NCBI GenBank assembly: GCA_050747825.1
Contig: JBOGJG010000300.1
Location: 17,479-81,478 of the forward strand
Length of the DNA: 64,000 bases
Direction of reading: 5' to 3'
Origin: Acidobacteriota bacterium
Lineage (GTDB): Bacteria > Acidobacteriota > UBA6911 > RPQK01 > JBOGJG01
In this document: positions 1 through 64,000 of the stretch, in pieces
How positions within the stretch are numbered: position 1 is the stretch's first letter
Layout of the letters: every line of letters begins with the position of its first letter
The notes under the pieces: model-generated
Told to the model about the DNA's origin: nothing
What the model saw: only the letters and a program-made list of their open reading frames with translations
Database searches by the model: none
Program-made: the position numbers and the translations under genes

Positions 1-396
1 TGCGCAAAGCGACCGTAGGCAACCCGCTGGTGGCCAGGTCGGGCACAGCCGGCTGCTTGGGCAGGACCAGCGTGAACGGCCCCGGCCAAAAGGCTTGGGC
101 CAGACCCTCGGCTCTTTGCCGGGCCGCACCGGAGAGCTGGTCTAAATCAATTAGTCCCATGCCTGCGAGTCTCTCCAGATTCGAAATTGGGACATGAATA
201 ATCAGTGGGTCGAAGCTGGGCCGCTCTTTAACCTCAAATATTTTGATCAGAGCACTCTTGTTGAAGGCGGCGCCGGCCAGGCCATAGACCGTCTCAGTTG
301 GGATGGCCACGACCTGCCCACGGCGGATTTCTTCAGCAGCCAGCGCGATGTTCGGAACTGACGGCGGCAGAATGCGTGCAGTCACTGGATTATCTT
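1..396 (-). CDS. tsaC: L-threonylcarbamoyladenylate synthase (Sua5/YciO/YrdC family). The N-terminal part lies in the window and the gene runs off the 5' edge.
   Basis: The reverse-complement translation reads ...VPNIALAAEEIRRGQVVAIPTETVYGLAGAAFNKSALIKIFEVKERPSFDPLIIHVPISNLERL...GPFTLVLPK. This matches the YrdC/Sua5 signature TE(T)VYGL. A GTG start is likely near 396. Confidence 0.6.
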
Positions 397-454
397 AGCA
401 TCGGCTCAGAAGTGGCCCCAATTTCTGATAGAAATAGAAGTAAAGGAGACAACC

Positions 455-742
455 ATGCTTTCAGTTGCGATTACTCGAAATAATTCCATTGAAAGAGCCA
501 TCAAGGAGGCTCTCGGTTACCTTAAACTGGAAGACCTGATTAAGGGCAAAGTTGTGGCCATCAAACCCAACGACACCTGGGCCTCCAAAGAGGACACCAG
601 CGCGCTGACGCAGCCCGACACGCTGCGCGCTACCATCCGCTACCTGAACCAATTCAGTCCGCGGGAGCTCATTGTCACCGGGGGAGCTGGGGCCGCCGAA
701 ACCGACGATGTGTTTCGCATTTCCGGGATAGAACCTGTATGA
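455..742 (+). pseudogene. DUF362-domain protein, N-terminal fragment only (95 aa; full-length proteins are about 350-400 aa)
   Basis: KVVAIKPN...IVTGGAGAAE resembles the DUF362 N-terminus. The ORF stops immediately before a 270-bp nested-hairpin repeat element, and no downstream continuation is seen. Confidence 0.4.
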
Positions 743-764
743 ACATTGACTTTCTACGCCGGAA

Positions 765-1036
765 GACCCAGGGACGTTCTCTCGTTTACCGGTTTTCTAG
801 AAACCCAAAAATATGGTAAACGAGTCGTTCATGGCCCCCTTGGGGGTACCTGGAAACGATGAAAATAATGATCGGAGCAGGACCTACAACAGCGGGCCCG
901 CTTCCTCACGGTCGCGGCTCGGTCGAGTGGCATCTGTGATCATATCCGAGCCGCGGCCGTGCACCCCAAGGGTACCAGGCGGGCCCTGATCAACGCCGCT
1001 CCGATTTATTTTCGAGAGAGTAGAGCGTCCCTGGAT
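765..1036. repeat. Nested palindromic (MITE/REP-like) element, family A
   Basis: Outer inverted repeat cccagggacgttctctcg / cgagagagtagagcgtccctgg. Middle IR ggcccccttgggggtacctgg / ccccaagggtaccaggcgggcc. Inner core ctcacggtcgcggctcgg...ccgagccgcggccgtg, which recurs at 8537, 10381, 43061, 50858 and 54632. Confidence 0.55.
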
Positions 1037-1150
1037 TTTGTATAATGCTTGCTAGTGGCAGCCAGCAAATTCCTCGTGAGATTTATGCTTTTCGCTGCGC
1101 CGGTTCTGCTGTCGAGTCAGCCGGTTCTGGCTAAGTCTACTTCATAACAA

Positions 1151-2147
1151 TTGGAATTTTTTGAAAAGAAAGTCAGGCCGGTGCTGGCGACGCATTGCTA
1201 CGAGTGTCACAGCGCGGAAGCGCCGGCTCCGATGGGAGGCCTGCTCGTGGATACGCGGGAAGGCCTTCTAAAAGGAGGCAGCAGAGGTCCGGCTGTCGTT
1301 CCCGGAGATCCCCAAAGCAGCCGGCTGATTCAGGCTCTCTCCTATACTGGCCTTGACTTGAGGATGCCTCCAAGCGGCAAGCTGGAAGGGAGACAAATCG
1401 AGGACCTGGTGACCTGGATCAGGATGGGCGCCCCCGCTCGGGCCGCTTGCAGTTGGCCGACTGGGTGGCCGGCCCGCAAAATCCTTTGACCGCTCGCGTC
1501 ATGGCCAATCGGATCTGGAAGCACCATTTCGCTGCAGGAATCGTCCGATCCGAGGATAACTTCGGCCAGACCGGTGAACGCCCCACCCATCCTGAGTTGC
1601 TCGACTTTCTGGCGCAGCAATTCTGGCTGTCGCGGGGACACTCAACCGGAAACCTTTCGGTCCTTCGGTGCCCCCGCATATCAGCCCATATCAGGATGGC
1701 CGAGGCAAACCTGTGTCCGGGCCGCTGGATGGCAACGGCCGCCGAAGCATTTACATTCAAGTCCGGCGAAACTTCCTGACGCCGATGTTTCTGGCCTTTG
1801 ATTATCCTCTTCCCATCTCAACCATCGGAGCGCGGAGCGTCTCCACGGTTCCGTCACAGCCACTGATGATGATGAACAATGAGTTCATCGCCGGTCAGGC
1901 CAGAGAATGGGCAGGGCGATTGATCCAGTCCGAAGAGGACATCCCTCGCCGCATTCACAGGCTCTATCAGCGGGCTTTCGGACGCCCCGCGGAGGATCGC
2001 GAGGTAATTGAAATCAGGGATTTCCTGGAAGGGCAGAAGGCGCGTTATCAGGCTCTCTTGAAACCGCAGCCTGAACTCGAGCACCAGGTCTGGGCCGACC
2101 TGCGCCACGTGCTGATCAATTCCGCAGAGTTTATTTATATCCGCTAA
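1151..2147 (+). pseudogene. Decayed PSCyt1 (CxxCH) / PSD1 (DUF1553) family gene, split over three reading frames and missing the central DUF1549 region
   Basis: Frame 1 gives ...VLATHCYECHS..., a Planctomycete-cytochrome-C PSCyt1-like motif. Frame 2 gives ...[46 protein letters not shown], a PSD1-like motif. Frame 3 gives the C-terminal ...[23 protein letters not shown].... The total is about 330 codons versus about 800-1100 for intact members. Confidence 0.55.
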
Positions 2148-2150
2148 AGG

Positions 2151-2739
2151 ATGAGCAAAAGCATGAAACATCGGATGAGTTTTTCAGAGCCGGGGATGAG
2201 CCGAAGAAAGATGCTCTGCAAGTGCGCCAACGGTTTTGGTGGACTGGCGCTGGCTTGCCTGATAGCTGAAAAGCAGGCGGCGCTTTCCTCGAACGCCACA
2301 AATCCGCTGGCGGCGCGTCCCCCGCATTATGAGCCCAGGGCGAAATCGGTCATTTTTCTATTCATGGACGGCGGGCCCTCTCAGATCGACACTTTTGACC
2401 CCAAGCCTCGGCTCGACACTAGTCACCAAAACACCTCCGACGGTCGCCCTTTTTCTCCAGGTTCTCCGGGAACTCGTGCCTTCGGCGCCGACCATAGAAG
2501 TCGTTGATCCGGAGCTGTTTGACCCTTCGGTCCTGAGCGCCTCCGAAAAGGCGGTATACCAATCGATACGGCCCTACTTGAACTACCTGAACAGGGATCT
2601 CAGATTCGACGCCCGAAATACGGAGCACGCTCTGGCCCGGTTGGGATTGACCTTTCCAAAAACCGGCGAAGATTTTCTACGCACGATTTGCCGACGTCGC
2701 CTGGACAGCCTGGCGGTGACACGCTTTGTACATTTGTGA
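2151..2739 (+). pseudogene. DUF1501-family (sulfatase-like) protein, Tat-signal N-terminus only, truncated or frameshifted
   Basis: MSRRKMLCKCANGFGGLALA is a twin-arginine signal peptide. ...VIFLFMDGGPSQIDTFDPKP is the typical DUF1501 N-terminus and the usual partner of PSD1 genes. The frame ends after 118 aa and a second frame continues to 2739. Confidence 0.5.
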
Positions 2740-3340
2740 GCGGTGACGACCGGTTCAGTGGGCGGGCAACGGCTCCCAACGGGTCAGCGTATAGGAACAG
2801 GGGACAGGAGATTAATTCGGCCTGAATTGGCTTGCCCATGATCGCGGCGCCTCTCTATACTTGCGTCACAGAGTCATGCGCATCACGACCCTCCTCTTTT
2901 CAATGCAACTGGAGGACGACTGCATCGTCGTCACGCGCAGTTCGGTTTTTAAGCTTCTGAATGTAAATCAGGAAAACTGTTGAGACTTAACCTTGCCGGA
3001 AACAGCACGGTTCAAAACCTCCCCTCTCGATACAGGGATGATACTCGGATATTTGTCTGCTCTTGTCCAGCGATTTCTAGGCGATCAGTGAGACAAGAAG
3101 AGACAACACATTCGACAGGTCTGAGCTGCTGCAGCCGTTGACGTTTGAAAGAATCGAGCATTCCGAGTCAGACTCCGACAATCGTTTTGATTCCGGAGAA
3201 GAATCGCGCAGGTTGAAGGAGGTCAGGCTAAGCTCTCCGAGGGCAGGGCCGTGAAGCCTTCCCTCTCGGCGGCTTCAACCACGGCACGCTTGTCGCGAAC
3301 AAATTGCCAACCCAATCAGTTTGCTTGACGATCATCCTGT

Positions 3341-3388
3341 TGATTCATAAAATGATTCATAGTGAATCGATTCGTGAATCATTCAATT
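3341..3388. promoter_or_regulatory. Direct and inverted repeats (tgattcat / tgaatca) immediately upstream of vapB; likely a TA autoregulatory operator or promoter
   Basis: The sequence is ttgattcataaaatgattcatagtgaatcgattcgtgaatcattcaa, with ttgacg about 20 bp upstream. It sits 20 bp before the vapB start. Confidence 0.35.
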
Positions 3389-3408
3389 CTTGTTAATAAG
3401 GTAGGCGG

Positions 3409-3672
3409 TTGATGAATCAACTTTCGCTGCGCGGCTTCGATGACGAGTTACGGAAAAAGATACGGGAACTGGCAAAGAGCCGGGGGATTTCGTTGAACAA
3501 GGCGACGCTGATCCTGCTTCGCAAGGCGGCAGGACTCCCGGAGCCCGGCGAAGGATCGGGAGGCGTCGGATCTTCTTTAGACCACCTTATCGGGGCATGG
3601 TCGAAAAAGGAAGAGAAGGAGTTTCTGCAATCAATCGAGGTCTTTGAAAAGGTTGACGAGGCGCTCAGTTGA
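3409..3672 (+). CDS. vapB: Type II antitoxin, VapB-like
   Basis: An 87-aa ORF that overlaps the downstream PIN toxin by 4 bp (ATGA). Small, charged N-terminal DNA-binding-like region. Confidence 0.6.
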   Translation: MMNQLSLRGFDDELRKKIRELAKSRGISLNKATLILLRKAAGLPEPGEGSGGVGSSLDHLIGAWSKKEEKEFLQSIEVFEKVDEALS

Positions 3673-4061
3673 TAAAGATTCTTCTGGATACGAACGCATA
3701 CGCAGCCCTGATGCGAGGACATTCTGAGACCGCCCGGCTGGTTCGGTCAGCCGAACGACTGTTCCTTTCGCCGATCGTGGCCGGAGAATTGATGTTCGGC
3801 TTTCGAAATGGCGCTCGCTATGAGCAGAATCTGAAGGAATTCGAGGAGTTCAGCCGGAACCCGTTTGTCGAGTTCATCCCGGTGACGCTCACGACGGCGG
3901 ATCGCTTCAGCCGTATCGCGCTGGCACTCAAGCGCAAAGGGTCTCCCATTCCCAGCAACGACATCTGGATAGCAGCTCAAGCCATGGAGACGGGTGCGGA
4001 TCTTCTTTCCTTCGATCGACACTTTGATTCTATTGACGGGCTGGTTTGGATTTCCCCTTAA
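3669..4061 (+). CDS. vapC: PIN-domain ribonuclease toxin VapC
   Basis: MIKILLDTNAY...D...NDIWIAAQA. Conserved PIN acidic residues are present, the protein is 130 aa and it is translationally coupled to the antitoxin. Confidence 0.8.
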   Translation: MIKILLDTNAYAALMRGHSETARLVRSAERLFLSPIVAGELMFGFRNGARYEQNLKEFEEFSRNPFVEFIPVTLTTADRFSRIALALKRKGSPIPSNDIWIAAQAMETGADLLSFDRHFDSIDGLVWISP

Positions 4062-4168
4062 CTTCGGCCCAACTGAGCGCTCTGTGCGCCCCTAACTACC
4101 ACTTCAGCGGCCGCGATATGCGACTGACCGACGTTCATGGAAGCGTTGTCAAGGAGATTCTAAAATAA

Positions 4169-4192
4169 ATATAGAGGGAGCGTCCCTCTATT
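4169..4192. terminator. Palindromic hairpin (atagagggagcgtccctctat) between convergent vapC and the Gfo/Idh/MocA gene
   Basis: An inverted repeat followed by a T-rich run. It shares the ccctctatttcc arm with the hairpins at 30275 and 59901. Confidence 0.4.
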
Positions 4193-4202
4193 TCCTCTAT
4201 TT

Positions 4203-5543
4203 CTACACCTTCTCAGGCACCACGTATGGCTTCCGATAGGTCCGGGCCAGGAGCTTGTCGGCCTCTGGGTCGCCGACAAAACGCTCGGCTTTCGAGTCGA
4301 ACTCTACGGAACGGCCCACGCGGTAGGAAATGTTGCCCAGGTGGCAGATCGTCGTTGACAGATGGCCTTCTTCAATTCCGGACCTGAGATCCTGCGATTT
4401 GCGCGAGCGTAGGCTGTCGATAAAGTTCTGAAAGTGCGCCTGACCGGGGTCGCTTCGTTCCTCAGCCGTAAATGTGGGACCAGGCTCACTGCGCCGGCCC
4501 AGATAAACCTGAGCTGTGCCATCGCCCAATTTCATCCAGCCTTTGGCGCCGAAGATAAACACGCCTGCGGCCTCGCCGGGACCCGAGTACCAGTTGCGCA
4601 GGTCACAATGAATCTCTGTACCGTCCGCATACTGGAAGGCGGCATACTGGGTGTTAGGAACTTCCTGATCAGACGGAGCACCGCCCTGATAGAGCCCGCC
4701 AATGCAGTAAGCCGTGCGAGGATGCTCCTGCTTGCCCAGAGCCCAACGCACCACGTCCAGTGAGTGAACGGCCGTATTGCCCAGGTCGGTCGTGCCGTAC
4801 TCCCAGAACCAGTGCCAGTGGTAGTGGAAATGATTTTCATTGAAGGAACGCGCCGGCGCCGGGCCAAGCCAGAGATCGTAATCGACGCCCTCAGGAACCG
4901 GGCTGTCGCCGCACACGCCAATCGGGTCGCGGGCGCGGTATATAGTGGTCTTTCCGGAGTAGATCTCCCCCAGTCCTCCCTCCCTCAGAAATTGAACCGC
5001 CTGGGCCAAAATGGGATTGCTACGCCTTTGAGTTCCGACTGCGACCACGCGATTGTATTTTCGAGCGGCCTCAATCATTTTGCGGCCCTCGAAGATATTG
5101 TGGCTGGCCGGCTTTTCAACGTACACGTCTTTTCCGGCCTGACAGGCCCAGATGGTCATCAGGGCATGCCAGTGATCCGGCGCTGCGATCGTGACGGCAT
5201 CGACATCCGGATTGTCCAAAACACGACGGAAGTCAGTCTCAGTCTTGGGCTCGCCTCCAAATCTTTCCTTCAGGTAGCCCAGGGAGCCCGCGAAGTGGCG
5301 TGGATCGATATCGACGACATGGGTGATGCGCACGTTGGGAATGGCTGCAAGGTGGCCATAATGTTCTTGGCCGCGTCCCCGGCCAGTCCAGGTCGGATGC
5401 CCTTTGTTGTCGCCTCGAATTCCGAGGACGGCGACGTTGATCGTGTCGTTCGGACTCATCCGGGCATAACCTTCTTTCGGCAGCGCTGCGGCAAGTCCTG
5501 CTGCGGCAGCGGCCGATCTGGAAATGAAATCACGTCGGTTCAT
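4203..5543 (-). CDS. Gfo/Idh/MocA-family oxidoreductase with Tat signal peptide
   Basis: MNRRDFISRSAAAAAGLAAA is a Tat signal. INVAVLGIRG is the Rossmann motif, and ...EKP... is the conserved Gfo/Idh/MocA Lys-Pro motif. Confidence 0.85.
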   Translation of the reverse strand: MNRRDFISRSAAAAAGLAAALPKEGYARMSPNDTINVAVLGIRGDNKGHPTWTGRGRGQEHYGHLAAIPNVRITHVVDIDPRHFAGSLGYLKERFGGEPKTETDFRRVLDNPDVDAVTIAAPDHWHALMTIWACQAGKDVYVEKPASHNIFEGRKMIEAARKYNRVVAVGTQRRSNPILAQAVQFLREGGLGEIYSGKTTIYRARDPIGVCGDSPVPEGVDYDLWLGPAPARSFNENHFHYHWHWFWEYGTTDLGNTAVHSLDVVRWALGKQEHPRTAYCIGGLYQGGAPSDQEVPNTQYAAFQYADGTEIHCDLRNWYSGPGEAAGVFIFGAKGWMKLGDGTAQVYLGRRSEPGPTFTAEERSDPGQAHFQNFIDSLRSRKSQDLRSGIEEGHLSTTICHLGNISYRVGRSVEFDSKAERFVGDPEADKLLARTYRKPYVVPEKV

Positions 5544-5558
5544 AAAATTCTCCTTTGT

Positions 5559-6329
5559 TTACCGAATCTGAGAGTAATCCGTTGGGCGCAAGAAAGAGGC
5601 ATGGATATTAGACACCGTGCCGGCCCATTCCGGCCTGTCCTTGATGCGGACCCAGTCCGGATGAGCCGAGAAAGTACTCCAGGCCTTGTCCCGCGCAGCC
5701 ATATCCTTGAAGGCGACTGAGTAAGTGAAGTGAGGTAGACGGGTTCCGAAGATGGTCTCACCGAAGAATACCGGCCCAAAGCCGGCCTTCCGAAAGATCT
5801 CAATTTCTTCCTGGTTGAACATGTCCATTTTGGCCGCCAGATCCACGTCATTTTTGGACTCGTACGTCCGCAACTCAAAAATGTGAGGGGCAGCGCTGCT
5901 GTCCGGCAACTCAATCTTAGGGTGAGCCGAAAACGCTTTCAGCAAGGATGATTCATAACGCACATAAGGCAGTTGGGAGGAGGACTCAAAGGATTTCGAG
6001 GCCTTGTTGTAATCCGCGTCTGAAGCCAATTTCCCAGCCAGGGCCTGCACTTCTCCAAGGGACTTGTATGGGACCAGCACAATTAGCGAAGGCGTATTCA
6101 AACCCGATATGGGACTAAAGCAGCCGATCGGTCCGATTCCCTGCCGCTGCATTGCCGGGATGAAGTGCTCTCGAAAAAAGCCGTTCATTCGCGCCGGCTC
6201 GATATCATTGCGCAGATCGTAGACCCGAAGTTCGTAAAAAGACCGATCTGGCTCGGCCTGCGCCTGCACTTGAGTGGCCGTTCCCGCTGCAACGGCCAAG
6301 CCTGTCTTCAAAAACTGACGACGCTTCAT
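5559..6329 (-). CDS. NIPSNAP-family protein (two NIPSNAP domains) with Tat signal
   Basis: MKRRQFLKTGLAVAAG is a Tat signal. Two repeats of the YELRVY / FELRTY stress-responsive dimeric alpha/beta-barrel motif follow. Confidence 0.55.
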   Translation of the reverse strand: MKRRQFLKTGLAVAAGTATQVQAQAEPDRSFYELRVYDLRNDIEPARMNGFFREHFIPAMQRQGIGPIGCFSPISGLNTPSLIVLVPYKSLGEVQALAGKLASDADYNKASKSFESSSQLPYVRYESSLLKAFSAHPKIELPDSSAAPHIFELRTYESKNDVDLAAKMDMFNQEEIEIFRKAGFGPVFFGETIFGTRLPHFTYSVAFKDMAARDKAWSTFSAHPDWVRIKDRPEWAGTVSNIHASFLRPTDYSQIR

Positions 6330-6407
6330 GCTGCCTCCAATTTTAAAGGCTTGAGGCCTGAGGCCCGAGGCCTATGTTACCATTTTACTAACAGTCAACT
6401 TCCCGTC

Positions 6408-7301
6408 TCAGAAGAATGGAAACAATACTTTGAACTCCTCAGGACTGGGCATAGAGCCGTATTCAGAGATCTCGAAGGCTTCCGCGTATTTGACCTGACG
6501 GCCCTTCTCCGCTCCGTACAGCTCGACTAATTTCTGGCGGTACTGATCCGCCGTGGATGCGGAGCGCGGCTTCCACATGTCCCCCAGCCAAGCGCGTCGC
6601 TTGGAAGGGTCGCTGGGCACCTGGTCCAGATAACCGGCATTATAGGGAAGCCACTCGTAAACCTGCGACTCATGGCAGTGATACATATCGATCTTCTTCT
6701 CGATGACATCATCAATCGAGACCACCCAGTCGGGCTCAAAAGGATTCGGTTGCGTAAAGCGATCGCTCATGTAAACGAAGATCGGATTTTTCATCAAATG
6801 GGGAATGGCGGCGACCACATTAGGCACCGTGACCATATAGGCGGCGTCACGCACCAGAAGTCCGGTGTTGCGATGGTCCGGATGATAGTCGTTGGGTCGA
6901 TGGGTAATGACAATGTCAGGCTTGGCCTCGCGGATGACTTGGATGATTTGCCGTCTGTTTTCCAGTGTCGGCATCAACTCTCCGTCATGGTTGTCCAGGA
7001 CGATGTACTCAGCGCCGATGGCGGCGCCGGCGCAGTACGATTCTTTTATGCGCCGCTGGGCCAGGGGACCGCCACCCATTTCCTGATGGCCGGCATCGCC
7101 GTTGGTCACGGCGACCAAGCGTACCGTATGACCCTGCTGGACATATTTTGCCGCCGTTCCGCCGGATTTTTCGGCGTCATCCGGATGAGCGCCAATGATC
7201 AGAATGCTCAACTTGTCAGCGGTGGTATTCACTTGACTGAAAATCATTAGAAAACTGAAAAGTAATACACAGGTTAATGATAAAAGCTTTATAGGTCTCA
7301 T
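6408..7301 (-). CDS. PIG-L (LmbE-like) family N-acetylglucosaminyl deacetylase, secreted
   Basis: The AHPDDAE motif and HRPNDYHPDH are present, with a signal peptide. Confidence 0.8.
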   Translation of the reverse strand: MRPIKLLSLTCVLLFSFLMIFSQVNTTADKLSILIIGAHPDDAEKSGGTAAKYVQQGHTVRLVAVTNGDAGHQEMGGGPLAQRRIKESYCAGAAIGAEYIVLDNHDGELMPTLENRRQIIQVIREAKPDIVITHRPNDYHPDHRNTGLLVRDAAYMVTVPNVVAAIPHLMKNPIFVYMSDRFTQPNPFEPDWVVSIDDVIEKKIDMYHCHESQVYEWLPYNAGYLDQVPSDPSKRRAWLGDMWKPRSASTADQYRQKLVELYGAEKGRQVKYAEAFEISEYGSMPSPEEFKVLFPFF

Positions 7302-7353
7302 TGTGGGGAAACAATAGGAGAAATTGCGAAAAAGAGCAAGGGGTTTAAAGGCC

Positions 7354-8514
7354 TCAGGCCTCTATTAGCGCCTGTTCGAGATCCTCCATCAGGTCCTCCG
7401 TGGCTTCAAGACCGACAGACATGCGGATGAGGCCATTGGCGATGCCCAGAGCCCGCCGTTCCTCCGCCGGCATTCCCACATGAGAAGTGGTAGCGGGCAA
7501 GGTGACCAGAGTTTCGGGTCCACCCAGGCTGGGCGCATTGATGGGAATAGAAGCCCGCTCCAGGAATCTCAGGGCAGACTCCAGACCTGCTTTGAGCTCG
7601 AAGCTGAGCATCCCGCTAAACCCGTCCAGCAGACCGCGCGCCCTCTCATGCTGAGGATGACTTTCCAGGCCCGGGTAATTGACCCTGGCCACGGCCGGAT
7701 GAGCTTCCAGGAAGCGAGAAAGCTGGAGCGCACTTTCATTCTGATATCGAACCCGCAAAGCCAGTGTCTTGATCCCGCGGTGCAAGAGAAAGCAGGCATG
7801 GGGATCGAGCATGCCTCCCAGGTGATTGAGGCGCTTGCGCACTCGCTCGATCAGATCAGCCCGGCCGATTACGGCGCCCGCTGCAATATCGGAGTGCCCG
7901 TTCAAGTATTTGGTCCCGCTGTGAAGGGAAATATCGAATCCATGCTCCGCCGGACGGAAGTTGATGGGACTGGCAAACGTATTATCAATAACCGCCGTTA
8001 GTCCGTGGATCTTTGCAAACTCAACGGCCGCCTCCAGATCGGCAACTTCCATGAGTGGATTGGAGAGCGTCTCGACATAAATGACACGCGTCTTGTCCCG
8101 AAGACGGCTCTTCCAGGTATCGGGAGCGCCGGCATCGATGAAATCACAGGAAATCCCGAGCGCGGGCAAGTCGTGGGCGATCAGCATATGGGTGCCACCG
8201 TAAAGCCCCCGTTGAGCCAGCAGATGATCGCCTGAAGCCAGCAGCGTCAAGAGAGTCGTCGAAATAGCCGCCATGCCGCTGGCGGTCACCAGCGCGGCTT
8301 CAGCGTTCTCGAGCGCTGCCAATTTATTATGAAGAACGAGGTGATTCGGGGAGTTGCTCAGCCTGACATAGCGGATGTCCTCGTAGCGACGTTCGCCCCC
8401 GAACTCGTAGGTGGAACTCTGAAAGATGGGCATGGCAACTGAGCCCTCGATTCGAGGCTCCGGCTCGCCCGAGTGAATGATCTTGGTTTCAATGCGTTGC
8501 ACATGTTTAGCCAT
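7354..8514 (-). CDS. Cys/Met-metabolism PLP-dependent enzyme (cystathionine gamma-synthase / beta-lyase / methionine gamma-lyase family)
   Basis: ...FQSSTYEF... and HSGTKYLNGHSD, the PLP-lysine motif. The 386-aa length fits the family. Confidence 0.85.
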   Translation of the reverse strand: MAKHVQRIETKIIHSGEPEPRIEGSVAMPIFQSSTYEFGGERRYEDIRYVRLSNSPNHLVLHNKLAALENAEAALVTASGMAAISTTLLTLLASGDHLLAQRGLYGGTHMLIAHDLPALGISCDFIDAGAPDTWKSRLRDKTRVIYVETLSNPLMEVADLEAAVEFAKIHGLTAVIDNTFASPINFRPAEHGFDISLHSGTKYLNGHSDIAAGAVIGRADLIERVRKRLNHLGGMLDPHACFLLHRGIKTLALRVRYQNESALQLSRFLEAHPAVARVNYPGLESHPQHERARGLLDGFSGMLSFELKAGLESALRFLERASIPINAPSLGGPETLVTLPATTSHVGMPAEERRALGIANGLIRMSVGLEATEDLMEDLEQALIEA

Positions 8515-8536
8515 TGGTTTTTTACCTCAGCAGGGC

Positions 8537-8568
8537 CGCTCCCTCACAGTCGCGGCTCGATTCGGGCC
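8537..8568. repeat. Family A palindromic repeat, half copy
   Basis: gggccgctccctcacagtcgcggctcg in the 54-bp spacer between the PLP-enzyme gene and tctA. Confidence 0.5.
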
Positions 8569-10128
8569 TCAGGCCTCAGGCCTGCTCTGGCGCCGCCATA
8601 ATGAGATCAAAAGCGGTGTGAGCCACAGAAGGATACAGGTGACCCCCAGAAGACCTGCGATGGGGCGGCTAAAGAAGTCCAAAAAGGAATCCGATTTGAT
8701 CAGGCTTTGGATAAAAGTCTGCTCCAATTTGCCGCCTAGAATGATGCCCAGGACTACCGGACCCAGGGGCGTCCCATTCTCTTCCAGGATGAACCCCATC
8801 AGTCCCATAGCCAGCATAACCCATATATCGAAGTAGCTTCCGTTGATAGCGTAAGCCCCCACGATGCTGAAGAGCAAGATGGAAGGGATAAGAATTCGAC
8901 GGGGAATACGCACCAAAGAATAGCCGGCCTTGATGGCCAGAAAGCCAAGCGGCAAAAGGACGAGATTGGCCAGGATGAAGGTGATGTAGATGCCATAGAC
9001 CAGGACGGACTGAGTTTCGTCCGTAAATATTTGCGGGCCCGGTGTGATGTTCTTCATCAGCAGAACACCGATGACGATAGCTGTTATCGAGTCGCCGGGA
9101 ATTCCAAAGACCAGCGCCGGAACCCAGGCGCCGGCAAGAGCGGAATTGTTGGCGGCCGTGGAGTCTCCCATTCCCTCTGCCAGGCCTTCCTCGTATTTCT
9201 CAGACTTGCGGGAGAATCTCTTGGACACGGCAAATGAGATCCAGGCTGCAATATCGGCGCCTGCTCCCGGAAGAATACCGACGAGTGATCCGATGAGACT
9301 GGCGCCTAGCACGCTGGATTTCCGCCGCAACAGCAGGCGGACAGGCTCTATAAAAACGGATCCAAGGGGATCCAACAGAAGCCGCTTGAGCAGGCCCACT
9401 CCGGCGCGAGTTCTCCGCTGTTTGCCTTCCGTTACATCTGCCGCCATACTGCCCTGGCGCATCGAAATGACGTTTCTCAGGACTTCTGAGACGCCGAACA
9501 AACCAATCATGGCTGGAATGAAATTGATCCCGGCAATCAGGTCGTCCCTTCCAAACGTAAAGCGGGGCGTGCTGTGGATCTCGCTCAGCCCGACCGTGGA
9601 CAACAGCAATCCGATGACCAGGGACAGGGCGCCTTTCAGAAGCGAACCGCGAGACACTACGGCCGCGCAGCTCAGTCCCAGCAGCGTCAGCCAAAAATAT
9701 TCGTAGCTGGTGAATTCGAAGGCTATGCGGGCCAGCCAGGGCGCGGAAGTAATCAGAATGGCCGCCCCGATAAGTCCTCCGACAACACTGAACACCAGAG
9801 CCACGCCCAACGCCAACTCCTGACGTCCCATTCGCGTCAGGGCATAAGCATCGTCCACATAGGCCGCCGAAGAGGGCGTGCCCGGCATGCGTATCAGCGC
9901 GGTTGGAATATCGCCGGCGAAGATGGCGCACGCTTCCAGAGTGACGATGGCCGCCAGCGCAGTGATATCTGACAGGAAAAAAGTCAGCGGTATGATCAGG
10001 GCGACGGCCATCGTGGCTGTCAGACCGGGGATGGCCCCCATGAAAAGTCCGTAAGCCGCCGCAAGAACGATAGCCGCCAGAACGTGCCACTGAAAGACCT
10101 GCTCTAAGGCGGCAAGGAAAGCTTCGCT
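8569..10128 (-). CDS. tctA: Tripartite tricarboxylate transporter, large permease TctA
   Basis: Multi-TM protein with the characteristic TctA G-rich loops (GAIPGLTATMAVALIIP..., ...FGIPGDSITAIVIG...). The exact start is uncertain because the ORF overlaps the upstream gene. Confidence 0.8.
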   Translation of the reverse strand, partial: SEAFLAALEQVFQWHVLAAIVLAAAYGLFMGAIPGLTATMAVALIIPLTFFLSDITALAAIVTLEACAIFAGDIPTALIRMPGTPSSAAYVDDAYALTRMGRQELALGVALVFSVVGGLIGAAILITSAPWLARIAFEFTSYEYFWLTLLGLSCAAVVSRGSLLKGALSLVIGLLLSTVGLSEIHSTPRFTFGRDDLIAGINFIPAMIGLFGVSEVLRNVISMRQGSMAADVTEGKQRRTRAGVGLLKRLLLDPLGSVFIEPVRLLLRRKSSVLGASLIGSLVGILPGAGADIAAWISFAVSKRFSRKSEKYEEGLAEGMGDSTAANNSALAGAWVPALVFGIPGDSITAIVIGVLLMKNITPGPQIFTDETQSVLVYGIYITFILANLVLLPLGFLAIKAGYSLVRIPRRILIPSILLFSIVGAYAINGSYFDIWVMLAMGLMGFILEENGTPLGPVVLGIILGGKLEQTFIQSLIKSDSFLDFFSRPIAGLLGVTCILLWLTPLLISLWRRQSRPEA

Positions 10129-10132
10129 CAAG

Positions 10133-11512
10133 TTACCACCCCAGCAGTCCCCTGGGCAGCGGCACCTGTAAAATATTGCCAAAGAGTTGATAAACCGCGG
10201 GAACGAGCAGGACAGTCACGACTGCGCTGACCCACAGCCGGCTTCCCAGCCTCCACAGCAGCAGAAAGGCGATGGCGCTGGAGGTCAAAATGAAACCAAG
10301 GTTTTCAGCAAAGAATACGTACAGGGCGACAGCGAGGATGATGTCGAGGAAGTGCATGAGAGCGGTGAAGCGCACGCGGAGCCGCTCTCTTACAGTCGCG
10401 GCCCGGATAAACGGAGCCGCGACCGTAAGAAAGCGACCCCGCATGAGGCCCATAATTATGAGCGCCGCCAGCAATAGACTAAGAATGACAAAGAGCAGCC
10501 GGGGGAAGTCCATAGGCTGAAAGCGGCTGGAGCGAACGGTGGAAAATTCTTCGCTGGTCAGCAGAGTCCCCAGTTCCTCATCGAAGCGCTTGAGCATCTC
10601 TTGAGATTCCGCCGGCGGACGCCAGGACAGATTGAAGCCCTGGGCCGCCATAAACTGGGGAAAAGTCCTACCGTTCACCCGGCTGGATCCGCTCATGATG
10701 CGCTGCATAACCTCAACCAGCCGATTGAAAATGGTAATGGGTGTCCCCTTGGGGACGCCTAAGCCGCGCCAACCTCCCATCACCCAGTCGATTCCCTGCT
10801 CCCGGAAAGTTGGAACATCCGGAAATAAGCTCAGGCGCGTATCTGACATGACCCCCAGGGAACGGACTACTCCCCCCGAGAGCAAAGTCGTGGCCTCAGG
10901 AAGGCTGCAGGAAACCACATCGATTCCTCCACTGGCGAGTTCCTGAAGCGAGGGGCCGGCGCCGCCCATGGGAATCCAACGGATGTCGCCCGGATCCAAT
11001 CCAGCCGCTTTCAGCGATCCTGCCAGAGCCAGATGCCAGATCCCGCCGGCGGCAGTTCCGGAAGCGGTCAAGGTTCCCGGATTGGCTTGAACATCTTCCA
11101 GCAGCGAAGGGAGATCATTCCAGCGGCTGTCGTCGGACCTGACAAAGATGGCCGCCGGATCTTCGTTGAAGACCATGACCGGCCTAAAGTTCTGCCATGA
11201 GATTTCCGTCAGGTCGCGCCAGTGAAGCATATTGAGTTCCACGGTCATCGTGGTCAGCGTGTAGCCGTCGGCCCTGGCCTGCGCTCCGCGGCTGTGCCCG
11301 GTAACGCCCGCTCCGCCCGTAGCGTTGATAACATTGACGGGCACACCCAGCTCCTGCTCCAGAAAAACCGCAATTTGCCTGGATACCGTATCGGTTCCGC
11401 CGCCCACGGCCCAGGGGCAAATCAACAGAATAGGTCGGCTGGGATACTCATCGTTGGTCTGGCATGCTCCGAGCAGCAGCAAGATAGCTGCCAGTGAGAT
11501 CGATAATCGCAT
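10133..11512 (-). CDS. TctC (Bug-family periplasmic binding protein) fused to a TctB-like 4-TM small subunit
   Basis: The N-terminal 320 aa are lipoprotein-like: LLLLGACQ then PILLICPWAVGGGTDTVSRQIA, a Bug/TctC motif. The C-terminal 140 aa form four hydrophobic helices, as in TctB. The frame is continuous over 459 aa. Confidence 0.7.
   Translation of the reverse strand: MRLSISLAAILLLLGACQTNDEYPSRPILLICPWAVGGGTDTVSRQIAVFLEQELGVPVNVINATGGAGVTGHSRGAQARADGYTLTTMTVELNMLHWRDLTEISWQNFRPVMVFNEDPAAIFVRSDDSRWNDLPSLLEDVQANPGTLTASGTAAGGIWHLALAGSLKAAGLDPGDIRWIPMGGAGPSLQELASGGIDVVSCSLPEATTLLSGGVVRSLGVMSDTRLSLFPDVPTFREQGIDWVMGGWRGLGVPKGTPITIFNRLVEVMQRIMSGSSRVNGRTFPQFMAAQGFNLSWRPPAESQEMLKRFDEELGTLLTSEEFSTVRSSRFQPMDFPRLLFVILSLLLAALIIMGLMRGRFLTVAAPFIRAATVRERLRVRFTALMHFLDIILAVALYVFFAENLGFILTSSAIAFLLLWRLGSRLWVSAVVTVLLVPAVYQLFGNILQVPLPRGLLGW
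10381..10430. repeat. Family A palindromic repeat inserted in-frame in the TctB-like part of tctCB
   Basis: cttacagtcgcggcccggataaacggagccgcgaccgtaag. It encodes ...[18 protein letters not shown].... Confidence 0.55.
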
Positions 11513-11582
11513 TGAGTTTCAAGTTCCAAGTTTCAAGTTCCAAGCTCCAAGTTCCAAGTTGGAACTTGAAACTTGGAACTCG
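11512..11582. repeat. 70-bp near-perfect palindrome built from tandem 7-bp units (caagttc / caagttt)
   Basis: gagtttcaagttccaagtttcaagttccaagctccaagttccaagttggaacttgaaacttggaactc. It lies between the ferritin stop and the tctCB start. Confidence 0.7.
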
Positions 11583-11587
11583 CAAAA

Positions 11588-12085
11588 TCACTCCGCCAGC
11601 GTGCGGGCACCTAACTGATTGTCGAGGAGCAACAGAGCAGTGCCGTCCTGTTGGACGAGCTTCAGGCGTTCGACTATGTCGGTGGCGGTCTTCTCCTCTT
11701 CAACCTGCTCGCGAATGAACCACTGCAGCTCGATTTCAGTGGCGTGCTCTTTTTCCCTCAAGGCCAGTTCGTAGAGCTCATTGATCTTCTCGGTGACTTT
11801 CTGCTCGTGCCGTAGCGACTGTTCGAACATATCCAACATGGACTTGAAATCCGAAGGTGGCTTATCGATAGCGTGGAGAACCACGTGCGCTCCGCGGTTA
11901 CACATGTAATCCAGCAGCTTCAAGGCGTGTGCCAGCTCTTCCTGGCTCTGCAGGCGCATCCAGTGCGCAAATCCGCTCAGGTTCTGAGCTGCACACCAGG
12001 CTGACATGGATAGGTAAAGATAACTGGCGTAGTACTCGTCTTTAATTTGCTCGTTCAAAGCATCCTGGATTTTCTTGTCCAGCAT
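11588..12085 (-). CDS. ftn: Ferritin (non-haem, Ftn type)
   Basis: MLDKKIQDALNEQIKDEYYASYLYLSMSAW...E...H are ferroxidase-centre residues. The start is taken at the internal Met. Confidence 0.85.
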   Translation of the reverse strand: MLDKKIQDALNEQIKDEYYASYLYLSMSAWCAAQNLSGFAHWMRLQSQEELAHALKLLDYMCNRGAHVVLHAIDKPPSDFKSMLDMFEQSLRHEQKVTEKINELYELALREKEHATEIELQWFIREQVEEEKTATDIVERLKLVQQDGTALLLLDNQLGARTLAE

Positions 12086-12151
12086 TGATTGTCCTCCTGT
12101 CTTAAAGGGACCCTTCCCTCTTACGCGCGGCCACCCGCCACCCGACACCTA

Positions 12152-12979
12152 TTATCTCTTGCGCGCAGCGGCTGCAAATTCCCAGGCACGCGCGGGATCC
12201 ACCGGTTCCTCGACACGGCCGTCGTACTTGATCGCGGTTCCCACAATCACCCCCTCAGCAACCCGCCAGATTTTACCCACATTGGAAGCCGTCACGCCAC
12301 TACCTACGAAGAGGGGACGGTCGGGAACAGCTTCGCTTACAGTTTGAAGATCTTCCGCCGATGCCGCCTGTCCGGTAGCTGCTCCGGTGATGATCAGACC
12401 ATCAGCCAGGCCGCGGTAAGCGGTCTCCTGAGCTGCCTGAGCCAGGTCGAAATCGGCTGCCAGCGGAAAAGAGTGCTTTACGGCAATATCGGCCAGAAAT
12501 GCCACCTGAGGAGCGAGGGTCTGCCGCTCGCGAAGGCTTGCCGCGGCCTCTCCCGTAATCAGGCCCTGGTCAGTCAGGGCGGCGCCCGTATGAATGTTCA
12601 CCCGAACGAAGTCCAGCTCGGCTGCCGCAGCCACAGCCAGGGCGCCTCTGGCGTCATTGCGCAGAACATTCACGCCCGTGAGAAGCGGCCCTTCCGTAGA
12701 AAGTTCAGCGGCAATTCGCGCCATGCAGGTGAGCACGTAAGCAGGCGACGGACCGGACAGAAAAGGAGCGTCGCCAAAGTTTTCGATGATGTAAGCATCA
12801 AAGCCGGCTTCAGTGAGGGTCCTCACGTCGGCCCTGGCCCGGTCGATAATGGGCCCCAGCCCCTCCCCCTGATAGCGTGGACTTCCGGGAAGAGGCTGCA
12901 GATGCACTACGCCGATCAGGATTTTGCGCTCTCGGAGAACCTGAGTGAACTTGGAGGGGTCAGAGCCTGAATTTTTCAT
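12152..12979 (-). CDS. btpA: BtpA/SgcQ-family (PF03437) TIM-barrel protein
   Basis: ILIGVVHLQPLPGSPRY...GFDAYIIEN is the typical BtpA N-terminus. Confidence 0.7.
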   Translation of the reverse strand: MKNSGSDPSKFTQVLRERKILIGVVHLQPLPGSPRYQGEGLGPIIDRARADVRTLTEAGFDAYIIENFGDAPFLSGPSPAYVLTCMARIAAELSTEGPLLTGVNVLRNDARGALAVAAAAELDFVRVNIHTGAALTDQGLITGEAAASLRERQTLAPQVAFLADIAVKHSFPLAADFDLAQAAQETAYRGLADGLIITGAATGQAASAEDLQTVSEAVPDRPLFVGSGVTASNVGKIWRVAEGVIVGTAIKYDGRVEEPVDPARAWEFAAAARKR

Positions 12980-13044
12980 TTTGAGAGATGACTCAAGGGA
13001 GAAGAGTCGCAGACCAAGATTAAAAATTCAAGCTCTGAACCCGG

Positions 13045-15513
13045 TCACTTCCCCGCGCCGGCAAACGCCAGCGCCAGCAGCGTCGTCTGTTCCACAGCGT
13101 GGGCCTTGGCCGAACCGGTGGCCGGGCTGGCGCTGGCCGACCTTTTCACCGAGTGCACGCGACGTTCTCCAGCCAGCCGTTCCAATTTGGGAAACACGAA
13201 GGAAAGGGCGCCCATATTTGCCGGCTCTTCCTGTACCCAGAGCACTTCGGTGGCCTCGGCATGCCTTTGCAGCTCAGACCTGAGCTCCATCTCGGGAAAA
13301 GGATACATTTGGTCTATGAAAACAATAGCCGTGGACGTGTCCTGGCGCTGCGCCCGCTCGGCTCGCAGCTCATGTCCGATTTTGCCCGAACACACCAGCA
13401 CCCGGTTGGCATCCTTTATCTCTTCGTCCGGAATGACAGTCAGAAAGCGCTCACGCGAAAACTCCTCACGAGCGGATGTGGCTGCCGGATGCCGCAGCAT
13501 GCTCTTGGGTGTGAAGATTACCAGCGGTTTTCGCCATTTTCGCACAGCCTGCCGGCGCAACAGGTGGAAATACTGGGCGGCCGTTGATGGCTGACAAACC
13601 TGAATGTTGTCTTCAGCGGCGAGCTGAAGGAAGCGCTCGATGCGGGCGCTGGAGTGTTCCGGGCCCTGGCCCTCGTGGCCATGCGGCAAACACATCACCA
13701 CTCCGGAAAGCAGATCCCATTTGTCTTCGGCGGCGCTGATGAACTGGTCGATGATCACCTGGGCGCCGTTGGCAAAGTCTCCGAACTGGGCTTCCCAAAT
13801 GACCAGCGCATCGGGATAGTCCCGGCTGTAGCCGTATTCAAAACCGAGCACGGCGGCCTCCGAAAGCATGGAATCGTACACTTCGAAATTCGCCTGGTCT
13901 TCGTCCAGATGGCACAGAGGGATATACTCCTCCTCTGTCTCAATATCGATGAGGACCGAGTGGCGCTGGTTGAAGGTGCCGCGCCGGCTGTCCTGTCCGC
14001 TCAGGCGCACCGGCACACCCTGCAGCAAAAGCGAGCCGAAAGCCAGCGACTCTGACATTCCGAAATCGACGGGACGCTCTCCTCTGCCCATCTCCAGTCT
14101 GTGCTCCAGAAGTTTCTTGACCTTTGGATGGACGGCAAAATCCTCGGGGTAGCTGTTCAGCTTATCCGAGACCTCTTGCAGTTCCTCCTTGGAAATCCCC
14201 GTATTCACTTCATAAGAAGGATCGTAGCGACCGCCTTTAAAATCGGACCAGTAGGCCGGCAATTGGCGCAGCACCGGCATCTGATCGGTCTCTTTGGCCT
14301 TTCGTTGCCCCTCTTCGAATTCGGAGCGAATCTCTTCGAGAAGGTTCCCGGTCTGTGCGCCGATCTGTTCGGCATAGGATTCCCACAAAGCCGGCCGTTC
14401 TTTGATTTTCTGATAGAGAAGCGGCTGTGTAATGGTGGGGTCGTCTACTTCGCTGTGCCCGTGCTTACGGTATCCGATGAGATCGATGACCACATCGCTC
14501 TTAAACTCATAGCGGTACTCCAGGGCCAGGCGCCCCACGCGGACGACCGCGTCTGGCTCTTCTGCGTTGACGTGAAAAATCGGCACCGAGATCCTCTTGG
14601 CCACATCGGACGCAAAGCGCGAGGAGTGTAAATCCTGAGGTTCGGTCGTGAAACCGATCATATTGTTGACAATGACGTGGATGGCGCCGCCTACCGAATA
14701 GCCCCTCAATTCGGCAAAGTTGAGCGTTTCAGCCAGAATTCCCTGTCCGGCAAAGGCAGCATCTCCATGCAGCAGAATCGGCAAAATCTTAGCCTGACCA
14801 TCGTCGCCCAAATGCGCCTGCTTGGCGCGGACTCTGCCCAATGCCACCGGATCAACCGCCTCCAGGTGGCTGGGATTGGAGACGAGGTGTATGCGAATCT
14901 TTTGATTGTTGCGGGCGATGTAATCTCCCGTGGCGCCCAGATGGTACTTGACGTCTCCGCCACCCAGCACACTCTTAGGATTCACGTCTTCGAACCCGAC
15001 GAAGACTTCGTGCGGCCAGCGGCCCACAGTGTGAACCATCACGTTGAGCCTTCCGCGGTGGCTCATCGCCAGGACTACCTGCCGGCAGTCCCGCGTGGCC
15101 GCGCCTTCCAGCATCTCCTCCAGCAGCGGCAGGAGAGCGATGGCGCCTTCCAGCGAAAAACGCTTTGAACCGATATAGCGGGCCTGCAAAACCTGCTCGA
15201 AAAGCTCTCCCCGGATGAGGAGATCCAGGATGCGCTCGCGATCCGGCTGGCTCGGATCGCCCTCCATTTTTTCCTCAATCCAACGGCGGCGCTCGGGGCT
15301 GAGAATGTGCATGAACTCAACGCCGACTGGGCCGGAATAGAAGCGTCGGAAAGACTCAGCCACTTCGCCGCTGACGTCCAGATCCGGGTAAGACAACGGG
15401 GTCAGCCGCCCCAGAGGGTCCAGTTGGGCCTGCAGGTAACCCCACCTGCGAAAACTGTCCCGGATTTTCTCCTCTGTCCGGCTGCTAACCCTCTCGTCAG
15501 TCTCAAGCTTCAT
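13045..15513 (-). CDS. sucA: 2-oxoglutarate dehydrogenase E1 component
   Basis: ThDP-binding motifs are present (GDAAFAGQG, ...HGHSEVDDP..., ...LPHGHEGQGPEHSSAR). About 820 aa. Confidence 0.9.
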   Translation of the reverse strand: MKLETDERVSSRTEEKIRDSFRRWGYLQAQLDPLGRLTPLSYPDLDVSGEVAESFRRFYSGPVGVEFMHILSPERRRWIEEKMEGDPSQPDRERILDLLIRGELFEQVLQARYIGSKRFSLEGAIALLPLLEEMLEGAATRDCRQVVLAMSHRGRLNVMVHTVGRWPHEVFVGFEDVNPKSVLGGGDVKYHLGATGDYIARNNQKIRIHLVSNPSHLEAVDPVALGRVRAKQAHLGDDGQAKILPILLHGDAAFAGQGILAETLNFAELRGYSVGGAIHVIVNNMIGFTTEPQDLHSSRFASDVAKRISVPIFHVNAEEPDAVVRVGRLALEYRYEFKSDVVIDLIGYRKHGHSEVDDPTITQPLLYQKIKERPALWESYAEQIGAQTGNLLEEIRSEFEEGQRKAKETDQMPVLRQLPAYWSDFKGGRYDPSYEVNTGISKEELQEVSDKLNSYPEDFAVHPKVKKLLEHRLEMGRGERPVDFGMSESLAFGSLLLQGVPVRLSGQDSRRGTFNQRHSVLIDIETEEEYIPLCHLDEDQANFEVYDSMLSEAAVLGFEYGYSRDYPDALVIWEAQFGDFANGAQVIIDQFISAAEDKWDLLSGVVMCLPHGHEGQGPEHSSARIERFLQLAAEDNIQVCQPSTAAQYFHLLRRQAVRKWRKPLVIFTPKSMLRHPAATSAREEFSRERFLTVIPDEEIKDANRVLVCSGKIGHELRAERAQRQDTSTAIVFIDQMYPFPEMELRSELQRHAEATEVLWVQEEPANMGALSFVFPKLERLAGERRVHSVKRSASASPATGSAKAHAVEQTTLLALAFAGAGK

Positions 15514-15666
15514 CGTGTCCAAGTATACCGTGGAAGCCCTGTCTGTGCGCGGGTCAAAGAGGGTATCGCAACGGGCGCTCCCTACACATATTGACATTCA
15601 CAAGAGTTGCGCGATTATCTATAGAATAACCAAAGAATAACAAAGGAACAAAAGAACCAAGGAACT

Positions 15667-16764
15667 ATGAGAAAACTTTACATTACCTCGCTTCTCGTCC
15701 TGTTTCTCCTCGTCTTGACCGGTGTTGGGGAAACGGAAAAACGTCTACTTTACGTGGCTACGCCCGGAATTCGCAATTATCTGGAGTATGGGGGGCACGG
15801 CCTTTTGGTCTACGACATCGATCAGGGACATCAACTCCTGCGGCGGATCCCGATGGGTGGGCTGGATGAGAATGGGCGTCCCATGAATGTCAAAGGCATT
15901 TGCGCCAGCGCCAAGACGGGCCGCCTCTACGTGAGCACCATCAGGACGCTGATGTGCTTTGACCTGACCACCGACACAATGTTGTGGGAAAAAGAATATG
16001 AGGGAGGATGCGACCGGATGTCCATTTCTCCCGACGGAACGATCATTTATGTCCCTTCCTTTGAAAAGGACCATTGGAACGTGGTGGACGCGATTTCGGG
16101 GGATGTGATCGCGAAAGTGGTTCCGAAATCGCGCGCGCACAACACCATTTACGGTCCCGACGCCAGTGAAGTTTATATGGCGGGTCTGGGATCGCCGCTG
16201 CTCTCGGTGGCGGATACCGGCACTCACACCATCAAAAAACAGGTGGGACCCTTCAGCGCCAGCATCCGGCCGTTTACCATTAACGGAAGTCAAACTCTGT
16301 GCTTCGTCAACGTCAATGAGTTGCTAGGATTTGAGATAGGCGACTTGAAAACGGGCCAGAAGCTGCACCGGGTCGAAGTGCAGGGATACGAACAGGGTCC
16401 TGTCAAGCGGCATGGCTGCCCCAGCCACGGGATCGCGCTGACGCCCGGCGAGGAGGAAATTTGGCTCACTGACGCCGCCAACACCCGGCTCCACATTTTC
16501 GATGCCACCGTGATGCCTCCCCGGCAGATCACCTCCATCGAGGTTCGCGACCAGCCGGGATGGGTGACCTTCAGCATCGACGGAACCCTGGCCTACCCTT
16601 CAACAGGTGACGTAATCGACACCAAAACCCGAATAGTGGTCGCCACTCTGCAGGATGAAGACGGTCACGACGTGCAAAGCGAAAAGCTGCTCGAAGTCGA
16701 CTTCTCCGGCCCAAGGCCCATCCGCAGCGGCGACCAATTCGGCATCGGCGCAGGAGGAAATTGA
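15667..16764 (+). CDS. Secreted beta-propeller protein (YncE / YVTN-repeat-like)
   Basis: Signal peptide, then repeated ...LYV.. / ..DG..IYV beta-propeller blades. Confidence 0.45.
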   Translation: MRKLYITSLLVLFLLVLTGVGETEKRLLYVATPGIRNYLEYGGHGLLVYDIDQGHQLLRRIPMGGLDENGRPMNVKGICASAKTGRLYVSTIRTLMCFDLTTDTMLWEKEYEGGCDRMSISPDGTIIYVPSFEKDHWNVVDAISGDVIAKVVPKSRAHNTIYGPDASEVYMAGLGSPLLSVADTGTHTIKKQVGPFSASIRPFTINGSQTLCFVNVNELLGFEIGDLKTGQKLHRVEVQGYEQGPVKRHGCPSHGIALTPGEEEIWLTDAANTRLHIFDATVMPPRQITSIEVRDQPGWVTFSIDGTLAYPSTGDVIDTKTRIVVATLQDEDGHDVQSEKLLEVDFSGPRPIRSGDQFGIGAGGN

Positions 16765-16817
16765 GAGACGGTCACTTTTTTCCGGGGACCAAAAAAGGTG
16801 ACTGTCCCTCAATTTCC
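16758..16817. terminator. 60-bp perfect palindrome; bidirectional terminator between convergent genes
   Basis: ggaaattgagagacggtcacttttttccggggaccaaaaaaggtgactgtccctcaatttcc. It overlaps both stop codons. Confidence 0.6.
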
Positions 16818-17380
16818 ACGCGGAAGCGCCAGGGGAGGCTTTTCCAGGGGTCGGGAACGTTTTTGAGGCCCATTCGGGGGCTGGTGATTACGTTTTGGCC
16901 TGGGACCAGGCCATCGGCTTCAACGAACAAGCGGGATGAGTCGGCGCAAAGGTCGTGGCCGTCGAAACGGCGGTCGATGGCGAAAGCCCGGCACAGCTTG
17001 GCCGGTCCATCAGCTAGGACACTGAGGAGGTGGCCCTGGCGCCGCGCCTGCATCCTTTCCACCCCTTCCAGCGGAATTGCCGCCCGAATCAAGACTGCCG
17101 CCCCAAAGCCTTCCGGCTCGGTGACGAAATTGAGCATCCAGTGCATCCCATAGGTGAAGTAGACGTAGGCGTGTCCGGGCGGCCCCCACATAGAAGCGTT
17201 GCGCACGGTACGCCCGGCGCGGGCGTGGCATCCGAGATCGCCGGGACCTATGTAAGCTTCCGTTTCGACGATGATCCCCGAAAGCCGTGTTCCGTCATCT
17301 TCGATTCGCACCAGCCGGCTTCCCACCAGGTCTCGAGCCACTTTGAGCGTCGTCCGGTCAAAAAATTCACGCTTGAGCAT
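16772..17380 (-). CDS. mpg: DNA-3-methyladenine glycosylase (Mpg/AAG family)
   Basis: ...GIIVETEAYIGPGD...HA..G.T.RN..M.GPPGH.YVYFTYGMH... is a conserved AAG-family block. Confidence 0.8.
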   Translation of the reverse strand: MLKREFFDRTTLKVARDLVGSRLVRIEDDGTRLSGIIVETEAYIGPGDLGCHARAGRTVRNASMWGPPGHAYVYFTYGMHWMLNFVTEPEGFGAAVLIRAAIPLEGVERMQARRQGHLLSVLADGPAKLCRAFAIDRRFDGHDLCADSSRLFVEADGLVPGQNVITSPRMGLKNVPDPWKSLPWRFRVEIEGQSPFLVPGKK

Positions 17381-17582
17381 CAGGGGGTCACAGCCTGCTC
17401 TGGTTGGCTATCGGCAAGAGACTGCCCGGATTGCATCGGAAAAAGACATAGGGCCGACGTAAATGCCCACTGGCGGAGCTTTCTAAGCCAAAGAGGCCAC
17501 GTTTTCAACATCGATGTCTCTCTCTGTCGCTAGAATCTCCACGATCAGATTCCATTGAAATAGTATTGCTGCCTCTGAAATA

Positions 17583-19001
17583 ATGGCGCTGGTCTGGACG
17601 ATGGCCAATCAAAAGTACGACCTAATTGTAATCGGATCCGGGCCTGCGGGCGAGAAGGGCGCCGCTCAAGCTGCCTATTTCGGAAAACGGGTGGCTCTAA
17701 TAGAGAAGCAGCCGGTCTTGGGGGGAGCGGCCGCCAATACCGGGACCATTCCTTCCAAGACCCTGCGAGAGACTGCTCTGTATCTGTCGGGATTTCGGCA
17801 CCGAGGTCTCTACGGCATCGACTTATCGCTGAAAAAAGAGCTCTCGGTCTCCGACCTGATGTATCGAGAGCGAATCGTCCGGGAAACTGAACGCTCCAGA
17901 ATTGCAGAGAATCTAAAAAGGCATCGGGTCGATCTTTACATCGGCACTGCGTCATTCGTTGACGGCCATACCATTTCGGTGCGCCCCGAAAATGCGCCGG
18001 AAGTGCGGATTGAAGGAGAAGTCATCCTCATCGCCACCGGCTCCTACCCTTATCGTCCTCCTCAGTTCCCTTTCCACGATCCGCGGGTTTACGATTCAGA
18101 CACTATCCTGACCCTGCGCAGCATGCCTCGCACGGTGCTCACAGCAGGAGCGGGAGTGATCGGCTCAGAATATGCCTGCATCTTTTCAGCTCTCGGGATT
18201 GACGTCACGCTGGTGGACGGCCGGCCGGAACTATTGCCCTTCCTTGACGCCCAGGTCTCCTCTTGCCTGAAGTCCAGCATGGAGGCGGCGGGAGTGTGCA
18301 CGATGATGCCCGACCAGGTTGAGACAGTGGCACCGACCCCCGAGTATGTTGAAGTTCAACTGCAGTCAGGCAGCCGTGTTCGCGTGGATGCGATCCTGGT
18401 GGCTGCCGGTCGAAATGGAAACACGCAGGCGCTGGGGCTGGACAAAATCGGTGTTGAAACCGGTAAACGGGGGCACGTCGAAGTCAATGAGCGATACCAG
18501 ACCAGTCTTCCTCACGTTTACGCCGCCGGTGACGTCATCGGCTTCCCTGCCCTGGCCTCCACTTCCATGGAGCAGGCCAGGATTGCCATGGTCCACGCCT
18601 TTGACCTGAAATACAAAACCGACCTGACCCACATACTTCCGCTGGGGATCTATACGATCCCCGAGTGCTCCGCAGCCGGGGAGACCGAACAAAGCGCAAA
18701 GGAAAAGAACATACCGTATGTAGTCGGAAAGACTTTTTATGAGACCAATGCGCGGGGGCAGATCATTGGGGAGCAGGGCGCTTTTCTTAAATTAATTTTC
18801 CAACGGGAAGATCTGAAGGTTATCGGCGTTCATGTGATTGGTGAGCAGGCCACCGATCTTGTCCATGTGGGGCTTACGGCTATGTTGATGGGTGCGGGCG
18901 CCGATGTTTTTATCAACACCTGTTATAACTTTCCTACCCTGGGTGAAATGTACAAGTATGCGACTTACGACGCCCTGGGAAAGAAGGCGCAGTCGGCCTG
19001 A
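17583..19001 (+). CDS. sthA: Soluble pyridine nucleotide transhydrogenase (Si-specific NAD(P)+ transhydrogenase)
   Basis: YDLIVIGSGPAG...GGAAANTGTIPSK is the FAD/disulfide-oxidoreductase N-terminus. Strongly SthA/UdhA-like throughout. Confidence 0.8.
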   Translation: MALVWTMANQKYDLIVIGSGPAGEKGAAQAAYFGKRVALIEKQPVLGGAAANTGTIPSKTLRETALYLSGFRHRGLYGIDLSLKKELSVSDLMYRERIVRETERSRIAENLKRHRVDLYIGTASFVDGHTISVRPENAPEVRIEGEVILIATGSYPYRPPQFPFHDPRVYDSDTILTLRSMPRTVLTAGAGVIGSEYACIFSALGIDVTLVDGRPELLPFLDAQVSSCLKSSMEAAGVCTMMPDQVETVAPTPEYVEVQLQSGSRVRVDAILVAAGRNGNTQALGLDKIGVETGKRGHVEVNERYQTSLPHVYAAGDVIGFPALASTSMEQARIAMVHAFDLKYKTDLTHILPLGIYTIPECSAAGETEQSAKEKNIPYVVGKTFYETNARGQIIGEQGAFLKLIFQREDLKVIGVHVIGEQATDLVHVGLTAMLMGAGADVFINTCYNFPTLGEMYKYATYDALGKKAQSA

Positions 19002-19004
19002 CTC

Positions 19005-19838
19005 ATGCAGAATGATTTCAAGCTTCGGCTGAAATTCTGGGGAGTTCGCGGCTCTACTCCAACTCCGCAACTGGAAAATCTAGGCTATGGAGGGAATACC
19101 TCCTGTCTGGAAGTTCGCAGCGCCGGCGGCGAGCTACTGATTTTGGACGGTGGAACCGGTATCCGCAACCTGGGGCGCTCGCTGGTAGAAGAAGCTGCCC
19201 GGTCAGATCTTTCGATCCATATGCTGCTCACGCACTTCCACTGGGATCACATTCAGGGCATTCCGTTTTTCGCCCCGCTTTATTTCCCTAGAAACAGCGT
19301 CACATTTTACGCCTTCGGGGACAGCGGCGGACCCGAAAAGATGCTGGCGGGCCAAATGCAGTCGCCGTATTTCCCGGTCGATTTGCATCGTGCACCGGCC
19401 AACAAGGAATTTGTTGTGATTGATAGAACTCCACTCAAGTTCGGAGACCTCTCGGTTTACCCCTTCCCACTCAATCACCCCCAAGGCGCTTTCGGTTACC
19501 GATTCGAATGCGAGGGGGCAAGTGCGGTTTATGCCACGGACCTGGAACATGGGCACGAAGAGCTGGACAAAGTTTTGAGAGAACACGCACAAAACGCTGA
19601 CATTCTGATCTACGATGCCCAATACACGCCCGAGGAGTACGAGTCGCACAAAGGCTGGGGACACAGCACCTGGTCAGAGGGAGCCCGCGTGGCCCGGGAG
19701 TCGAAAGTGGAGGAGCTTATCCTCTTCCACCACGACCCCGGGCATGACGATCGAATGTGCTTCGAAATCATCGAGAAGGCTCAAGGCCACTTCCCCAGAA
19801 CTCTGGCGGCGAAGGAACTCTGGACCGTACACTTATAA
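19005..19838 (+). CDS. MBL-fold metallo-hydrolase
   Basis: The HxHxDH motif (LTHFHWDHIQG) is present. 4-bp spacing from sthA. Confidence 0.75.
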   Translation: MQNDFKLRLKFWGVRGSTPTPQLENLGYGGNTSCLEVRSAGGELLILDGGTGIRNLGRSLVEEAARSDLSIHMLLTHFHWDHIQGIPFFAPLYFPRNSVTFYAFGDSGGPEKMLAGQMQSPYFPVDLHRAPANKEFVVIDRTPLKFGDLSVYPFPLNHPQGAFGYRFECEGASAVYATDLEHGHEELDKVLREHAQNADILIYDAQYTPEEYESHKGWGHSTWSEGARVARESKVEELILFHHDPGHDDRMCFEIIEKAQGHFPRTLAAKELWTVHL

Positions 19839-19897
19839 CTTAGTACTTCATTGTTTGGGATTTGATGCTTGAGATTTGGGGCTTTAACCCGGCGGGA

Positions 19898-21388
19898 TTA
19901 GCGGCTTAGGCCGAAAAAGCTTTGGACCCGCTTGAGGAAACTTTCCTCGGCATGCTGCGGGACTTGAACTGCTGCCAGCTCGGCGGATCTGGTCTCCAAC
20001 TCGCTTCTGCGCTCAGCCATCAGACTGCTGATGCGTATCACGATTTCCGGATCATCGAGGAGAACTTCGCGGAACGTTTCTTTGCGCAAGATAAAGGCTT
20101 CTACATCGTTTATAGCCTGCACAGTCGCCGAACGGTTCTCTCCGGTCAAAAGAGCCATTTCTCCGAAATATTGCCCTTCGCCTAAGATCGCCAACTGGTC
20201 AACAGCGCCGTCCATTTCCAGGATCACCCTTACCTGGCCACGACGGATAAAATACATCGAATCGCCCTTGTCTCCCTGTTGTACAATCCTCTCTCCACTG
20301 GCAAAAGTAATCGTTTCCAAACGCTGCGCGATCTGCTTGTGTATCTCTGAGTCCAGGGAGGCGAAAAGCTCCACCCTCTCCACGAAGTCCATGCGGCGAT
20401 TGAGTTCCACCTCGGACCCGGCCTTGAGTGATTCGCCATCGGAGTGCAGCCGGACGTCCCGGATTGGAAACGGAATCTTCATCCCCGCGCGCTCCAGACG
20501 GTAATAGAGCAAAGTCGTGAACTGGTCCATGACGGCCTCGCTGCGGGCAAAATCGTCGATCCAGAAGCGGCAGCGATAGTTAATCGAAAAATCGCTGTAT
20601 TCATCAAGGAGGACGTCCGGAGCAGGATCCGTCAAAATCTCCGGAATATCGGACATCGTCTGCAGGACCACCTGTTTCAGCTTATTAGGATGGATCTCAT
20701 AACCAAAGCCGATCCTCTTCTCCACTCTCATTATCCGGGAAGGATTAGTGAAGTTGACGATTGTATCCTTGGAAATGATTGTATTCGGAACGATATGGAA
20801 GTTGCCGGAACGGGTGCGAATTTTGGTGGCTCGCCAGGTAACCTCCGTGACGCGGCCTTCCAGTTGAGCGATCCTTACCCAGTCACCCACGAAGAAAGGT
20901 TTTTCGATCTGCAGCGCCAATCCGGAAAAGAGATTGCCCAGAGTATCCTGGAGGGCAAGACCAATGACCAGCGCTCCGACAGCCGAGGTGGTTAGAAACT
21001 TCTCCGGCGCCCAGTAAGCGGCGATCAGAGCAAAAGTCCCAATCACAATCGCATCCTGAACGATGGATGGATACTTCTCAGACACGGAAGCGCCTTTGAA
21101 GCGGTTGAAAACGAGCACCACAGCCGCGATGATGACTGCCAGGAGGATGATGAGCCCTTCCAGATCCTCCACCTTCTGCTGGCCGCTGCCAGGAGCCGGC
21201 TCAACGGTCGGCTGGCCGCTATAGTAATAGACCAGGCCCATCACGGCCGCTGCACAGAGAAAAAAGAGGCTGAGCCCCAGCCTCTTTTTAATCCATGGAT
21301 TGGTCGTGAGCCCTCTCAGCAGCAGAAAGATTAGACCAGCCAAAACCGGTCCCAGAATAAAGAAGAGCGCGAACGAACTGATCACCAC
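19898..21388 (-). CDS. Mechanosensitive channel (MscS family) fused to a C-terminal cyclic-nucleotide-binding domain
   Basis: N-terminal TM helices plus the MscS beta-domain (...GDWVRIAQLEGRVTEVTWRATKIRTRSGNFHIVPN...). The C-terminus has the cNMP motif FGEMALLTGENRSATVQA. Confidence 0.8.
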   Translation of the reverse strand: MVISSFALFFILGPVLAGLIFLLLRGLTTNPWIKKRLGLSLFFLCAAAVMGLVYYYSGQPTVEPAPGSGQQKVEDLEGLIILLAVIIAAVVLVFNRFKGASVSEKYPSIVQDAIVIGTFALIAAYWAPEKFLTTSAVGALVIGLALQDTLGNLFSGLALQIEKPFFVGDWVRIAQLEGRVTEVTWRATKIRTRSGNFHIVPNTIISKDTIVNFTNPSRIMRVEKRIGFGYEIHPNKLKQVVLQTMSDIPEILTDPAPDVLLDEYSDFSINYRCRFWIDDFARSEAVMDQFTTLLYYRLERAGMKIPFPIRDVRLHSDGESLKAGSEVELNRRMDFVERVELFASLDSEIHKQIAQRLETITFASGERIVQQGDKGDSMYFIRRGQVRVILEMDGAVDQLAILGEGQYFGEMALLTGENRSATVQAINDVEAFILRKETFREVLLDDPEIVIRISSLMAERRSELETRSAELAAVQVPQHAEESFLKRVQSFFGLSR

Positions 21389-21675
21389 TCAGCCAAGCCT
21401 CCCCGTTCCTTGAACTTCTTCAGCTCGTCGGGAGTAATTTCGAGGCTGACTACCTCAGGGTTCCCGGATTCCTCCATTCCGAATTCCGTTTCGACTCCTC
21501 GCGCCGCGGCTGAGCCAGTGACTTGGGCGCTTTTTTTCCCGCCTGAACTGCCTCCTGTCAATCCTGAGATCTCTGATTTCATTCTATAAAATATGACATT
21601 CCATTATAGTCCTCTTTTAGGTCCGACTTTCCCTGGCCTGGGTTGGCCTGGCCGTGATTATGGGCAGGTACCTGG

Positions 21676-23346
21676 TTATTGCTCTGGATTCCGATTGAAC
21701 TTGAAGTAAGGCAGCCGTACGCCCCGTATAAAGATCTGGTCGGCCCGGATGGACGGGGTGGCCTCAAAACCTTCGGATCCGGCTGCGGCCACCACGTCGT
21801 CCTGCTCGACCCCGTCACCGCTGATCCCCAGTCCGCCGATTAGCTCTCTGTCTCTGTAAAGCGGCGCGCTTCCCGGGAAGAATACGACGCTATTGATGTT
21901 GGCAGGATTCTGATCGTCCAACCCCTGCGAGCAGGGATTGGCAAAATCGCGCAGATAGAGGTCAAAGAACGGTCCCGGCGCTGTGCCGTCAATTCCGGGA
22001 GGATAGAAGGGCTGCGCTCCGAAGCTGATGGTGCGATTAGTTACAGCAGTGCCCGGAGGGACTTCCGGCAAATCCTGGGGGTGGAGTCTCTGGCTGCTGA
22101 AATATACGACATTACGGGACTTGGCCACGGCGACATCGATACTGAAGACAGTCGCATCTGCCATCCGGTAGAGCGCTAAAAGATTTCCCTCCAGATCGGA
22201 GACCGCGATGGCCATCCGCGCCCGGCTGCCCAGTGGAAGGCGAATGGCGGCCCGAGTTCGGTCGGCCTGCGCGATGGACTGCTCGACAATGCGCTGGACT
22301 TCTTCAGCCGACAGTTCGGGACTGCTCCCTGGATTTTCCGGACCTCCCACCAGCCAGCCGGCGGGCATCGTACTTCCCTCTCGGGGCGCAACCAGATAGC
22401 CTCCCGCAATCACTCCGGCGGAGGTCCCTGCCGGTTGAGTGGTCTGGCGAACAAAAGGAAGACGGACGCCGTCCAGAAAGACGGCTCCGGGTGGCGGGAC
22501 GCAGGGAAGCGGTCCGAATCCCGGGCCGCCCGAGAGGCTTCCTGCCAGCGCGGCATACTCGGCGTGATCCGGGGGAACTCCAAAAACCCCGATGCCCCCG
22601 ACCACCTGACAATCTTTGAAGAGCGGAATACCCCCTCCGTGGACCTGCTCCGGTTTCAGATCGAAAAGCTCCTCTTCCGGGATCTCTATGAGACGGCCAT
22701 TTTCAAGTCGGCCCGAAAATTTTCCGGTGCTGACGCCCGGCCCGCAGCCGCTCTGATCGAACGCATCACAGGGAAGTTCAGGACCCTGTGCCAGTCCCTC
22801 CTCTCTCAAAAAGGCCGCCAGCGAGCGGGCTCGAGGTACGAATTTCCCGGTGTTGAATTCTGTATTGAAGGAGCAGCCTCGATTGGTATTTTCAATACCA
22901 TAGAGAGCTCCGTTGGGCTGAAAAGGGATTCCAGGGGGAAAGTGAATCTGGCTAATAAAGCGCACGGTTCGGGAAGAGAGGGGAGCTTGATTATTGCTGA
23001 AAAAGGCGCCCGTGCGGGCCAGTGAAAGCGCCCGCTCGGCTATCTCCAGCGTCGCCTCAGGTTTTTGCCAGACCGCCAGAACGTTTCCCGCCCGATCCAC
23101 GACCACGACTGAATAGGTATTGGAATCCAGAGCGGTCACTGCAGCGCTCACCACAGCATCTACCTGCGCGCTGGTTAATGAGCCTGGATCGAAGTCGGTT
23201 GCCTGCTCCAGCGTCTGTCTTCCCGGCAGCGAAGACCGGCGTTTGAGAAACTCGTAAAGCTTTGACACCTGCAGAGTGAAATCCTGAGCCAAGGTGGGCG
23301 CAGCAACCAGAATACAGAGAGCAAGGACAAGCGAAAGACGGCTCAC
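21676..23346 (-). CDS. Secreted protein with two tandem GlcG/HbpS-like (DUF336) domains
   Basis: Signal peptide. Repeat 1 is ...AQVDAVVSAAVTALDS..YSVVVVDRAGNVLAVW. Repeat 2 is ...EEVQRIVEQSIAQADRTRAA....MAIAVSDLEGNLLALY. Confidence 0.5.
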   Translation of the reverse strand: MSRLSLVLALCILVAAPTLAQDFTLQVSKLYEFLKRRSSLPGRQTLEQATDFDPGSLTSAQVDAVVSAAVTALDSNTYSVVVVDRAGNVLAVWQKPEATLEIAERALSLARTGAFFSNNQAPLSSRTVRFISQIHFPPGIPFQPNGALYGIENTNRGCSFNTEFNTGKFVPRARSLAAFLREEGLAQGPELPCDAFDQSGCGPGVSTGKFSGRLENGRLIEIPEEELFDLKPEQVHGGGIPLFKDCQVVGGIGVFGVPPDHAEYAALAGSLSGGPGFGPLPCVPPPGAVFLDGVRLPFVRQTTQPAGTSAGVIAGGYLVAPREGSTMPAGWLVGGPENPGSSPELSAEEVQRIVEQSIAQADRTRAAIRLPLGSRARMAIAVSDLEGNLLALYRMADATVFSIDVAVAKSRNVVYFSSQRLHPQDLPEVPPGTAVTNRTISFGAQPFYPPGIDGTAPGPFFDLYLRDFANPCSQGLDDQNPANINSVVFFPGSAPLYRDRELIGGLGISGDGVEQDDVVAAAGSEGFEATPSIRADQIFIRGVRLPYFKFNRNPEQ

Positions 23347-23546
23347 AGCAGGCGAATTATCACAGAAGATGTGCTTGGCAGCAAGGTGGACTCCTGATGA
23401 AGTCGTTTATTTCCTGCGGCTGTGCTAAGTACATGGGTTCATGAATTCAGTCACGTGTTTTTAGCCAGTAGAGTAGAGGAGGGCGGGTCTGAGTAAGGCG
23501 TCGCCCGGGTTTGACCCAGGGATAGCTAATAAGGTATTAAAAAAGT

Positions 23547-23801
23547 ATGAATACGAATGTAAAGAGCAGCATTACATTGCCCGCAGACGATCTCCGCCGA
23601 GTCAAGCGCTTGAAGGAGCGCCTGCAGCTGAAGAGCAACGTGGCTGTGGTTCGTGAGGGACTCCGAGTGCTGGAGGAAAAGAGCGACCGCGAGGCTTTAG
23701 GGCAAGAATTCCGCAAGGCCTCGTTGGCGACACGGCAGGCCCTGTTTGAAGAGCTGGAAGAGCTCGATCATCTCGCCAGTGAGGGGCTGAATTCCGCGTG
23801 A
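23547..23801 (+). CDS. Type II antitoxin (MazE/RHH-like) of the MazF pair
   Basis: 84 aa, overlapping the toxin by 4 bp. Confidence 0.55.
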   Translation: MNTNVKSSITLPADDLRRVKRLKERLQLKSNVAVVREGLRVLEEKSDREALGQEFRKASLATRQALFEELEELDHLASEGLNSA

Positions 23802-24139
23802 AGATAGAACACGGGCGCCTCTACCTGGCCGATCTTAATCCGCGCTTTGGAACGGAACCGGGAAAAATGCGGCTGGTCCTCGTGATTCAATCCGATCTTC
23901 TCAATGAAACAGGTCATCCCTCGACGTGGATTGTCCCCTGCACCACATGGCTCGCCGGTGGGAACGCACTGCGTGTGGTTCTCCCCAAAGGAATTGCGGC
24001 CAATGACAAGGAATGCGAGGTGATGGTCGATCAGAGCCGTGTCATCGACAATCGCCGAATCGGCAAGCCGCTTAGCTTCCTTCCAACTCTCCTCTTGTGC
24101 GAAGTTAAAGAGAAGATGCGGCGGGCAGGCGACCTCTAA
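23798..24139 (+). CDS. mazF: MazF/PemK-family endoribonuclease toxin
   Basis: GRLYLADLNP..G.E.GK.RLVLVIQSD...STWIVPCTT.... matches the PemK/MazF fold signature. Confidence 0.75.
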   Translation: MKIEHGRLYLADLNPRFGTEPGKMRLVLVIQSDLLNETGHPSTWIVPCTTWLAGGNALRVVLPKGIAANDKECEVMVDQSRVIDNRRIGKPLSFLPTLLLCEVKEKMRRAGDL

Positions 24140-24264
24140 GGATTCGCGCACAGGCCACCTGGATGAGTTGCCCGCGCAGCGCCATGGCAAGGGCCGGCCA
24201 GAGACCGCAGCTACGTCTTGAACGAGCACGTTTGACACATTTCAGTCAAATAGATCTGCCAGGC

Positions 24265-24320
24265 TCTGTGAAATCCGTGGCCCATCTATGTTGGTGTATT
24301 TGTGAAATCGTGTGCTAAGT
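24265..24320. repeat. Family B repeat, partial copy (tgtgaaatccgtggccc) plus a degenerate direct repeat
   Basis: It matches the ccacggatttcacgg / ccgtgaaatccgtgg arms seen at 41346, 47128, 57074 and 61770. Confidence 0.4.
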
Positions 24321-26558
24321 TATTGGGCATTCATGCCAAAAGCTTTTCCTCCAGTCGGCCGAAATGCGGCTTTTCTCCTGTCCATGACCGCCTTATTGGC
24401 GCTTTTGGCCATGGATGCGCTGGGGGCGAGTTTTCAGATCCGCCGCCCTCCTCCCGCGCAGCCAGGGAATAGCGCCGAGATTCATGGGCTTGTAAGTGCC
24501 GAAGCGGGAACGCCGATTGCCGGTGCGGTCGTCACTGTAATGCATCAGGAGAGCGGAGAAAGGTCGGGAGTCGTCACCGGACCGGACGGCCTGTATTTGA
24601 TTGCAAGCCTTGCGCCGGGGATGTACGAGTTGACAGTCGAGCGTGAACCTTTCGGCTCAGCGTCACTCCCAGAGGTCGCATTGGAGGCAGGAGAGCGATT
24701 GGAGATCAATCTGCAACTAAAACCATCCGGTTCAGAGATTCTCCAGAGAAGACTGCGCCGGCCCGGTGAAGACGCTTCCCCGGCGGGAGAGCTGGAATCG
24801 GAGCTCCCGGAAGCTCCTGTCCCTTCACCGGCTATTCGCAGGCCTGGTGAACCGGCAGAGCCATCTCAAAGGCCGACCGATGCAGTCACGGCAAGACCAC
24901 CGGAATTCGAGCCGCTGGGGCATGCGGGAGCGGCCCATCAGACCTCGAATGTGCCCGCCACGGAAGATTTCATTCCCATCTCCGACCGCTGGCGAATAGG
25001 CCTGCCTCCATGGGATCGCTATGCCCCATATGGAGGAGATTATCCCTATGTCCGCGGAAGAACTCTGGATCCCTACAACCAGAACGTCCTGAAGGGCGAT
25101 TATCCGATCTTGGGCGATGACTGGTTCGTAGTATTATCTGCTACCAGCGACACCATTGCAGAATACCGGCGCGTGCCCACCGTGGGTCCTCCCAGCGCGG
25201 CCCGCCCCAACGAGCCGGCTTTCTTCAGCCGGGGCGACCAGTTTCAGTTTTTCGAAAACATCATTTTTACCGCCGAGCTGTTTCGAGGCTACACCTCCTT
25301 CAAGCCTTTTGACCTGCAGTTTCGCGTCACGCCGGCTTTTAGCGCCAATTTTCTGCAGGCCCGGGAAACGGGCCTCGTCAATATCGATGTTAGAAGAGGC
25401 ACCACGCGCTGGGATTACCACCCCGCGCTGCAGGAAGCGTTTGCAGAAATCCGGCTGGCTGAAACCAGCCCCTTCTTCGACTTCGTTTCCGTGAGGGTGG
25501 GAACCCAGTTCTTTAACAGCGATTTCCGCGGATTTATTTTCTTTGACAATCAGCCGGGGCTTCGTCTTTTCGGCAACCTCAAAGCCAACAAGCATCAGTA
25601 CAACCTTGGGTACTTCTATCTTCTCGAGAAGGACACCAACAGCCTGCTGAATAAATTCGAGGAACGGCGGCAGGAGGTTTTCGTCGCCAATTACTACATC
25701 CAGGACTTCGTAAAGCTCGGCTACACAACCGAATTCAGCGTGCATGTCAATCACGACAAGCCCGATTTTCACATGGACAACAACGGTTTCCTGGTCCGGC
25801 CGGCCCAGGTCGGAAACGTCGTCCCCAAGAGCGTGAACGCAGTTTACCTGGGGTGGAGCGGAGACGGCCACTTCCGCACCCTGAACATCAATCATGCTTT
25901 TTACCAGGTGCTCGGCCAGGAAAAGCCCAATCAAATCGCGGGCGATGTTTTCGGCCCCAGGGACACGGATATCAACGCGCACATGGTTGCCCTCGAGCTT
26001 TCCGTCGATCGGGATTGGAAGCGCTATAAGGGCTCGTTTTTTTATGCCTCGGGAGACGATAACATTTCGGATGGCCGCGCTCGCGGATTTGACACCATTG
26101 TGGACAATATGAACTTCGCGGGTGGGCCGCTGAGCCTGTGGAATCGGCAGAGCGTCCGGCTAACCGGAACCGCCGTTGGCCTGATGCCTCGATTCAGCCT
26201 TCTTCCCAGCCTGCGCAGCGCCAAAGAGGAAGGCCAGGCCAACTTTGTCAATCCGGGTTTGCTGCTCTTCAATGCGGGTATGGATGCAGAGCTGACTCCC
26301 AGGCTGAGGACCTCGATCAACGCCAATCTGATGTGGTTCTCTCACACGGAGGTGCTGGAGGCGCTGCTCTTTCAGTCCGAGATCGGGCGCTTTATAGGTA
26401 CGGACGTCAGTCTGGGAGCCAGATGGCGCCCCTTTCTAAATAACAACATTATTGTGAACCTGGGCGTGGCCGGACTGATCCCGGGAGGCGGTTTCAAGGA
26501 CGTTTATAGTTCTAAGGCGCTTTTATCGACGTTTCTGGATTTGAGATTGACGTACTGA
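24312..26558 (+). CDS. Secreted/outer-membrane protein: N-terminal carboxypeptidase-regulatory-like domain plus a large probable beta-barrel or beta-rich domain
   Basis: Signal peptide. ...GLVSAEAGTPIAGAVVTVMHQESGERSGVVTGPDGLYLIASLAPGMYELTVE is a CarboxypepD_reg-like domain. The rest has alternating amphipathic beta-strand-like segments rich in aromatics. Confidence 0.4.
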   Translation: MLSYWAFMPKAFPPVGRNAAFLLSMTALLALLAMDALGASFQIRRPPPAQPGNSAEIHGLVSAEAGTPIAGAVVTVMHQESGERSGVVTGPDGLYLIASLAPGMYELTVEREPFGSASLPEVALEAGERLEINLQLKPSGSEILQRRLRRPGEDASPAGELESELPEAPVPSPAIRRPGEPAEPSQRPTDAVTARPPEFEPLGHAGAAHQTSNVPATEDFIPISDRWRIGLPPWDRYAPYGGDYPYVRGRTLDPYNQNVLKGDYPILGDDWFVVLSATSDTIAEYRRVPTVGPPSAARPNEPAFFSRGDQFQFFENIIFTAELFRGYTSFKPFDLQFRVTPAFSANFLQARETGLVNIDVRRGTTRWDYHPALQEAFAEIRLAETSPFFDFVSVRVGTQFFNSDFRGFIFFDNQPGLRLFGNLKANKHQYNLGYFYLLEKDTNSLLNKFEERRQEVFVANYYIQDFVKLGYTTEFSVHVNHDKPDFHMDNNGFLVRPAQVGNVVPKSVNAVYLGWSGDGHFRTLNINHAFYQVLGQEKPNQIAGDVFGPRDTDINAHMVALELSVDRDWKRYKGSFFYASGDDNISDGRARGFDTIVDNMNFAGGPLSLWNRQSVRLTGTAVGLMPRFSLLPSLRSAKEEGQANFVNPGLLLFNAGMDAELTPRLRTSINANLMWFSHTEVLEALLFQSEIGRFIGTDVSLGARWRPFLNNNIIVNLGVAGLIPGGGFKDVYSSKALLSTFLDLRLTY

Positions 26559-26597
26559 GCGGTTGTTGGTTTCTTAGTTTCTTGGTTTCGGTGCCCT

Positions 26598-29500
26598 ATG
26601 AGAAAAGTAGCAGCTTTGATGATGCTGACCTCGGCGGCAGTGCTGGCAGGGTTTTACCCCAGCGCCGAGCGACTCGAGGGAGAGTCCTGGACGGAGCAGC
26701 CGTATAAAACCTGGGATGAGATTCGCCAGCCTGTCGATGTGTCAAAAACGCTGCTTTCGCAGCCGCCCGAAGAGGCGCAGCGTAAGAGCGCCGGTTGTAT
26801 CTCCGCCGGCTGCCACACCAGTGTGGAGCCCATGCATGTTTCCGAAAGTGTGCGCCTGGGCTGCACCGACTGTCACGGTGGAAATGCGGATGCGATAGAA
26901 AAGGCCAGGGCGCACGTGCTCCCCACAAATACGGAAGTCTTCGGTTCCAGCGCCAATCCGGTCCGCGCTTACACGGCCTGGCTGCGTGAGAGTCCGGAGT
27001 TCGTACGTTTCGTGAATCCGGGAGACTTGAGAGTGCTGGATCAAACCTGTGGGACGGCCGGTTGTCATCAGGACATTTCCTTTAAGGTCCGTAAGAGCAT
27101 GATGACCCATGGAGGAATGCTCTGGGGCGCAGCACTTTATAACAATGGAGCCTACCCGCTCAAAGACACTCCTTTCGGCGAGAGTTATGCCATTGACGGG
27201 ACTCCTCAGCGCATCCAGACGATTCCCCCTCCGACTCCGCAGGAAACCCACGATCAGGGGATAATTCCTTATCTGGATCCCCTGGCCCAATGGGGGATCT
27301 CCCAACCCGGAAATGTACTGCGCGTCTTCGAACGAGGGGGCAAGGAATTGATCGAGATCGGGATTCCGGATATCGAGGCGGAGGCCGGTCTTCCGGATAA
27401 GGGACTGAGCATCCGCGGGTTCGGCACTTTAAATCGCACCGATCCTGTCGTTCTCGGGCTGCAGAAGACTCGGCTCATGGATCCGCTCCTGCATATGCCT
27501 GGGACGAACGACCATCCGGGAGATTACCGGGCCAGTGGCTGCACGGCCTGTCACGTGGTCTATGCCAACGATCGGTCGCCCGCCCATTCGGGACCCTATG
27601 CCCGGTTTGGAAACGGCGGGATGTCGGTGACATCCGATCCCACAATTCCCAGGGATGAAGCCGGGCACCCCATACGCCACCGGCTCACTCGCTCCATTCC
27701 CTCCAGTCAATGCATGGTTTGCCACATGCACCCGGGTACCAACATGCTGACCACCTATTTCGGTTACACGTGGTGGGACAATGAGACTGACGGCAATCAC
27801 ATGTATCCGGTGCACGAGAGGAACCTGTCCGCTGAAGAGATCGATCGAATCGAAAGGGCGAATCCCGAGGGTTCGGCCGTCAAAGGTCTTTGGTCTGACC
27901 CGGAGTTTCTCAAGAATCTGACTGACCTGAATCCCCGCCTCAAGCACGTTCAATTTGCCGACTTCCATGGCCACGGGTGGGTGTACCGGGCCGTTTTCAA
28001 GCGGGATCGAAAAGGCAATCTCCTGGACAGTGAAGGCCGGATCGTCTCCTTTGATGATCCCGGCAAGTTCGAGAAAGCCGTGCATCTGAAGGACATCCAT
28101 CTGGAAAAAGGCATGCACTGTGTGGATTGCCATTTCGAGCAGGATGTGCACGGCAGCGGCAAGCTTTACAATGAACCCAGAGCAGCCATTGAGATCGACT
28201 GCATCGACTGCCACGGCAGCATTTACGAGCGGGCCAGTCTAAAGACCAGCAGTTTTGCCGCGCCTCCGGGAGGTCACGATCTGAGCGTTCTTCGGACCCC
28301 CTGGGGACGCAAGCGCTTCGAGGTGCAGGCCGAGAAGATAATCCAGCGGTCCATGGTGGTCGAAGATCTGGAGTGGGAGATCGACCAGGTCCTGGATACG
28401 ATCTCGCCGCAATCGCCCTCCTACAATGAAAAATCCCGCCGGGCAAAAACGCTGCAAAAGGATGGAAAAACCTGGGGCGGCGCACTGGATGAAGATACTC
28501 TGGCCCATTCTAATTCCAGCATGACCTGCTACGCCTGCCATTCTTCCTGGATGACGAGTTGCTTTGGCTGCCATCTATCGATGCAGGCAAACAAGATGAA
28601 AACGATGCTGCACAATGAGGGGACGATCACACGCAACTGGACTTCCTACAATTATCAGGTGCTGCGCAGCGATGTTTTCATGCTGGGAGTGGATGGGACA
28701 GTATCTGCCCACCGGGTCGCTCCGGTACGGTCCAGCAGCGCGGTTGTGGTGAGCTCTCAAACGGGAAACAGAGAGTGGGTTTACCAGACCCAGCAGACCG
28801 TGTCCGCCGAAGGATACAGCGGTCAGGCATTCTCGACACACGTCCCTCACACCGTCCGCAGCAGGGAAACCAAGGGCTGCACCGACTGTCATGTGTCCAC
28901 AGAGAACGACAATAACGCCATCATGGCTCAGCTTCTGCTCCTGGGGACTAACTACACCAATTTTATGGGGCGCTATGTCTACGTGGGAGAAAGAGAGAAC
29001 GGTTTCGAAGCAGTAGCTATTGCCGAGCGGGAGGAACCCCAGGCGGTCATCGGCAGCTACCTGCACCGATTAGCTTACCCGAGCAAGTATGAAAAGCACG
29101 AAGAGGCGCATCACGAGCTGAAAGAGGCTTATCATCACCACGGGAAGGATATTTTGAGCGTGCAGCTTCGGGGCGAATATCTATACACGGCCAACGGACC
29201 GGAAGGGCTGGAGATTTTCGACGTGGCCCAGATTGATCACAAAGGCTTTTCCGAGCGGATGGTCACCGCTCCAGTCTCCCCCCTGGGACAGCGCTTCTAC
29301 GTTCGAAGCAAATACGCGACGGCCGTGGCTTCGCCTTCTACTCTGGCAGTCGATCCCGCGCGCACCCAGCGGCCTGAAAACGACGAGCAGGCGATCGCTC
29401 CGATTTATGCTTATATTTTCTTCACCGATAAGTATGAAGGATTGATCCTGGTCAATGCGGCCACGCTTCTGGATGGAGATCCCACCAACAACTTTCTGGA

Positions 29501-30278
29501 GCGGGCGCTCACCTACAATCCTGATGGACTTCTGGATGGAGCCGTCAATCTGGCCATTGCCGGAAATCACGTTTATGTGACATGCGACCGCGGCCTGGTG
29601 ATTCTCAATTTCAAGGATCCACTGAAGCCGACCATTACGTCGGTCATTGGAGAGCCTTTCATCAAGAAACCCCGGTCGGTCGCGATTCAGTTCCGTTACG
29701 CCTTCCTAGCCGATTCCGAGGGCATCAAGGTCGTCGATGTGACCCTACCCGAAAAATCGCATCCAGTAGAAACAGGAAAATTCTTGCTCGAGGATGCGCG
29801 CGACATCTATATCGCCAGAACATACGCTTATATTGCAGCGGGCAAGCAGGGCCTGGTCATCCTGGACGTCGAACGTCCCGAATTTCCGCGCCACTTTCTG
29901 ACCTATAACGCTGAAGGCGAAATAAACGACGCCTGGCAGGTGAAGCTTGCCATGAGCAACGCCAGCTCGTTCGCTTATATCGCAGACGGCAAGAACGGGC
30001 TGCGCGTCCTTCAAATAACCTCACCGGAAAAAACCCCAGGGTTATTTGGCTACAGTCCGGAGCCCTCCCCGGAACTCATCGCCACCTATCACACTCATGG
30101 CCCCGCGGTGGCGGTAGCGAAGGGATTAGACCGCGATCGAGCCGTGGACGAGAGCGGAAACCAAATAGCGGTGTTTGGCCGGCGCGGCGCCCGCCCCTTC
30201 AACTTCCAGGAAATGCAGCGGCTGTATCTAAAGCAGGGCAAGGTCTACCAGGTAACAGATGAACTGCCCAGGAAATAG
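26598..30278 (+). CDS. Large multihaem c-type cytochrome (8 CxxCH plus 2 CxxxxCH motifs) fused to a C-terminal LVIVD-repeat beta-propeller
   Basis: Signal peptide. The motifs are CISAGCH, CTDCH, CGTAGCH, CTACH, CMVCH, CVDCH, CIDCH, CYACH, CFGCH and CTDCH. The C-terminal 450 aa carry repeated GL.I.DV / GLVIL.. motifs (LVIVD repeats). Confidence 0.8.
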   Translation: MRKVAALMMLTSAAVLAGFYPSAERLEGESWTEQPYKTWDEIRQPVDVSKTLLSQPPEEAQRKSAGCISAGCHTSVEPMHVSESVRLGCTDCHGGNADAIEKARAHVLPTNTEVFGSSANPVRAYTAWLRESPEFVRFVNPGDLRVLDQTCGTAGCHQDISFKVRKSMMTHGGMLWGAALYNNGAYPLKDTPFGESYAIDGTPQRIQTIPPPTPQETHDQGIIPYLDPLAQWGISQPGNVLRVFERGGKELIEIGIPDIEAEAGLPDKGLSIRGFGTLNRTDPVVLGLQKTRLMDPLLHMPGTNDHPGDYRASGCTACHVVYANDRSPAHSGPYARFGNGGMSVTSDPTIPRDEAGHPIRHRLTRSIPSSQCMVCHMHPGTNMLTTYFGYTWWDNETDGNHMYPVHERNLSAEEIDRIERANPEGSAVKGLWSDPEFLKNLTDLNPRLKHVQFADFHGHGWVYRAVFKRDRKGNLLDSEGRIVSFDDPGKFEKAVHLKDIHLEKGMHCVDCHFEQDVHGSGKLYNEPRAAIEIDCIDCHGSIYERASLKTSSFAAPPGGHDLSVLRTPWGRKRFEVQAEKIIQRSMVVEDLEWEIDQVLDTISPQSPSYNEKSRRAKTLQKDGKTWGGALDEDTLAHSNSSMTCYACHSSWMTSCFGCHLSMQANKMKTMLHNEGTITRNWTSYNYQVLRSDVFMLGVDGTVSAHRVAPVRSSSAVVVSSQTGNREWVYQTQQTVSAEGYSGQAFSTHVPHTVRSRETKGCTDCHVSTENDNNAIMAQLLLLGTNYTNFMGRYVYVGERENGFEAVAIAEREEPQAVIGSYLHRLAYPSKYEKHEEAHHELKEAYHHHGKDILSVQLRGEYLYTANGPEGLEIFDVAQIDHKGFSERMVTAPVSPLGQRFYVRSKYATAVASPSTLAVDPARTQRPENDEQAIAPIYAYIFFTDKYEGLILVNAATLLDGDPTNNFLERALTYNPDGLLDGAVNLAIAGNHVYVTCDRGLVILNFKDPLKPTITSVIGEPFIKKPRSVAIQFRYAFLADSEGIKVVDVTLPEKSHPVETGKFLLEDARDIYIARTYAYIAAGKQGLVILDVERPEFPRHFLTYNAEGEINDAWQVKLAMSNASSFAYIADGKNGLRVLQITSPEKTPGLFGYSPEPSPELIATYHTHGPAVAVAKGLDRDRAVDESGNQIAVFGRRGARPFNFQEMQRLYLKQGKVYQVTDELPRK

Positions 30279-30316
30279 AGGGACGTTCAATTTTGCAGGT
30301 GAACGTCCCTCTATTT
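30275..30316. terminator. Palindromic bidirectional terminator (atagagggacgttcaattttgcaggtgaacgtccctctattt)
   Basis: A perfect 14-bp stem between convergent cytochrome genes. Confidence 0.55.
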
Positions 30317-30321
30317 AGTCT

Positions 30322-31596
30322 CTACAAGACTTGCTGGATTTTGGCGAGTTGGGTGGCGAATTCGGAAGGGCTGTAACGTGAGGTGGATTGGAGCCACTCA
30401 TAGAGACGCGCGATTTGGGCGTCCAATAGTTCGTTTGTCTTTCCGGTGTTCTCTCTCCAGGACCTGAAAAGAGCATCCACACTCATGGTCGCCTGCTCGG
30501 CTGAGCGGATTCCTGATTGTGCGATGTTCTGGGCGTCGCCTGAAATGGCTCTCATGATCTGAAGCGCCATCGGCTCACCCAGGTTTGCGGCCTGCCATTG
30601 TGAGATCAGCGAATCCGTCAGATCGGCAAGCTGACGGGCCGTGCGGGCGATCTGGAGCCGGTTATCCGCCGGCTGCTGGAGGTGCTGTTTCAAGTTTTCC
30701 ACGAGCTGTTCCAACTGTTGTCTTTGTCCGCCCGAAATGGCGGTTACCGCATGGCGAAAGACGATATAGCGCGAAGGATTCCAGGGTGGGATTCCAGCGA
30801 TGCCCTTATACCCTCGGGCCTGCCGTTCGCTGGGAAGGACGAGGTTATGGTGGCAGGCGAAACATTCGAAATCCGCAAAATCAGGCCAACCCGCCCAGGA
30901 GGGCTGTTCCACTCGATGGGCCAACTGCTCCATGGACTCTCGCAGCGACACGGCCTGGCCGATGGCCCAGCGACGCAGGCCCTGCCAATCTCCTTCAGGC
31001 TCGTCCCAGTGACGGGGCATCAGGGCGCTAAACGTGTCCAACTCAAAGACCAGGTCGGGATGGCCTGCCGCAATCAGTTGGTGATTGACCGTTTTCTCCT
31101 GGTTTCCCAGGTGGCAGGACAGGCAGGTATCGGCGCGCACATCGAAATCTCTAGTGTCGTTCATTCCGGCACTGAGCGACTGCTGATGCGTCCAGTCGCG
31201 AGTGGTATGAGGTCCCAGCCATTGGGAGGCGGGTCCGTGACAACTTTCACAACCGACTCCGTCGGAAATCTCAAAGGTGCGCGCCTGGCGCTGCTGCGGC
31301 GCATTAGTGGTATGGCAGTCCAGGCACAGTGTTGCCGTGTGCGGCTCAGAAATTCCCAAGTTGCGAGCGATCTGCTGGGAGCGGGGCTCCAACAGCACTG
31401 CATAAGCTTTTGCATGCCCATCCTTAGTGGACCAGATTTGGTATTCGTTCTGCTTGATCCGGCCGCCGGTTCTGGGCCACACGCTTCCATGGCAATTACT
31501 GGAGGCGCAGGATCCTGCCCCGGTGAAATTCACCTGGTCCTGAGGAGATAAAAGAAGAAATCCGGCCAGCGCGATGGGAAGCAGCATTACCGCCAT
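30322..31596 (-). CDS. Multihaem c-type cytochrome (4 CxxCH plus 1 CxxxxCH)
   Basis: The motifs are CASSNCH, CLDCH, CESCH, CLSCH and CFACH, with a signal peptide. Confidence 0.8.
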   Translation of the reverse strand: MAVMLLPIALAGFLLLSPQDQVNFTGAGSCASSNCHGSVWPRTGGRIKQNEYQIWSTKDGHAKAYAVLLEPRSQQIARNLGISEPHTATLCLDCHTTNAPQQRQARTFEISDGVGCESCHGPASQWLGPHTTRDWTHQQSLSAGMNDTRDFDVRADTCLSCHLGNQEKTVNHQLIAAGHPDLVFELDTFSALMPRHWDEPEGDWQGLRRWAIGQAVSLRESMEQLAHRVEQPSWAGWPDFADFECFACHHNLVLPSERQARGYKGIAGIPPWNPSRYIVFRHAVTAISGGQRQQLEQLVENLKQHLQQPADNRLQIARTARQLADLTDSLISQWQAANLGEPMALQIMRAISGDAQNIAQSGIRSAEQATMSVDALFRSWRENTGKTNELLDAQIARLYEWLQSTSRYSPSEFATQLAKIQQVL

Positions 31597-31730
31597 GGAT
31601 CAAGGCAAAATATAACCGCCGTACAGGAGTAAGTCAAACTCCAAGATTTCACCCTTACCGGACACGAGAATTGCTATAATCCCGCCTACGAAGTAAACAC
31701 TTCGAAGTAAACACTTCGTGGCTTTTTTGC

Positions 31731-33404
31731 ATGATCATTCACGAACTACGGACGATTCAGGATCAGTTTGGCTACCTGCCGCGAGAGGAGCTAAAGAGGC
31801 TTTCTCAGAAGATCAATGTGCCGCTGTATGAGCTTCATGGAGTGGCCAGTTTCTTTCCCCACTTCCGGCTGGTGCGCCCGCCTGCAGTGGACATCGGCGT
31901 CTGCATGGATATGCCCTGCCATCTCCATGGCTGCGCTGGTCTGAAGAAGCAGATCGATCAAGCGGCGCAGGAAAGCAAACTTGACGTGGAGGTGCGGCCG
32001 GTCTCCTGTCTGGGACAGTGCGACCGGGCACCGGCCGTAGCTGTAAACGATCATATTTTTGCGCATCAATCCCCTCGGGAGACGCTGGCGGTTGTGACCG
32101 CTGCTTTGAAGGGCGCCAAGCTGGAGCATCAATCCTTTGGGGGGGGCGCCAGGCGCCATGCAGCCGATCCATACGACGGCGAGGGCGCGTACGGAGTAGT
32201 CAAAGATCTTCTCCAGTCGCAGGATTTCGAAGGCGTGCTGGAAAAGCTGAAATCGGCCAATCTAAGAGGGATGGGCGGAGCGGGCTTCCCTACCGGAGTG
32301 AAATGGGAGCTGGTTCGGAAGGCTGAGGGCGATGAGAAATATGTGGTCTGTAATGCCGACGAGAGTGAAGTTGGGACCATCAAAGATCGCGAGATCATGA
32401 AGGATCTTCCCCACCTTCTGGTCGAAGGGATGATCATCGCTGGACTGGTCACGGGCGCTCGCAAGGGCATCATCTATATCCGTCACGAATATCATGAGCA
32501 GGAAGAAGTACTGCGGGAGGAAATCATTCGAGCCAGGCACGCCCGTCTCGTGGGAGATGGACTCCTGGGCTCGAACCACACCTTCCATCTGGAAATTTTC
32601 GTCAGTCCGGGTGGCTACATCTGCGGCGAGGAAAGCGCTCTCTTGGAAGCCCTTGAGGGAAAGCGGGCCCAGCCGCGCAATAAGCCTCCTTTTCCGGTCA
32701 CTCAGGGCCTTTGGAACAAGCCCACTGTCATTAATAACGTTGAGACGTTCATTTATGTGCCACTGATCCTGAAAAGAGGCCCGGAATGGTTCCAATCCAG
32801 AGGGCGGAACGGGATTCCCGGGCTCAAGTTTGTGGGCGTCAGCGGCCACGTGAACAATCCGGGCGTCTTCGAGGTTGCGATGGGGACGCCTATTTCTGAA
32901 GTGATTTACGACCATGCCGGAGGAATCAGCCAGGGGAGGCGGATGAAAGCCTTTGCCCCTTCCGGGGCTTCCTCGGGTTTTCTCCCCGCCTCCATGGCGG
33001 ATGTCCCCATGGATTTCCAGAGCCTGGCTAAAGCCGGTTCAATGATGGGTTCGGGGGCGATAGTAGTGGCTGCTGAAGGGACCTGCCTTCTGGATCTGGC
33101 GCTAAATGCCGTCCGCTTCTTTCGCAACGAATCATGCGGAAAGTGTGTTCCCTGCCGGGTGGGCTCGCAAAAGCTGGTTGACATTCTCTTCCGGATCTCT
33201 CAGGAAGGCGGCACAAGAGAAGACCTTGAGGTGATTGAGCGTATGGCCGATACCCTGATGATGACTTCGATTTGTGGTCTGGGTCAGGTGGTCCCCAAGC
33301 CGATTACTTCCGTTATCCAGCATTTCCCCGGGGAAATCGAAGATCACATTGTAAATCAGACGTGCCCTTCGGGAGTGTGTTTTAGCGAGAGGAAAACAGG
33401 GTGA
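31731..33404 (+). CDS. NAD(H)-binding flavoprotein: fused NuoE-like [2Fe-2S] thioredoxin-like domain plus NuoF/HoxF-like FMN and [4Fe-4S] subunit
   Basis: The N-terminus has a C...C....C...C 2Fe-2S pattern (CMDMPC...CLGQC). GMGGAGFPTGVKW is the NADH-binding loop. ...ESCGKCVPCRVG is the N3 cluster. Confidence 0.85.
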   Translation: MIIHELRTIQDQFGYLPREELKRLSQKINVPLYELHGVASFFPHFRLVRPPAVDIGVCMDMPCHLHGCAGLKKQIDQAAQESKLDVEVRPVSCLGQCDRAPAVAVNDHIFAHQSPRETLAVVTAALKGAKLEHQSFGGGARRHAADPYDGEGAYGVVKDLLQSQDFEGVLEKLKSANLRGMGGAGFPTGVKWELVRKAEGDEKYVVCNADESEVGTIKDREIMKDLPHLLVEGMIIAGLVTGARKGIIYIRHEYHEQEEVLREEIIRARHARLVGDGLLGSNHTFHLEIFVSPGGYICGEESALLEALEGKRAQPRNKPPFPVTQGLWNKPTVINNVETFIYVPLILKRGPEWFQSRGRNGIPGLKFVGVSGHVNNPGVFEVAMGTPISEVIYDHAGGISQGRRMKAFAPSGASSGFLPASMADVPMDFQSLAKAGSMMGSGAIVVAAEGTCLLDLALNAVRFFRNESCGKCVPCRVGSQKLVDILFRISQEGGTREDLEVIERMADTLMMTSICGLGQVVPKPITSVIQHFPGEIEDHIVNQTCPSGVCFSERKTG

Positions 33405-35575
33405 GCGACGCAGGGAAGATCAATCTGACCATCGACGGAGTGCAGGTCAGCGCCAGCCCCGGCGCCACGATTTGGGAAGCCGCTCGCTCTGCCGGAATCG
33501 AAATCCCTGTTCTTTGCCACCAGTCCAATCTCGATCCCGTGGGTGTTTGCCGGGTGTGCGCGGTCGAAGTCCAGGGAGCCCGGGTTTATGCAGCCGCCTG
33601 CGTGCGCGCTGTCGAAAACGGGATGGTCGTCTCTACCGGTAATGCGCGATTGGAACAGTCCAGAAAAACGCTGATCGAGCTGCTGCTGTCAGACCATCCG
33701 GCTCCCTGTGCCCGCCACCAGAAATTCGGCGATTGCGAGTTGGAAGTCCTGGCCGAAAAGACTGGGGTCACTCAGCCCGCTTTTAACTCGCGGACGGCAT
33801 CCAAAGGGGCTGACGTTTCCAACCTCAGTATCTCCGTTGACCACAGCGCCTGCATCGTTTGCGATCGCTGTGTGCGGGCTTGCACGGACCTTAAGCACAA
33901 CAATGTAATCGGCCGTATGGGCAAGGGATATCTCACCAGCATTTCCTTTGATGATGACCGGCCTATGGGGGAGTCGAGCTGCGTCAATTGTGGAGAATGC
34001 ATGGTTTCCTGTCCCACCGGAGCGCTGACGTCCGGTGAAATGGTGGGGACCAGAATGGATTCCGGCGATGTGCTCAGTCCCGAAGATCTCTTGCGCTATC
34101 CCATCTTTGCGGGTATCTCCAGCGCATTTCTGGCACGAAATACCGGAGGCATAGTCAGGCGCCATTATCGAAAAGGCGAAATCATCTGCCGCGAAGGAGA
34201 ATACGGGTCCACGGCGTTTTATATCCTGCAGGGCCAGGTGGATGTTTTTCTGGGCACCAGTGTCGCCCACGTCGCCAAGCGAAGAGATTCCGGCATGGGT
34301 TGGTTCAAGAAGATGACCAGCGTACTGGTGTCCCGTACGGAAGATCCGCGGAGCGGCGAAAAGAGACAGAGCTATATTCCTATTGACGCTCCGGTTGATC
34401 TTTCCTACGATCGGCCGGTCGCGCAACTGGGCGAGGGCGACCTGTTCGGGGAGATGACCTGTCTGAACTTCTATCCCCGATCGGCGACGGTGCGCGCTGC
34501 TGAAGACTGCATCGTCCTCGAGATGCTGCGCAACGTCCTTCAGATCCTCCAGAAAAACCGCGATTTCCAGGCCCATATGGAAGAGGTCTACAGGAAGCGC
34601 GCCCTGGATAATCACCTGCGCAGCGTTCCCATCTTTCAAAACCTCCCGTCGGATTTTCTGGAATATCTAAGAGATCGCGTACAACTGAAGCGGTTTGAGG
34701 CAGGAGAGGTCATCTGCCGGCAGGGAGAGCCGGCGGATGCCTTCTATCTGGTGCGGATTGGGCACGTGAAGGTTTCTCAAGCTCGCCCTGGAGGTGAAAT
34801 GGTCCTGGCTTACCTGGCTAAGGGCCTGTACTTTGGCGAGATTGGTCTTCTGGCGAGAGGCGAGAGGACGGCCACCTGCACGGCGCTCGATCACGTGGAG
34901 GTTGTAAAAATCTCGCAGCGGGAATTCGACCAGATGCTGTCGCAATTTCCGGATATTCAGACCGAGCTCCAAAGAGTGGCCGGCCAGCGCCTGGAGTCCA
35001 ATGAAAAGCAGAGCGAAATGCTGAAGACGGTACCGCTGGATGATTTCCTGTCCCAGGGTTTGATGCAAGCTCAGAATCTCCTTGTTCTGGACCTGGAGAG
35101 TTGCGTGCGCTGTGATGATTGCGTGCGCGCCTGTGGCGCCGCTCACGACGGGTTTACCCGCCTGGTTCGCGAGGGCCTTCGCTTCGATAAATACCTGGTG
35201 GCTACATCCTGCCGGCAATGTAGAGATCCGCTCTGCATGGTCGGTTGTCCGGTGGGAAGCATACGGCGCCAGGATTCTCTGGAAATCATCATCGAGGATT
35301 GGTGTATCGGATGCGGCTTGTGCGCGCAGCAATGCCCTTACGGGAATATCAACCTGCATGAGTTTCCGGTCCGCGAGAGGAACCCGGAAACGGGAGCGTT
35401 CGAAACCGTTCTTAAGAAGAAGGCCACAGTCTGTGACCTTTGCACCGATCACAAGGAGCCAAGCTGCGTCTACGCCTGCCCGCACAATGCGGCTCATCGT
35501 GTAGACCCCCGGACATTCTTCGATCTGCAGCTCCAGCCGACCGGCTTGGCTTCTAAGGAGCCGAGCTCATCGTGA
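33401..35575 (+). CDS. HoxU/NuoG-N-terminal-like Fe-S protein with two inserted cNMP-binding domains and a C-terminal 2x[4Fe-4S] ferredoxin module
   Basis: The N-terminal 215 aa have a 2Fe-2S motif (CHQ...CRVCAVEV), then HP..C...C (His-ligated cluster), then CIVCDRCVRAC and CVNCGECMVSCP. Two cNMP domains follow: ...GEIICREGEYGSTAFYILQG...FGEM....RSATVRA and ...GEVICRQGEPADAFYLVRIG...FGEIGLL...RTATCTA. The C-terminal Cys motifs are CVRCDDCVRAC, CRQCRDPLCMVGCP, CIGCGLCAQQCP and CDLCTD....CVYACP. Confidence 0.8.
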   Translation: MSDAGKINLTIDGVQVSASPGATIWEAARSAGIEIPVLCHQSNLDPVGVCRVCAVEVQGARVYAAACVRAVENGMVVSTGNARLEQSRKTLIELLLSDHPAPCARHQKFGDCELEVLAEKTGVTQPAFNSRTASKGADVSNLSISVDHSACIVCDRCVRACTDLKHNNVIGRMGKGYLTSISFDDDRPMGESSCVNCGECMVSCPTGALTSGEMVGTRMDSGDVLSPEDLLRYPIFAGISSAFLARNTGGIVRRHYRKGEIICREGEYGSTAFYILQGQVDVFLGTSVAHVAKRRDSGMGWFKKMTSVLVSRTEDPRSGEKRQSYIPIDAPVDLSYDRPVAQLGEGDLFGEMTCLNFYPRSATVRAAEDCIVLEMLRNVLQILQKNRDFQAHMEEVYRKRALDNHLRSVPIFQNLPSDFLEYLRDRVQLKRFEAGEVICRQGEPADAFYLVRIGHVKVSQARPGGEMVLAYLAKGLYFGEIGLLARGERTATCTALDHVEVVKISQREFDQMLSQFPDIQTELQRVAGQRLESNEKQSEMLKTVPLDDFLSQGLMQAQNLLVLDLESCVRCDDCVRACGAAHDGFTRLVREGLRFDKYLVATSCRQCRDPLCMVGCPVGSIRRQDSLEIIIEDWCIGCGLCAQQCPYGNINLHEFPVRERNPETGAFETVLKKKATVCDLCTDHKEPSCVYACPHNAAHRVDPRTFFDLQLQPTGLASKEPSSS

Positions 35576-36483
35576 TTATCGATCGAAGCAATAAGCCCTG
35601 GATCGTGGCCAGCATCGTCATTTTCCTGGTTTCGGCAGTACTCTACATCCCTTACAGCATCTACGCCATCCCGGCGCCTTCGGGCGGAAGCTGGCCTGGC
35701 TTGATTTACGCCTTTCTCGGCACAGGCATGATGCTCTTTGCGCTGCTGCTGGGTTTACGGAAAAAGTACCCAACTCTGCGAGTGGGAAGGCTGCACGCCT
35801 GGATGAAAGGACATGTCTGGCTTGGACTCTTGAGCTTTCCCATTATTCTCTTTCACGCGGGATTTGCTCTGGGCGGGCCGCTCACGACGGTGTTAATGGT
35901 TTTGTTCGGTATCGTCGTTTTCAGCGGCCTCTTCGGGATCGTTCTTCAGCAGTATATTCCTGGTCTGATGACAGAGCAGATTTCGATGGAAACGATTTTC
36001 GAGCAGGTGGATGACATTCTGGCTCAGCTCCGCCAGGAAGCGGATGCATTCGTGCAGGCCGCCTTATCGCGCGAATCCGAAGAGCCTTTTGTCATGGAGG
36101 CACTGGGAGGAGGGACCGAGTCTCCACTGGCGCGCAACCGCTACTCGAGTGATCAGTCGGAACTGAGCAGAGGCCGGCGCGTCTTGGACGACTTTTATCA
36201 GCGTGAAGTCCGGCCGTTTCTTCACGATCAGGCCGGACCGGACAGCCGATTCGCCTCCGAGCAGAAGTCCAACGTTGTCTTTGAACAGATGCGAAAAGTG
36301 CTCCCCGGCTCGTTTCACGAAACACTGGCCTCTCTGGCCGATATCGTGGAAGAGAGACGGCAACTGGCGCGCCAGGTGAAGCTGCATTATCTTCTTCACG
36401 GCTGGCTCTTCATACACGTCCCCCTGTCTATGGCGCTGATGGGGCTGGCGGCAGTTCATGCGGTCATAGCACTCAGGTACTGA
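35572..36483 (+). CDS. Integral membrane protein (about 5 TM) with conserved His in TM helices; candidate b-type haem membrane anchor
   Basis: Hydrophobic helices. His residues in helices include GHVWLGLL, ILFHAGF and HYLLHGWLFIHVP. 4-bp overlaps on both sides (operon). Confidence 0.45.
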   Translation: MIIDRSNKPWIVASIVIFLVSAVLYIPYSIYAIPAPSGGSWPGLIYAFLGTGMMLFALLLGLRKKYPTLRVGRLHAWMKGHVWLGLLSFPIILFHAGFALGGPLTTVLMVLFGIVVFSGLFGIVLQQYIPGLMTEQISMETIFEQVDDILAQLRQEADAFVQAALSRESEEPFVMEALGGGTESPLARNRYSSDQSELSRGRRVLDDFYQREVRPFLHDQAGPDSRFASEQKSNVVFEQMRKVLPGSFHETLASLADIVEERRQLARQVKLHYLLHGWLFIHVPLSMALMGLAAVHAVIALRY

Positions 36484-36487
36484 GCAG

Positions 36488-37831
36488 ATGGCGCGAAAGG
36501 GAAAAACCACCAAGCAGCTTGCCAAGCGCATCGACATCAACTACTTCAAGCGGCTGCACCCGTTTCGCCGGAAAAAGCGGTATGCAAGCTATGTGGCCCT
36601 GGCACTAGCTGCGGCGTGGCTCATCGCAAGCGCTCTGGTGGGGGACGAAGGCGTTTTCAATCCCGGACCTGTCTCACGCCCCCACGCCTTTATTGAGGAA
36701 GACTGCTCCTTTTGCCATACCGGAGCCGAGGAGAACCGCTTTCTTCACCCCGTTACCGATGGGGCCTGCCAGAGCTGCCATGCCGGCCCGCTTCATCACC
36801 GCAATCAGGTCTTTGCCGGACATACGGGAAGCCAGCCCTCCTGCGGCAGTTGTCACCAGGAACATCAGGGACGCTCGGCTGACCTGGTTTTTATGCAGGA
36901 CAAGAACTGCCTGCAGTGCCACCGTTCCCTCCAGGTGGACGAGACACTCGTTGCTGCATCCAGTCCGGATTTGCCTGAATTCCTGGCGCGGCCTCCGCAA
37001 GGTTACGCCCGGGCCATCTCCAGCTTCGAGAGTGATCACCCGGAATTCCGTTTCATTCGCGACCAGATGGAAGATCCTGCGCAGATTAAGCTCAATCACC
37101 AGGTGCACCTGAGGCCGGACCTGCCCGCTCCCGAAGGTCCGGTTCAACTCGAATGCCAGTCGTGCCATAGAATCGATGCTCAGGGGGCTTATATGGAGCC
37201 GGTCAATTTCGAACGGGACTGCCAGTCCTGTCATCCCCTGGCTTTTGACGAACGGATTTTTGAAGAAGCGCCACATGAGGACCCTGAATTTGCGGAGGCT
37301 TTTGTCCGCACGGCTTTTTCCAAGTACGCCGGTGAGCATCCTGATGAATGGCGCCGGCCCTCGGACTGGCATCCGGCGCGCAATCTCTCCAGCCTCAGAA
37401 GAATGGTCGAAGAGGCTCCTCGAGATCTCCCGGACTGGCTGGAAAGAGAAGTTGGGAAGGCGCGCCAGCTCCTGTTTTCCCAAAAATGCCAGGAGTGCCA
37501 CGTCATGCAGGACCTGCAGCAGGAGGTCCCTGCAGTTGTCCAGCCTCGCATTCCAGATCGATTCCTCGGCCACAGCCGTTTTGATCACCAGGCACATCGA
37601 ATGCTCGAGTGTTCGTCCTGCCACGAACAGGCGCTTCAAAGCAGTCGAACCGAAGACATTCTCATTCCCGGCCGGGAGGACTGCCTGCACTGCCACAACA
37701 CTTCCACTGGAGCCCCGGCTGAGTGTGTAACTTGTCACGCTTATCACTCACAGACCAAAAATTACCAGCCAGGACGTCTCAGGATCAACGATATCGTCGG
37801 TGGGTCACAGCAAGGAGAATCACGTGAATGA
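36488..37831 (+). CDS. Membrane-anchored decahaem c-type cytochrome
   Basis: One N-terminal TM helix. Ten CxxCH motifs (CSFCH, CQSCH, CGSCH, CLQCH, CQSCH, CQSCH, CQECH, CSSCH, CLHCH, CVTCH). Confidence 0.8.
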   Translation: MARKGKTTKQLAKRIDINYFKRLHPFRRKKRYASYVALALAAAWLIASALVGDEGVFNPGPVSRPHAFIEEDCSFCHTGAEENRFLHPVTDGACQSCHAGPLHHRNQVFAGHTGSQPSCGSCHQEHQGRSADLVFMQDKNCLQCHRSLQVDETLVAASSPDLPEFLARPPQGYARAISSFESDHPEFRFIRDQMEDPAQIKLNHQVHLRPDLPAPEGPVQLECQSCHRIDAQGAYMEPVNFERDCQSCHPLAFDERIFEEAPHEDPEFAEAFVRTAFSKYAGEHPDEWRRPSDWHPARNLSSLRRMVEEAPRDLPDWLEREVGKARQLLFSQKCQECHVMQDLQQEVPAVVQPRIPDRFLGHSRFDHQAHRMLECSSCHEQALQSSRTEDILIPGREDCLHCHNTSTGAPAECVTCHAYHSQTKNYQPGRLRINDIVGGSQQGESRE

Positions 37832-38633
37832 AAAGCAGCCGTTGAGAGGTCAGAAGGCCCTGGTAACGGGGTCGAGTTCGGGAATAGGTAAGGCCATCGC
37901 TAAATCTCTCGCATTTGCAGGAGCTTCGGTCGTAGTAAACTCCCGCAGCCAGCCGGATAAAGGCGCGCGGCTGGCCCAAGAAATTTGCGAGGCAGGAGGA
38001 GAGGGCATTCATATCCAGGCCGACGTCGGCCGGGAGGACGAGGTCAAGACTCTCTTTCGCAAAATGCTGGATGAGTTCGGGACGATTGACATTCTCGTCA
38101 ATAACGCCGGGCTGCAACGCGACGCGAATCTGGTGGATATGACCCTGGAGCAATGGAATACCGTCCTTTCGACCAATCTCACCAGTCAGTTTCTCTGTGC
38201 TCGTGAGGCCGTCAAGGAATTCCAGCGCCGGGGTGTTGTCCCTTCGATCTCAAGAGCGGCTGGGAAAATCATCTGTATCAGTTCGGTGCACGAGATCATT
38301 CCATGGGCTGGACACAGCAACTATGCGGCTTCAAAGGGGGGTGTGATGCTCTTTATGAAGAGCATCGCCCAGGAACTGGCGCCTCACAAGATCCGCGTCA
38401 ACAGCATCGCCCCGGGCGCGATTAAGACTCCCATCAATCGGGAGGCCTGGGAGACGCCTGAGGCTGAACGGGCTCTGCTCAAGCTGGTTCCCTATCAGAG
38501 GGTTGGAGACCCGGAAGACATCGGCTCAGCGGCGGTCTGGCTGGCTTCCGACGACTCCGACTACGTTACCGGAACCAGCTTGATCGTAGACGGAGGCGCG
38601 TGTCTCTATCCCGAATTTGCTCACGGAGGCTGA
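37823..38633 (+). CDS. Short-chain dehydrogenase/reductase (glucose-1-dehydrogenase-like)
   Basis: TGSSSGIGKAIA is the Rossmann motif. NNAG and YAASK form the catalytic Tyr-x3-Lys motif. The GTG start is taken just inside the stop of the upstream cytochrome. Confidence 0.8.
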
Positions 38634-38642
38634 AGTCAAAAC

Positions 38643-41294
38643 ATGACAGCTCAAAAAATGACCGCGGAACACCGGCGCCTGCGAGAAGCCTATTCCGGAT
38701 TCGTCCAACCCTGGAAAAAATGGGGACCTTACATCAGCGAGCGCTCCTGGGCTACGGTGCGCGAAGATTATAGCCCGCAGGGTGACGCCTGGGGTTTTCT
38801 CCCCCACGACATGGCTCGGAGCAAAGCCTATCGCTGGGGCGAAGACGGGATCGGAGGAATTTGCGACCGCTATCAAATCCTGGTGTTCGCCTGGGCTTTT
38901 TGGAACGGGCGGGACCCGATCCTGAAGGAGCGACTTTTTGGAGTTACTCCGCATGAAGGGAATCGGGGAGAGGATGTGAAGGAGTATTACTTTTACCTGG
39001 ACAGCACCCCGACTCACAGCTACATGAAAATGCTGTATAAGTATCCCCAGGCTCCCTTTCCCTACCAGGAGCTGGTCGATGAAAACCGGAAGCGCGGCGG
39101 GCGCGGGTTCGAATACGAGCTGCTCGACACCGGAGTGTTCGATGAAGACAGGTACTTTGACATTTTTATCGAGTACGCCAAAGCCGGCCCCGAAGACATC
39201 GGTATCCAGCTCGAAGCTTTCAACCGGGGGCCTGAGGATTCCGAGCTGCACATCCTGCCTCACCTCTGGTTCCGCAATACGTGGTCGTGGAACGCTCATT
39301 TGAAAGCCCAGCCTGTGATCTCGCCCGGCCCGGCAGACAAGGGCTGGCTGAGCCTGGAAGCGGACGACTCCCCGGCCGAATTACCCGGCAACCTTCCTTT
39401 TGAATACCGCCTCGGTCGCCTTTACCTATACGCGCCCGCAGGCGGAGACCTCCTGTTTACCAACAACGAGACAAATTGCGAGCGGCTCTATGGCGTAGCC
39501 AGCCGGACACCTAACAACAAGGATGCCTTTCATCGGCATGTCATTTCCTATCAGGACTGCCTGCGGCCGGATCAGACCGGGACCAAGTCCTGCCTGCATT
39601 ACAAGACCACCATCGCGTCAGGATCCTCAAAAACACTGCGCTTTCGCCTTACCAGGGAGAGCCTCGGCGATCCCCTCGGTGAAGTGGAGAAGATCATTTT
39701 GGTTCGAAAGAAGGAGGCGGATGAGTTCTATGATTCCGTCCATCCACCCAGGGCAAACGCTGAAGAGCGGATGATCCAACGCCAGGCCTTGGCCGGCATG
39801 CTGTGGAGCAAACAGGCCTATATATTCGATGTCCGCCTCTGGTTCGCCGGAGATACCGAACTCGCACCTCCCCCTCAGGAGCGTCGCCAGATCCGCAATG
39901 CCCATTGGCAGCATCTGAACTCGATGCGGGTTCTCTCCATGCCGGACAAATGGGAATACCCCTGGTTCGCCGCCTGGGACCTGGCTTTTCAATGCCTGAC
40001 GCTGGCCCTGGTAGATCCCGATTTTGCCAAGGAAAACCTCTGGTTCCTCCTTTTTGAACAATTCCAACATCCAAACGGGCAAATCCCGGCTTATGAATGG
40101 GAGTTCTCGGACCTGAACCCGCCTGTGCATGCCTGGGCCTGTTGGCGCGTCTATAACATCGAGCGGGAGCGAGCCGGACGCGCCGATCGTGAATTCCTGG
40201 AAAAATGCTTTCATAAACTCCTCATCAACTTCGCCTGGTGGGTCAATAAGGTCGATAGCCAGGGCAATAATCTCTTCGAGGGAGGCTTTCTGGGCCTTGA
40301 CAATATCGCTGTAGTGGACCGCAGCGACCGCCTGCCCGGAGGGGCCGTCCTGGAGCAGTCCGATGGAACAGGGTGGATGGCTTTTTTCTGCCTTTACCTG
40401 ATGAGAATTGCCCTGGAACTTTCGAAAGAAAACAAGGTATACGAAGGTCTGGCAACCAAGTTTTTTCAACATTACGTCTATATTGCCGCCGCCATGAAGA
40501 ACATGGGCGGCCGCAACTACCAGTTGTGGGATGAGAAAGATGGCTATTTTTATGACGTCCTCAGGTACCCCAACGGTGAATTTCATCGATTCCGCGTGCG
40601 CTCGCTGGTGGGCTTGATCCCCTTGTTTGCTGTAGAAATCCTGGAGGATGAGAAGCTGCGCGGGCATGAGGAGTTCCTGGGAAACATGGACTGGTTTATC
40701 CGCAACCGTCCTGATCTGGTTGGACACGCCTGCTATTCCGATCATCGAAACGGCCAATCGCGGCACGTGCTGGCTATCGTGAACGAACATCAGCTCTCAC
40801 GTATTTTGGAACGACTCCGCGATTGCGGCGAGTTTCTCTCAGAAGCCGGCATTTGCAGCCTTTCCAAGTTTCACAAAGATCACCCCTTTGTCTGGGAAGG
40901 CAAAGAGGTTCGCTACGAACCGGCCGAAGCCGACGTTAAAATCAAGGGGGGCAACTCCAACTGGCGGGGGCCGATCTGGTTCCCGACTTCCTACCTCATC
41001 ATCGAGTCTCTGCGCAAGCTCGCCTCGGCTTTCGAGGGGTCGAATTCAGGCTCGGCGGAGCCGGCAGCATTGGCGGATGAGGTCGCTGAACGGATGATTG
41101 GCCTCTTCAGACTGAATGGCGAGGGAAAACGTCCAGTCTTTGGAGGCGCCAAAAAATTTCAAGATCCTCACTGGCGAGACTACCTGCTCTTTTACGAGTA
41201 CTTCAATGGAGATGACGGGGCCGGACTGGGCGCCAGCCACCAGACCGGCTGGACCGGTCTGGTGGCCAATCTCATAGACGAGTCCCGCCGTTAG
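38643..41294 (+). CDS. GH63-like (MGH1/YgjK-type) glycoside hydrolase
   Basis: An 883-aa (alpha/alpha)6-type hydrolase. ...[18 protein letters not shown]... is the typical N-terminus of MGH1-like glucosidases. Confidence 0.6.
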
Positions 41295-41345
41295 CCATTC
41301 AGCCTGCGAGGCTCCCACGACGACCTGCTACGGCCTGCTCTATAG

Positions 41346-41377
41346 CCACGGATTTCACCGTATGATTCGTTGGCCCA
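41346..41377. repeat. Family B repeat, partial copy
   Basis: gccacggatttcaccgtatgattcgttggccc. Confidence 0.4.
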
Positions 41378-41421
41378 AAAGCTGAATCCTTCGAAAGACC
41401 GCTTTTGATAGAATCGACTCG

Positions 41422-42834
41422 ATGTGGTTGATTCTCGTTCTCTGGCTGACTAGTCCAATGCTGGCCTTTCAAAGCTCTGAATTGCCCCAAGTTCCCGATT
41501 TGCCTGTCTTGGGAAAGCAGTTGCCCGAGGCTGTCCGCCAGGAAGTGAACGAGTTGCACGCCAGGGCCCGCAAAAATCCGCAGGACGTGGATACAATCGG
41601 GCCCCTGGCGATGCTCATGCATGCTTACGAGCAATACCAGTTTGCAGAATTCTGTTACCGCCGCGCCCAGGAGCTGCAGCCGGATTCGTTTCAGTGGAGC
41701 TACTATCTGGGTCTCGTGCAGGCGAGACAGGGCGAGCATCAAGAGGCGGCTGATTCTCTGCGCAAGGCGCTCCTGCTGGATCCCAATTACGTTCCCGCCT
41801 GGCTGAAGCTCGTGGGATCCCTTCTCCAACTCGAACAGTTTGAAGAAGCGGCAACGATTTGCCAGGCGATCCTCCGCGAATATCCGCAGGCGGCGGTGGC
41901 CCATTACGGCCTGGGGCGCGTTAAAGCCCAACAGGGGAATCTCGAAGAAGCCGTCAGTCATTATCTGAAGGCCTGCGAGCTGCACCCGGGATTTGGCGCC
42001 TCCCATTACGCCCTGGGGCTCGCCTACCGCGACTTGGGCAATAACGCCAAGGCCCGGGAACACCTCTCTTTGTACCAGCAGAACAAGCTGGGCTGGCCTT
42101 CCGCGGAAGATCCTCTTTGGACCGCAGTCCAGCAGTTGAAGAGCGGCCCACTTCACCATCTGAAGCTGGCCATTGACCTGGCCAATGAGAATCGGCTTGA
42201 GCAATCCATCCGCGAACACCAGAAGGCGCTGGAGCTGGACCCCAACCTGCTGCAGGCCCATGTCAATCTCTCAAACCTTCAGGGCCGACTCGGAAACTGG
42301 AAAGAGGCCGAAAAGCATTACCAGGCGGCGGCAGCAATTAATCCCAATCTGCCGGACCTTCACTATAACTACGGAATCATTCTAGGCGCGCGGGAACGTC
42401 ACGCCGAAGCGGCCGAGGCTTTCCAGAAAGCGCTTGAGATCAATCCGTTCTACGCGGAGGCCCACAACAATCTGGGATCCATGCTGGCCCTGCAGGGCGA
42501 TCTGCACAAGGCGGCCCGCCATTATCGTCAGGCAATCGAAAACAATCCAAATTACCGGCTGGCCCGGTTCAATCTGGGCCGCACGCTGATTGCGCTGGGA
42601 GAGCACCAGGAGGCCATCGACCAGCTCCTGAAGATCCTGACTCCCGAGGATGAGGACACTCCGCGCTTCATGTTTGTCCTGGCGGCAGCTTATGCCCGAT
42701 CCGGGAACGTGGAGAAAGCGCTTTTCTACACGAGAGAAGCCAAGGAGCGAGCGGAAGCGCTGGGGCAGATGGAGCTGGCCGCTTCGGCTGAGGAAGGCCT
42801 GAAGCAACTGGAGCAGGCACGGCGGCCGCAATGA
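41422..42834 (+). CDS. TPR-repeat protein (secreted)
   Basis: Signal peptide plus multiple 34-residue W-LG-Y / A...Y..A repeats. Confidence 0.75.
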
Positions 42835-44630
42835 GACTTCGGGTACTGCTTCTTCTCGCCGTTTTGCCGGCTGTTTTCTCGCCAACCGGCTCGGTTGCCC
42901 ATGAAGTGCCGATTTTCAGAGAGGTGGCGGCTGAGGCCGGCCTGGAGTTTCAGCATTTCAACGGATCAAGCGGTGAGTTTTTTGTGCCCGAGATTATGGG
43001 TCCCGGGGTGGCGCTGTTGGATTACGACGGGGATGGGGATCTGGATGTCTATCTGACTCAGGGCCGCTCCCTCACGGTCGCGGCTCGGATGACGGAGCAG
43101 GAGCGGAAAACGGTGCAGGATCAAAAAACGGCGCTCGAATCCGAGCCGCGACTGTCAGCGAGCGGCCATCGGCTTTTTCGCAATCTGCTGAAGGAGGAAG
43201 GCCGGCTCCGATTCACGGATGTTACCGAAAAGGCCGGCCTGGGACACCAGGGTTACGGCATGGGGGCCGCCGTGGGCGACTACGACAACGACGGCGACCC
43301 AGATTTATACGTGACTAATTTCGGCAGCAATGTCTTGTATCGCAACAACGGAGACGGCACGTTTAGCGATGTCACCCGCGAAGCCGGCGTCGATGACCCG
43401 CGCTGGAGCACCAGCGCAGCTTTTTTAGATTACGACCGCGACGGAGACCTCGACCTTTTCGTCACCAACTACATCAATTTCAGCGTGGCCGCCAATCGGA
43501 CCTGTTACGACCCGGCCGGCGCGCGGGACTACTGCAACCCGTCCGTCTACAGTCCCGTGCCGGACCGACTCTTTCGCAATGAAGGCGCGGGACAGTTCTC
43601 GGAGGCCACCGAAGCGGCCGGGATTACGCTCGCCTATGGGCCCGGCCTGGGAGTCGTCTGCGCCGACTTCAACGCAGACGGATGGACCGACATCTACGTG
43701 GCCAATGACGGCACGGCCAATCTGCTCTGGATCAACCAGGGCAACGGTACCTTCGACGAGCAGGGACTGCTCTCGGGAAGCGCCTACAATGGAAACGGCA
43801 TGGCCGAGGGCAGCATGGGAGTAAGCGCCGGCGATTTCGACAATGACGGCGACGAAGACCTTTTCATGACTCATCTCAATCAGGAGAAGAACACGCTCTA
43901 TCTCAATCGCGGCCAGGGTGTTTTTCACGATGCCAGCCGGGAGTTCGACCTGGCGGCCCCCAGCTTTGCCTACACCGGCTTTGGGACGCAATGGTTCGAT
44001 TTCGACAGCGACGGCTATCTGGATCTTTTCGTGGCCAATGGCGCCGTCACCATCTTGGAGCAGTTGCGTGCACAGCCGTTTCCCTATCATCAAAAGAATC
44101 AGCTCTTCCGAAACCTGGAGGGAAAAGGCTTTCAAGACATCACGGCCGCCGCCGGACTCGCCCTGGAGTTATCTGAAGTCAGCCGCGGCGCCGCCTTTGG
44201 CGACATCGATAATGACGGCGATATCGATATCCTGGTCACAAACAACAACGGACCCGCGCGCCTGCTGCTCAATGAGTCAGCGCAGAAGCACTGGCTGAGC
44301 GTGCGTCTGGAAGGAACCCAGGATAATCGCTTGGGCATCGGCGCTCGCGTCGGCATTCTCCGAAGGTCAGTCAGCAGTCAGCGGTCAGCGGTCAGCGGTC
44401 AGCGGCCGGTCATCTGGCGGCGCGCCCACACCGACGGAAGTTACCTCAGCGCCGGCGATATCCGAGTTCACTTCGGCCTGGGGACGGATGCCGACCTGGA
44501 GGGAGTTGTTGTTCAGTGGCCCAACGGCCAATCTGAAGTGTGGACGGATGTTCAGCCCGATTCATTCCTGACCCTGAAGCAGGGCACGGGGGAAGCTTGG
44601 CCGATGGAGCAGGAGCAGGGGCGGCCATGA
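42831..44630 (+). CDS. CRTAC1-family protein (FG-GAP/VCBS repeats plus C-terminal ASPIC/UnbV domain)
   Basis: Repeated DYDGDGDLD / [12 protein letters not shown] / [11 protein letters not shown] motifs and a C-terminal UnbV_ASPIC-like domain. 4-bp overlap with the upstream TPR gene. Confidence 0.8.
43061..43170. repeat. Family A palindromic repeat (full, about 110 bp) inserted in-frame in a CRTAC1 gene
   Basis: gggccgctccctcacggtcgcggctcggatg....atccgagccgcgactgtcagcgagcggcc. It encodes [35 protein letters not shown], which is absent from the paralog at 44627. Confidence 0.65.
44363..44408. repeat. Tandem 7-bp repeat (gcggtca x3 perfect plus 2 imperfect) inside a CDS
   Basis: gtcagtcagcagtcagcggtcagcggtcagcggtcagcggcc. 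It encodes ...[14 protein letters not shown].... Confidence 0.7.
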
Positions 44631-46300
44631 GGGTTCTTTGGTTCTTTGGTGCCTTGGTTCTTTGGTGCCTTGGCGGTTTAATTCTCACGCTTGCGGCCCA
44701 GGAAGGAGTGGGTCCGGAACTGGCTCCGATCAAGTTTGATGACGTTGCGGCCGAAGCCGGTTTGGATTTCGTTCTGGAGAATAATCCCACGCCTGAAAAG
44801 CACATTATAGAAACCATGCCGGGGGGCTTGGCTGTTTTTGATTATAACGGTGACGGTCTCCCCGACATCTTCTTCACCAATGGCGCCGCGCTGCTCTCCC
44901 TCGAGAAAAGCACCCTCAGGCACTTTAACCGCCTGTATCGGAATGAAGGCGGGATGAAGTTCACCGACCTGACTGAAGCGGCCGGAGTGGCCGGCGCCGG
45001 TTATTCCATGGGCGCCGCCGCCGCCGATTATGACAACGACGGCCACGTCGATCTTTTCGTGGCAGGCGTCTTCCGCAATCTCCTCTATCGAAACAACGGA
45101 GACGGCACATTCGAGGAGCTCAGCGAGCAAGCTGGTATCAAGAGCGATCTTTGGGGCGTTGCCGGCGGCTGGTTCGATTACGACAGGGACGGCCTTTTAG
45201 ATCTTTTTGTCGTCAATTATGCGGAATGGTCCACCAGCTACCAACGCTTTTGCGGGGATCGCGATGAAGGCGTCCGCGTCTACTGCCATCCCAAATACTA
45301 TAACCCGGTACGAAACGCCCTTTACCGCAACCGCGGTGACGGCGGCTTTGAAGACGTGACTCAGAAAGCGGGCATCGCTCCCCACAAGGGAAGAGGCATG
45401 AGCGTGGCCTTTAACGATTACGACGGCGATGGGCTGATCGATGCTTTTGTCACCAATGACAACCTGCCCAATTTCCTATTCCGTAACCAGGGGGACGGCA
45501 GCTTTGAGGAAGTCGCCCTGGTCACGGGTGTGGCCCTGCGCGAGCACGGAAAGCCCGTGGCCAGTATGGGAGTCGATTTCCGGGATTATGACAACGACGG
45601 CAAGCCGGACATCAACGTCACGGCGCTGGCCGGAGAAACCTTCCCGCTCTTCCGCAACCAGGGCGAGTCTTTCTTTCAGGATGCCACGTATTCCAGCCGC
45701 CTGGCCCGGCTCACTATGGGATTCAGCGCCTGGGGCAACGGTTTCTTCGACTTCAACAACGATGGCTGGAAAGATTTATTTACCGCCAACTCGCACGTCA
45801 ATGACTTGATCGAGCTTTTTGAGGCCACCGAGTACAAGCAGCGCAACAGCGTTTTCGCCAACCTGGGGAATGGGACCTTTGAGGACGTCTCGGCTGGGGT
45901 GAGTGAGGAGTTCCAGACGGCCAGAGCCCATCGGGGCAGCGCCTTCGCCGATTTCAACGGCGACGGCAAGATCGATATCGTGGTCACTTCCCTAAGCGAG
46001 CCCACCGAATTGTGGCAGAACATCAGCCCCGAGTCCAACAACTGGGTCATCCTGGACCTGGAAGGTTCGCGCAGCAACCGGGACGGTATCGGCGCGCGGG
46101 TGCGCATCGGCAGTCAATACAACATCATGACCACGGCCGTCGGTTATGCCTCCTCCAGCTACAGCGGCGTGCACTTCGGGCTGGGGGAGACTGCGGTTAT
46201 TGATCGGATCGCGATTCGGTGGCCCAGCGGCACGGTCCAGGTTCTGGAAAATATCGCCGCCAATCAGGTCCTCCACATTCGCGAGCCGGAAAGTCGATGA
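44627..46300 (+). CDS. CRTAC1-family protein paralog (FG-GAP plus ASPIC/UnbV)
   Basis: ATGA overlap with the upstream paralog. Signal peptide, then the same repeat architecture. Confidence 0.8.
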   Translation: MRVLWFFGALVLWCLGGLILTLAAQEGVGPELAPIKFDDVAAEAGLDFVLENNPTPEKHIIETMPGGLAVFDYNGDGLPDIFFTNGAALLSLEKSTLRHFNRLYRNEGGMKFTDLTEAAGVAGAGYSMGAAAADYDNDGHVDLFVAGVFRNLLYRNNGDGTFEELSEQAGIKSDLWGVAGGWFDYDRDGLLDLFVVNYAEWSTSYQRFCGDRDEGVRVYCHPKYYNPVRNALYRNRGDGGFEDVTQKAGIAPHKGRGMSVAFNDYDGDGLIDAFVTNDNLPNFLFRNQGDGSFEEVALVTGVALREHGKPVASMGVDFRDYDNDGKPDINVTALAGETFPLFRNQGESFFQDATYSSRLARLTMGFSAWGNGFFDFNNDGWKDLFTANSHVNDLIELFEATEYKQRNSVFANLGNGTFEDVSAGVSEEFQTARAHRGSAFADFNGDGKIDIVVTSLSEPTELWQNISPESNNWVILDLEGSRSNRDGIGARVRIGSQYNIMTTAVGYASSSYSGVHFGLGETAVIDRIAIRWPSGTVQVLENIAANQVLHIREPESR

Positions 46301-46301
46301 T

Positions 46302-46634
46302 TCAATTTTCCAAGGCGCGCTTAATCAAAAGTTCTTCCAGGTCGCGACGGCCGTCCAAAACGCCGACAATACCCACGACATCCTTATCAATCCGGAAGAG
46401 AATTCGATAGGGCGGAACAATCAGTTCTCGGTACTGTCTTACTCCGACGGCCTTAAGTTCCGGGACAATTCTACATCGCCGTGGATAATTGGCGAGCGTA
46501 TGGGTTCGTCCCAGGATGTTCGAGCAGAAACACTCTGCCGAGGAAGGATGATCATTTGAAGCAATGTATTCGAAGATCTGAATTAGATCCTCAACGGCGC
46601 TTGGAGACCATTCAATACGATAAGCGTCAGTCAC
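46302..46634 (-). CDS. parE: ParE/RelE-family type II toxin
   Basis: A 110-aa RelE/ParE fold pattern (...RIEWSPSAVEDL..I..YI.......A..F.........L...P..G......E.KAVGVRQYRELIVPPYRILFRIDKD.V.IV.VLDGRRDL). Confidence 0.7.
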   Translation of the reverse strand: MTDAYRIEWSPSAVEDLIQIFEYIASNDHPSSAECFCSNILGRTHTLANYPRRCRIVPELKAVGVRQYRELIVPPYRILFRIDKDVVGIVGVLDGRRDLEELLIKRALEN

Positions 46635-46911
46635 CTTTCAGGTTCTTCAGCTTCTGATTAAAGCGCCTGACGGCTTCTTGATGGCTGATGCCCTTGCTCT
46701 CTCGCAGCTCTTGATCACCTCTGGCCAAAAACTTGAGAAGCAGGAGCGCCTTGCGCTGCCGCTGAAAAGTGTCTACATCCTGCAATACTGCCGTAGCCTT
46801 GCCGTTCTGGGTGATAATGACAGGCTGGCCGGACTCTCTTGCCTTACGAATGAGTTCAGCACTCCTGGTCTTCAATACCGTCACGGGCTCTATCGATTTG
46901 GAATAATCCAT
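46627..46911 (-). CDS. Phd/YefM-family antitoxin
   Basis: MDYSKSIEPVTVLKTRSAELIRKARESGQPVIITQNGKATAVLQDVDTFQ, which overlaps the toxin start. Confidence 0.65.
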   Translation of the reverse strand: MDYSKSIEPVTVLKTRSAELIRKARESGQPVIITQNGKATAVLQDVDTFQRQRKALLLLKFLARGDQELRESKGISHQEAVRRFNQKLKNLKGD

Positions 46912-47046
46912 GCAAAGGTCCAAGTGCATCCTAATATAGCCCCATAATTTGGATCCAGTCAAGAGATGATTCCAGAGGTGGCTTCAAGGACAAAGGGGCA
47001 CGGACTTCGCGAGACTCCGTGCCCCTGTTGGACGAATCGGCTGCCT

Positions 47047-47120
47047 GCGCTACCAGTGCAGCTTCAGTTCGAGGCGAATGTAGCGTTCGGGCGCATTGAT
47101 GTTGGTGCTGGTGATGATTA
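47047..47120 (-). pseudogene. Relic 3' end of a third TonB-receptor-like paralog
   Basis: The reverse complement encodes ...IITSTNINAPERYIRLELKLHW*. It is about 80% identical at the nucleotide level to the last 70 bp of the genes at 47202 and 50983. Confidence 0.5.
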
Positions 47121-47127
47121 GTATTTG

Positions 47128-47190
47128 GGCCACGGATGACACGGATTTCCCTGATTTGAATCTGCGTCAATCCGTGAAATCCGTGGCTCT
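47128..47190. repeat. Family B palindromic repeat
   Basis: gggccacggatgacacggattt...caatccgtgaaatccgtggctc. Confidence 0.55.
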
Positions 47191-47201
47191 CACTTACAAG
47201 A

Positions 47202-50200
47202 TCAGAAGGTCAGCTTGAATCCGAAGCGGATGTAGCGCTCGGGCGCGTTGTTGCTGGTGCTGCTGATCACGAAGAAGTTGCTGGAAGTCACGCTGCCGTT
47301 CGGATTATTGAAGTGGGGCGTATTGGTCAGGTTAAAAAACTCCGAGCGGAATTCCAGACCGACGGCCTCGGTGATTTCGAAGTGGCGAAACACCGAAAAG
47401 TCGAGATTGACCCAGGTGGGTCCGCGCAGAATGTTGCGACCCGAATTGCCGTAACAATCCAGATGAGTGCAGTCCTCACCCGGAACCCGGTTCACGGGAG
47501 CGAAGGCCTCACGATCGTAGTAGGGATTGCCGCGACCGATACCGCCCAGAGTCTTCACCTCCGCCTTGACCTGATCGGCGGTCTGGACGTTTTCCCGCGC
47601 GTTCAGCGGACCGCCGGAGCTTACCCTGAACGGTCTGTTCTCATTGACCGAGAAGATTCCGTTGACCTGCCAGCCCCGGATCAAGTGGTGGGCAAAGGAG
47701 TCGCCGCTCCGGCCGAAAGGCAGTTCATAGACGGTCGCCAGCTGCAGCATGTGCGGAATGTTGTAGCCGGCCTGCGCACGGTTTCGATCAAGGATGGCCG
47801 GATCGTTCCAGAGCAGCCCTCCCCAGCCGTCCTCGTCAGTCATGCTGATGGCTTTCGAATAGGTGTAGGCGCCTTTGACGAAGAGACCATCGGTAAACCG
47901 CCGGTTGATCGCCACCTGAAGGGAGTGATAGTTGGCGCTCAACCAGCCGTCCCAAAAGAGGATGTCATTGGTATAGGGAAAAAGCTGGCGGCCTTGATTT
48001 CCACCCCCGGGCAGGGAATAGTTCAGATTCCGGTCAGCCAGCTGGTGAACCGTCTGTGTGCCGACGTAGCCGGCCGAAATCACGAAGTCCTGAGGCAGCT
48101 TCCGCTCGTAGACCATGTTCCAGGACTGGATGTAGCCGCGATGGATCTTGTCGGGAGGCATGGTCCTTTGCGCCGCAAAGGTGGGCAAGGGGAGTCTTGT
48201 GCCCTGGTCGGTACTCGGCCCGATGAAAATCGGGATGCCCTCTTCCAGAGTTCTGAAGGGAAGAAAACTTTTATCCCCTTCAAAGTTCGCTACGAAGGTG
48301 AGGGGATAGAAACCCCGCAGCGGGCGCGCAAACGGCAAGGGGTCGAAGGTAATGCCGTACCCGCTGCGCAGGACGTCTTTGTCGGTCAAACGATAGGCGA
48401 ATCCGACTCGAGGCGCAAAAAGATTCTTGCTGATCTCGATGTCGTTGTCCAGGATCACTTCCAGGGTATTCACATCCATGAATTCCAGAGGACGGTCATC
48501 GCGCGAGACCAGTGGATAAAGCTCATAACGCAAGCCCAGATTCAGGGTCAGTTTGGGCGTGACCTGCCAGCGATCCCGCAAATACAAGGCATGCTGCCAC
48601 TCGTTGGCGGTCATGAGCTCCCACTGCAGGTTCTTGCCCATCTCTCGAGGCAGGCCCAGCATGAAAGCAGCCCAGGCATTCTGTTCGGTGGCGGCCACGT
48701 CGTCTCCGATCAGATCCGTCATACCGCCGCTAAAACGAATTCTCCCTCGCGGTCCGTTTCCTCCGATTTCCGGCTGCCAGTGGTCGAGCATGTGCTTGAC
48801 CAGGTCATAGCCCCATCTCACTTCATGGTTATCCTTGGTCCAACTGAAGCTGTGGGTAAACGTCAGGCTGTTCTCATCGCGGAAAATGGGGGTCCATCCA
48901 TCCAACTGGCCGAAACTGTTAAAGCCGGAGACGTCGAAGCGCGGGATGCCCCCGCAGCGGTTGAAGCCTTCCACGATACAGGCCTGCTCCTGTCCCGGAG
49001 CGGCATTGGCGCCCGGGAAGCCCAACACGTCTTGAGCAAAGTTTCCAAGATCGATATCGGCGCTCAAAACTTGCTGATCCATATCGGTGAAACCGAGATT
49101 CCCGTCGATCAAAAAGGTGGGCGACAGGGTCAGGGTGTGCCCGATGCCCCAAACCCTGACATCGGTCAAGCCCACACCGTCACCGCCGCCTCCGATAGCT
49201 CCGCCGCCGCCTTGCTTCCCAAACCTGGAATTCTTGGCTACCTCTGCATCCAGCCAGCTAAACTTCCCCCAAATGCTATGCTGCTGGCTACGGTACCAGT
49301 CCATTTTGATATCGATATTGTGACGGTCCATGGCTTCCGTACCCGAAACCCCGTAGTTGTCATCGATGCCGGACAAATTGGGAAGGGGGAGAAAGCCGGC
49401 CATTTTGACGGCAGGCGGACTGAGGCGGTCCTCGGGGATGATATTGTTGGGGAAGGGCTCTCGGCCGGTCGCGTCCGGATTGCCGGTTAGCGGGTCATAA
49501 ATAATCGTCTCATCGAAGCCGTTGGGGTTGCCGGGCAGAAAGGCGCTAAAGTCGCCCCGGCGTTGATCCGCAGTCGCAACATCCAACAGGTCCGTCTTGG
49601 GCAGGCGCTGAAAAGTTCCTTCCCAGCCCCCGAAGAAGAACAGCTTGTCCTTCATAATGGGGCCGCCCACCGTGAAACCATCGATGTTGCGGTTGCCGCC
49701 TGGCTTATCCGCTTTGCCGTCGCCATCCGTATCCGCCAGATTGAAGAAATCCCGGGCGTTGAGGGCGCTGTTTTCATGATAGCCGAAGGCGGAGCCGTGA
49801 AGCTCATTCGTCCCCGACTTGGTCACGACGGTAACGGCCGCACCACCGGCGAAACCCGTTTCGGCATCAAAGTTATTGGTCGAGATGTTGACGACCTCGA
49901 TGGTCTCAGCAGGAGGCACGTAAGCCGTATGGTGAGGTAGCCAGATGTTCACGCTCTGGGCGCCGTCGATGCGCGTGTTGTTGTTGTTGCGGGCCGTCCC
50001 GTTGATGTTGTGGGTCAGCGCCCGTCCCGGCGTATCAGTGATGGCGTTCTGAAACCTTCCCGGCGTGGCGCCCGGGACCAGGTTGATCAGAGCCTGATAG
50101 TTGCGATATTGATTCAGCGGCAGGTCGCTGATCTCCTTGCTTTCCAACTGAACGTGAACGTCACTGGTTTCGGTCTGCAGGACGGTGGCCGCTCCGGAAA

Positions 50201-50570
50201 CGGTGATCACTTCCGTCAACTGGCCCACTTCAAGGACGACGTTTCTGCGCGTGATGCTTCCAACCGTGACCGCCACGTTGTCGTCCACAAACTCCTTAAA
50301 ACCGGGCAGCGTCACTTTCAGAGTATAAGTACCTTTAGGAATATTGCGGATGAGGTACACACCGGCCTCATCGGTGATGCCCGTCTGCGCGAAATTCGTG
50401 GCGGGATTGACCACGGAAACGTCGGCGCCCGGCACGGCGGCGCCGCTGGAATCGGACACATTGCCCGTCAGTGAGCCGTAGAGGACTTGAGCTTGCGCTC
50501 TGTCCTGAATCATGAAAGTGCACAGCCCGATCAGTCCGATCAGGCAACCAAGTCGCCTCAGGTTTAGCAT
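47202..50570 (-). CDS. TonB-dependent-receptor-like outer-membrane protein with N-terminal carboxypeptidase-regulatory-like domain (Acidobacteria-type, 1122 aa)
   Basis: Signal peptide then AQVLYGSLTGNVSDSSGAAVPGADVSVVNPATNFAQTGITDEAGVYLIRNIPKGTYTLKVTLPGFKEF (CarboxypepD_reg). A plug-like segment, a long beta-barrel and a C-terminal ...YIRFGFKLTF. Confidence 0.8.
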   Translation of the reverse strand: MLNLRRLGCLIGLIGLCTFMIQDRAQAQVLYGSLTGNVSDSSGAAVPGADVSVVNPATNFAQTGITDEAGVYLIRNIPKGTYTLKVTLPGFKEFVDDNVAVTVGSITRRNVVLEVGQLTEVITVSGAATVLQTETSDVHVQLESKEISDLPLNQYRNYQALINLVPGATPGRFQNAITDTPGRALTHNINGTARNNNNTRIDGAQSVNIWLPHHTAYVPPAETIEVVNISTNNFDAETGFAGGAAVTVVTKSGTNELHGSAFGYHENSALNARDFFNLADTDGDGKADKPGGNRNIDGFTVGGPIMKDKLFFFGGWEGTFQRLPKTDLLDVATADQRRGDFSAFLPGNPNGFDETIIYDPLTGNPDATGREPFPNNIIPEDRLSPPAVKMAGFLPLPNLSGIDDNYGVSGTEAMDRHNIDIKMDWYRSQQHSIWGKFSWLDAEVAKNSRFGKQGGGGAIGGGGDGVGLTDVRVWGIGHTLTLSPTFLIDGNLGFTDMDQQVLSADIDLGNFAQDVLGFPGANAAPGQEQACIVEGFNRCGGIPRFDVSGFNSFGQLDGWTPIFRDENSLTFTHSFSWTKDNHEVRWGYDLVKHMLDHWQPEIGGNGPRGRIRFSGGMTDLIGDDVAATEQNAWAAFMLGLPREMGKNLQWELMTANEWQHALYLRDRWQVTPKLTLNLGLRYELYPLVSRDDRPLEFMDVNTLEVILDNDIEISKNLFAPRVGFAYRLTDKDVLRSGYGITFDPLPFARPLRGFYPLTFVANFEGDKSFLPFRTLEEGIPIFIGPSTDQGTRLPLPTFAAQRTMPPDKIHRGYIQSWNMVYERKLPQDFVISAGYVGTQTVHQLADRNLNYSLPGGGNQGRQLFPYTNDILFWDGWLSANYHSLQVAINRRFTDGLFVKGAYTYSKAISMTDEDGWGGLLWNDPAILDRNRAQAGYNIPHMLQLATVYELPFGRSGDSFAHHLIRGWQVNGIFSVNENRPFRVSSGGPLNARENVQTADQVKAEVKTLGGIGRGNPYYDREAFAPVNRVPGEDCTHLDCYGNSGRNILRGPTWVNLDFSVFRHFEITEAVGLEFRSEFFNLTNTPHFNNPNGSVTSSNFFVISSTSNNAPERYIRFGFKLTF

Positions 50571-50857
50571 AATGTTACCTCTTCCTCATGAAAGGTGTTC
50601 CAAGCAAAAATTTAAACGATTGTAAAGCCGCTGATTTTAAGCAAAAACTGCACCTGTCGCTGGATTTGGCGAAGACTCGGAGGGCAGCCAGACGCTTAAA
50701 TTGTTCCAATTAAATGGATTAACAATCCAAAAAATATTTCACAGCTTCGAAAATAAGGAGTTGATAGTTCCCGGTATGTCCAAATAATTGGACAATTAAG
50801 GGTCTTGGTTCCAGCTTTTTGGACTTGGAGAGCATGAGAGGTGATTAGCGAGAATGG

Positions 50858-50912
50858 AGACGGCCAATCCGAGCTGCGACCGTGCACCCAAAGGGTACCT
50901 GGCGGGGCGGCC
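50858..50912. repeat. Family A repeat (inner arm plus middle arm)
   Basis: atccgagctgcgaccgtgcacccaaagggtacctggcggggcggcc, which matches 940-990. Confidence 0.5.
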
Positions 50913-50982
50913 AGACTTGATGAAAAAAGGGGCGCAGGGTTGATCCTGCGCCCCTGGGTGGGTGGACTTCTGAATTACGAGA

Positions 50983-53900
50983 TCAGAAGGTCAGTTTGAA
51001 TCCGAAGCGGATGTAGCGCTCCAGCGCGTTGTTACTGGTGCTGGTGATGTCGAAGAAGTTGTTGGAGTTTACGCTGCTGGTCGGATTGCTGAAGTGCGGC
51101 GTATTGGTCAGATTAAAGAATTCGGAGCGGAACTCCAGCCCCACATCCTCGGTGAGTTGGAAGCTGCGGAAGAGGGAGAAATCCAGGTTAACCCAAGTGG
51201 GGCCGCGCAGGATGTTGCGCCCGGCGTTTCCGAAGCAGTCCAGACCACTGCAGCTCGTACCCGGCACGCGAGTCACGGGCGCAAACGCTGTCCTGTCGTA
51301 GTACGGGTTGCCCCGGCCAACTCCGCCCAGGGTCGCCACTTCATCCTTCACCTGATCCGCAGTCTGAGTGTTGTTCCTGGAGTTATGCGGACCGCCGGAA
51401 GTCACCGTAAAAGGCTCGTTTTCGTTCACCGAGAAAATTCCGTTGACCTGCCAGCCCCGGAGTACGTGGTGGCCAATTGAGTCACCGCCGCGGCCGAAAG
51501 GCAGCTCATAAACGGTGGCCAACTGCAGCATGTGCGGCCGGTTGTAACCGGCTTGAGCGCGGTTGCGTTGAATCTGGGCAGGATCGTTCCAGCCCAGGCC
51601 GGCCCACCCGTCGTCATCGGTCATGTTGAGTGCCCTTTGATAAGTATAGGCTCCTTTCACAAAGAGACCGCCCGTAAAGCGGCGGTTGACCGCCACCTGC
51701 AGGGAGTGGTAGTTGGAGCTCAGAAAACCGTTCCAGAACAGGATGTTGTTGGTGAACGGGAAAAGCTGCCGTCCGGTGTTTCCACCACCGGCCGGCGACC
51801 AGTTCAGATTGTGGTCGGCCAACTGGTGGACGGTCTGGGTTCCGACATAACCGGCGGAGACCACAAAGTCCTGGGGAAGCTTGCGCTCATAGACGAGGTT
51901 CCAGGACTGGATGTAACCCCGGTCAATCCGGTCCGGGGGCATTGTCCTCTGCTGAACGAAGGTCGGCAGGGGGATGCGAGTCCCCGGGCTGGTGCCGGGC
52001 CCCGTGAAGATAGGAATCCCCTCTTCAAGAGACCTGAAAGGAATGGAGGAGTTGTCTGCGGAGAAGTTACCCGCGATGGTCAGCGGGTAAAAACCGCGCA
52101 AAGGCCGCGCAAACGGGAGCGGGTCGAAGGTGATTCCGTAGCCGCTGCGAAGAACGTCATCGTCAGTCAAGCGGTAAGCGAAGCCGACGCGCGGAGCGAA
52201 CAGACTCTTGCTGATCTTGATATCGTTGTCCAGCACCAGCTCCATGGTGTTCAGATCCATGAACTCCATGGGCCGATCATCCCGCGTGACCAGCGGATAA
52301 AGCTCATAACGCAGGCCCAGGTTCAGTGTCAGCTTGGGGGTCACCTGCCAGCGGTCGCGCAGATAAAAAGCGTGTTGCCACTCGTTGGCGGTCATCAGCT
52401 CCCACTGCAGGCTCTTGCCTATACTATTGGGGAGTCCGAGCATGAAGGAAGCCCAGGAATTCTGGTTCGTGGTAGCCGCTCCTCCGATCAGAGCCGTCAT
52501 ACCCCCACTAAAGCGAAACCTGCCGCGGGGGCCGTCTCCAATCTCGGGCTGCCAGTGATCGAGCATGTGCTTGACCAGATCATAACCCCATCTCACTTCG
52601 TGATTGCTCCTGGTCCAGCTAAAGCTGTGGGTGAAGGTGAGACTGTTTTCATCCCGGAATAACGGGCTCCAGCCGTCCAACTGCCCAAAAGTGGTAAAAC
52701 CGGACACATCAAAGCGGGGTACGCCGCCACAGCGGTTGATCCCGTCCACAATACAGGCCTGTTCCTGGCCTGGTCCGGCGTTGGCGCCGGGGAACCCCAG
52801 GACATCCTGGCCAAAGTTGCCCAGCTCGATGTCGGCCGTCAGCACTTCCTGGTCCATGTCAGTGAAGCCCAAGCTTCCATCCACCAGAAAGGTGGGAGAC
52901 AACGTCAACGTGTGGCCGATACCCCACACCCGGACGTCAGTCAGCCCTCGACCATCACCGCCGCCGCCGATGGCGCCGCCGCCGCCCTGCACCCCGAAAC
53001 GAGGACTTTTCGCAACCTCAGCATCCATCCAACTGAACTTGCCCCAGATGCTGTGCTGCTCATTCCGGTACCAGTCGAGCTTGGCGTCGATATTGTGGCG
53101 GTCCATGGCTTCCGTGCCCGAAACGCCATAGTTGGAAGTGACTCCGCCTAAATTGGGAAGAGGCAGAAAACCTGCCATCCTCACCGCGGCCGGACTCAGG
53201 CGATCTTGCGGGATGACATTGTTGGCGAAAGGCTCCCTGTCCGTCCCGTCGGGATTGCCGGTGGTGGGATCATAAATAATGGTCTCACGATTGCCCGCCG
53301 CATTGCCCGGCAGGAAGGCGCTGAAGTCGCCGGCCCGCTGATCGGCGCTGGCTACCGTCAAAGTATCCGTCTTGGGCAGGCGCTGGAAAGTGCCTTCCCA
53401 GCCGCCGAAGAAGAACAACTTATCCTGCCTGATCGGACCGCCGATGGTAAAGCCGTCGATGTTGCGGTTGCCGCCCGGCTTGTCGGCCTTGCCGTCCCCG
53501 TCCGTGTCGGCATGATTGAAGAAATCTCGGGCATTGAGGGCGCTGTTCTCATGGTAGCCGAAGGCCGAACCATGAAGCTCGTTGGTTCCTGACTTGGTCA
53601 CCACCGTGATCGCCGCGCCGCCTGCAAAGCCCGTCTCGGCGTCGAAGTTGTTAGTCGAAATGTTGACCACTTCGATCGTCTCCGCCGGAGGCACATAAGC
53701 CGTGTGGTGGGGCAACCAGATGTTGACGCTCTGGGCGCCGTCGATGCGCGTATTGTTGTTATTGCGAGCGGTGCCGTTGACATTAGTCGATAGTGCGCGA
53801 CCCGGCGTGTCCGTGATCGCGTTCTGGAACTCGGCAGGAGTGGCGCCCGGAACCAGGTTAAGCAGCGCTTGATAGTTTCGATACTGGTTCAAAGGCAGGT

Positions 53901-54348
53901 CGCTGATCTCCTTGCTTTCCAACTGAACGTGAACGTCACTGGTTTCGGTCTGCAGGACGGTGGCCGCTCCGGAAACGGTGATCGCCTCGGTCAACTCACC
54001 CACCTCCAGTCGAACGTCCCGGCGGGTGATGCTTCCAACCGTCACCGCCACGTTGTCGTCCACAAATTCTTTAAAACCGGGCAGCGTCACTTTCAGCGTA
54101 TAAGTACCTTTAGGAATATTGCGGATAAGGTACACACCGGTTTCATCAGTCACACCGGCCTGAGTGAAGTTAGTGGCTGGATTGACCACCGATACATCAG
54201 CGCCCGGCACTGCAGCGCCGCTGGCGTCTGCCACGTTACCTGTCAAAGACCCGTACAGGACCTGCGCCTGAGTGTCAGTGGCCGTAACGGCCACTGACAT
54301 AATCAAAGCCAGGCCAAAGATACGCCAGCTCTTGAATAAACTTGTCAT
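50983..54348 (-). CDS. TonB-dependent-receptor-like OMP paralog (CarboxypepD_reg plus barrel)
   Basis: About 85% aa identity to the upstream paralog across the full length. The start is taken at MTSLFKSWRIFGLALIMSVAVTA (signal peptide). Confidence 0.8.
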   Translation of the reverse strand: MTSLFKSWRIFGLALIMSVAVTATDTQAQVLYGSLTGNVADASGAAVPGADVSVVNPATNFTQAGVTDETGVYLIRNIPKGTYTLKVTLPGFKEFVDDNVAVTVGSITRRDVRLEVGELTEAITVSGAATVLQTETSDVHVQLESKEISDLPLNQYRNYQALLNLVPGATPAEFQNAITDTPGRALSTNVNGTARNNNNTRIDGAQSVNIWLPHHTAYVPPAETIEVVNISTNNFDAETGFAGGAAITVVTKSGTNELHGSAFGYHENSALNARDFFNHADTDGDGKADKPGGNRNIDGFTIGGPIRQDKLFFFGGWEGTFQRLPKTDTLTVASADQRAGDFSAFLPGNAAGNRETIIYDPTTGNPDGTDREPFANNVIPQDRLSPAAVRMAGFLPLPNLGGVTSNYGVSGTEAMDRHNIDAKLDWYRNEQHSIWGKFSWMDAEVAKSPRFGVQGGGGAIGGGGDGRGLTDVRVWGIGHTLTLSPTFLVDGSLGFTDMDQEVLTADIELGNFGQDVLGFPGANAGPGQEQACIVDGINRCGGVPRFDVSGFTTFGQLDGWSPLFRDENSLTFTHSFSWTRSNHEVRWGYDLVKHMLDHWQPEIGDGPRGRFRFSGGMTALIGGAATTNQNSWASFMLGLPNSIGKSLQWELMTANEWQHAFYLRDRWQVTPKLTLNLGLRYELYPLVTRDDRPMEFMDLNTMELVLDNDIKISKSLFAPRVGFAYRLTDDDVLRSGYGITFDPLPFARPLRGFYPLTIAGNFSADNSSIPFRSLEEGIPIFTGPGTSPGTRIPLPTFVQQRTMPPDRIDRGYIQSWNLVYERKLPQDFVVSAGYVGTQTVHQLADHNLNWSPAGGGNTGRQLFPFTNNILFWNGFLSSNYHSLQVAVNRRFTGGLFVKGAYTYQRALNMTDDDGWAGLGWNDPAQIQRNRAQAGYNRPHMLQLATVYELPFGRGGDSIGHHVLRGWQVNGIFSVNENEPFTVTSGGPHNSRNNTQTADQVKDEVATLGGVGRGNPYYDRTAFAPVTRVPGTSCSGLDCFGNAGRNILRGPTWVNLDFSLFRSFQLTEDVGLEFRSEFFNLTNTPHFSNPTSSVNSNNFFDITSTSNNALERYIRFGFKLTF

Positions 54349-54631
54349 AAACTCCCTCCTCGACAATTCAAGTTGTTCAAATCGAATTACAAAATAAGCC
54401 GCGGGTGGTAAGGCACCCGGAGACGATATATGCAATCTCAGTACCTATTCTTTGGAGAGCTCGCTGAGTCGCGCTGGTTTAACGGTAAAGCTCCAAGAGT
54501 GCCGCCGTTTTTCGCCTGAGTCTCCCGATGAGCCAAGGGACGTGCGCTTGTCCAAAATTCCGAACTTTGCGCTTCTGGAATACAGGTTTTTGAACTTGAA
54601 TAAGAGACTAATAGGTGAACGGCGATGACCC

Positions 54632-54685
54632 GGGGGCGCGCTCCTTTATAGTCGCGGCTCTGTTTGGATGGGGCCCATCCTCTCC
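54632..54685. repeat. Family A repeat, half copy
   Basis: gggggcgcgctcctttatagtcgcggctctgtttggatggggccc. Confidence 0.45.
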
Positions 54686-54701
54686 TGTAAAATGAGGCCG
54701 A

Positions 54702-56177
54702 ATGCTGGCAGCGATACTCATTTTTACCTGGCTAATGCCGCAGTCGGACCAACTGGCAGAGCAGTCCCGGCGCGCCCAAGAAGCCCTTGAATCGGGGGAC
54801 TTTCAGGAAGCGGTTACACTCTATCAAGAATTGGTCAAAGCGCTGCCCGGCGTGCCGGGACTCAAGATGAATCTGGGAATCTCTCTTCATATGGCGGGCG
54901 ACTTTCACAGCGCCATCCAGGAGCTCCAGGCGGCAGTCGGCGCCGATGAAAAGCTCGTCTCGGGATGGCTTTTTCTGGGCTCCAGCTACCTGCAGGCCGG
55001 TCAGCCCCGCAAGGCTATCCAACCGCTCGAGAGATACCTGAAAGAGAAGCCGGGAGAACCGCAGGTCCACAAGATTCTGGCTGAGGCCTTCCTTTCATTG
55101 GAAGATTACGAAAAGGCGATTGAGCACTTTGGCAAGCTGTCGGATCTGGACGCTTCCGATGCCGGGGCCTGGTACGGCTTGGGAAAAAGTTATGAGGCGC
55201 TGGCCGCCCGAGCCTTTGGCAGCCTTCAAGCCCAAGCGCCCGAATCGGCCTACTGGTTTGCTCTGGTGGCCGACTCGCGCGTTGCCCAGCAGCAGTACCG
55301 GAGCGCCTTTTATTTTTACAGGAAAGCGCTGGAAAACAATCCCAGCATGCGCGGCATCCATGTGGCTCTGAGCCGCATCTACCGTCAGACGGATCACCCC
55401 GAGTGGGCGGCCGAGGAGGAAAAGAAGGAACTCGAACTCGGTCTGCCTGATTGCCAGTCCGAAAAATTGGTTTGTGATTTTCTGCAGGGTCGATTACAGC
55501 AAGTGGCGGAGGCGGCCGGTCAGAGCAACTCTCCGGAGGCTTACTACTGGCAAGCCCAGGCTTACAATCAGCTCGCCATGCAATCCTTCTCCCGGCTGGC
55601 TCAGTACCCTTCCTCCTTTGAGATGCACCGGTTCAAGGCTGAGATTCACGAAAACCAGGGGGAGTACCTGGAGGCTGCCCATGAATGGAGAAAGGCTCTG
55701 GAAGCCTCTCCCCGAAACCCAATTGCCCTACAGGGCCTGGCGGTTTCGCTTTATCTTCATCGTGATTACGAGGCGGCACAGCCTCTGATTGATGAGCTGC
55801 TGAAATCAGCCCCCAACTCAGCTCAATTGAATTACCTGGCCGGAGGAATTCTGCTCAATCAGCAGAAAGCGCAGGAAGCGGTTCCCGTCCTGGAGAAGGC
55901 CTTAAAAACCAATCCCGACCTTCTGGCCGCGCATCAGGCCCTAGGCCGCGCCTATTTGAGCCTGCAAAAATCGGATGCGGCCATTCCCCATCTTGAAGCC
56001 GCTCTGAAAGGCGACAGCGACGGCAGCTTGCACTATCAACTGGCACGCGCCTACCAGAATAGCGGCCGTGCCGAGCACGCCCGCCAAATCCTGGAGAAAT
56101 ACCAGCAGATTCAGCAGAAAGCCGAGGCTGAACAGGCGCAGTTGGAAGAAGAAGCACAGATCACACCTCCTGACTAA
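54702..56177 (+). CDS. TPR-repeat protein (secreted)
   Basis: Multiple TPR units (...A...Y.LG.SY...G....A...). Confidence 0.7.
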   Translation: MLAAILIFTWLMPQSDQLAEQSRRAQEALESGDFQEAVTLYQELVKALPGVPGLKMNLGISLHMAGDFHSAIQELQAAVGADEKLVSGWLFLGSSYLQAGQPRKAIQPLERYLKEKPGEPQVHKILAEAFLSLEDYEKAIEHFGKLSDLDASDAGAWYGLGKSYEALAARAFGSLQAQAPESAYWFALVADSRVAQQQYRSAFYFYRKALENNPSMRGIHVALSRIYRQTDHPEWAAEEEKKELELGLPDCQSEKLVCDFLQGRLQQVAEAAGQSNSPEAYYWQAQAYNQLAMQSFSRLAQYPSSFEMHRFKAEIHENQGEYLEAAHEWRKALEASPRNPIALQGLAVSLYLHRDYEAAQPLIDELLKSAPNSAQLNYLAGGILLNQQKAQEAVPVLEKALKTNPDLLAAHQALGRAYLSLQKSDAAIPHLEAALKGDSDGSLHYQLARAYQNSGRAEHARQILEKYQQIQQKAEAEQAQLEEEAQITPPD

Positions 56178-56222
56178 GATGTCGGGTGGGATTTTTTCCC
56201 GGCGTTTCCACTAAGCTGAGCC

Positions 56223-56250
56223 CCGGATTACACGGATTACGCGGATTTAA
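56223..56250. repeat. Family B repeat, partial
   Basis: ccggattacacggattacgcggattt. Confidence 0.4.
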
Positions 56251-56298
56251 AGACATCGGCACGACTCTTGCATCCACATTAAGGACTAAAGGAGGTCT

Positions 56299-57039
56299 AT
56301 GATGAGGTCTATGATTATGAATGACGCGAAACTGATTTTAACCGCGTGTTTACTTATCTTTTCCGTTGCTCTTGTAACCGCAGCCGAGTTGAATCAGAAG
56401 ACGGAACTGACGGTACGTGAGCCGATCCAGATTCCGGGAATGACGTTGCAGCCAGGTGAATACGTTTTCAAGCTGGCTGATTCCCAGCAGAATCGGCATA
56501 TCGTACAGGTGTTCCGCGCCGGCGAAGAGGGCAATGAGGAAGAGATTCTCGCGACTATCCTTGCCATTGCAAGTGAGCGCCAATTGGGCGACGGCGAGTT
56601 GGAACTTACCTTTTATGAGACTCCGGCCGGAGTACCCGATGCTCTGAGAGCCTGGTATTGGACTGGAAATGCTACCGGCCATGAGTTCATCTACGATGAG
56701 GATGAGGCTTTCCAGATTGCTGAGGCCAGCGGACAAGAAGTCCCCATACGTGGAGAGGATGACGTAGCCACAGAGAGAGCCAGACCCGGCCAGCGAACCG
56801 AATTTGAAACCCAAGCTGAGGACGAAGATCGCGACGCGCAGTTCGAGCAGGAGCAGACCGTGGCGCAGGCTCAGCCCCGTCAAGAACAGCAGTTCGAAAC
56901 GCAGCAGCAGTTCGAAGAAGAGGAAGAAGAGCAGGACTTTGGAGCCCTGCCGGGCACAGCCAGCCCTCTGGCGCTGATGGCGCTGATCGGCTTGCTTTCC
57001 CTTGGAGGAGCAGCAGCCGTGAGAGCGCTAAGACGGTAG
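56299..57039 (+). CDS. Secreted acidic E/Q-rich protein with a C-terminal PEP-CTERM-like sorting tail
   Basis: Signal peptide. Low-complexity region ...FETQAEDEDRDAQFEQEQTVAQAQPRQEQQFETQQQFEEEEEEQDF. It ends ALPGTASPLALMALIGLLSLGGAAAVRALRR (motif, TM helix, Arg cluster). Confidence 0.45.
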   Translation: MMRSMIMNDAKLILTACLLIFSVALVTAAELNQKTELTVREPIQIPGMTLQPGEYVFKLADSQQNRHIVQVFRAGEEGNEEEILATILAIASERQLGDGELELTFYETPAGVPDALRAWYWTGNATGHEFIYDEDEAFQIAEASGQEVPIRGEDDVATERARPGQRTEFETQAEDEDRDAQFEQEQTVAQAQPRQEQQFETQQQFEEEEEEQDFGALPGTASPLALMALIGLLSLGGAAAVRALRR

Positions 57040-57050
57040 ACTTACACGAT

Positions 57051-58043
57051 TTGACAATACACCGACGTATATTGAGCCACGGATTTCACGGATTGATGCT
57101 GCTTATTCTATGTCATCCGTGTAATCCGTGGCCCACTCAGGTCTCAGGTCAGCCCTCACAACAGCCATTTCCCATTTCGGTGGACGTTGATCTGACGCTC
57201 CTCTATGTCTCCGTAGAGGATGACGAGGGCGATTTCGTAGGCGGCTTGTCCCGCCAGGACTTCCAGGTTTTTGAAGATGGCCGGTCTTGCGAGATCAAGA
57301 TTTTTAGAGAAGGAGACGTTCCCCTTACCTGGGGTCTGGTGGTGGATAAAAGCGCCAGCATGATGAATAAGTACCAGGAAGTTTTTGGCGCCTCACTCCA
57401 GTTCGCTCAAACTCGCAAGCCAGAAGACCAGTTTTTTGTCGTGAGTTTCAATGACCGTGTTTACATGAGTCTCTCGGAGCAGGATCCCTTCTTGAGGAAT
57501 ATGGTGGACCTGAGACGGGCTCTTATTGAAGTCTCAATGACAGGACAAACGGCTCTTTATGACGCGCTGGTTACGGCTCTCGAGCAGCTTGAACGGGGCA
57601 AACACCTCAAGAAAGCTCTGATTGCCATCAGCGACGGCGGTGATAATGCCAGCCGCCACAGCTTCGATCAGGTGCTGGAGATGGCCCGAGCCTCCGAAGC
57701 GATCATCTACACGGTGGGAATTTACAATTCGGCTAACCGGGACCGCAACCCGGATATTTTGAAGCAGTTGGCCGGCGAGACCGGAGGATTTGCCGCCTTT
57801 CCAGGCCGCACAAGCCGCCTGGAAGAAGTGGCCCAGGAAATTGCCCAGAACCTGCGCAGACAGTACGTGATCGGCTATGTCCCGCTGCCGGCCCCCGACC
57901 AGATGAAATACCGGAAGGTCAGAGTAGAAGTCGAGGATGAGGGTCTTACCGTGAGAACGCGCAGCGGCTACTACTTGGCCACGGATTACACGGTTGACAC
58001 GGAACTACCAGCCTGTGGTAAAAGTCCTGAGGGGTCGTGTTAG
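57051..58043 (+). CDS. VWA-domain protein (Acidobacteria VWA family usually paired with GWxTD proteins)
   Basis: ...FPISVDVDLTLLYVSVEDDEGDFVGGLSRQDFQVFEDG..C.I..F.... LVVDKSASM is the MIDAS DxSxS motif. The first 28 codons are encoded by a family B repeat. Confidence 0.7.
   Translation: MTIHRRILSHGFHGLMLLILCHPCNPWPTQVSGQPSQQPFPISVDVDLTLLYVSVEDDEGDFVGGLSRQDFQVFEDGRSCEIKIFREGDVPLTWGLVVDKSASMMNKYQEVFGASLQFAQTRKPEDQFFVVSFNDRVYMSLSEQDPFLRNMVDLRRALIEVSMTGQTALYDALVTALEQLERGKHLKKALIAISDGGDNASRHSFDQVLEMARASEAIIYTVGIYNSANRDRNPDILKQLAGETGGFAAFPGRTSRLEEVAQEIAQNLRRQYVIGYVPLPAPDQMKYRKVRVEVEDEGLTVRTRSGYYLATDYTVDTELPACGKSPEGSC
57074..57133. repeat. Family B palindromic repeat overlapping the 5' end of the VWA gene
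   Basis: gagccacggatttcacggattgatgctgcttattctatgtcatccgtgtaatccgtggccc. Confidence 0.55.
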
Positions 58044-58095
58044 ACGACTCCACTTCCCTGGCGCACGGCCCCTCAGGACTTTTACCACAGGCTGC
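58007..58095. terminator. 28-bp-arm perfect palindrome between the convergent VWA and GWxTD genes
   Basis: cctgtggtaaaagtcctgaggggtcgtg ... cacggcccctcaggacttttaccacagg. The left arm encodes the VWA C-terminus ...PACGKSPEGSC. Confidence 0.55.
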
Positions 58096-58102
58096 TAAAG
58101 AA

Positions 58103-59737
58103 CTAATTCCCGAGCGCGAGCTTCTGCTCATCTACGATCGTGAACTGTTGGGCTGCCGTTACGGTCTGGCTCGTCAATTGGTCCGTCACCTCGAGCACGA
58201 TTTCGTAGGTCCCCGGCTCCAATCCTTCCAGGCTGAGCTTTTTCAAAAGGACTACTCTTCTGCCCGAGAAGAACTGAGTGGATTCGCCGTTGCTGTCGGC
58301 TGCTTCCCGCAACAAATCGCCATTTTTTAAGAGTTTGTAGTTCACTTTCAGAGCAGGGTTGAGGGTGCTCTGGTCGAGCGCAGCGTTATACACCTGAAAG
58401 TAGACTCCCAACGGCATACGCTGGCTGAAAACGTTGTCCATATTGGGCCGAATCTTCACGTCACCCAGGACGAACATCTCATCCTGGTCAGGAATCCTCT
58501 CCAGGGGTTCGATGAAATCCGAGATGACCAGAGAGCTGCCGCTGAGGTCTTCTTCGGAATAGGGGGGAGGAATGATGCCCTTTTGGGTCACGCCGACATG
58601 CCCGCTGTTGAGATCCTTGACAACCAGGTCCAGCCGGTAACGCATGTTTCGGGCCAGGGGGACTACCTTTTGATAAATCGACGACTTCTGAAGGCCGACT
58701 TCCATGCTGTTCTGGCGAAAGGAAGTGACCACATCATCGTCAAACTCCATCACGATGCGATTGGTCATGCTGGTGATGATCCCGTAAATGGCCAGCCTCG
58801 CCACCTGCATTTCACCTTCCGGCTTGAAGGTCAGGAATTTATTTCGCAGTCTCAGCGTAATCGGGACCAGCACCTTCTCATCATTCAGTTTGAAGTAGTT
58901 GGCATGATACTCGAAGGGCAGATTGGTGTACTCGATGTTCACTTCCACCAGTTCCTTCAAGTCCGGGTACTTCAGAGGCGTGGGCGCCTGAATCTTGGCG
59001 ACCTGCTCGTAGCGCGCAAAAGGCATATCGCGCAGGCGGGCATACATCATGTTGGGATTGAAGCCATGGCCTCCCGCGGCCGGCATGAAGGCGGGACGGT
59101 CGGCGCGCTCGGCCAGTCCGGTCTGCTCGGCCAGCGTCCTTCCGGCGCCCGGAAAGTGCATCAAAGCGTCTTTTTCCCAGTCATAGACCGCCAACTGGTA
59201 CTTGCCGGTAAAGGTGGAATCCACGAATTCCAAAATGATGTCTTCGCCCATCCCTTCGATGTATCGGTAGCGCCACGTTTCAAAAGGATAAACGGACGTG
59301 GTGCCGCCTCCCTCGCTCATTTGGCGCTGGTAAAAACCGCCGGTTGGCCGGCTTTCGATGTTATCGGGAGGACCGTGGATGATGTAGATGATGCCCCGAT
59401 CCGTCACCCATCCCGGGTCGCCGCTGGCGAAATGCTCGTTGGCGTAAGCGATGCGGCGGTAATGTTCTTCCTTAAATTCATTGACCGACGTCCGCGGATC
59501 GGGATCGCGCCGGAACCACAACTGCTCGATAAACTGTTCCCTCTCCTCGTCAGTCGTGAGCTTGCCGAAAACCGCTTTCTCCTCATCGCTGATGATGTAG
59601 ACCACATCCTCAGCGAGCCACTTTTGGTAGTAATCCTGTTTCTCTTCTTCACGGATCTCACCAATGTTTTCCTGCTGAAAAGCGAAAGCCGGGGCGAAGA
59701 AGAGCACCCAAATCAAAGAAAAGGGCAAACGACTCAT
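58103..59737 (-). CDS. GWxTD-domain protein (secreted)
   Basis: Signal peptide. ...FWFRRDPDP... and DPGWVTDRG are the GWxTD motif. Confidence 0.8.
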   Translation of the reverse strand: MSRLPFSLIWVLFFAPAFAFQQENIGEIREEEKQDYYQKWLAEDVVYIISDEEKAVFGKLTTDEEREQFIEQLWFRRDPDPRTSVNEFKEEHYRRIAYANEHFASGDPGWVTDRGIIYIIHGPPDNIESRPTGGFYQRQMSEGGGTTSVYPFETWRYRYIEGMGEDIILEFVDSTFTGKYQLAVYDWEKDALMHFPGAGRTLAEQTGLAERADRPAFMPAAGGHGFNPNMMYARLRDMPFARYEQVAKIQAPTPLKYPDLKELVEVNIEYTNLPFEYHANYFKLNDEKVLVPITLRLRNKFLTFKPEGEMQVARLAIYGIITSMTNRIVMEFDDDVVTSFRQNSMEVGLQKSSIYQKVVPLARNMRYRLDLVVKDLNSGHVGVTQKGIIPPPYSEEDLSGSSLVISDFIEPLERIPDQDEMFVLGDVKIRPNMDNVFSQRMPLGVYFQVYNAALDQSTLNPALKVNYKLLKNGDLLREAADSNGESTQFFSGRRVVLLKKLSLEGLEPGTYEIVLEVTDQLTSQTVTAAQQFTIVDEQKLALGN

Positions 59738-59900
59738 AGGCGCGATTATACACCATCGCCGTCAGCCTCACTGGTGTAAAATCGCTGGCATTCCATGAAA
59801 AGAAGGTCGAGCAGCTCGGCGGAAGCATTTACGTCGCCAGCCCGATCGCGGGCGGCCGAGGCACGCGGTTCGACGTGAGGGTTCCGGATGCACACACGGG

Positions 59901-59958
59901 GAAATAGGGGGGCGGTCACTTTTCGCGACGCGAAACAAGGTGACCGTCCCCCTATTTC
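59901..59958. terminator. 58-bp perfect palindrome terminator
   Basis: ggaaataggggggcggtcacttttcgcgacgcgaaacaaggtgaccgtccccctatttcc. Its arms are related to those at 16758 (cggtcactttt / aaggtgaccg, ggaaat / atttcc). Confidence 0.55.
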
Positions 59959-61749
59959 CTAGCGCGCCACCGGGAGACTCGAAGACTGGACCCCGTTGTG
60001 GGTACGAATCAGCGTCACGGCAATATCACCACTGGCGCTAATGAAGAGAGTGGCGTCCAGATCGTCCGGCAAATCGCCGATCTCTTCAACAAAGATGGCA
60101 GTTTGTTCTCCAGGGTCCAAGGTGATCTCGCTCTGCGCGATGATCTGGCCATCGGCCCGGACGGTGAAGTTGACCACGACAGCATCCGACTGCGACGGAT
60201 TCACCAGGGCCAGGGCGGTGTCGAGGCCCAGCGCAGAACGGCGCTGAATATGCGTGGTGAACTCCCTTGCGAGTTCTGACGCGGCGATGCCGGCTTCGGC
60301 AAGCGGCTCGCCTGAAGGGCCAGCTAACGTGTAGATGACCGCGCCGGCGATCCGGGCATCGGCCTTGATTTCAGCCCACCCAACCGCCAGCGGCGAGGAA
60401 GTGCCGCTGGTGGTGAACGCCCGCGAAGATCTGGGTTCCAACTGAAAGGCGAAGCTGCTATCCGTTTCACCGTCGATAGTCAGAACCTGAGGGTCTCCAG
60501 CCTGCGAAAACAGCCTGAGCTCAGCGCTGACCAGCTCTTCCTGGTTGTTGCTGACCACAACCGTGGACCGAAGCCGATCGTCTACCGCCATTCCATCCGC
60601 CACATGCGCGAAAAGCTCGCGCCAGCCGAACTGAAGCTGCAAGACTTCTCCGCCGTGATCCACCAGGTACAAATTGCCGGCCTCATCCTCACCAAATGAA
60701 CTGATGTGGCGGGACGTAGCGAGCAGCTCGGTCCTCTCCCAATCACCGGGGCCGGTCTCCCGAAGGGACCAGACGCTGCCGGAGATGAAATCGCCGAAAA
60801 TGTAGACACCTTGCAGTCCCGTCGATTCAGGCCCGCGATATACGTAGCCGCCGGTGATCGAGCCGCCCTGCGAACGGCCATAGCTGGTGATGGGGAGGAT
60901 CAGGCCTTCCTCGCAGGGAGGTGAATCGGCGAAGCATTCGGGACCTTCCATTCTGTTCCAGCCGTAATTGCCGCCCTTGAGGATGATGTCCACTTCCTCC
61001 CAGGCACTCTGGCCGACGTCGCCCGCGAACAGCCGTCCGCCGGCCCGGTCGAAGGAGAAGCGCCATGGGTTGCGCAGACCGTAGGCCCAAATTTCGCCTC
61101 TGGATGCAGGATCGTCCATAAAGGGATTATCGGGAGGAATGGCGTAAGGCGAACCTGCTTCAGGCAGGCCCCTGTCCACATCAATTCTCAGTATCTTCCC
61201 CAGTAGATTGCTTCGGTTCTGAGCGTTTCCCTGGGGATCGCCGCCCGAGCCTCCGTCACCCGTGCCGATGTACAGGTAGCCGTCGGGACCGAAGGCCAGC
61301 ATCCCGCCGTTGTGATTCGTGAACGGCTGGCTGAACTCCAGCAGAATGGTCTCTTGGCGGGAAGCCATGTCAGGGTTTTCAGCGGAGACCTGGTACTCGG
61401 CGACGACCGTCGTCAGTCCGTCATTCTGGCGCGTATAATTCACGAAAAAGCGCCCGTTCTCTTCATAATCAGGATGGAAGGCCAATCCCAGCAGTCCCCG
61501 TTCGCCGCCGGAAATGACGCGGTCGTTAATATCCAGGAACGGAGTCGCCAGCAGCGTCCCGTCCTGGAAAATCAAGATTCTTCCCGCCTGCTCCACGATA
61601 AACAGACGCTCCGATCCGTCGCCGGCGTGAGTGACGTAAAGGGGCGAGCTCAATCCCGAGACGAGGGGAACGAGCTGAATCGTGGACTCCGCAAGAGCAT
61701 TACTCGACAGATACAGAGAAAGGCAGATAAGATGCGAAAATTTCAACAA
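59959..61749 (-). CDS. PQQ-dependent sugar dehydrogenase (soluble GDH / sorbosone-DH-like beta-propeller) with a C-terminal extension of about 220 aa
   Basis: ...PLYVTHAGDGSERLFIVEQAGRI.... GLLGLAFHPDY is the conserved HP motif. ...FGPDGYLYIGTGDGG... and ...IWAYGLRNPWRFSFD follow. Confidence 0.75.
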   Translation of the reverse strand: MLKFSHLICLSLYLSSNALAESTIQLVPLVSGLSSPLYVTHAGDGSERLFIVEQAGRILIFQDGTLLATPFLDINDRVISGGERGLLGLAFHPDYEENGRFFVNYTRQNDGLTTVVAEYQVSAENPDMASRQETILLEFSQPFTNHNGGMLAFGPDGYLYIGTGDGGSGGDPQGNAQNRSNLLGKILRIDVDRGLPEAGSPYAIPPDNPFMDDPASRGEIWAYGLRNPWRFSFDRAGGRLFAGDVGQSAWEEVDIILKGGNYGWNRMEGPECFADSPPCEEGLILPITSYGRSQGGSITGGYVYRGPESTGLQGVYIFGDFISGSVWSLRETGPGDWERTELLATSRHISSFGEDEAGNLYLVDHGGEVLQLQFGWRELFAHVADGMAVDDRLRSTVVVSNNQEELVSAELRLFSQAGDPQVLTIDGETDSSFAFQLEPRSSRAFTTSGTSSPLAVGWAEIKADARIAGAVIYTLAGPSGEPLAEAGIAASELAREFTTHIQRRSALGLDTALALVNPSQSDAVVVNFTVRADGQIIAQSEITLDPGEQTAIFVEEIGDLPDDLDATLFISASGDIAVTLIRTHNGVQSSSLPVAR

Positions 61750-61769
61750 TTCTCATTCTAAATGGCATC

Positions 61770-61830
61770 AGCCACGGATTCCACGGATTGGCACAGATTC
61801 AATCAGAGAAATCCGCGCAATCCGTGGCTG
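61770..61830. repeat. Family B palindromic repeat
   Basis: cagccacggattccacggattggcacagattcaatcagagaaatccgcgcaatccgtggctg. Confidence 0.55.
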
Positions 61831-61927
61831 ATCTGGATTTGCGGGAGTTCATGGAGTAAACTGGGTACCCGCGGCTTTTTGGGCAAAAAGGCGAAGGTTT
61901 GTCGTCAAAATATAAGGAGTTCCATCT

Positions 61928-63244
61928 ATGAGAGGTGTCTTTGTCGGCTGTTTATCTGTTTTTCTTTTTACCTTAACGTTTGCCGCTCCACAGGAGCGCT
62001 TTGTGGATGTGGTTGTCTCTTTGAATCCTGATCTGGCCCCGGGCTACCATCTGGGGAACCAGCAGGCGGCTGCCGGTATCGCGCATAGTCTGGGCATTTC
62101 GCCGCGTCACGTGTATGGGACCGCGCTTTACGGTTTTGCCGCCCGTGTGTCCGAAGGACGACTGGAAGGACTTCGCCGCTCGCCTCTGATCGACTCTGTA
62201 AGCATCGACGGCAAAGTCTCCGTCCCTCCACGCGCGGCTGCTCCACCCTGGTGTCGTGACAATCCCGACCATCCCGCCTGCTCAGACGATGGCGGCGGAG
62301 ATACAACAGGCCAGACTATTCCCTGGGGAGTCGCCAGGATCGGGGCCGATCTCAACGCCAATGAAGGAGCAGGCATTCACGTCTATGTCATTGACACTGG
62401 AGTCGATTCCGATCATCGCGACCTGCAGGCTAATCTGGGAAACGGCGCCGCCGTCCAGACCTGCAAAGGCAAAGGCTGCAATCAATCCTGGGACGATGAT
62501 AACGGACACGGCACTCACGTGGCTGGAACCATTGGGGCTATCGACAATGACGTTGATGTCCTGGGCGTCGCCTCACAGGTCACGCTGCATGCCGTCAAGG
62601 TTTTATCCAAGAGCGGATCGGGCAGCTTTTCGGGTGTGATTGCGGGAGTCGATTGGGTGGCCAATGAAACGGCCAACCGGGGGCAACCTTCAGTAGCCAA
62701 TATGAGCCTGGGTGGCGGAGGGTCGAAAAGCGGCACCTGCACATCCAGCGGTTTCACCGGAGATGATAACCTGCATAAGGCTCTCTGCAATGCCAAGAAC
62801 AAAGGTGTGGTTTTCGTGGTGGCCGCTGGGAACAACGGGACCGACGCGGCCAGCAGTGTCCCGGCCGCCTACGACGATGCCGTGATCACGGTCAGCGCTA
62901 CTAATCAGGGCGATGACTGGCCGAGTTGGTCTAACTGGGGAGATGGCGTCGCCTTCTGGACCTCAAACGTTTCAGCTCCGGTCGCCATTGCAGCTCCAGG
63001 CGTAGACATCCTTTCCACCTGGAATGACGGAAAAACCAATACCACCAGCGGCACGTCAATGGCGACACCTCATGTGGCTGGGACGGCGGCGCTTTACCTG
63101 GCCGGCAACTCGCAGGCCGCGGACGGAAACGCCTTTTCAAACACTCGTTCCGCTCTTTTGACAACGGCCGAAAGTAGTGACTCTTTCAGCAACAGCAGCG
63201 GCAATCCTCATGCCGAAGATTTTGCCGACGCTACCAGTCAGTAA
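61928..63244 (+). CDS. Subtilisin-like S8 serine peptidase with N-terminal I9 propeptide
   Basis: Catalytic D (VYVIDTGVD), H (HGTHVAGTIGA) and S (GTSMATPHVAG) are present, with a signal peptide. Confidence 0.85.
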   Translation: MRGVFVGCLSVFLFTLTFAAPQERFVDVVVSLNPDLAPGYHLGNQQAAAGIAHSLGISPRHVYGTALYGFAARVSEGRLEGLRRSPLIDSVSIDGKVSVPPRAAAPPWCRDNPDHPACSDDGGGDTTGQTIPWGVARIGADLNANEGAGIHVYVIDTGVDSDHRDLQANLGNGAAVQTCKGKGCNQSWDDDNGHGTHVAGTIGAIDNDVDVLGVASQVTLHAVKVLSKSGSGSFSGVIAGVDWVANETANRGQPSVANMSLGGGGSKSGTCTSSGFTGDDNLHKALCNAKNKGVVFVVAAGNNGTDAASSVPAAYDDAVITVSATNQGDDWPSWSNWGDGVAFWTSNVSAPVAIAAPGVDILSTWNDGKTNTTSGTSMATPHVAGTAALYLAGNSQAADGNAFSNTRSALLTTAESSDSFSNSSGNPHAEDFADATSQ

Positions 63245-64000
63245 TTTAGGGTAGCGGCAACCGGCTGGTGGTCTGAGGCATTTGTCTCGTGCAGCACCCG
63301 GGCTGATCTTACCGAAGGCGCCAGGTCAGATGAGACGAAGATGTAATCGATTCTGGCGCCTTTTTCTGTGCCCAGATTGATCGTATGCCCCTCCGATTCG
63401 CCCGTAATTTTCCAGGTGTCCTTTGCAAGAGAATCAGAGGCGCCGGCCAGCAGGGTGTATTCATCCGAATCGGGTTTGAAATTAAAGTCGCCCAACAAGA
63501 CCCACGAGTCCGCCATATCGACGCCAACGTAAGGCGAACCGGTCAACTGGGCCCGCTCCAGGATCTCCCTGATTCGCTGGACCTGCAGGAGCCGCTCCGC
63601 CATTGAGGCATGGCTGAGATGGGTGACATAGACTCTCAGAAGACGGGCCGCTGCCCGGGTACCCTTTGCCTGGTCGCGGCTCAGACCAAACTCTGGAATA
63701 ACAACCTGGCACTCCAGCAGCCCGCGCTGTTCCGGATTCTGGCCGCCTGCTCCAAGCTTGGGCAGCGGGTAGCTGCGACTGAACTGGATCGGATAACGAC
63801 TCAGCAGTGCCACCCCATACTGGCGACGGGAGTTTTTAATGCGGCCCTCTTCGGATGTGGATCCATCCAGGTCCAGGTTGGGCGCGAAGACATAGTAGCG
63901 GTTCAGCTTGCCGGCCAGCCACTCGGCCTGATCGACCAAATTGCTTCGCTCCGACCAGTGCCGATCGACTTCCTGGAGAGCTACAATATCCGCACTCTCG
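63238..64000 (-). CDS. Endonuclease/exonuclease/phosphatase (EEP) family protein; the N-terminus lies beyond the window edge
   Basis: The reading frame continues to the window end (...ADIVALQEVDRHWSERSNLVDQAEW...). ...LLGDFN... and ...SDHQPV are EEP motifs. Confidence 0.7.
   Translation of the reverse strand, partial: ESADIVALQEVDRHWSERSNLVDQAEWLAGKLNRYYVFAPNLDLDGSTSEEGRIKNSRRQYGVALLSRYPIQFSRSYPLPKLGAGGQNPEQRGLLECQVVIPEFGLSRDQAKGTRAAARLLRVYVTHLSHASMAERLLQVQRIREILERAQLTGSPYVGVDMADSWVLLGDFNFKPDSDEYTLLAGASDSLAKDTWKITGESEGHTINLGTEKGARIDYIFVSSDLAPSVRSARVLHETNASDHQPVAATLNY

Follow-up and report, generated by a model that had tools for sequence, protein, structure and literature searches.

What an iron-sulfur (Fe-S) protein with two cyclic nucleotide-binding domains between its cluster motifs might do is the question raised by a gene in the window, a stretch of 64,000 nucleotides from an Acidobacteriota bacterium (Table 1). 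The preferred answer, which is given a probability of roughly 0.5, is that the 724-aa focal protein serves as the central cytoplasmic subunit of a cNMP-switched, membrane-spanning NADH:cytochrome c electron-export complex encoded by four genes.

Table 1. Features of the focal gene and its surroundings in the window
Feature	Size or residues	Position (nt)	Strand	Basis or remarks
Pyr_redox_2 FAD/NAD(P) oxidoreductase		17583..19001	+	13/84 loci
HbpS-like (haem-binding) secreted protein		21676..23346	-	14/84 loci; also L001-L003
CarboxypepD_reg-domain protein	748 aa	24312..26558	+	29/84 loci
Secreted multihaem protein with LVIVD repeats	1226 aa	26598..30278	+	28/84 loci
Cytochrome c554-like multihaem protein	424 aa	30322..31596	-	Pfam Cytochrome_C554; 4 CxxCH and 1 CxxxCH, signal peptide; divergent, same position in 66/84 loci
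NuoE-NuoF fusion	557 aa	31731..33404	+	Pfam 2Fe-2S_thioredx, Complex1_51K, SLBB, NADH_4Fe-4S; NCBIfam nuoF_fam 463 bits; upstream of focal gene in 79/84 loci
Focal Fe-S protein	724 aa	33401..35575	+	HoxU-like module, tandem cNMP-binding domains, four-cluster polyferredoxin
HoxU/NuoG-N/HydA-N-like module	aa 1-212	33401..34036	+	phmmer against PDB, Cys map
Linker between input module and CNB-A	aa 213-228	34037..34084	+	poor conservation
cNMP-binding domain A (CNB-A)	aa 229-376	34085..34528	+	Pfam; AF2 pLDDT 80-96
cNMP-binding domain B (CNB-B)	aa 409-505	34625..34915	+	Pfam, best stretch aa 430-515
CNB-B C-helix and connector	aa 506-562	34916..35086	+	AF2 helix; conservation
HydN/DmsB-like polyferredoxin	aa 563-705	35087..35515	+	NCBIfam HydN aa 564-705, 62.7 bits
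Membrane protein	303 aa	35572..36483	+	five TM helices; unannotated
Decahaem cytochrome c	447 aa	36488..37831	+	10 CxxCH, one N-terminal TM anchor; 74/84 loci

Iron-sulfur modules of the focal protein

The focal ORF has a GTG start with GAGAGGA just ahead of it, and Pfam together with a Cys map showed that the domain set claimed for it in the preliminary description is real. Pfam recognized Fer2_4 (aa 6-81), NADH-G_4Fe-4S_3 (aa 88-125) and a Fer4 dicluster (aa 146-210) in the N-terminal part, cNMP_binding (E 2e-39, 133.7 bits vs a cut-off of 27.5) as two domains, of which an insert divides the first, and Fer4 motifs at aa 604-700. Conservation was counted in a residue census of 155 unique relatives with pairwise identities of 55-98%.

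Searching the PDB by phmmer related the N-terminal module to HydA1 (7q4v, E 4e-43) as well as to FdsA and NuoG. The Cys residues of its [2Fe-2S] site (C39/50/53/67) and of two CxxCxxCxxxC ([4Fe-4S]) motifs, at aa 151-161 and 194-204, are conserved in the relatives, and this part of the NuoG-N/HoxU pattern claimed earlier stands, whereas the canonical His-ligated [4Fe-4S] site does not, as its second Cys is missing family-wide. The N5-like site reads H99-x3-C103-x2-H106-x5-C112 in place of HxxxCxxCx5C, with H106 falling opposite the second Cys in the alignment to HydA1, and the corresponding position is occupied by Gln in 121 relatives, Glu in 17, His in 7 and Cys in none. The focal protein also scores under the HoxU equivalog cut-off (174.7 vs 333). 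The linker that follows, with a mean top-residue frequency of 0.48 vs 0.8-0.87 in the domains either side, is likely a flexible tether joining the input module to CNB-A.

The four further ferredoxin motifs reported after the cNMP-binding domains were located at aa 568-578, 604-616, 635-645 and 678-693. Their 16 Cys, which would hold four [4Fe-4S] clusters, are present in 155/155 relatives at 15 positions and in 154/155 at C681.

Some relatives are devoid of the entire N-terminal module while their partner genes are unchanged; standalone cNMPx2-polyferredoxin proteins occur in L155, L139 and L140, where the membrane protein and decahaem genes still follow, and in P0185 NuoE-NuoF-Fer2-Fer4-cNMP-Fer4 are all found on one chain. 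The focal architecture is therefore a fusion of two modules, and the retained partners tie the sensor to the polyferredoxin-haem conduit. The same relatives rule out a sensor located inside a HoxU protein, making the former term "interrupted" misleading, since the sensor sits at the junction of the fused input module and a core resembling PtdE, which is discussed below.

Tandem cNMP-binding domains and the cyclase neighbourhood

Two complete cNMP-binding domains with Crp-like phosphate-binding cassettes (PBCs) had been claimed, and both cassettes are intact: PBC-A is FGEMTCLNFYPRSATV (aa 349-364, nt 34445-34492) and PBC-B is FGEIGLLARGERTATC (aa 478-493, nt 34832-34879). G350 and E351 were found in 155/155 relatives, R360 in 149/155, E480 in 154/155 and R489 in 148/155, so that 95-100% of these relatives retain the phosphate-gripping Gly-Glu and Arg-Ser/Thr-Ala residues in both domains and the reading as degenerate linkers fails. 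Of four standalone variants examined, three retain these residues too, CNB-B of P0162 being degenerate.

The tandem shares two consecutive CNBs, canonical PBCs and the B/C helix joint with the regulatory subunits of PKA and PKG. Foldseek matched it to the fold of PKG I-beta and PKA-R with a probability of 1.0 (best structural matches 4z07, 2qvs and 1rgs), and phmmer gave one continuous alignment to PKA-R from PBC-A through CNB-B. Different from these proteins, the focal tandem lies covalently between two Fe-S modules and its output is no kinase, CNB-A is enlarged by a conserved insert of about 50 aa (aa 285-338, with AHV and IPIDAxVDL), and a conserved Cys is located within or beside each PBC (C354 and C493). 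Beyond CNB-B, a long helix (aa 517-542 in the AF2 model) is followed by the connector FLxQGLMxAQxLLxLDL, which runs directly into the first cluster motif of the polyferredoxin; its conservation at aa 546-562 is 0.86 and it is retained in the standalone variants too, making the C-helix and connector a candidate transducer element. The AF2 model of the whole protein (pLDDT 72, pTM 0.56) has little confidence in its Fe-S parts and in how the domains are arranged, so that it fixes neither the mutual placement of the Fe-S modules nor whether the CNB tandem holds the two cluster chains further apart than electrons can tunnel, which was counted against the preferred reading.

As previously stated for the window, no cyclase domain was detected among its ORFs of at least 200 aa. 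Among 166 related loci, a class III cyclase adjoins the operon in 33, in several arrangements: it is the next downstream gene in 26 loci, lies 197 bp upstream in L046 and takes the form of an FHA-GAF-cyclase in L005. Clusters with a cyclase-adjacent member number 15 of 83 at 90% identity and only 4 of 13 at 70% identity, indicating that the linkage is partly inherited by descent. About 80% of the related loci showed no cyclase within 9-10 kb. This, the inherited linkage and the lack of a cyclase in the window were counted against the preferred reading.

These data bear on the alternative that the complex operates as proposed but that neither cAMP nor cGMP gates electron flow, the CNB tandem being a fixed scaffold, a dimerisation element or the sensor of some ligand that is not a cyclic nucleotide, as in CooA, NtcA, CprK and trypanosome PKA-R. 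Domains of the CRP/CNB fold are established binders of diverse ligands, and the scarcity of cyclases around the operon, together with C354, C493 and the insert in CNB-A, hints in the same direction. However, CNB domains for other ligands usually lose the Arg, which is preserved here along with the other phosphate-gripping residues, and the cyclases recur beside the operon in several independent arrangements, by which this alternative is rendered unlikely. Under the preferred reading, the tandem would bind a nucleotide, presumably cAMP or cGMP.

The operon and its known counterparts

The focal gene is the second in a translationally coupled operon of NuoE-NuoF, focal, membrane protein and decahaem genes, in which the focal start overlaps the preceding stop by 4 nt and the focal stop overlaps the next start by another 4 nt. 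All four genes stand in this order at about 75 of 84 genome loci, and most of 80 metagenome loci show it as well. Judged by its domains, the NuoE-NuoF fusion is a flavoprotein for NADH/FMN input that bears [2Fe-2S] and [4Fe-4S] sites, and identity with the bifurcating HydB type was rejected because extra ferredoxin domains are absent. In addition to its helices, the membrane protein has about 140 aa that form a cytoplasmic helical domain, and its His pairs H81/H95 and H282/H296, each with a spacing of 14, as well as H272 and H276 are invariant. No Pfam Ferric_reduct match was obtained in this protein, which is regarded as a putative dihaem cytochrome b. The haem domain of the decahaem cytochrome is periplasmic.

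The closest counterpart by description is the ptdABCDEFG cluster, with PtdE, PtdF and PtdG of function stated as unknown, which encodes a 4Fe-4S cyclic-nucleotide-binding protein, then a transmembrane protein resembling ferric reductases and a decahaem protein of the periplasm, with more multihaem proteins and an FAD/NAD(P) oxidoreductase in the vicinity (bioRxiv 10.1101/2023.11.21.568154). The gene order is shared with the window, and the standalone variants of L155 and L139 fit even more closely; because the membrane and decahaem partners persist where the HoxU/NuoEF part is missing, the core matches PtdE/F/G as described. The window differs in the fused N-terminal HoxU-like [2Fe-2S] and 2x[4Fe-4S] module and the upstream NuoE-NuoF gene, no pentahaem-plus-porin pair was recognised in it, and the hosts are soil Acidobacteriota instead of marine Proteobacteria, Nitrospirales and Planctomycetes.

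The HoxEFU diaphorase of bidirectional [NiFe] hydrogenases and the NuoEFG N-module of complex I likewise combine a NuoE/NuoF flavoprotein with a HoxU/NuoG-N Fe-S subunit that has one [2Fe-2S] and two ferredoxin-type [4Fe-4S] sites. In contrast, the focal operon fuses NuoE to NuoF and is devoid of hydrogenase, molybdopterin and NuoB/D/I partners, and the focal protein lacks the second Cys of the His-ligated motif and gains two CNBs and four clusters. The proposed wire logic of cytoplasmic or peripheral Fe-S protein, membrane b-type cytochrome and periplasmic multihaem cytochrome c is the same as in the Tmc/Hmc complexes of sulfate reducers and in FdnGHI and hydrogenase-cytochrome b systems, and the focal polyferredoxin is HydN/FdnH-like. 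The focal subunits are not homologous to Tmc/Hmc, as no TmcB/C or HmcE/F matches were found with Pfam and NCBIfam, and the focal complex would take its input from NADH via a flavoprotein and has a second-messenger sensor built in. Compared with NOX, DUOX, STEAP and cytochrome b561, the 303-aa protein is distinguished by its five helices, cytoplasmic helical domain and six invariant His, with a multi-cluster Fe-S protein as proposed donor and a decahaem as proposed acceptor.

The dihaem b protein might instead be a quinone-reactive subunit like FdnI, HyaC and NarI, in which case the complex would be a regulated, alternative oxidoreductase of the NADH:quinone or quinol:cytochrome c type and not a direct conduit from NADH to the periplasm; this is considered decidedly unlikely.

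The architecture is not rare: relatives occur in at least 558 species-level genomes, nearly all of uncultured Acidobacteriota, and 1736 clusters at 50% identity match the focal protein at E<1e-30. Its annotation is generic. The database entry identical to the focal protein (from an Acidobacteriota MAG) is named "cyclic nucleotide-binding domain-containing protein" and nothing else, and no paper describing the function of the four-gene system was found. The four-gene machine is widespread but unstudied in soil Acidobacteria.

Proposed electron path and its direction

The four-gene machine probably takes electrons from NADH and delivers them to haem proteins on the other side of the membrane. 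NADH would be oxidised at the FMN of the NuoE-NuoF fusion, and the electrons would enter the HoxU-like module through its [2Fe-2S] and then its two [4Fe-4S] clusters before passing to the C-terminal chain of four. The polyferredoxin would dock at the cytoplasmic face of the novel five-helix protein, whose predicted b haems would mediate transmembrane transfer to the anchored decahaem and from there to further secreted multihaem proteins. Between input module and polyferredoxin, the CNB tandem would serve as the allosteric switch. Once cAMP (or cGMP) is bound, the CNB-B C-helix and connector may reorient and shift the flexibly tethered input module, thereby opening or closing the electron path. 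In many relatives a neighbouring CHASE2-type class III cyclase would supply the nucleotide. Flow from NADH to the outside bypasses the quinone pool, runs with the membrane potential and conserves no energy, for which reason tight, fast control would make sense. If true, a respiratory wire may be under the direct control of a second messenger. The domain make-up, the conserved ligand and cluster residues, the conserved operon, its modularity and the cyclase neighbourhood are established; haem b binding, flow direction, nucleotide binding, the nucleotide's identity and the gating are inferred.

Inward flow, in which periplasmic donors would pass electrons via multihaem proteins, b haems and the Fe-S chain to NAD+ as a reverse-electron-flow module for lithotrophy, could draw on the established reversibility of HoxEFU-type modules and on the adjoining c554-like and large secreted multihaem proteins as electron gatherers, but it appears very improbable on energetic grounds, as electrons would move against the membrane potential, transfer from c-type haems to NAD+ would be uphill in redox potential, and the operon has no coupling-ion subunit. 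Least probable is a focal protein that is mainly a signalling device, one in which the clusters would sense redox or the NADH/NAD+ balance and thereby tune how cNMP is bound or sequestered, and not carry a metabolic electron flux. Redox-sensing Fe-S proteins are known, the focal protein has no enzymatic output domain, and Pfam gave a weak LdpA Fe-S domain match below threshold (20.7 bits vs a cut-off of 27.6). A sensor, however, would need far less than seven or eight clusters in a pair of standard wire modules, translational coupling, and a flavoprotein, transmembrane haem protein and decahaem as obligate partners.

In L001 and L002 the Pyr_redox_2 gene lies directly 3' of the Fe-S/cNMP gene and the membrane and haem genes are absent, meaning that the Fe-S protein can also work with a soluble partner; this arrangement was counted against the preferred reading. 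The MscS-cNMP protein at 19898-21388, formerly grouped with the focal gene, is real but has no tie to it, and with 0/84 loci it was rejected as a functional partner and taken as an unrelated neighbour. The LVIVD multihaem protein, which had no relative in the PDB, recurs among the neighbours, invariably together with the CarboxypepD_reg protein, and may be a terminal partner.

Domain architecture and operon of the Fe-S/cNMP protein

The preliminary description of the Fe-S/cNMP open reading frame is largely confirmed. The gene is real, opening with a GTG codon directly preceded by GAGAGGA, and Pfam matches together with the Cys map bear out the [2Fe-2S] site, the two N-terminal [4Fe-4S] motifs and the four further motifs that had been described for its product (Table). 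Residue conservation was counted over 155 unique family members with pairwise identities of 55-98%, 145 of which possess the N-terminal module. The [2Fe-2S] site (C39/C50/C53/C67, pattern Cx10Cx2Cx13C) is kept in all 145, as are the module's other Cys residues, including those of the two conserved ferredoxin-type CxxCxxCxxxC(P) motifs (C151-C161 and C194-C204, the latter followed by P205). At the C-terminus, 16 Cys fall into four motifs (568-578, 604-616, 635-645 and 678-693) in the four-cluster pattern of the ~150-aa HydN/DmsB domain; 15 of them are invariant (155/155) and the other, C681, is found in 154/155.

What did not hold is the canonical His-ligated [4Fe-4S] motif. The N5/FS4C site, as this position is called in HoxU and the NuoG N-terminus, reads H99-x3-C103-x2-H106-x5-C112 rather than HxxxCxxCx5C, with H106 opposite the second Cys in an alignment to HydA1 (PDB 7q4v), and among the 155 unique relatives the position is occupied by Gln (121), Glu (17) or His (7) and never by Cys. 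At the altered site a cluster may be held by two ligands other than Cys, or it may have been lost. In the formate dehydrogenase structure 7vw6 the motif is absent entirely.

Several known identities were weighed for the protein and its flavoprotein partner. The input half would work like the HoxEFU/NuoEFG modules, and a NuoE/NuoF-type flavoprotein adjoins the gene, but HoxU or NuoG proper is rejected on account of the altered N5 motif, scores well under the cut-offs (HoxU 174.7 bits vs 333, NuoG 118 vs 470) and the missing catalytic partners, no hydrogenase HoxYH, formate dehydrogenase or NuoBCDI being found among the 35 large window ORFs scanned. HydN or DmsB proper, to which the C-terminal cluster pattern would point, falls short as well (62.7 bits vs 260 and 48.2 vs 214, respectively). 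The flavoprotein, which comprises thioredoxin-like [2Fe-2S], FMN, SLBB and [4Fe-4S] domains, stops right after its NADH_4Fe-4S domain (aa 455-539) with no ferredoxin domains added, and an electron-bifurcating HydABC/Nfn-type enzyme was rejected since the NuoF part has no extra Fe-S domains. A CRP/FNR-type regulator can be dismissed, as the CRP model covers the sensor part alone and no HTH family appears among the Pfam matches.

The gene is second in a set of four that are translationally coupled. Scans of 30200-38800 for promoters and terminators returned sites no more numerous than in shuffled sequence. No Pfam or NCBIfam model covers the family of the third gene product, a membrane protein in which the His pairs H81/H95 (TM3) and H282/H296 (TM5) are invariant in 54 homologues. 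Four His on two TM helices at a spacing of 13-14 residues is the arrangement of dihaem cytochromes b, and the protein is assigned as a putative member of that class. Two further His (H272 and H276), where the last helix ends on the cytoplasmic side, are invariant too and could provide a third site for a metal or haem, or one for docking. A sequence search of the PDB with the decahaem cytochrome gave only weak cytochrome c7 matches.

Table. Coordinates of the operon, of features of the Fe-S/cNMP protein, and of genes nearby or at related loci (L numbers, genome or metagenome contigs); the last column counts occurrences by tblastn of window genes against 84 genome loci
Feature	Position	Description	Loci (of 84)
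Pyr_redox_2 flavoprotein	17583-19001		13
MscS-cNMP channel	19898-21388 (-)		0
HbpS-like protein	21676-23346		14
CarboxypepD_reg companion of LVIVD protein	24312-26558	~700 aa	29
LVIVD multihaem protein	26598-30278	1226 aa	28
c554-like cytochrome	30322-31596	divergent	66
NuoE-NuoF fusion	31731-33404 (+)	557 aa; 4-nt overlap with Fe-S/cNMP gene	79
Fe-S/cNMP gene	33401-35575 (+)	724 aa	
Membrane protein	35572-36483 (+)	303 aa; 4-nt overlap with Fe-S/cNMP gene	77
Cytochrome c (decahaem)	36488-37831 (+)	447 aa; 10 CxxCH; one N-terminal anchor helix	74
GH63/MGH1-like glycoside hydrolase	38643-41294		18
Outer-membrane beta-barrel	47202-50570 (-)	1122 aa	
Outer-membrane beta-barrel	50983-54435 (-)	1150 aa	
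Fer2_4	aa 6-81	Pfam	
NADH-G_4Fe-4S_3	aa 88-125	Pfam	
N5/FS4C site	aa 99-112 (33695-33736)		
Fer4 dicluster	aa 146-210	Pfam	
cNMP_binding (PF00027), two domains		Pfam; E 2e-39, 133.7 bits vs cut-off 27.5	
Fer4 motifs	aa 604-700	Pfam	
HoxU, FeFe-hydrogenase-A6 N-terminus, NuoG matches	aa 7-219	NCBIfam; far under equivalog cut-offs	
CRP match	aa 418-554	NCBIfam; sensor part only; far under equivalog cut-off	
HydN match	aa 564-705	NCBIfam; far under equivalog cut-off	
CNB-A insert	aa 285-338 (34253-34414)	~50 aa	
C263	34187-34189		
C354	34460-34462		
C439	34715-34717		
C493	34877-34879		
L166 cyclase	3496-5757 (-)	CHASE2-Guanylate_cyc, 753 aa	
L046 cyclase	5248-7110 (-)	CHASE2-cyclase	
L005 cyclase	7653-9278 (+)	FHA-GAF-cyclase	
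L030 cyclase	13501-15864 (-)		
L001 Pyr_redox_2 flavoprotein	10188-11603		
L002 Pyr_redox_2 flavoprotein	6767-8182		
L167 neighbours (glycoside hydrolase, glucose-6-phosphate dehydrogenase)	4063-6738; 20930-22172		
L169 neighbours (glycoside hydrolase, glucose-6-phosphate dehydrogenase)	4069-6762; 20879-22129		

The tandem cNMP-binding domains

The two cNMP-binding (CNB) domains had been described as complete, each with its phosphate-binding cassette (PBC), and both the PF00027 score and the intact key residues agree. Either cassette is canonical in sequence, FGEMTCLNFYPRSATV in CNB-A (G350, E351, R360, S361, A362) and FGEIGLLARGERTATC in CNB-B (G479, E480, R489, T490, A491). Degenerate cassettes are contradicted by the Arg and Glu positions, since residue conservation among the 155 relatives reaches 95-100% (G350/E351 in 155, R360 in 149, E480 in 154, R489 in 148).

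In the AF2 model, built from 120 sequences, the CNB domains reach pLDDT values of 80-96, the Fe-S regions are poor, and the overall pLDDT and pTM are 72 and 0.56. A Foldseek search against the PDB matched, at a probability of 1.0, PKG I-beta (4z07) over its tandem CNB-A/B along with numerous PKA-R structures, while phmmer aligned a single stretch running from PBC-A through CNB-B to the PKA-R of Toxoplasma and yeast, and on these matches the sensor is classed as a PKA-R-like tandem. A solved structure with the whole architecture was not found in the PDB. As to whether the tandem separates the cluster-bearing modules, the domain arrangement in the model is of low confidence and the spacing of the two modules is not given by it.

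Internally, conservation is lowest (0.48) at aa 213-228, the residues that lead from the HoxU-like module into CNB-A. It is near its highest (0.86) in the connector between the CNB-B C-helix and the first cluster motif (FLxQGLMxAQxLLxLDL, aa 546-562), which standalone proteins retain as well. This pattern fits an input module held by a flexible tether and a polyferredoxin coupled rigidly, in mechanical terms, to CNB-B.

Four conserved Cys lie inside the CNB domains (C263, C354, C439 and C493), of which C354 (149/155) and C493 (144/155) are located in or directly after the PBCs and could act as redox-sensitive thiols adjoining the ligand pockets. CNB-A also contains a conserved insert (AHV...IPIDAxVDLxY), of low confidence in the model, which is shared by the standalone variants.

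Family, modularity and genomic neighbourhood

The architecture proved common and not rare: an exhaustive search of 50%-identity representatives returned 1736 clusters at E<1e-30, and at least 558 carriers turned up when a single genome was scanned for each species. The exact protein is already public as 'MAG: cyclic nucleotide-binding domain-containing protein [Acidobacteriota bacterium]', and the best 120 relatives (713-747 aa, query coverage 96-100%) bear generic names only, 119 of them showing 61-70% identity and the remaining one being the exact match. Nearly all of the best 80 carriers are uncultured Acidobacteriota (Terriglobia, Acidoferrales/Acidiferrales, Vicinamibacterales, Bryobacterales), a few being labelled Planctomycetota or Methylomirabilota. 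The family is thus a common one, but no known function for it was found in the literature.

Many representatives match aa 219-708 only, that is, the CNB tandem and the polyferredoxin, some with other N-termini, and standalone sensor-polyferredoxin proteins of ~500-560 aa occur among them. In the metagenome scan, ~10 of 80 loci had neither NuoEF nor the HoxU-like module, for example L155 (497 aa), L139 (526 aa) and L140 (841 aa, with a different N-terminus); at loci without NuoEF, the cNMPx2-polyferredoxin gene is followed by the membrane protein gene and then, where the contig extends, by the decahaem gene. Since these loci keep the membrane and decahaem genes, the conserved core consists of sensor, polyferredoxin, putative dihaem b and decahaem, with the HoxU-like module and NuoEF as one of several input modules. 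The protein, earlier taken for a HoxU interrupted by cNMP-binding domains, is therefore more aptly viewed as a diaphorase-type input module fused to a PtdE-like sensor-polyferredoxin. A variant at two loci labelled Planctomycetes (L001 and L002) places a Pyr_redox_2 flavoprotein right after the Fe-S/cNMP gene and is devoid of the membrane and decahaem genes. The window encodes a homologue of this flavoprotein 14 kb upstream.

One library protein, P0185 (1483 aa), apparently joins NuoE, NuoF, Fer2, Fer4, cNMP and Fer4 in this order on a single chain, which would support a physical complex of NuoEF and the Fe-S protein. An apparent fusion of the same kind was noticed in a 1309-aa ORF among the loci of the residue census, and P0133, another library protein, seems by eye to carry an FHA-like N-terminal region on a sensor-polyferredoxin variant.

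The MscS-cNMP channel, which had been grouped with the Fe-S protein, is real according to Pfam, including its C-terminal cNMP-binding domain, but its tie to the operon does not stand, and it was rejected as a part of the system with no occurrence at the 84 loci. The LVIVD protein is secreted, contains 8-10 haem motifs besides LVIVD repeats and is always paired with the CarboxypepD_reg protein; a sequence search gave it no PDB relative, and a literature search on LVIVD multihaem proteins led to an unrelated paper. The LVIVD protein may represent the terminal enzyme or an outer-membrane module of the system.

The absence of an obvious cyclase from the window was upheld, since Pfam and domain scans of its large ORFs did not find a cyclase domain. 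At related loci, class III cyclase genes were detected by domain HMM in 33 of 166; at 26 of these 33, the next gene downstream, under 1 kb away, encodes the cyclase. This neighbourhood lends indirect support to cAMP or cGMP as the ligand that the tandem may bind. The position of the cyclase varies: convergent and first past the decahaem gene in L166, 197 bp upstream of NuoEF in L046, 771 bp downstream and in the same orientation in L005, directly beside the operon in L030, and ~3 kb upstream in L114 and L138. Among three long contigs examined, the cyclase lies ~10 kb off, past the LVIVD genes, in L169, and none was within reach past the LVIVD/CarboxypepD_reg genes in L167 and L168. After dereplication, 15/83 clusters at 90% identity, 7/40 at 80% and 4/13 at 70% include a cyclase-adjacent member, and the Fe-S proteins of cyclase-bearing loci show mutual identities down to 58%. 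Linkage to a cyclase is a minority pattern, partly inherited by descent. The varied positions, together with the 26-43% identity of the other cyclases to the main type, argue for a functional tie between cyclase and operon. The main type features Lys (LDKYIGD) and Thr (SWTVMGD) at the substrate-specifying positions, residues that we take, from CyaC-type enzymes, to suggest an adenylate cyclase. A FecR-domain gene adjoins the cyclase in L166.

Proposed electron path and its control

Every step beyond these sequence features is one that we infer. NADH would be oxidised at the FMN of NuoEF, and electrons would then move onto the N-terminal module (one [2Fe-2S] and two [4Fe-4S] clusters), along the four-cluster polyferredoxin chain, through a cytoplasmic-side haem b (H81/H282) and a periplasmic-side haem b (H95/H296), to the decahaem and then to the c554-like and LVIVD multihaem proteins. 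This topology follows from the positive-inside rule and from the maturation of c-type haem domains in the periplasm. Outward flow would be favoured by both the redox drop and the membrane potential, skipping the quinone pool and conserving no energy, for which reason the system resembles a regulated vent for reducing equivalents, or else a feed for reductions in the periplasm or outside the cell.

Control would be exerted by cAMP or cGMP, with the CNB tandem setting whether the input module and the polyferredoxin sit within tunnelling distance or, alternatively, whether the polyferredoxin docks on the membrane protein. The second-messenger gating of electron flow that had been suggested appears plausible, and both the conserved cassettes and the cyclases nearby lend it weight. 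The full reading, that cAMP from a membrane CHASE2-sensor cyclase binds the PKA-R-like tandem, shifts the cluster chains and opens a quinone-independent NADH-to-periplasm 'electron valve' in soil Acidobacteria, is tentative, with a probability of roughly one in three.

In respiratory and redox-balancing chains, control is generally ascribed in the main to gene expression, substrate supply and supercomplex assembly, and the literature searches turned up no characterised second-messenger receptor that forms part of an Fe-S wire. Gating, if true, would constitute a new mode of bioenergetic control, would make this the first bioenergetic complex with electron tunnelling gated allosterically by a nucleotide, would assign a function to a protein that is very common in uncultured soil Acidobacteria under the name 'cyclic nucleotide-binding domain-containing protein', and would link extracytoplasmic sensing by CHASE2-cyclases to the export of reducing equivalents to secreted multihaem proteins and, through it, to soil extracellular redox chemistry. 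What appears new is an uncharacterised regulatory principle and a putative membrane haem-protein family without any annotation, both within known kinds of system.

Literature searches combining cNMP domains with HoxU, NuoG, NuoF, multihaem or 4Fe-4S proteins yielded a single preprint (bioRxiv 10.1101/2023.11.21.568154), which names a 'ptdABCDEFG' cluster and states its function as unknown. In it, a cNMP-binding 4Fe-4S protein (PtdE), a ferric-reductase-like membrane protein (PtdF) and a periplasmic decahaem (PtdG) follow one another, an order into which the second to fourth operon genes fit, as matched by description and not by sequence. PtdA and PtdB of that cluster are a pentahaem protein with a beta-sandwich and a porin (bioRxiv 10.1101/2023.11.21.568154); the window has the c554-like protein (4+1 haem motifs) and the CarboxypepD_reg protein nearby, and no porin family was recognised. 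The Tmc/Hmc and FdnHI systems are alike in overall logic but their subunits are not homologous, and NOX/DUOX offer the closest analogy for a transmembrane electron carrier switched by a second messenger.

The glycoside hydrolase recurs beside the cluster, which in L167 and L169 is also flanked by glucose-6-phosphate dehydrogenase; these neighbours could reflect a tie to carbohydrate-derived reducing power or merely conserved gene order. The tandem giant outer-membrane beta-barrels further downstream (CarboxypepD_reg and OMP_b-brl_4) are a usual feature of Acidobacteriota and have no relation to the operon.

Follow-up and report, generated by a model that had tools for sequence, protein, structure and literature searches.

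A REP/REPIN-Like Palindromic Repeat in Place of a Conserved Loop in an Acidobacterial CRTAC1-Family Gene

The Host Gene and Its Operon

A gene for a secreted beta-propeller protein that contains a palindromic DNA element within its coding sequence was analyzed in a 64-kb stretch of acidobacterial DNA (64,000 nucleotides, hereafter the window). The gene and its neighborhood are organized as follows.

41422–42834, + strand: TPR gene upstream of the host gene (Pfam TPR families), its stop overlapping the host start (ATGA)
42831–44630, + strand: host gene, secreted CRTAC1/ASPIC-UnbV family beta-propeller of 599 aa (Pfam, NCBI identity, AlphaFold2)
44370–44405, + strand: second repeat-coded in-frame insert in the host gene, (GTCAGCG) x 5.1, about 11 residues (Tandem Repeats Finder)
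44627–46300, + strand: adjacent, repeat-free CRTAC1-family paralog (557 aa, 40% identity), its start overlapping the host stop (ATGA)

The host protein is 100% identical to MGH9340539.1, which carries the NCBI name "CRTAC1 family protein," and displays the domain architecture of the family with Pfam matches to FG-GAP_3 in six stretches (4e-52) and to UnbV_ASPIC (1e-12). Its AlphaFold2 model (pLDDT 85, pTM 0.88) has murine CRTAC1 as the best PDB match (9etn_A, E = 2.7e-30, TM 0.66–0.72). The open reading frame continues throughout the element, with a translation that agrees with the one quoted in the original prediction, and keeps all columns that show no variation among 52 family members, the DxDxDG motifs without exception among them. 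One ortholog (P0002) is likewise preceded by a gene with a 4-nt overlap (466 aa, 47% identity). An insert corresponding to the heptamer array at 44370–44405 was found neither in the paralog nor in the 40 displayed orthologs (P0002–P0041), and the host model falls below a pLDDT of 50 within this region (residues 516–520).

Anatomy of the Palindromic Element

The element is an inverted repeat (I7) that can be divided into two arms and a spacer, all of which are translated in the host frame.

43062–43090, + strand: left arm of the palindrome, 10 residues in the host frame
43091–43138, + strand: spacer (hairpin loop) of 48 nt, 16 residues in the host frame
43139–43167, + strand: right arm of the palindrome, reading SEPRLSASG

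An inverted repeat had been predicted at this site, and its presence was confirmed by the two arms of 29 nt each (90% complementary), by the stability of the predicted fold (z = −4.1) and by its membership in a repeat family. The predicted length of 110 bp and the description of the element as a multiple of three had to be corrected: the palindrome extends over 106 nt (43062–43167), which is not a multiple of three, and only the concurrent loss of native sequence preserved the reading frame. Within the left arm, positions 43064–43088 are identical to the family consensus CCGCTCCCTCACGGTCGCGGCTCGG, which was built from other genomes, at 25 out of 25 positions, and the right arm displays three mismatches to the consensus. 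The RNA fold of the element region reaches −64.1 kcal/mol compared with −47.8 ± 4.0 kcal/mol for shuffled sequences, none of which (0/200) was as stable. The spacer is itself repetitive, with an 18-nt (six codons) tandem unit at 43092–43131 (2.2 copies, 81% matches, consensus ACGGAGCAGGAGCGGAAA, Tandem Repeats Finder), and contains the heptamer GGAGCGG that is also present in the outer arm. A 22-mer from the spacer (ACGGAGCAGGAGCGGAAAACGG) had no exact match among the JGI metagenome contigs. The element is flanked by CTGACTCAG directly before its first nucleotides (GGCCGC) and by ATCGGCTTT directly after its last (GCGGCC); these flanks share no direct repeat, and the borders at 43062 and 43167 thus lack a target-site duplication.

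Where full complementarity to the left arm would give CCG TGA GGG in the host frame, the right arm reads CTG TCA GCG and thereby lacks the stop codon. As a proof of selection this mismatch is weakened by the 11 out of 123 family copies that carry the same C–C mismatch at this stem position.

A Conserved Loop Is Replaced by Repeat-Coded Residues

The palindromic segment is absent from the adjacent paralog, as originally predicted, and the alignment extended this result to the orthologs, none of which carries it (0/119, 58–66% identity). The paralog, with 40% identity and a loop of 15 aa at this place, is a weak comparator, and it is the orthologs that matter. At the site of the element the orthologs hold a conserved loop, which is 24 aa long in 105 out of 119 and contains a FxP/PPP (FPPP-type) motif in 96 out of 119. 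This native loop of 22–24 aa, located between the strands VYLxQG and NRLFRN, is missing from the host protein; the 33 repeat-coded residues found there instead lengthen the protein by a net 11 aa. The simple addition of about 35 aa that had been proposed does not describe the event. That the segment is native sequence is ruled out by its absence from all 119 orthologs together with the exact match of the left arm to a dispersed repeat.

A possible remnant of the native loop within the spacer was also considered. HMMER pairs the residues QERKTVQD of the insert with dekkklkd of the profile, a weak resemblance (M..ERK..) that is not significant given that 49–50 out of 500 composition-preserving shuffles score equally well, leaving the remnant unsupported. 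The databases contain no close relative whose site is empty, the next-best homolog being only 66% identical.

In the AlphaFold2 models, the native loop of the ortholog P0002 is ordered (pLDDT 89–94), and the insert of the host protein is modeled at pLDDT 55–68 with a low-confidence helix at residues 89–103. The insert sits in the first propeller blade between two beta-strands (residues 72–75 and 114–118), the remaining fold is confident, and outside the two inserts the host model equals that of the ortholog in confidence. The original view of an insertion into a surface loop holds for the predicted location, between two strands with the fold intact, but the models place the new residues where an ordered loop has been replaced instead of extended.

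The Element in a Second Assembly

A 99%-identical protein variant (P0121) led to a second, independent assembly (GCA_975374895.1) that is 99.88% identical over 21.8 kb and contains the element unchanged. None of the 26 sites that differ between the two assemblies is located within the element. The host gene carries two of the differences (E430Q and L443P), both of which are non-synonymous, and no synonymous one; together with the second odd insert of the gene, this pattern would also fit relaxed constraint.

The second assembly bears on the question of whether an assembler spliced a repeat into the gene at repeated or palindromic sequence. Both sources are metagenome-assembled genomes, and multicopy palindromic repeats are a classic cause of misjoins. 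However, the sequence on either side belongs to one and the same orthologous gene, with alignment register and reading frame both maintained across the element, and the two assemblies are identical here in spite of their 26 differences over 21.8 kb. Nor would one expect a misjoin to produce a hairpin that is complete, contains an 18-nt internal duplication and leaves the frame open. An artefact is exceedingly improbable.

A different question is whether the gene itself is decaying, the repeat having destroyed a conserved loop and left an impaired or non-functional protein whose reading frame is open only on account of the recency of the event. In a variant of this explanation, translation through the reading frame would be needed for the ATGA-coupled paralog, which would supply the function. 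In the orthologs the loop that is missing here is conserved and modeled with confidence, the gene contains the heptamer array as a further repeat-coded insert, both assembly differences in the gene are non-synonymous, an intact paralog follows directly with a 4-nt overlap, and the perfect left arm (25/25) suggests a young copy. Against this stand the intact frame of 599 aa with every column invariant across 52 family members kept, DxDxDG motifs included, and a model whose confidence outside the two inserts matches the ortholog model; an 18-nt duplication that keeps the frame and a right arm that lacks TGA fit its continued maintenance, and two substitutions are too few for an estimate of selection. 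Decay of the gene is considered unlikely.

The Element Belongs to a Dispersed Palindrome Family

Further copies of the repeat were identified within the window.

893–966, no strand assigned: family copy with both arms, a 23-nt spacer and a degenerate right arm, outside any convincing gene
8534–8559, no strand assigned: solo half-site in the gap between a gene at 7354–8514 (− strand) and TctA at 8569–10182 (− strand)
10381–10442, − strand: family copy in which about 5 nt separate the two arms, in frame (20 residues) in the TM1–TM2 loop of the TctB part of the open reading frame 10133–11512 (− strand)
54637–54661, no strand assigned: degenerate solo half-site upstream of a TPR gene at 54702–56177

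The 13-nt core occurs nine times in the 64-kb window compared with 0.92 expected occurrences, and the 25-nt half-site consensus occurs six to seven times (five loci) compared with none in shuffled sequences. Both counts exceed the expectation and the segment therefore represents a repeat family, not a chance palindrome. The copy at 10381–10442 agrees with the original prediction of a second in-frame copy in a TctB-like region. The open reading frame that contains it combines TctC (residues 43–274) and TctB (residues 327–453) according to Pfam, and the length of the TctB loop at the copy varies among the six homologs found.

Across genomes, the family forms hairpins with a stem of about 26–30 bp, made up of CCGCTCCCTnnCGGTCGCGGCTCGG, a variable loop (3–48 nt) and the complement. 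The consensus of 123 distinct copies reads TCCCGGCAACCGCTCCCTCACG followed by GTCGCGGCTCGG and does not contain a GTAG tag; CGTC is found only in some stem variants. Copies were found at >119 loci in other genomes, mostly of Bryobacterales, and the range of the family extends to other Acidobacteriota and even to Legionella. A literature search with the core sequence returned just one unrelated human rRNA paper, and this very widespread palindrome family is apparently undescribed so far. Most of the first 13 stem positions outside the fixed core are paired in 82–96% of the 123 copies. Compensatory changes are seen at stem position 3 (A–T in 68 copies, G–C in 34), and position 4 shows four Watson–Crick pair types with only 63% of the copies paired. 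The family thus shares with REP/REPIN families a short, multicopy and mainly intergenic palindrome and a stem that is maintained by compensatory change. Outside the window, none of 124 copies with a perfect core lies inside a believable gene: 14 open reading frames that span a copy were examined as candidates and all proved to be spurious (Arg-rich or antisense) or to carry the repeat upstream of the real start.

The selection on the stem that these family-wide compensatory changes reveal could mean that the hairpin is retained for a role at the RNA or DNA level in the TPR-CRTAC1-CRTAC1 operon, for example by blocking exonucleases, by serving as a processing site or by causing ribosomes to pause near the start of a secreted protein, with the peptide as a by-product. 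A hairpin of very high stability is predicted (−64 kcal/mol, z = −4.1), translation of the three genes is coupled, and REPs that lie downstream of genes are believed to act as RNA elements (PMC3733652). The selection on pairing would, however, be explained equally well if a transposase recognizes the hairpin. The orthologous operons work without the hairpin, and intragenic copies are exceptional (0/124 elsewhere), so that there is no positional pattern for a role inside genes. A known RNA family is ruled out as Rfam has no match at gathering thresholds anywhere in the window (the sole overlap with the element is a chance miRNA match, E = 3), and neither an intrinsic terminator nor a promoter was called for the hairpin on the + strand. 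A retained nucleic acid function is very improbable on this evidence.

Association with a RayT-Like Transposase

In two genomes of different phyla, hairpin copies of the family are located on one or both sides of a gene for a Y1/HUH "RayT-like" transposase. At one of these loci (L021), a Y1 transposase (PF01797, 34 bits with a cutoff of 23; HVHLV motif) lies between two identical hairpins, and at the other (L038, a Bryobacterales metagenome-assembled genome) a homolog with 50% identity is separated from a hairpin by 60 nt. The L021-type transposase belongs to a family of 1845 members with the JGI name "REP element-mobilizing transposase RayT" and scores 29 bits against the NCBI RayT model, which is under the cutoff of 80. 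A motif scan and a tblastn search found no RayT-like gene within the 64-kb window, and mobilization by such an enzyme in this genome is presumed. Despite the missing GTAG tag, the behavior of the family resembles that of a REP/REPIN family. Of the two assignments originally offered, REP or MITE, the first is favored by the RayT-like transposase that is linked to the family and the second is contradicted by the missing target-site duplication.

Since hairpin copies adjoin a RayT-type transposase in other genomes, the family would spread in trans, with a RayT-type Y1/HUH enzyme acting on the single-stranded hairpin. One copy may then have landed in the first blade of the CRTAC1-family propeller gene, the native loop of 22–24 aa being lost in that event or later and the reading frame remaining open through the element, and the spacer would have been lengthened subsequently by the in-frame 18-nt tandem duplication. 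The new residues probably form a surface excursion, flexible or helical, on a protein that probably still folds. Overall, the element is likely to be a copy of a REP/REPIN-like repeat that is now part of the coding sequence in place of the native loop, and its functional status is most likely that of a tolerated passenger; the order of these events and their neutrality are inferred. The open frame is not in itself proof of selection because a GC-rich element of 106 nt stays open by chance with a probability that is not small. The original interpretation as repeat-driven protein diversification is supported insofar as a dispersed palindromic repeat is translated in frame, but for the usefulness of the change that it implies a tolerated passenger is an equally good explanation.

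Comparison with Known Translated Repeats

Translated intragenic palindromic repeats have been documented before, as Rickettsia palindromic elements (RPEs) and as intragenic REPs (PMC3733652, PMC10969869). The event described here is clear but not new in kind, with precedents in Rickettsia and in other REP-rich bacteria. The similarity to REP/REPIN-RAYT systems includes the short, multicopy and mostly extragenic palindrome, inverted arms that form a long hairpin, a Y1/HUH transposase gene that is flanked by repeats in some genomes and occasional copies within open reading frames. Unlike these systems, the present family has neither a GTAG nor a CGTC tag, a single half-site does not form a hairpin alone, the stem is one duplex of 26–30 bp with a loop of 3–48 nt, and the transposase falls under the curated RayT cutoff. 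The transposase resembles the enzymes termed TIR-associated tyrosine transposases, which have been noted in Acidobacteria (PMC3733652). Intragenic REPs are occasional copies that lie wholly inside open reading frames and encode 20–30 or more residues (Di Nocera et al. 2013, PMC3733652), whereas the present repeat took the place of a native loop instead of being a mere addition.

The RPEs (Ogata et al. 2000, 2002; cited in PMC3733652 and PMC10969869) are translated in frame within genes for known proteins and have been argued to be placed on the surface and to be compatible with the fold and the function. They measure about 100–150 bp, and their host is an obligate intracellular alphaproteobacterium with an AT-rich genome and many in-frame insertions (44 genes affected in R. 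conorii). The present element is similar in being a palindromic repeat that is located in frame within a recognizable gene and absent from its orthologs, with a second case in the TctB region. It differs in length and in its host, a GC-rich free-living acidobacterium in which intragenic copies are exceptional, and the likeness considered here is one of function.

ERIC, BOX and the MITEs of Anabaena are small non-autonomous repeats with inverted ends that can yield in-frame fusions and add peptide sequence within genes (PMC10969869). The present element differs from MITEs in the lack of a target-site duplication at 43062/43167 and in its associated Y1 transposase, which uses hairpins and not terminal inverted repeats with duplications. 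The family has, to our knowledge, no parent insertion sequence with matching ends.

A more far-reaching suggestion is that REP hairpins and short tandem repeats together constitute an adaptive loop-swapping mechanism for secreted and membrane proteins of this lineage. If so, a conserved propeller loop would have given way to a new charged helix that was grown by in-frame duplication, and the helix and the frameshift-prone heptamer array would generate selectable or switchable variants of a surface protein within the population. Such a mechanism is considered very unlikely.

With the present gene, the translated palindromic repeats best known from Rickettsia are extended to a free-living, GC-rich acidobacterium and to a case in which a conserved structural loop is replaced, whereas known cases add residues, and a widespread palindrome family is tied to a RayT-like transposase. 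For annotation, the 16-residue peptide of the spacer and the sequence PLPxGRGSV in acidobacterial proteins indicate repeat DNA, not protein homology.

Palindromic repeat in a CRTAC1-family gene

The gene carrying the repeat encodes a CRTAC1/ASPIC-UnbV family protein with six FG-GAP_3 stretches and a UnbV_ASPIC domain (Pfam), identical to NCBI MGH9340539.1 ("MAG: CRTAC1 family protein [Acidobacteriota bacterium]"). The AlphaFold2 model of the product (pLDDT 85, pTM 0.88) has murine CRTAC1 as its best match among solved structures (9etn_A, E = 2.7e-30). The gene is the middle member of a TPR-CRTAC1a-CRTAC1b series joined by ATGA overlaps.

Features of the host gene and its neighbor
42831-44630 (+), CRTAC1-family host gene
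43062-43090 and 43139-43167, inverted-repeat arms of the palindrome, 29 nt each, 90% complementary, 48 nt apart
44370-44405, heptanucleotide tandem repeat (GTCAGCG), 5.1 copies, within the UnbV_ASPIC domain
44627-46300 (+), adjacent CRTAC1-family paralog

The reading frame is open straight across the palindrome, which confirms the original prediction of an in-frame palindromic repeat in this gene. The element measures 106 nt instead of the predicted 110 and is not, as had been claimed, a multiple of three in effect. Single-stranded, the region is predicted to form one continuous long hairpin (-64.1 kcal/mol) that is more stable than its dinucleotide shuffles (-47.8 +/- 4.0, z = -4.1; 0 of 200 as stable); that the hairpin is kept for a role at the RNA level is considered very unlikely.

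The left arm agrees with the cross-genome consensus of the repeat at 25 of 25 positions and the right arm has three mismatches. The right arm reads CTG TCA GCG in this frame, whereas full complementarity to the left arm would require CCG TGA GGG. The absence of the TGA is consistent with survival of only an open copy, but it is weak evidence because the C-C stem mismatch also occurs in 11 of 123 family copies. The 48-nt spacer is made of an 18-nt unit repeated 2.2 times in tandem (ACGGAGCAGGAGCGGAAA / ACGGTGCAGGATCAAAAA / ACGG), and subtracting one or two units leaves 30 or 12 nt, the two commonest spacer lengths in the family. The spacer would have been enlarged by an in-frame 18-nt duplication which, being six codons long, preserves the reading frame. 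Three origins are conceivable for the spacer: arrival together with the element, survival of part of the native loop, or degeneration of an arm, the last suggested by the heptamer GGAGCGG within it. A 22-mer taken from the spacer had no match among JGI metagenomes.

Comparison with orthologs

The nearest homologs outside this population are just 58-66% identical. The repeat-coded segment is absent from all 119 orthologs, which carry a conserved loop at the exact site, flanked by ...VYLLQG and NRLFRN, with a consensus of approximately xxLDxxKKLSEAKFPPPxGWKPG. This loop is 24 aa long in 105 of the 119 (range 15-29), and 96 contain the FxP/PPP motif. It is gone from the window protein, where 33 repeat-coded residues lie between G78 and G112, two residues whose GGC codons share bases with the palindrome's GGCC ends. 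The predicted plain addition of about 35 aa is therefore a replacement of the conserved loop with a net change of +11 aa, and because 106 nt is not a multiple of three the frame was kept only through the concurrent loss of native sequence. Gene context supports treating the compared proteins as orthologs: the ortholog P0002 is preceded, with a 4-nt overlap, by a 466-aa gene 47% identical to the window TPR gene. The segment is also absent from the adjacent paralog, as originally noted, but at 40% identity and with a different 15-aa loop the paralog says little either way.

A few insert residues are aligned by HMMER to loop positions (QERKTVQD vs dekkklkd). Residual homology to the native loop is unsupported, as shuffled sequences scored as well in 49 of 500 cases for the whole insert and 50 of 500 for the spacer-coded part alone.

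The insert had been expected to occupy a surface-exposed loop. In the model it does lie in a loop of blade 1 that connects strands 72-75 and 114-118, but what it displaced is an ordered, conserved element: the native loop of P0002 is modeled with confidence (residues 91-120, pLDDT 89-94). The insert itself (aa 79-111) has a pLDDT of 55-68 and a predicted helix (89-103) that coincides with the spacer-coded residues, and the remaining propeller is modeled as well as in P0002. Overall, the original interpretation stands in part, in that a repeat copy absent from orthologs is read in frame; a REP-like hairpin has quite probably replaced a conserved propeller loop and is translated and tolerated.

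A less likely explanation is that the host gene is in early decay. The heptamer array is a second repeat-coded insert in the same gene; it adds about 11 aa (pLDDT <50) that are found neither in the first 40 orthologs displayed nor in the paralog. However, the ORF is complete and keeps every column invariant across 52 family members, and given the ATGA coupling the downstream paralog would probably be hit as well by any stop or frameshift. Since gain or loss of a 7-nt unit would shift the frame, the array could act as a slipped-strand switch; its copy number is equal in both assemblies. The palindrome's mutated right arm likewise contains a single GTCAGCG heptamer (43150-43156, CTGTCAGCGAGCGG), which may be coincidence. 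A perfect 16-nt tandem repeat, TTGGTTCTTTGGTGCC (2.2 copies, 44632-44673), lies in the signal-peptide coding start of the paralog.

The window is matched at 99.88% identity across 21.8 kb by a second assembly (GCA_975374895.1, contig CDIKIH010000012.1), whose protein has the identical insert. None of the 26 sites that differ falls in the element and both flanks continue the orthologous gene in register, which makes an assembly artefact highly improbable. Two differences lie in the host gene; both are non-synonymous, as decay would allow, and are too few to decide between a tolerated and a decaying gene. A further 18 of the 26 are clustered inside a 50-bp stretch (49386-49434) of a TonB-dependent receptor gene (47202-50570, -), whose tandem paralog (50983-54435, -) is 80% identical; the cluster resembles a gene-conversion tract or a patch that varies between strains.

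The repeat family

The 13-nt core ACNGTCGCGGCYC occurs nine times in the window (0.92 expected) and the 25-nt half-site CCGCTCCCTCACGGTCGCGGCTCGG six to seven times (0 in shuffles). Two of the five repeat loci are translated.

Copies of the family in the window
893-966, both arms around a 23-nt spacer, in no convincing gene
8534-8559, one arm only, intergenic
10381-10442, both arms around a spacer of ~5 nt, read in frame within the TctB portion of ORF 10133-11512 (-)
43062-43167, both arms around a 48-nt spacer, read in frame within the CRTAC1 gene
54637-54661, one degenerate arm only, with a second TPR gene (54702-56177) downstream

One scan of species-representative genomes found the core palindrome at no fewer than 119 loci; among the matches listed, nearly all belong to Bryobacterales, Bryobacteraceae, Solibacter or other Acidobacteriota MAGs and a few to Legionella isolates, gammaproteobacterial MAGs and an Anaerolineales MAG. 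Across 123 distinct copies, the stem extends 14-18 bp past the fixed core, and most of the first 13 positions outside the core are paired in 82-96% of copies. The stem shows compensatory changes: position 3 is A-T in 68 copies and G-C in 34, and position 4 displays four Watson-Crick types, yet is paired in just 63%. Spacers were 3-30 nt long in a search with a 30-nt upper limit, and certain spacer classes are repeated within one genome. The palindrome matched no Rfam family. A crude survey by ORF inspection found no convincing intragenic case among 124 perfect-core copies of other genomes, a set that favors young copies.

A transposase accompanies the hairpin in other genomes. In a proteobacterial MAG (L021), an ORF of 179 aa lies between two identical hairpins; it encodes a Y1/HUH transposase (Pfam PF01797, 34 bits, cutoff 23; HVHLV motif) and matches the NCBI RayT model weakly (29 bits, cutoff 80). 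The Bryobacterales MAG L038 encodes a 50% identical homolog at a distance of 60 nt from a hairpin, with another half-site downstream. The transposase family has 1845 detectable members, is named "REP element-mobilizing transposase RayT" by JGI, and includes proteins of Legionella waltersii and L. shakespearei, the same species that carry the hairpin.

Loci with the palindrome in other genomes
L021, 751-1646
L038, 3967-4600
L065
L084

The GC-rich palindrome, including its outer arms, is found in Acidobacteriota, L. waltersii, L. shakespearei, gammaproteobacterial MAGs (GC 36-45%) and an Anaerolineales MAG. It goes with a conserved 178-aa Y1 "RayT-like" transposase whose proteobacterial and Bryobacterales copies are 50% identical, which suggests that the repeat and its transposase moved jointly between phyla. 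The 64-kb window contains no RayT-like transposase gene and the palindrome is without the GTAG/CGTC tag, so that mobilization in this genome is something we infer.

Like REPs and REPINs, the family has many copies, lies mostly outside genes and forms a hairpin under selection; in other genomes it also flanks a Y1 transposase gene, a layout that matches the REPtron arrangement of REP/RAYT systems (PMC3733652). It differs in that the GTAG/CGTC tag of REPs is missing and the transposase scores under the curated RayT cutoff. It is closest to the TIR-associated tyrosine transposase systems named by Di Nocera and colleagues and noted in Acidobacteria (PMC3733652). The alternative label of MITE, strictly applied, does not fit, as the element lacks a target-site duplication. 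The translated copy works like the Rickettsia palindromic elements, which occupy in-frame positions in dozens of genes and whose compatibility with protein folding and function has been argued, and like the REPs or REP dimers encoding 20-30 or more residues within genes of several REP-rich species (PMC3733652, PMC10969869). This kind of event is thus already known; new here are the host phylum, the loop replacement, the in-frame spacer growth, and a widespread palindrome tied to a RayT-like transposase across phyla.

A second translated copy

The predicted crossing of a TctB-like region holds: the 62-nt copy at 10381-10442 is in frame and falls in the loop that joins transmembrane segments 1 and 2. 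The 459-aa ORF (10133-11512, -) fuses TctC (substrate-binding) to TctB (small membrane subunit) according to Pfam. The homolog P0123 has both domains, and P0123 and P0126, both from metagenomes, align over the TctC-to-TctB junction, so that judged by sequence the fusion appears native to a subfamily and independent of the repeat. None of the six homologs found contains the palindrome-coded peptide, and their loop length at this site varies widely. Directly upstream of the ORF, a AGTTTCAAGTTCCA-like 14-nt tandem array with an inverted partner (11515-11585) could be an operator or a repeat belonging to the promoter region.

Another repeat family, unrelated to the first, is built on CACGGATT/AATCCGTG motifs, with direct and inverted copies at several intergenic sites, and a separate 34-nt near-perfect hairpin is located at 58006-58097.

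Copies of the CACGGATT/AATCCGTG family
47129-47189
56220-56245
57074-57133
57977-58012
61770-61802

Follow-up and report, generated by a model that had tools for sequence, protein, structure and literature searches.

Short palindromes recur between the genes of a 64-kb stretch of an Acidobacteriota MAG contig (the window, by which we mean the whole stretch analysed), raising the question of what these elements are and how they came to lie where they do. The window covers positions 17460-81459 of CDIKIH010000012.1, an 83.6-kb contig of GCA_975374895.1. A preliminary description had listed six copies of one family, family B, as hairpins of a duplicated ACGGATT unit. All six are present within a few bases of where they had been placed, and the family comprises three full hairpins and four single arms in the window. 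The hairpins are real, but their unit is 9 bp long rather than 7 bp, with an 8-bp core (CACGGATT) plus one variable spacer base, sometimes two; in the whole set of loci studied, neighboring units are spaced 9 bp (n = 287) or 10 bp (n = 93) apart. Each arm of the window hairpins is made of two to three tandem 9-bp units with GCC outward in every arm, and the arms of a full hairpin are 20-21 nt apart. The hairpin at 47129-47187 (no strand assigned to this or the other full hairpins) has 19-nt arms, GCCACGGATGACACGGATT and AATCCGTGAAATCCGTGGC, that are 89% complementary with 21 nt between them, each side having one degenerate third unit in addition, and folds at -33 kcal/mol (z -5.5 to -6.2). At 57073-57135 the arms are 21 nt long and 90% complementary (-30.9 kcal/mol, z -5.4), and at 61767-61832 they are 23 nt long and 91% complementary, with three units per arm (-34 to -39 kcal/mol); by eye, this last copy matches the reverse complement of 47129-47187 from end to end at about 85% identity. 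Overall, the folding energies of the three full hairpins range from -31 to -39 kcal/mol, with z between -5.2 and -6.7.

The single arms vary in how well their units are preserved. Three tandem units (GCCCCGGATTACACGGATTACGCGGATT) stand at 56220-56250 on the + strand, three degenerate ones (GGCCACGGATTACACGGTTGACACGGAA) at 57978-58005 (+), a copy that was absent from the earlier list, and a degenerate arm (AGCCACGGATTTCACCGTA) at 41345-41363 (+). The arm at 24263-24282 lies on the - strand (GCCACGGATTTCACAGAGCC on that strand) and has a possible degenerate second, direct copy at 24300-24316. When the three-unit single arm was folded (56210-56260), no structure beyond that of shuffled controls was found. 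Chance matches of a short word, which would have made the family an artefact, can be excluded: the 17-mer CACGGATTTCACGGATT with up to three mismatches has 13 matches in the window versus 0.16 expected, a number equalled by none of 100 shuffles, and cross-genome scans with two-unit and four-unit patterns (see below) lead to the same conclusion. The word ACGGATT alone occurs 18 times in the window, with 7.4 occurrences expected. A search of Rfam gave no window match at gathering score, the sub-threshold matches being chance miRNA-like ones only, and an origin of the motif in rRNA or tRNA was rejected, the best match in an E. coli rrn operon having 5 mismatches in 16 positions.

Family B is accompanied in the window by other repeats. 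A palindrome of another repeat family, with 34-nt arms (58006-58097; 94% complementary, -67.8 kcal/mol, z -7.5), abuts the single arm at 57978-58005, between convergent VWA and GWxTD genes. The hairpin at 11515-11585 consists of tandem TTCCAAGTT/TTTCAAGTT-like units, tandem and then inverted as in family B but with another unit, and may be the shell of another small cassette. Intergenic palindromes of the form GGAAAT.GAG.GAC.GTCAC / GTGAC.GTC.CTC.ATTTCC at 16756-16817, 30273-30316 and 59900-59959 are probably what had earlier been named family A. Another palindrome family, containing CACGGTCGCGGCTCGG, is found at 907-961, 10373-10445 and 43062-43167; long ORFs (10133-11512, with TctC as well as TctB domains annotated, and 42831-44630) contain two of its copies, which makes in-frame insertions or gene fusions possible there.

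All family B copies had been described as promoter-proximal, a label that is wrong because the window copies sit near stop codons. Using the gene calls supplied with the contig (crude ORF calls were used for the other loci), we found that five of the seven either follow a stop codon by no more than 51 nt or run into one, with one more at 131 nt. The hairpin at 47129-47187 is 14 nt past the stop (47202) of a TonB-dependent receptor gene on the - strand, and the one at 57073-57135 is 34 nt past the stop (57039) of a 245-aa ORF. The arm at 56220-56250 follows the stop of a TPR gene (56177) by 43 nt and precedes the 245-aa ORF by 52 nt; that at 41345-41363 is 51 nt past a glycoside hydrolase stop (41294) and 59 nt ahead of the next gene, and that at 24263-24282 is 131 nt past the stop of a PemK toxin gene (24132) and 102 nt ahead of its next neighbor. 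The arm at 57978-58005 falls within the final 66 nt of the annotated VWA ORF and runs into its 3' end. Only 61767-61832 occupies a divergent promoter region, between a GSDH gene (-, start 61746) and an S8 peptidase gene (+, start 61928). The overlap with the 5' end of the VWA gene, noted previously, is also real: its annotated start (57096) is inside the hairpin at 57073-57135, and both the N-terminal 'HGFHG' and the C-terminal 'ATDYTVDT' of the VWA ORF are translated repeat.

Across all loci, a facing stop codon is no more than 50 nt away for 78 of 163 elements. A correlation with gene starts or ends had been proposed as a check, and it is with the ends that positions correlate (median 56 nt to a stop), not with the starts (median 247 nt). 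Neighboring genes are co-directional, convergent and divergent in 67, 36 and 12 cases, compared with a background of 63, 20 and 17%; elements are thus enriched between convergent genes and depleted between divergent ones. The elements prefer positions just after stop codons. Relative to transcription, the single arms are without strand bias (14 sense versus 16 antisense).

Several neighbors of the window copies are worth recording. The 245-aa ORF (56302-57039), secreted-looking and acidic, is flanked by the + arm at 56220-56250 and the hairpin at 57073-57135; it has no Pfam match, and a metagenome scan gave no relative of it. For the VWA protein the closest relative found has 48% identity, and nothing nearer was found for the window locus. 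Directly behind 47129-47187, at 47050-47120 (- strand) together with 46996-47026, lies a remnant of a TonB-dependent receptor C-terminus of 22 codons plus a stop, about 70% identical to the 3' ends of two intact receptor genes and followed by a GC-rich hairpin, which suggests a deletion or rearrangement at the repeat. Two copies adjoin toxin-antitoxin genes (PemK toxin and an 84-aa partner at 23540-24132, and a Phd/YefM antitoxin at 46627-46911), probably by coincidence in a genome rich in such modules.

To see how far the motif extends, we scanned a 596-Gb collection holding one genome per species with the exact pattern GCCACGGATTNCACGGATT (18 fixed bases), which gave at least 120 genome loci, with about 17 chance matches expected in the whole collection. 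A feature that the pattern did not ask for, either a third unit or an inverted partner within 450 nt, is present at 88 of the 120 listed loci. Among the matches listed, CACGGATT arms occur in at least 15 phylum-level groups with G+C contents from 33 to 74%, including Acidobacteriota, Bacteroidota, Ignavibacteriales, Chloroflexota, Planctomycetota, Verrucomicrobiota, alpha-, beta- and gamma-Proteobacteria, 'Deltaproteobacteria', Bacillota, Spirochaetales, Cloacimonadota, WOR-3 and others, and the arms are thus spread across phyla. Cultured carriers include Azospirillum lipoferum 4B, other Azospirillum strains, Rudaea and Bacteroides finegoldii. A four-unit pattern (32 fixed bases) found at least 120 loci in metagenomes, with arrays of up to 24+16 units. 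No CACGGATT-array match was found in 5426 E. coli genomes, and phages have almost none, with three motif-bearing contigs in IMG/VR. What the loci have in common is only the arms: the loops are unrelated, element length ranges from 42 to 433 bp and single arms make up 61 of 149 seeds. Unit number differs between the orthologous sites L077 and L115. In Azospirillum lipoferum 4B, an element lies between alr and an ABC permease gene and is missing there in two related species, the only presence/absence case seen and one with blurred borders.

Some carriers arrange the arrays in unusual ways. In a deltaproteobacterial MAG (L005, 1013-1770) the complete hairpin is repeated in tandem at least six times, with a period of 131 bp, and the 24+16-unit run stands at the end of a metagenome contig (L194, 5609-5976). 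In an Azospirillum MAG (L025, L049 and L050) the array hairpin is nested in a repeat of about 290 bp with its own inverted ends (GGCAATCGCTTGAAGC...GCTCGTTCAAGCGATTGCC), and in a Bacillota MAG (L030, L095, L103 and L113) arrays flank 150-390 bp of non-coding DNA with nested inverted repeats (GGTGCTGGTGCGAAGCACCGCACCATGG). Outside bacterial genomes, arrays of ACACGGA(A)TT units stand in a divergent intergenic region of 630 bp (L135, 2500-2860) in Vibrio phage 1.105.O and about 200 related phage records, beside a PAPS-reductase-like gene and small winged-helix genes. These phage arrays look like iterons or operators; they were discarded as a clue to a binding protein, their neighbors being without link to the protein described next.

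An earlier clustering of neighboring genes on 120 genome loci had returned housekeeping families only. The link to a particular gene emerged from the metagenome scan for four-unit arrays: clustering the ORFs around 240 motif-derived loci again gave mostly housekeeping genes, the exception being a protein of about 123 aa in nine loci, which is PF13366 (PDDEXK_3) and TIGR04256 ('GxxExxY protein'). In 241 sequences there are 137 adjacent (+,-) array pairs, and the gap between the two arrays is bimodal: 105 pairs are less than 100 bp apart, and five are separated by 403-477 bp. All five of the longer gaps (L090, L156, L191, L201 and L204) hold an intact GxxExxY ORF, the gene sitting exactly between the (+) and (-) CACGGATT arrays. 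In another locus (L257) the gene abuts an array at the contig end. Fragments of it are found between arrays in L159 and L015 and beside arrays in L111 (two copies), and their matches stay significant with the arrays masked. The arrays are therefore physically associated with the GxxExxY gene, the only one recurrently bracketed by CACGGATT arrays in about 250 loci, and since gene fragments lie between or next to arrays, the loci form a decay series from intact gene through fragment to empty hairpin, with the empty hairpins outnumbering the occupied ones by about 25 to 1.

The window copies belong at the empty end of this series. They share with the gene-bearing elements the inverted arrays, at least two tandem 9-bp units, the outward (G/A)CCAC...GTGG(C/T) ends and the location in a short spacer just after a host stop codon (5 of 7). 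Neither hmmsearch nor tblastn found a GxxExxY gene in the 64-kb window, and the window loops measure about 20 nt; because no GxxExxY ORF lies between their arrays, we class these copies as gene-less derivatives and not as full members. In a collection of plasmids, tblastn likewise gave no GxxExxY match on the Azospirillum plasmids that have hairpins.

The association also holds when genes are picked without regard to the motif. We chose ten GxxExxY genes by protein similarity alone, through a protein search and a tblastn search of plasmid and chromid records from cultured strains. Tandem 9-bp units abut the start codon in nine of the ten, and an inverted array comes right after the stop in at least seven, as in the flanks ACCACAGAGGACACAGAGG...CCTCTGTGTCCTCTGTGGT, AACGGATTGAACGGATT...AATCCGTTAAATCCGTT and ACCACGAAGATCACGAAGA...TCTTCGTGTTCTTCGTGGT. 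The unit itself varies, being CACAGAGGA in SAR324/Delta, B. finegoldii and Bernardetia, CACGAAGA in Desulfobacter, CGCGAAGG in Sphingomonas, CGCAAAGA in Methanoperedens, ACAAATCG in Prevotella and a single CACGGATTCG in Treponema, with AACGGATT as a further type. Where annotated housekeeping genes adjoin, the GxxExxY gene starts about 30-60 nt past the upstream stop in the same orientation, for example from radA to a gene for a FAD-dependent protein, from ade to a guanylyltransferase gene, from fabD to fabG, between pyruvate:ferredoxin oxidoreductase (POR) subunit genes, between cobalamin-pathway methylase genes and after thiC. Proteins with GAGG/GAAG units form a clade, mutually mostly 48-73% identical (40-41% in one comparison), and share 31-47% identity with most CACGGATT-type proteins; a Gemmatirosa sequence, only approximately delimited, is 51-56% identical to two CACGGATT-type proteins. 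In these sequence comparisons, unit type goes partly with protein clade, and gene and arrays therefore tend to be inherited together.

The GxxExxY protein is itself plausibly a nuclease, judging from its predicted structure. The AlphaFold model (pLDDT 94.7, pTM 0.88) is nearest, among solved folds, to Cas4 SSO0001, lambda exonuclease and RecE (TM about 0.6), and an alignment of 33 homologues leaves D70, E80 and K82 invariant, which is a D...ExK signature; no solved structure matches the protein by sequence. The PF13366/TIGR04256 family is very large (at least 7996 clusters at E <= 1e-10 among 8000 scored candidates). The one paper found to list the family (PMC3424549) gives it no known function and notes 'multiple transfers' from one division to another.

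Taking these observations together, we favor the view, with a probability of roughly 0.6, that the family B hairpins derive from a very small selfish GxxExxY cassette of the CACGGATT subtype, as non-autonomous copies that have no gene. In this view the complete cassette is a gene of about 375 bp for a 123-aa protein of PD-(D/E)XK nuclease fold, bracketed directly by inverted arrays of 9-bp units whose ends face outward as (G/A)CCAC...GTGG(C/T), and it occupies the short spacer just after a host stop codon, often inside an operon. Loss of the gene would leave two arrays able to pair into a hairpin of about 60 bp, further decay of the hairpin would give single arms and slippage would change the number of units. 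The arrays are putative recognition sites of the GxxExxY nuclease, which could copy or move full and empty elements in trans; for the present organism we assume such a trans-acting partner elsewhere. In an operon transcript the inverted arrays could form a long stem that marks or stabilises the 3' end of the upstream mRNA and that might terminate transcription where a T-run follows, and in a full element the stem may let the inserted gene loop out with little polarity. Recognition of the arrays, mobilisation by the nuclease and the action of the stem on transcripts are inferences. A broader proposal, which we offer tentatively and hold at somewhat under even odds, is that GxxExxY genes with their inverted arrays make up an undescribed, nearly pan-bacterial class of miniature mobile element, in which the nuclease would recognise the arrays as hairpin or duplex and copy the unit behind stop codons, with the gene-less hairpins as much commoner, non-autonomous progeny.

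The earlier suggestion that the hairpins act as MITEs or as terminators is supported in part. The MITE reading comes closest, given a gene-bearing relative with the same inverted ends, but there are no target-site duplications to point to any known transposition chemistry, and the partner gene does not encode a transposase of a known family. The position just after stop codons suits a terminator, and a T-run follows 31 of 75 hairpins elsewhere (about 41%) on at least one strand, and on both strands in 11; no T-run is found at any of the three window hairpins, which makes terminator action in the window doubtful. Spacer bases are complementary between arms in 43 of 77 cases versus about 32% expected. 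The inner parts of the arms of true partners pair no better than those of shuffled partners (p = 0.18), and selection for the stem itself is therefore not demonstrated.

In the main alternative the events ran in the opposite order, the hairpin being the primary, host-useful entity (a 3'-end stem-loop, terminator or protein-binding site) and GxxExxY genes having homed into its loop later, in which case the empty hairpins would be unoccupied targets and not decayed cassettes. PD-(D/E)XK homing endonucleases are known, and such an order would account for the 25-fold excess of empty hairpins, for their location just past stop codons with a T-run after 31 of 75 and for the Azospirillum replicons with hairpins and no detectable GxxExxY gene. 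The gene fragments in loops nevertheless look like occupied copies decaying into empty ones, although what they show is that decay occurs, which is compatible with this order as well. A terminator, moreover, needs no single 8-bp core kept across 33-74% G+C, single arms would not be expected to lack strand bias as they do (14 sense, 16 antisense), the window hairpins are without T-runs and unit type partly tracks protein clade, as expected if gene and arrays travel together. We regard this order of events as unlikely. Should the arrays instead be duplex-DNA sites, such as operators or iterons for a chromosomal regulator or replication protein, their hairpin potential would be incidental. The conservation of the 8-bp core rather than of arm-to-arm pairing fits this, as do the many single arms (61 of 149 seeds) without strand bias and the Vibrio phage family with arrays in a divergent control region; their location after stop codons and not at promoters, the lack of a recurrent regulator gene nearby, the local density of about one per 9 kb and the above-chance complementarity of inter-arm spacers (43 of 77) all speak against it, and we judge it quite improbable. 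Among named sites, CsrA-type GGA sites, parS, DnaA boxes and sigma-54 promoters were compared by eye and rejected, a match either needing the variable spacer base or failing at essential positions; single arms are without strand bias, and to our knowledge some motif-carrying groups lack CsrA.

Mobilisation by a classical enzyme is the remaining alternative to the nuclease cassette. Ordinary MITEs would be moved by the DDE transposase of an insertion sequence with the same inverted ends, and terminal inverted repeats, a length of 42-433 bp, intergenic location and AT-rich flanks are all what such elements would show; one Azospirillum MAG hairpin even rides in a MITE of about 290 bp with its own inverted ends. 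Of 75 hairpins, however, no more than 2 have direct flank repeats of at least 3 bp, and in 17 the palindrome instead continues outward. About 250 loci gave no gene of transposase size between or next to arrays, GxxExxY alone being bracketed repeatedly, and a search for a neighboring transposase near paired copies in L010, L021, L082, L018 and L102 found ordinary genes. With no duplications and no transposase in about 250 loci, a DDE-type MITE is very improbable. Hardly credible, finally, is the reading of family B as REP/REPIN elements mobilised by RAYT, a domesticated IS200-type tyrosine transposase, even though these too are extragenic, hairpin-forming, numerous, near gene 3' ends and without target-site duplications. 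The family B arms are tandem direct repeats and not small palindromes with a GTAG head, and the CACGGATT core is common to many phyla, whereas REPs are, as far as we know, specific to a species or genus. When every ORF of about 250 loci was searched with E. coli RayT, L077 and L081 alone gave RAYT-like genes; other palindromes (GTAGGGCCGAATTCATTCGGCC and GTCAGGAGGTAACTCCTGAC) flank or interrupt these genes, and CACGGATT arrays do not. We rejected this origin since the arms are not REP-like and both RAYT genes in carriers are tied to other palindromes. The two genes (L077, 400-500, and L081, 780-1460) are classical RAYT genes with their own REPs, the one in L081 being interrupted by GTCAGGAGGTAACTCCTGAC hairpins.

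If the broader proposal is true, it would provide the first function for the very large PF13366/TIGR04256 family and would account for the presence of a single 8-bp core in hairpins of lineages ranging from Acidobacteriota to Bacteroides, Azospirillum and Bacillota, at 33-74% G+C. The GxxExxY family is now linked to a defined DNA motif. For annotation, the elements give rise to spurious gene starts and C-terminal extensions, the VWA gene of the window being one case; they also lie within operons and can be taken for terminators or small RNAs. The arrays behave as expandable minisatellites of up to 40 units. A literature search by sequence string and keyword found no published description, although database curators may have noted the elements informally.

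Several known systems resemble family B in part. Rho-independent terminators are likewise GC-containing stem-loops just downstream of genes, but a specific conserved sequence is not a terminator property, and the window copies are without T-runs. REP/REPIN elements of E. coli and Pseudomonas are extragenic high-copy hairpins without duplications near gene 3' ends, and family B differs from them in arms that are not palindromic units with a GTAG/GTGG head. REPs stabilise mRNA and, when close to a stop codon, affect translation. ORF-containing intervening sequences of 23S rRNA, reportedly described by Ralph and McClelland in 1993 from Leptospira and others with an 'S23p'/four-helix-bundle protein, are similar in that a small ORF lies between inverted repeats that pair into a stem once the host gene is transcribed; they interrupt essential transcription units, have a patchy distribution over lineages and are regarded as mobile. 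They differ in protein family, in occupying an rRNA helix and not a post-stop spacer, and in that no tandem-unit arrays are reported. Free-standing homing endonuclease genes are also small nuclease genes wedged between or within host genes that spread horizontally and decay once fixed, and I-Ssp6803I is a homing endonuclease of the PD-(D/E)XK type, but such genes are without inverted tandem arrays and without numerous hairpin remnants. MITEs such as Correia/NEMIS of Neisseria share with family B a short, gene-less, intergenic form with terminal inverted repeats folding to a hairpin, a related longer gene-bearing element with the same ends that is far outnumbered by the empty copies, and a capacity to carry or create terminators and to overlap gene ends. 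Unlike them, family B shows no target-site duplication, has as its partner a 123-aa PD-(D/E)XK protein and not a DDE transposase, and ends in arrays of a 9-bp unit present from 2 to more than 24 times. Its CACGGATT core is common to many phyla, whereas MITE clusters were largely genus-specific in a survey of 183,232 genomes (PMC11602168). Intergenic palindromic repeats are as such ordinary; what is out of the ordinary here is an 8-bp core found across at least 15 phylum-level groups, with expandable ends of 9-bp units and a partner gene from a large PD-(D/E)XK family.
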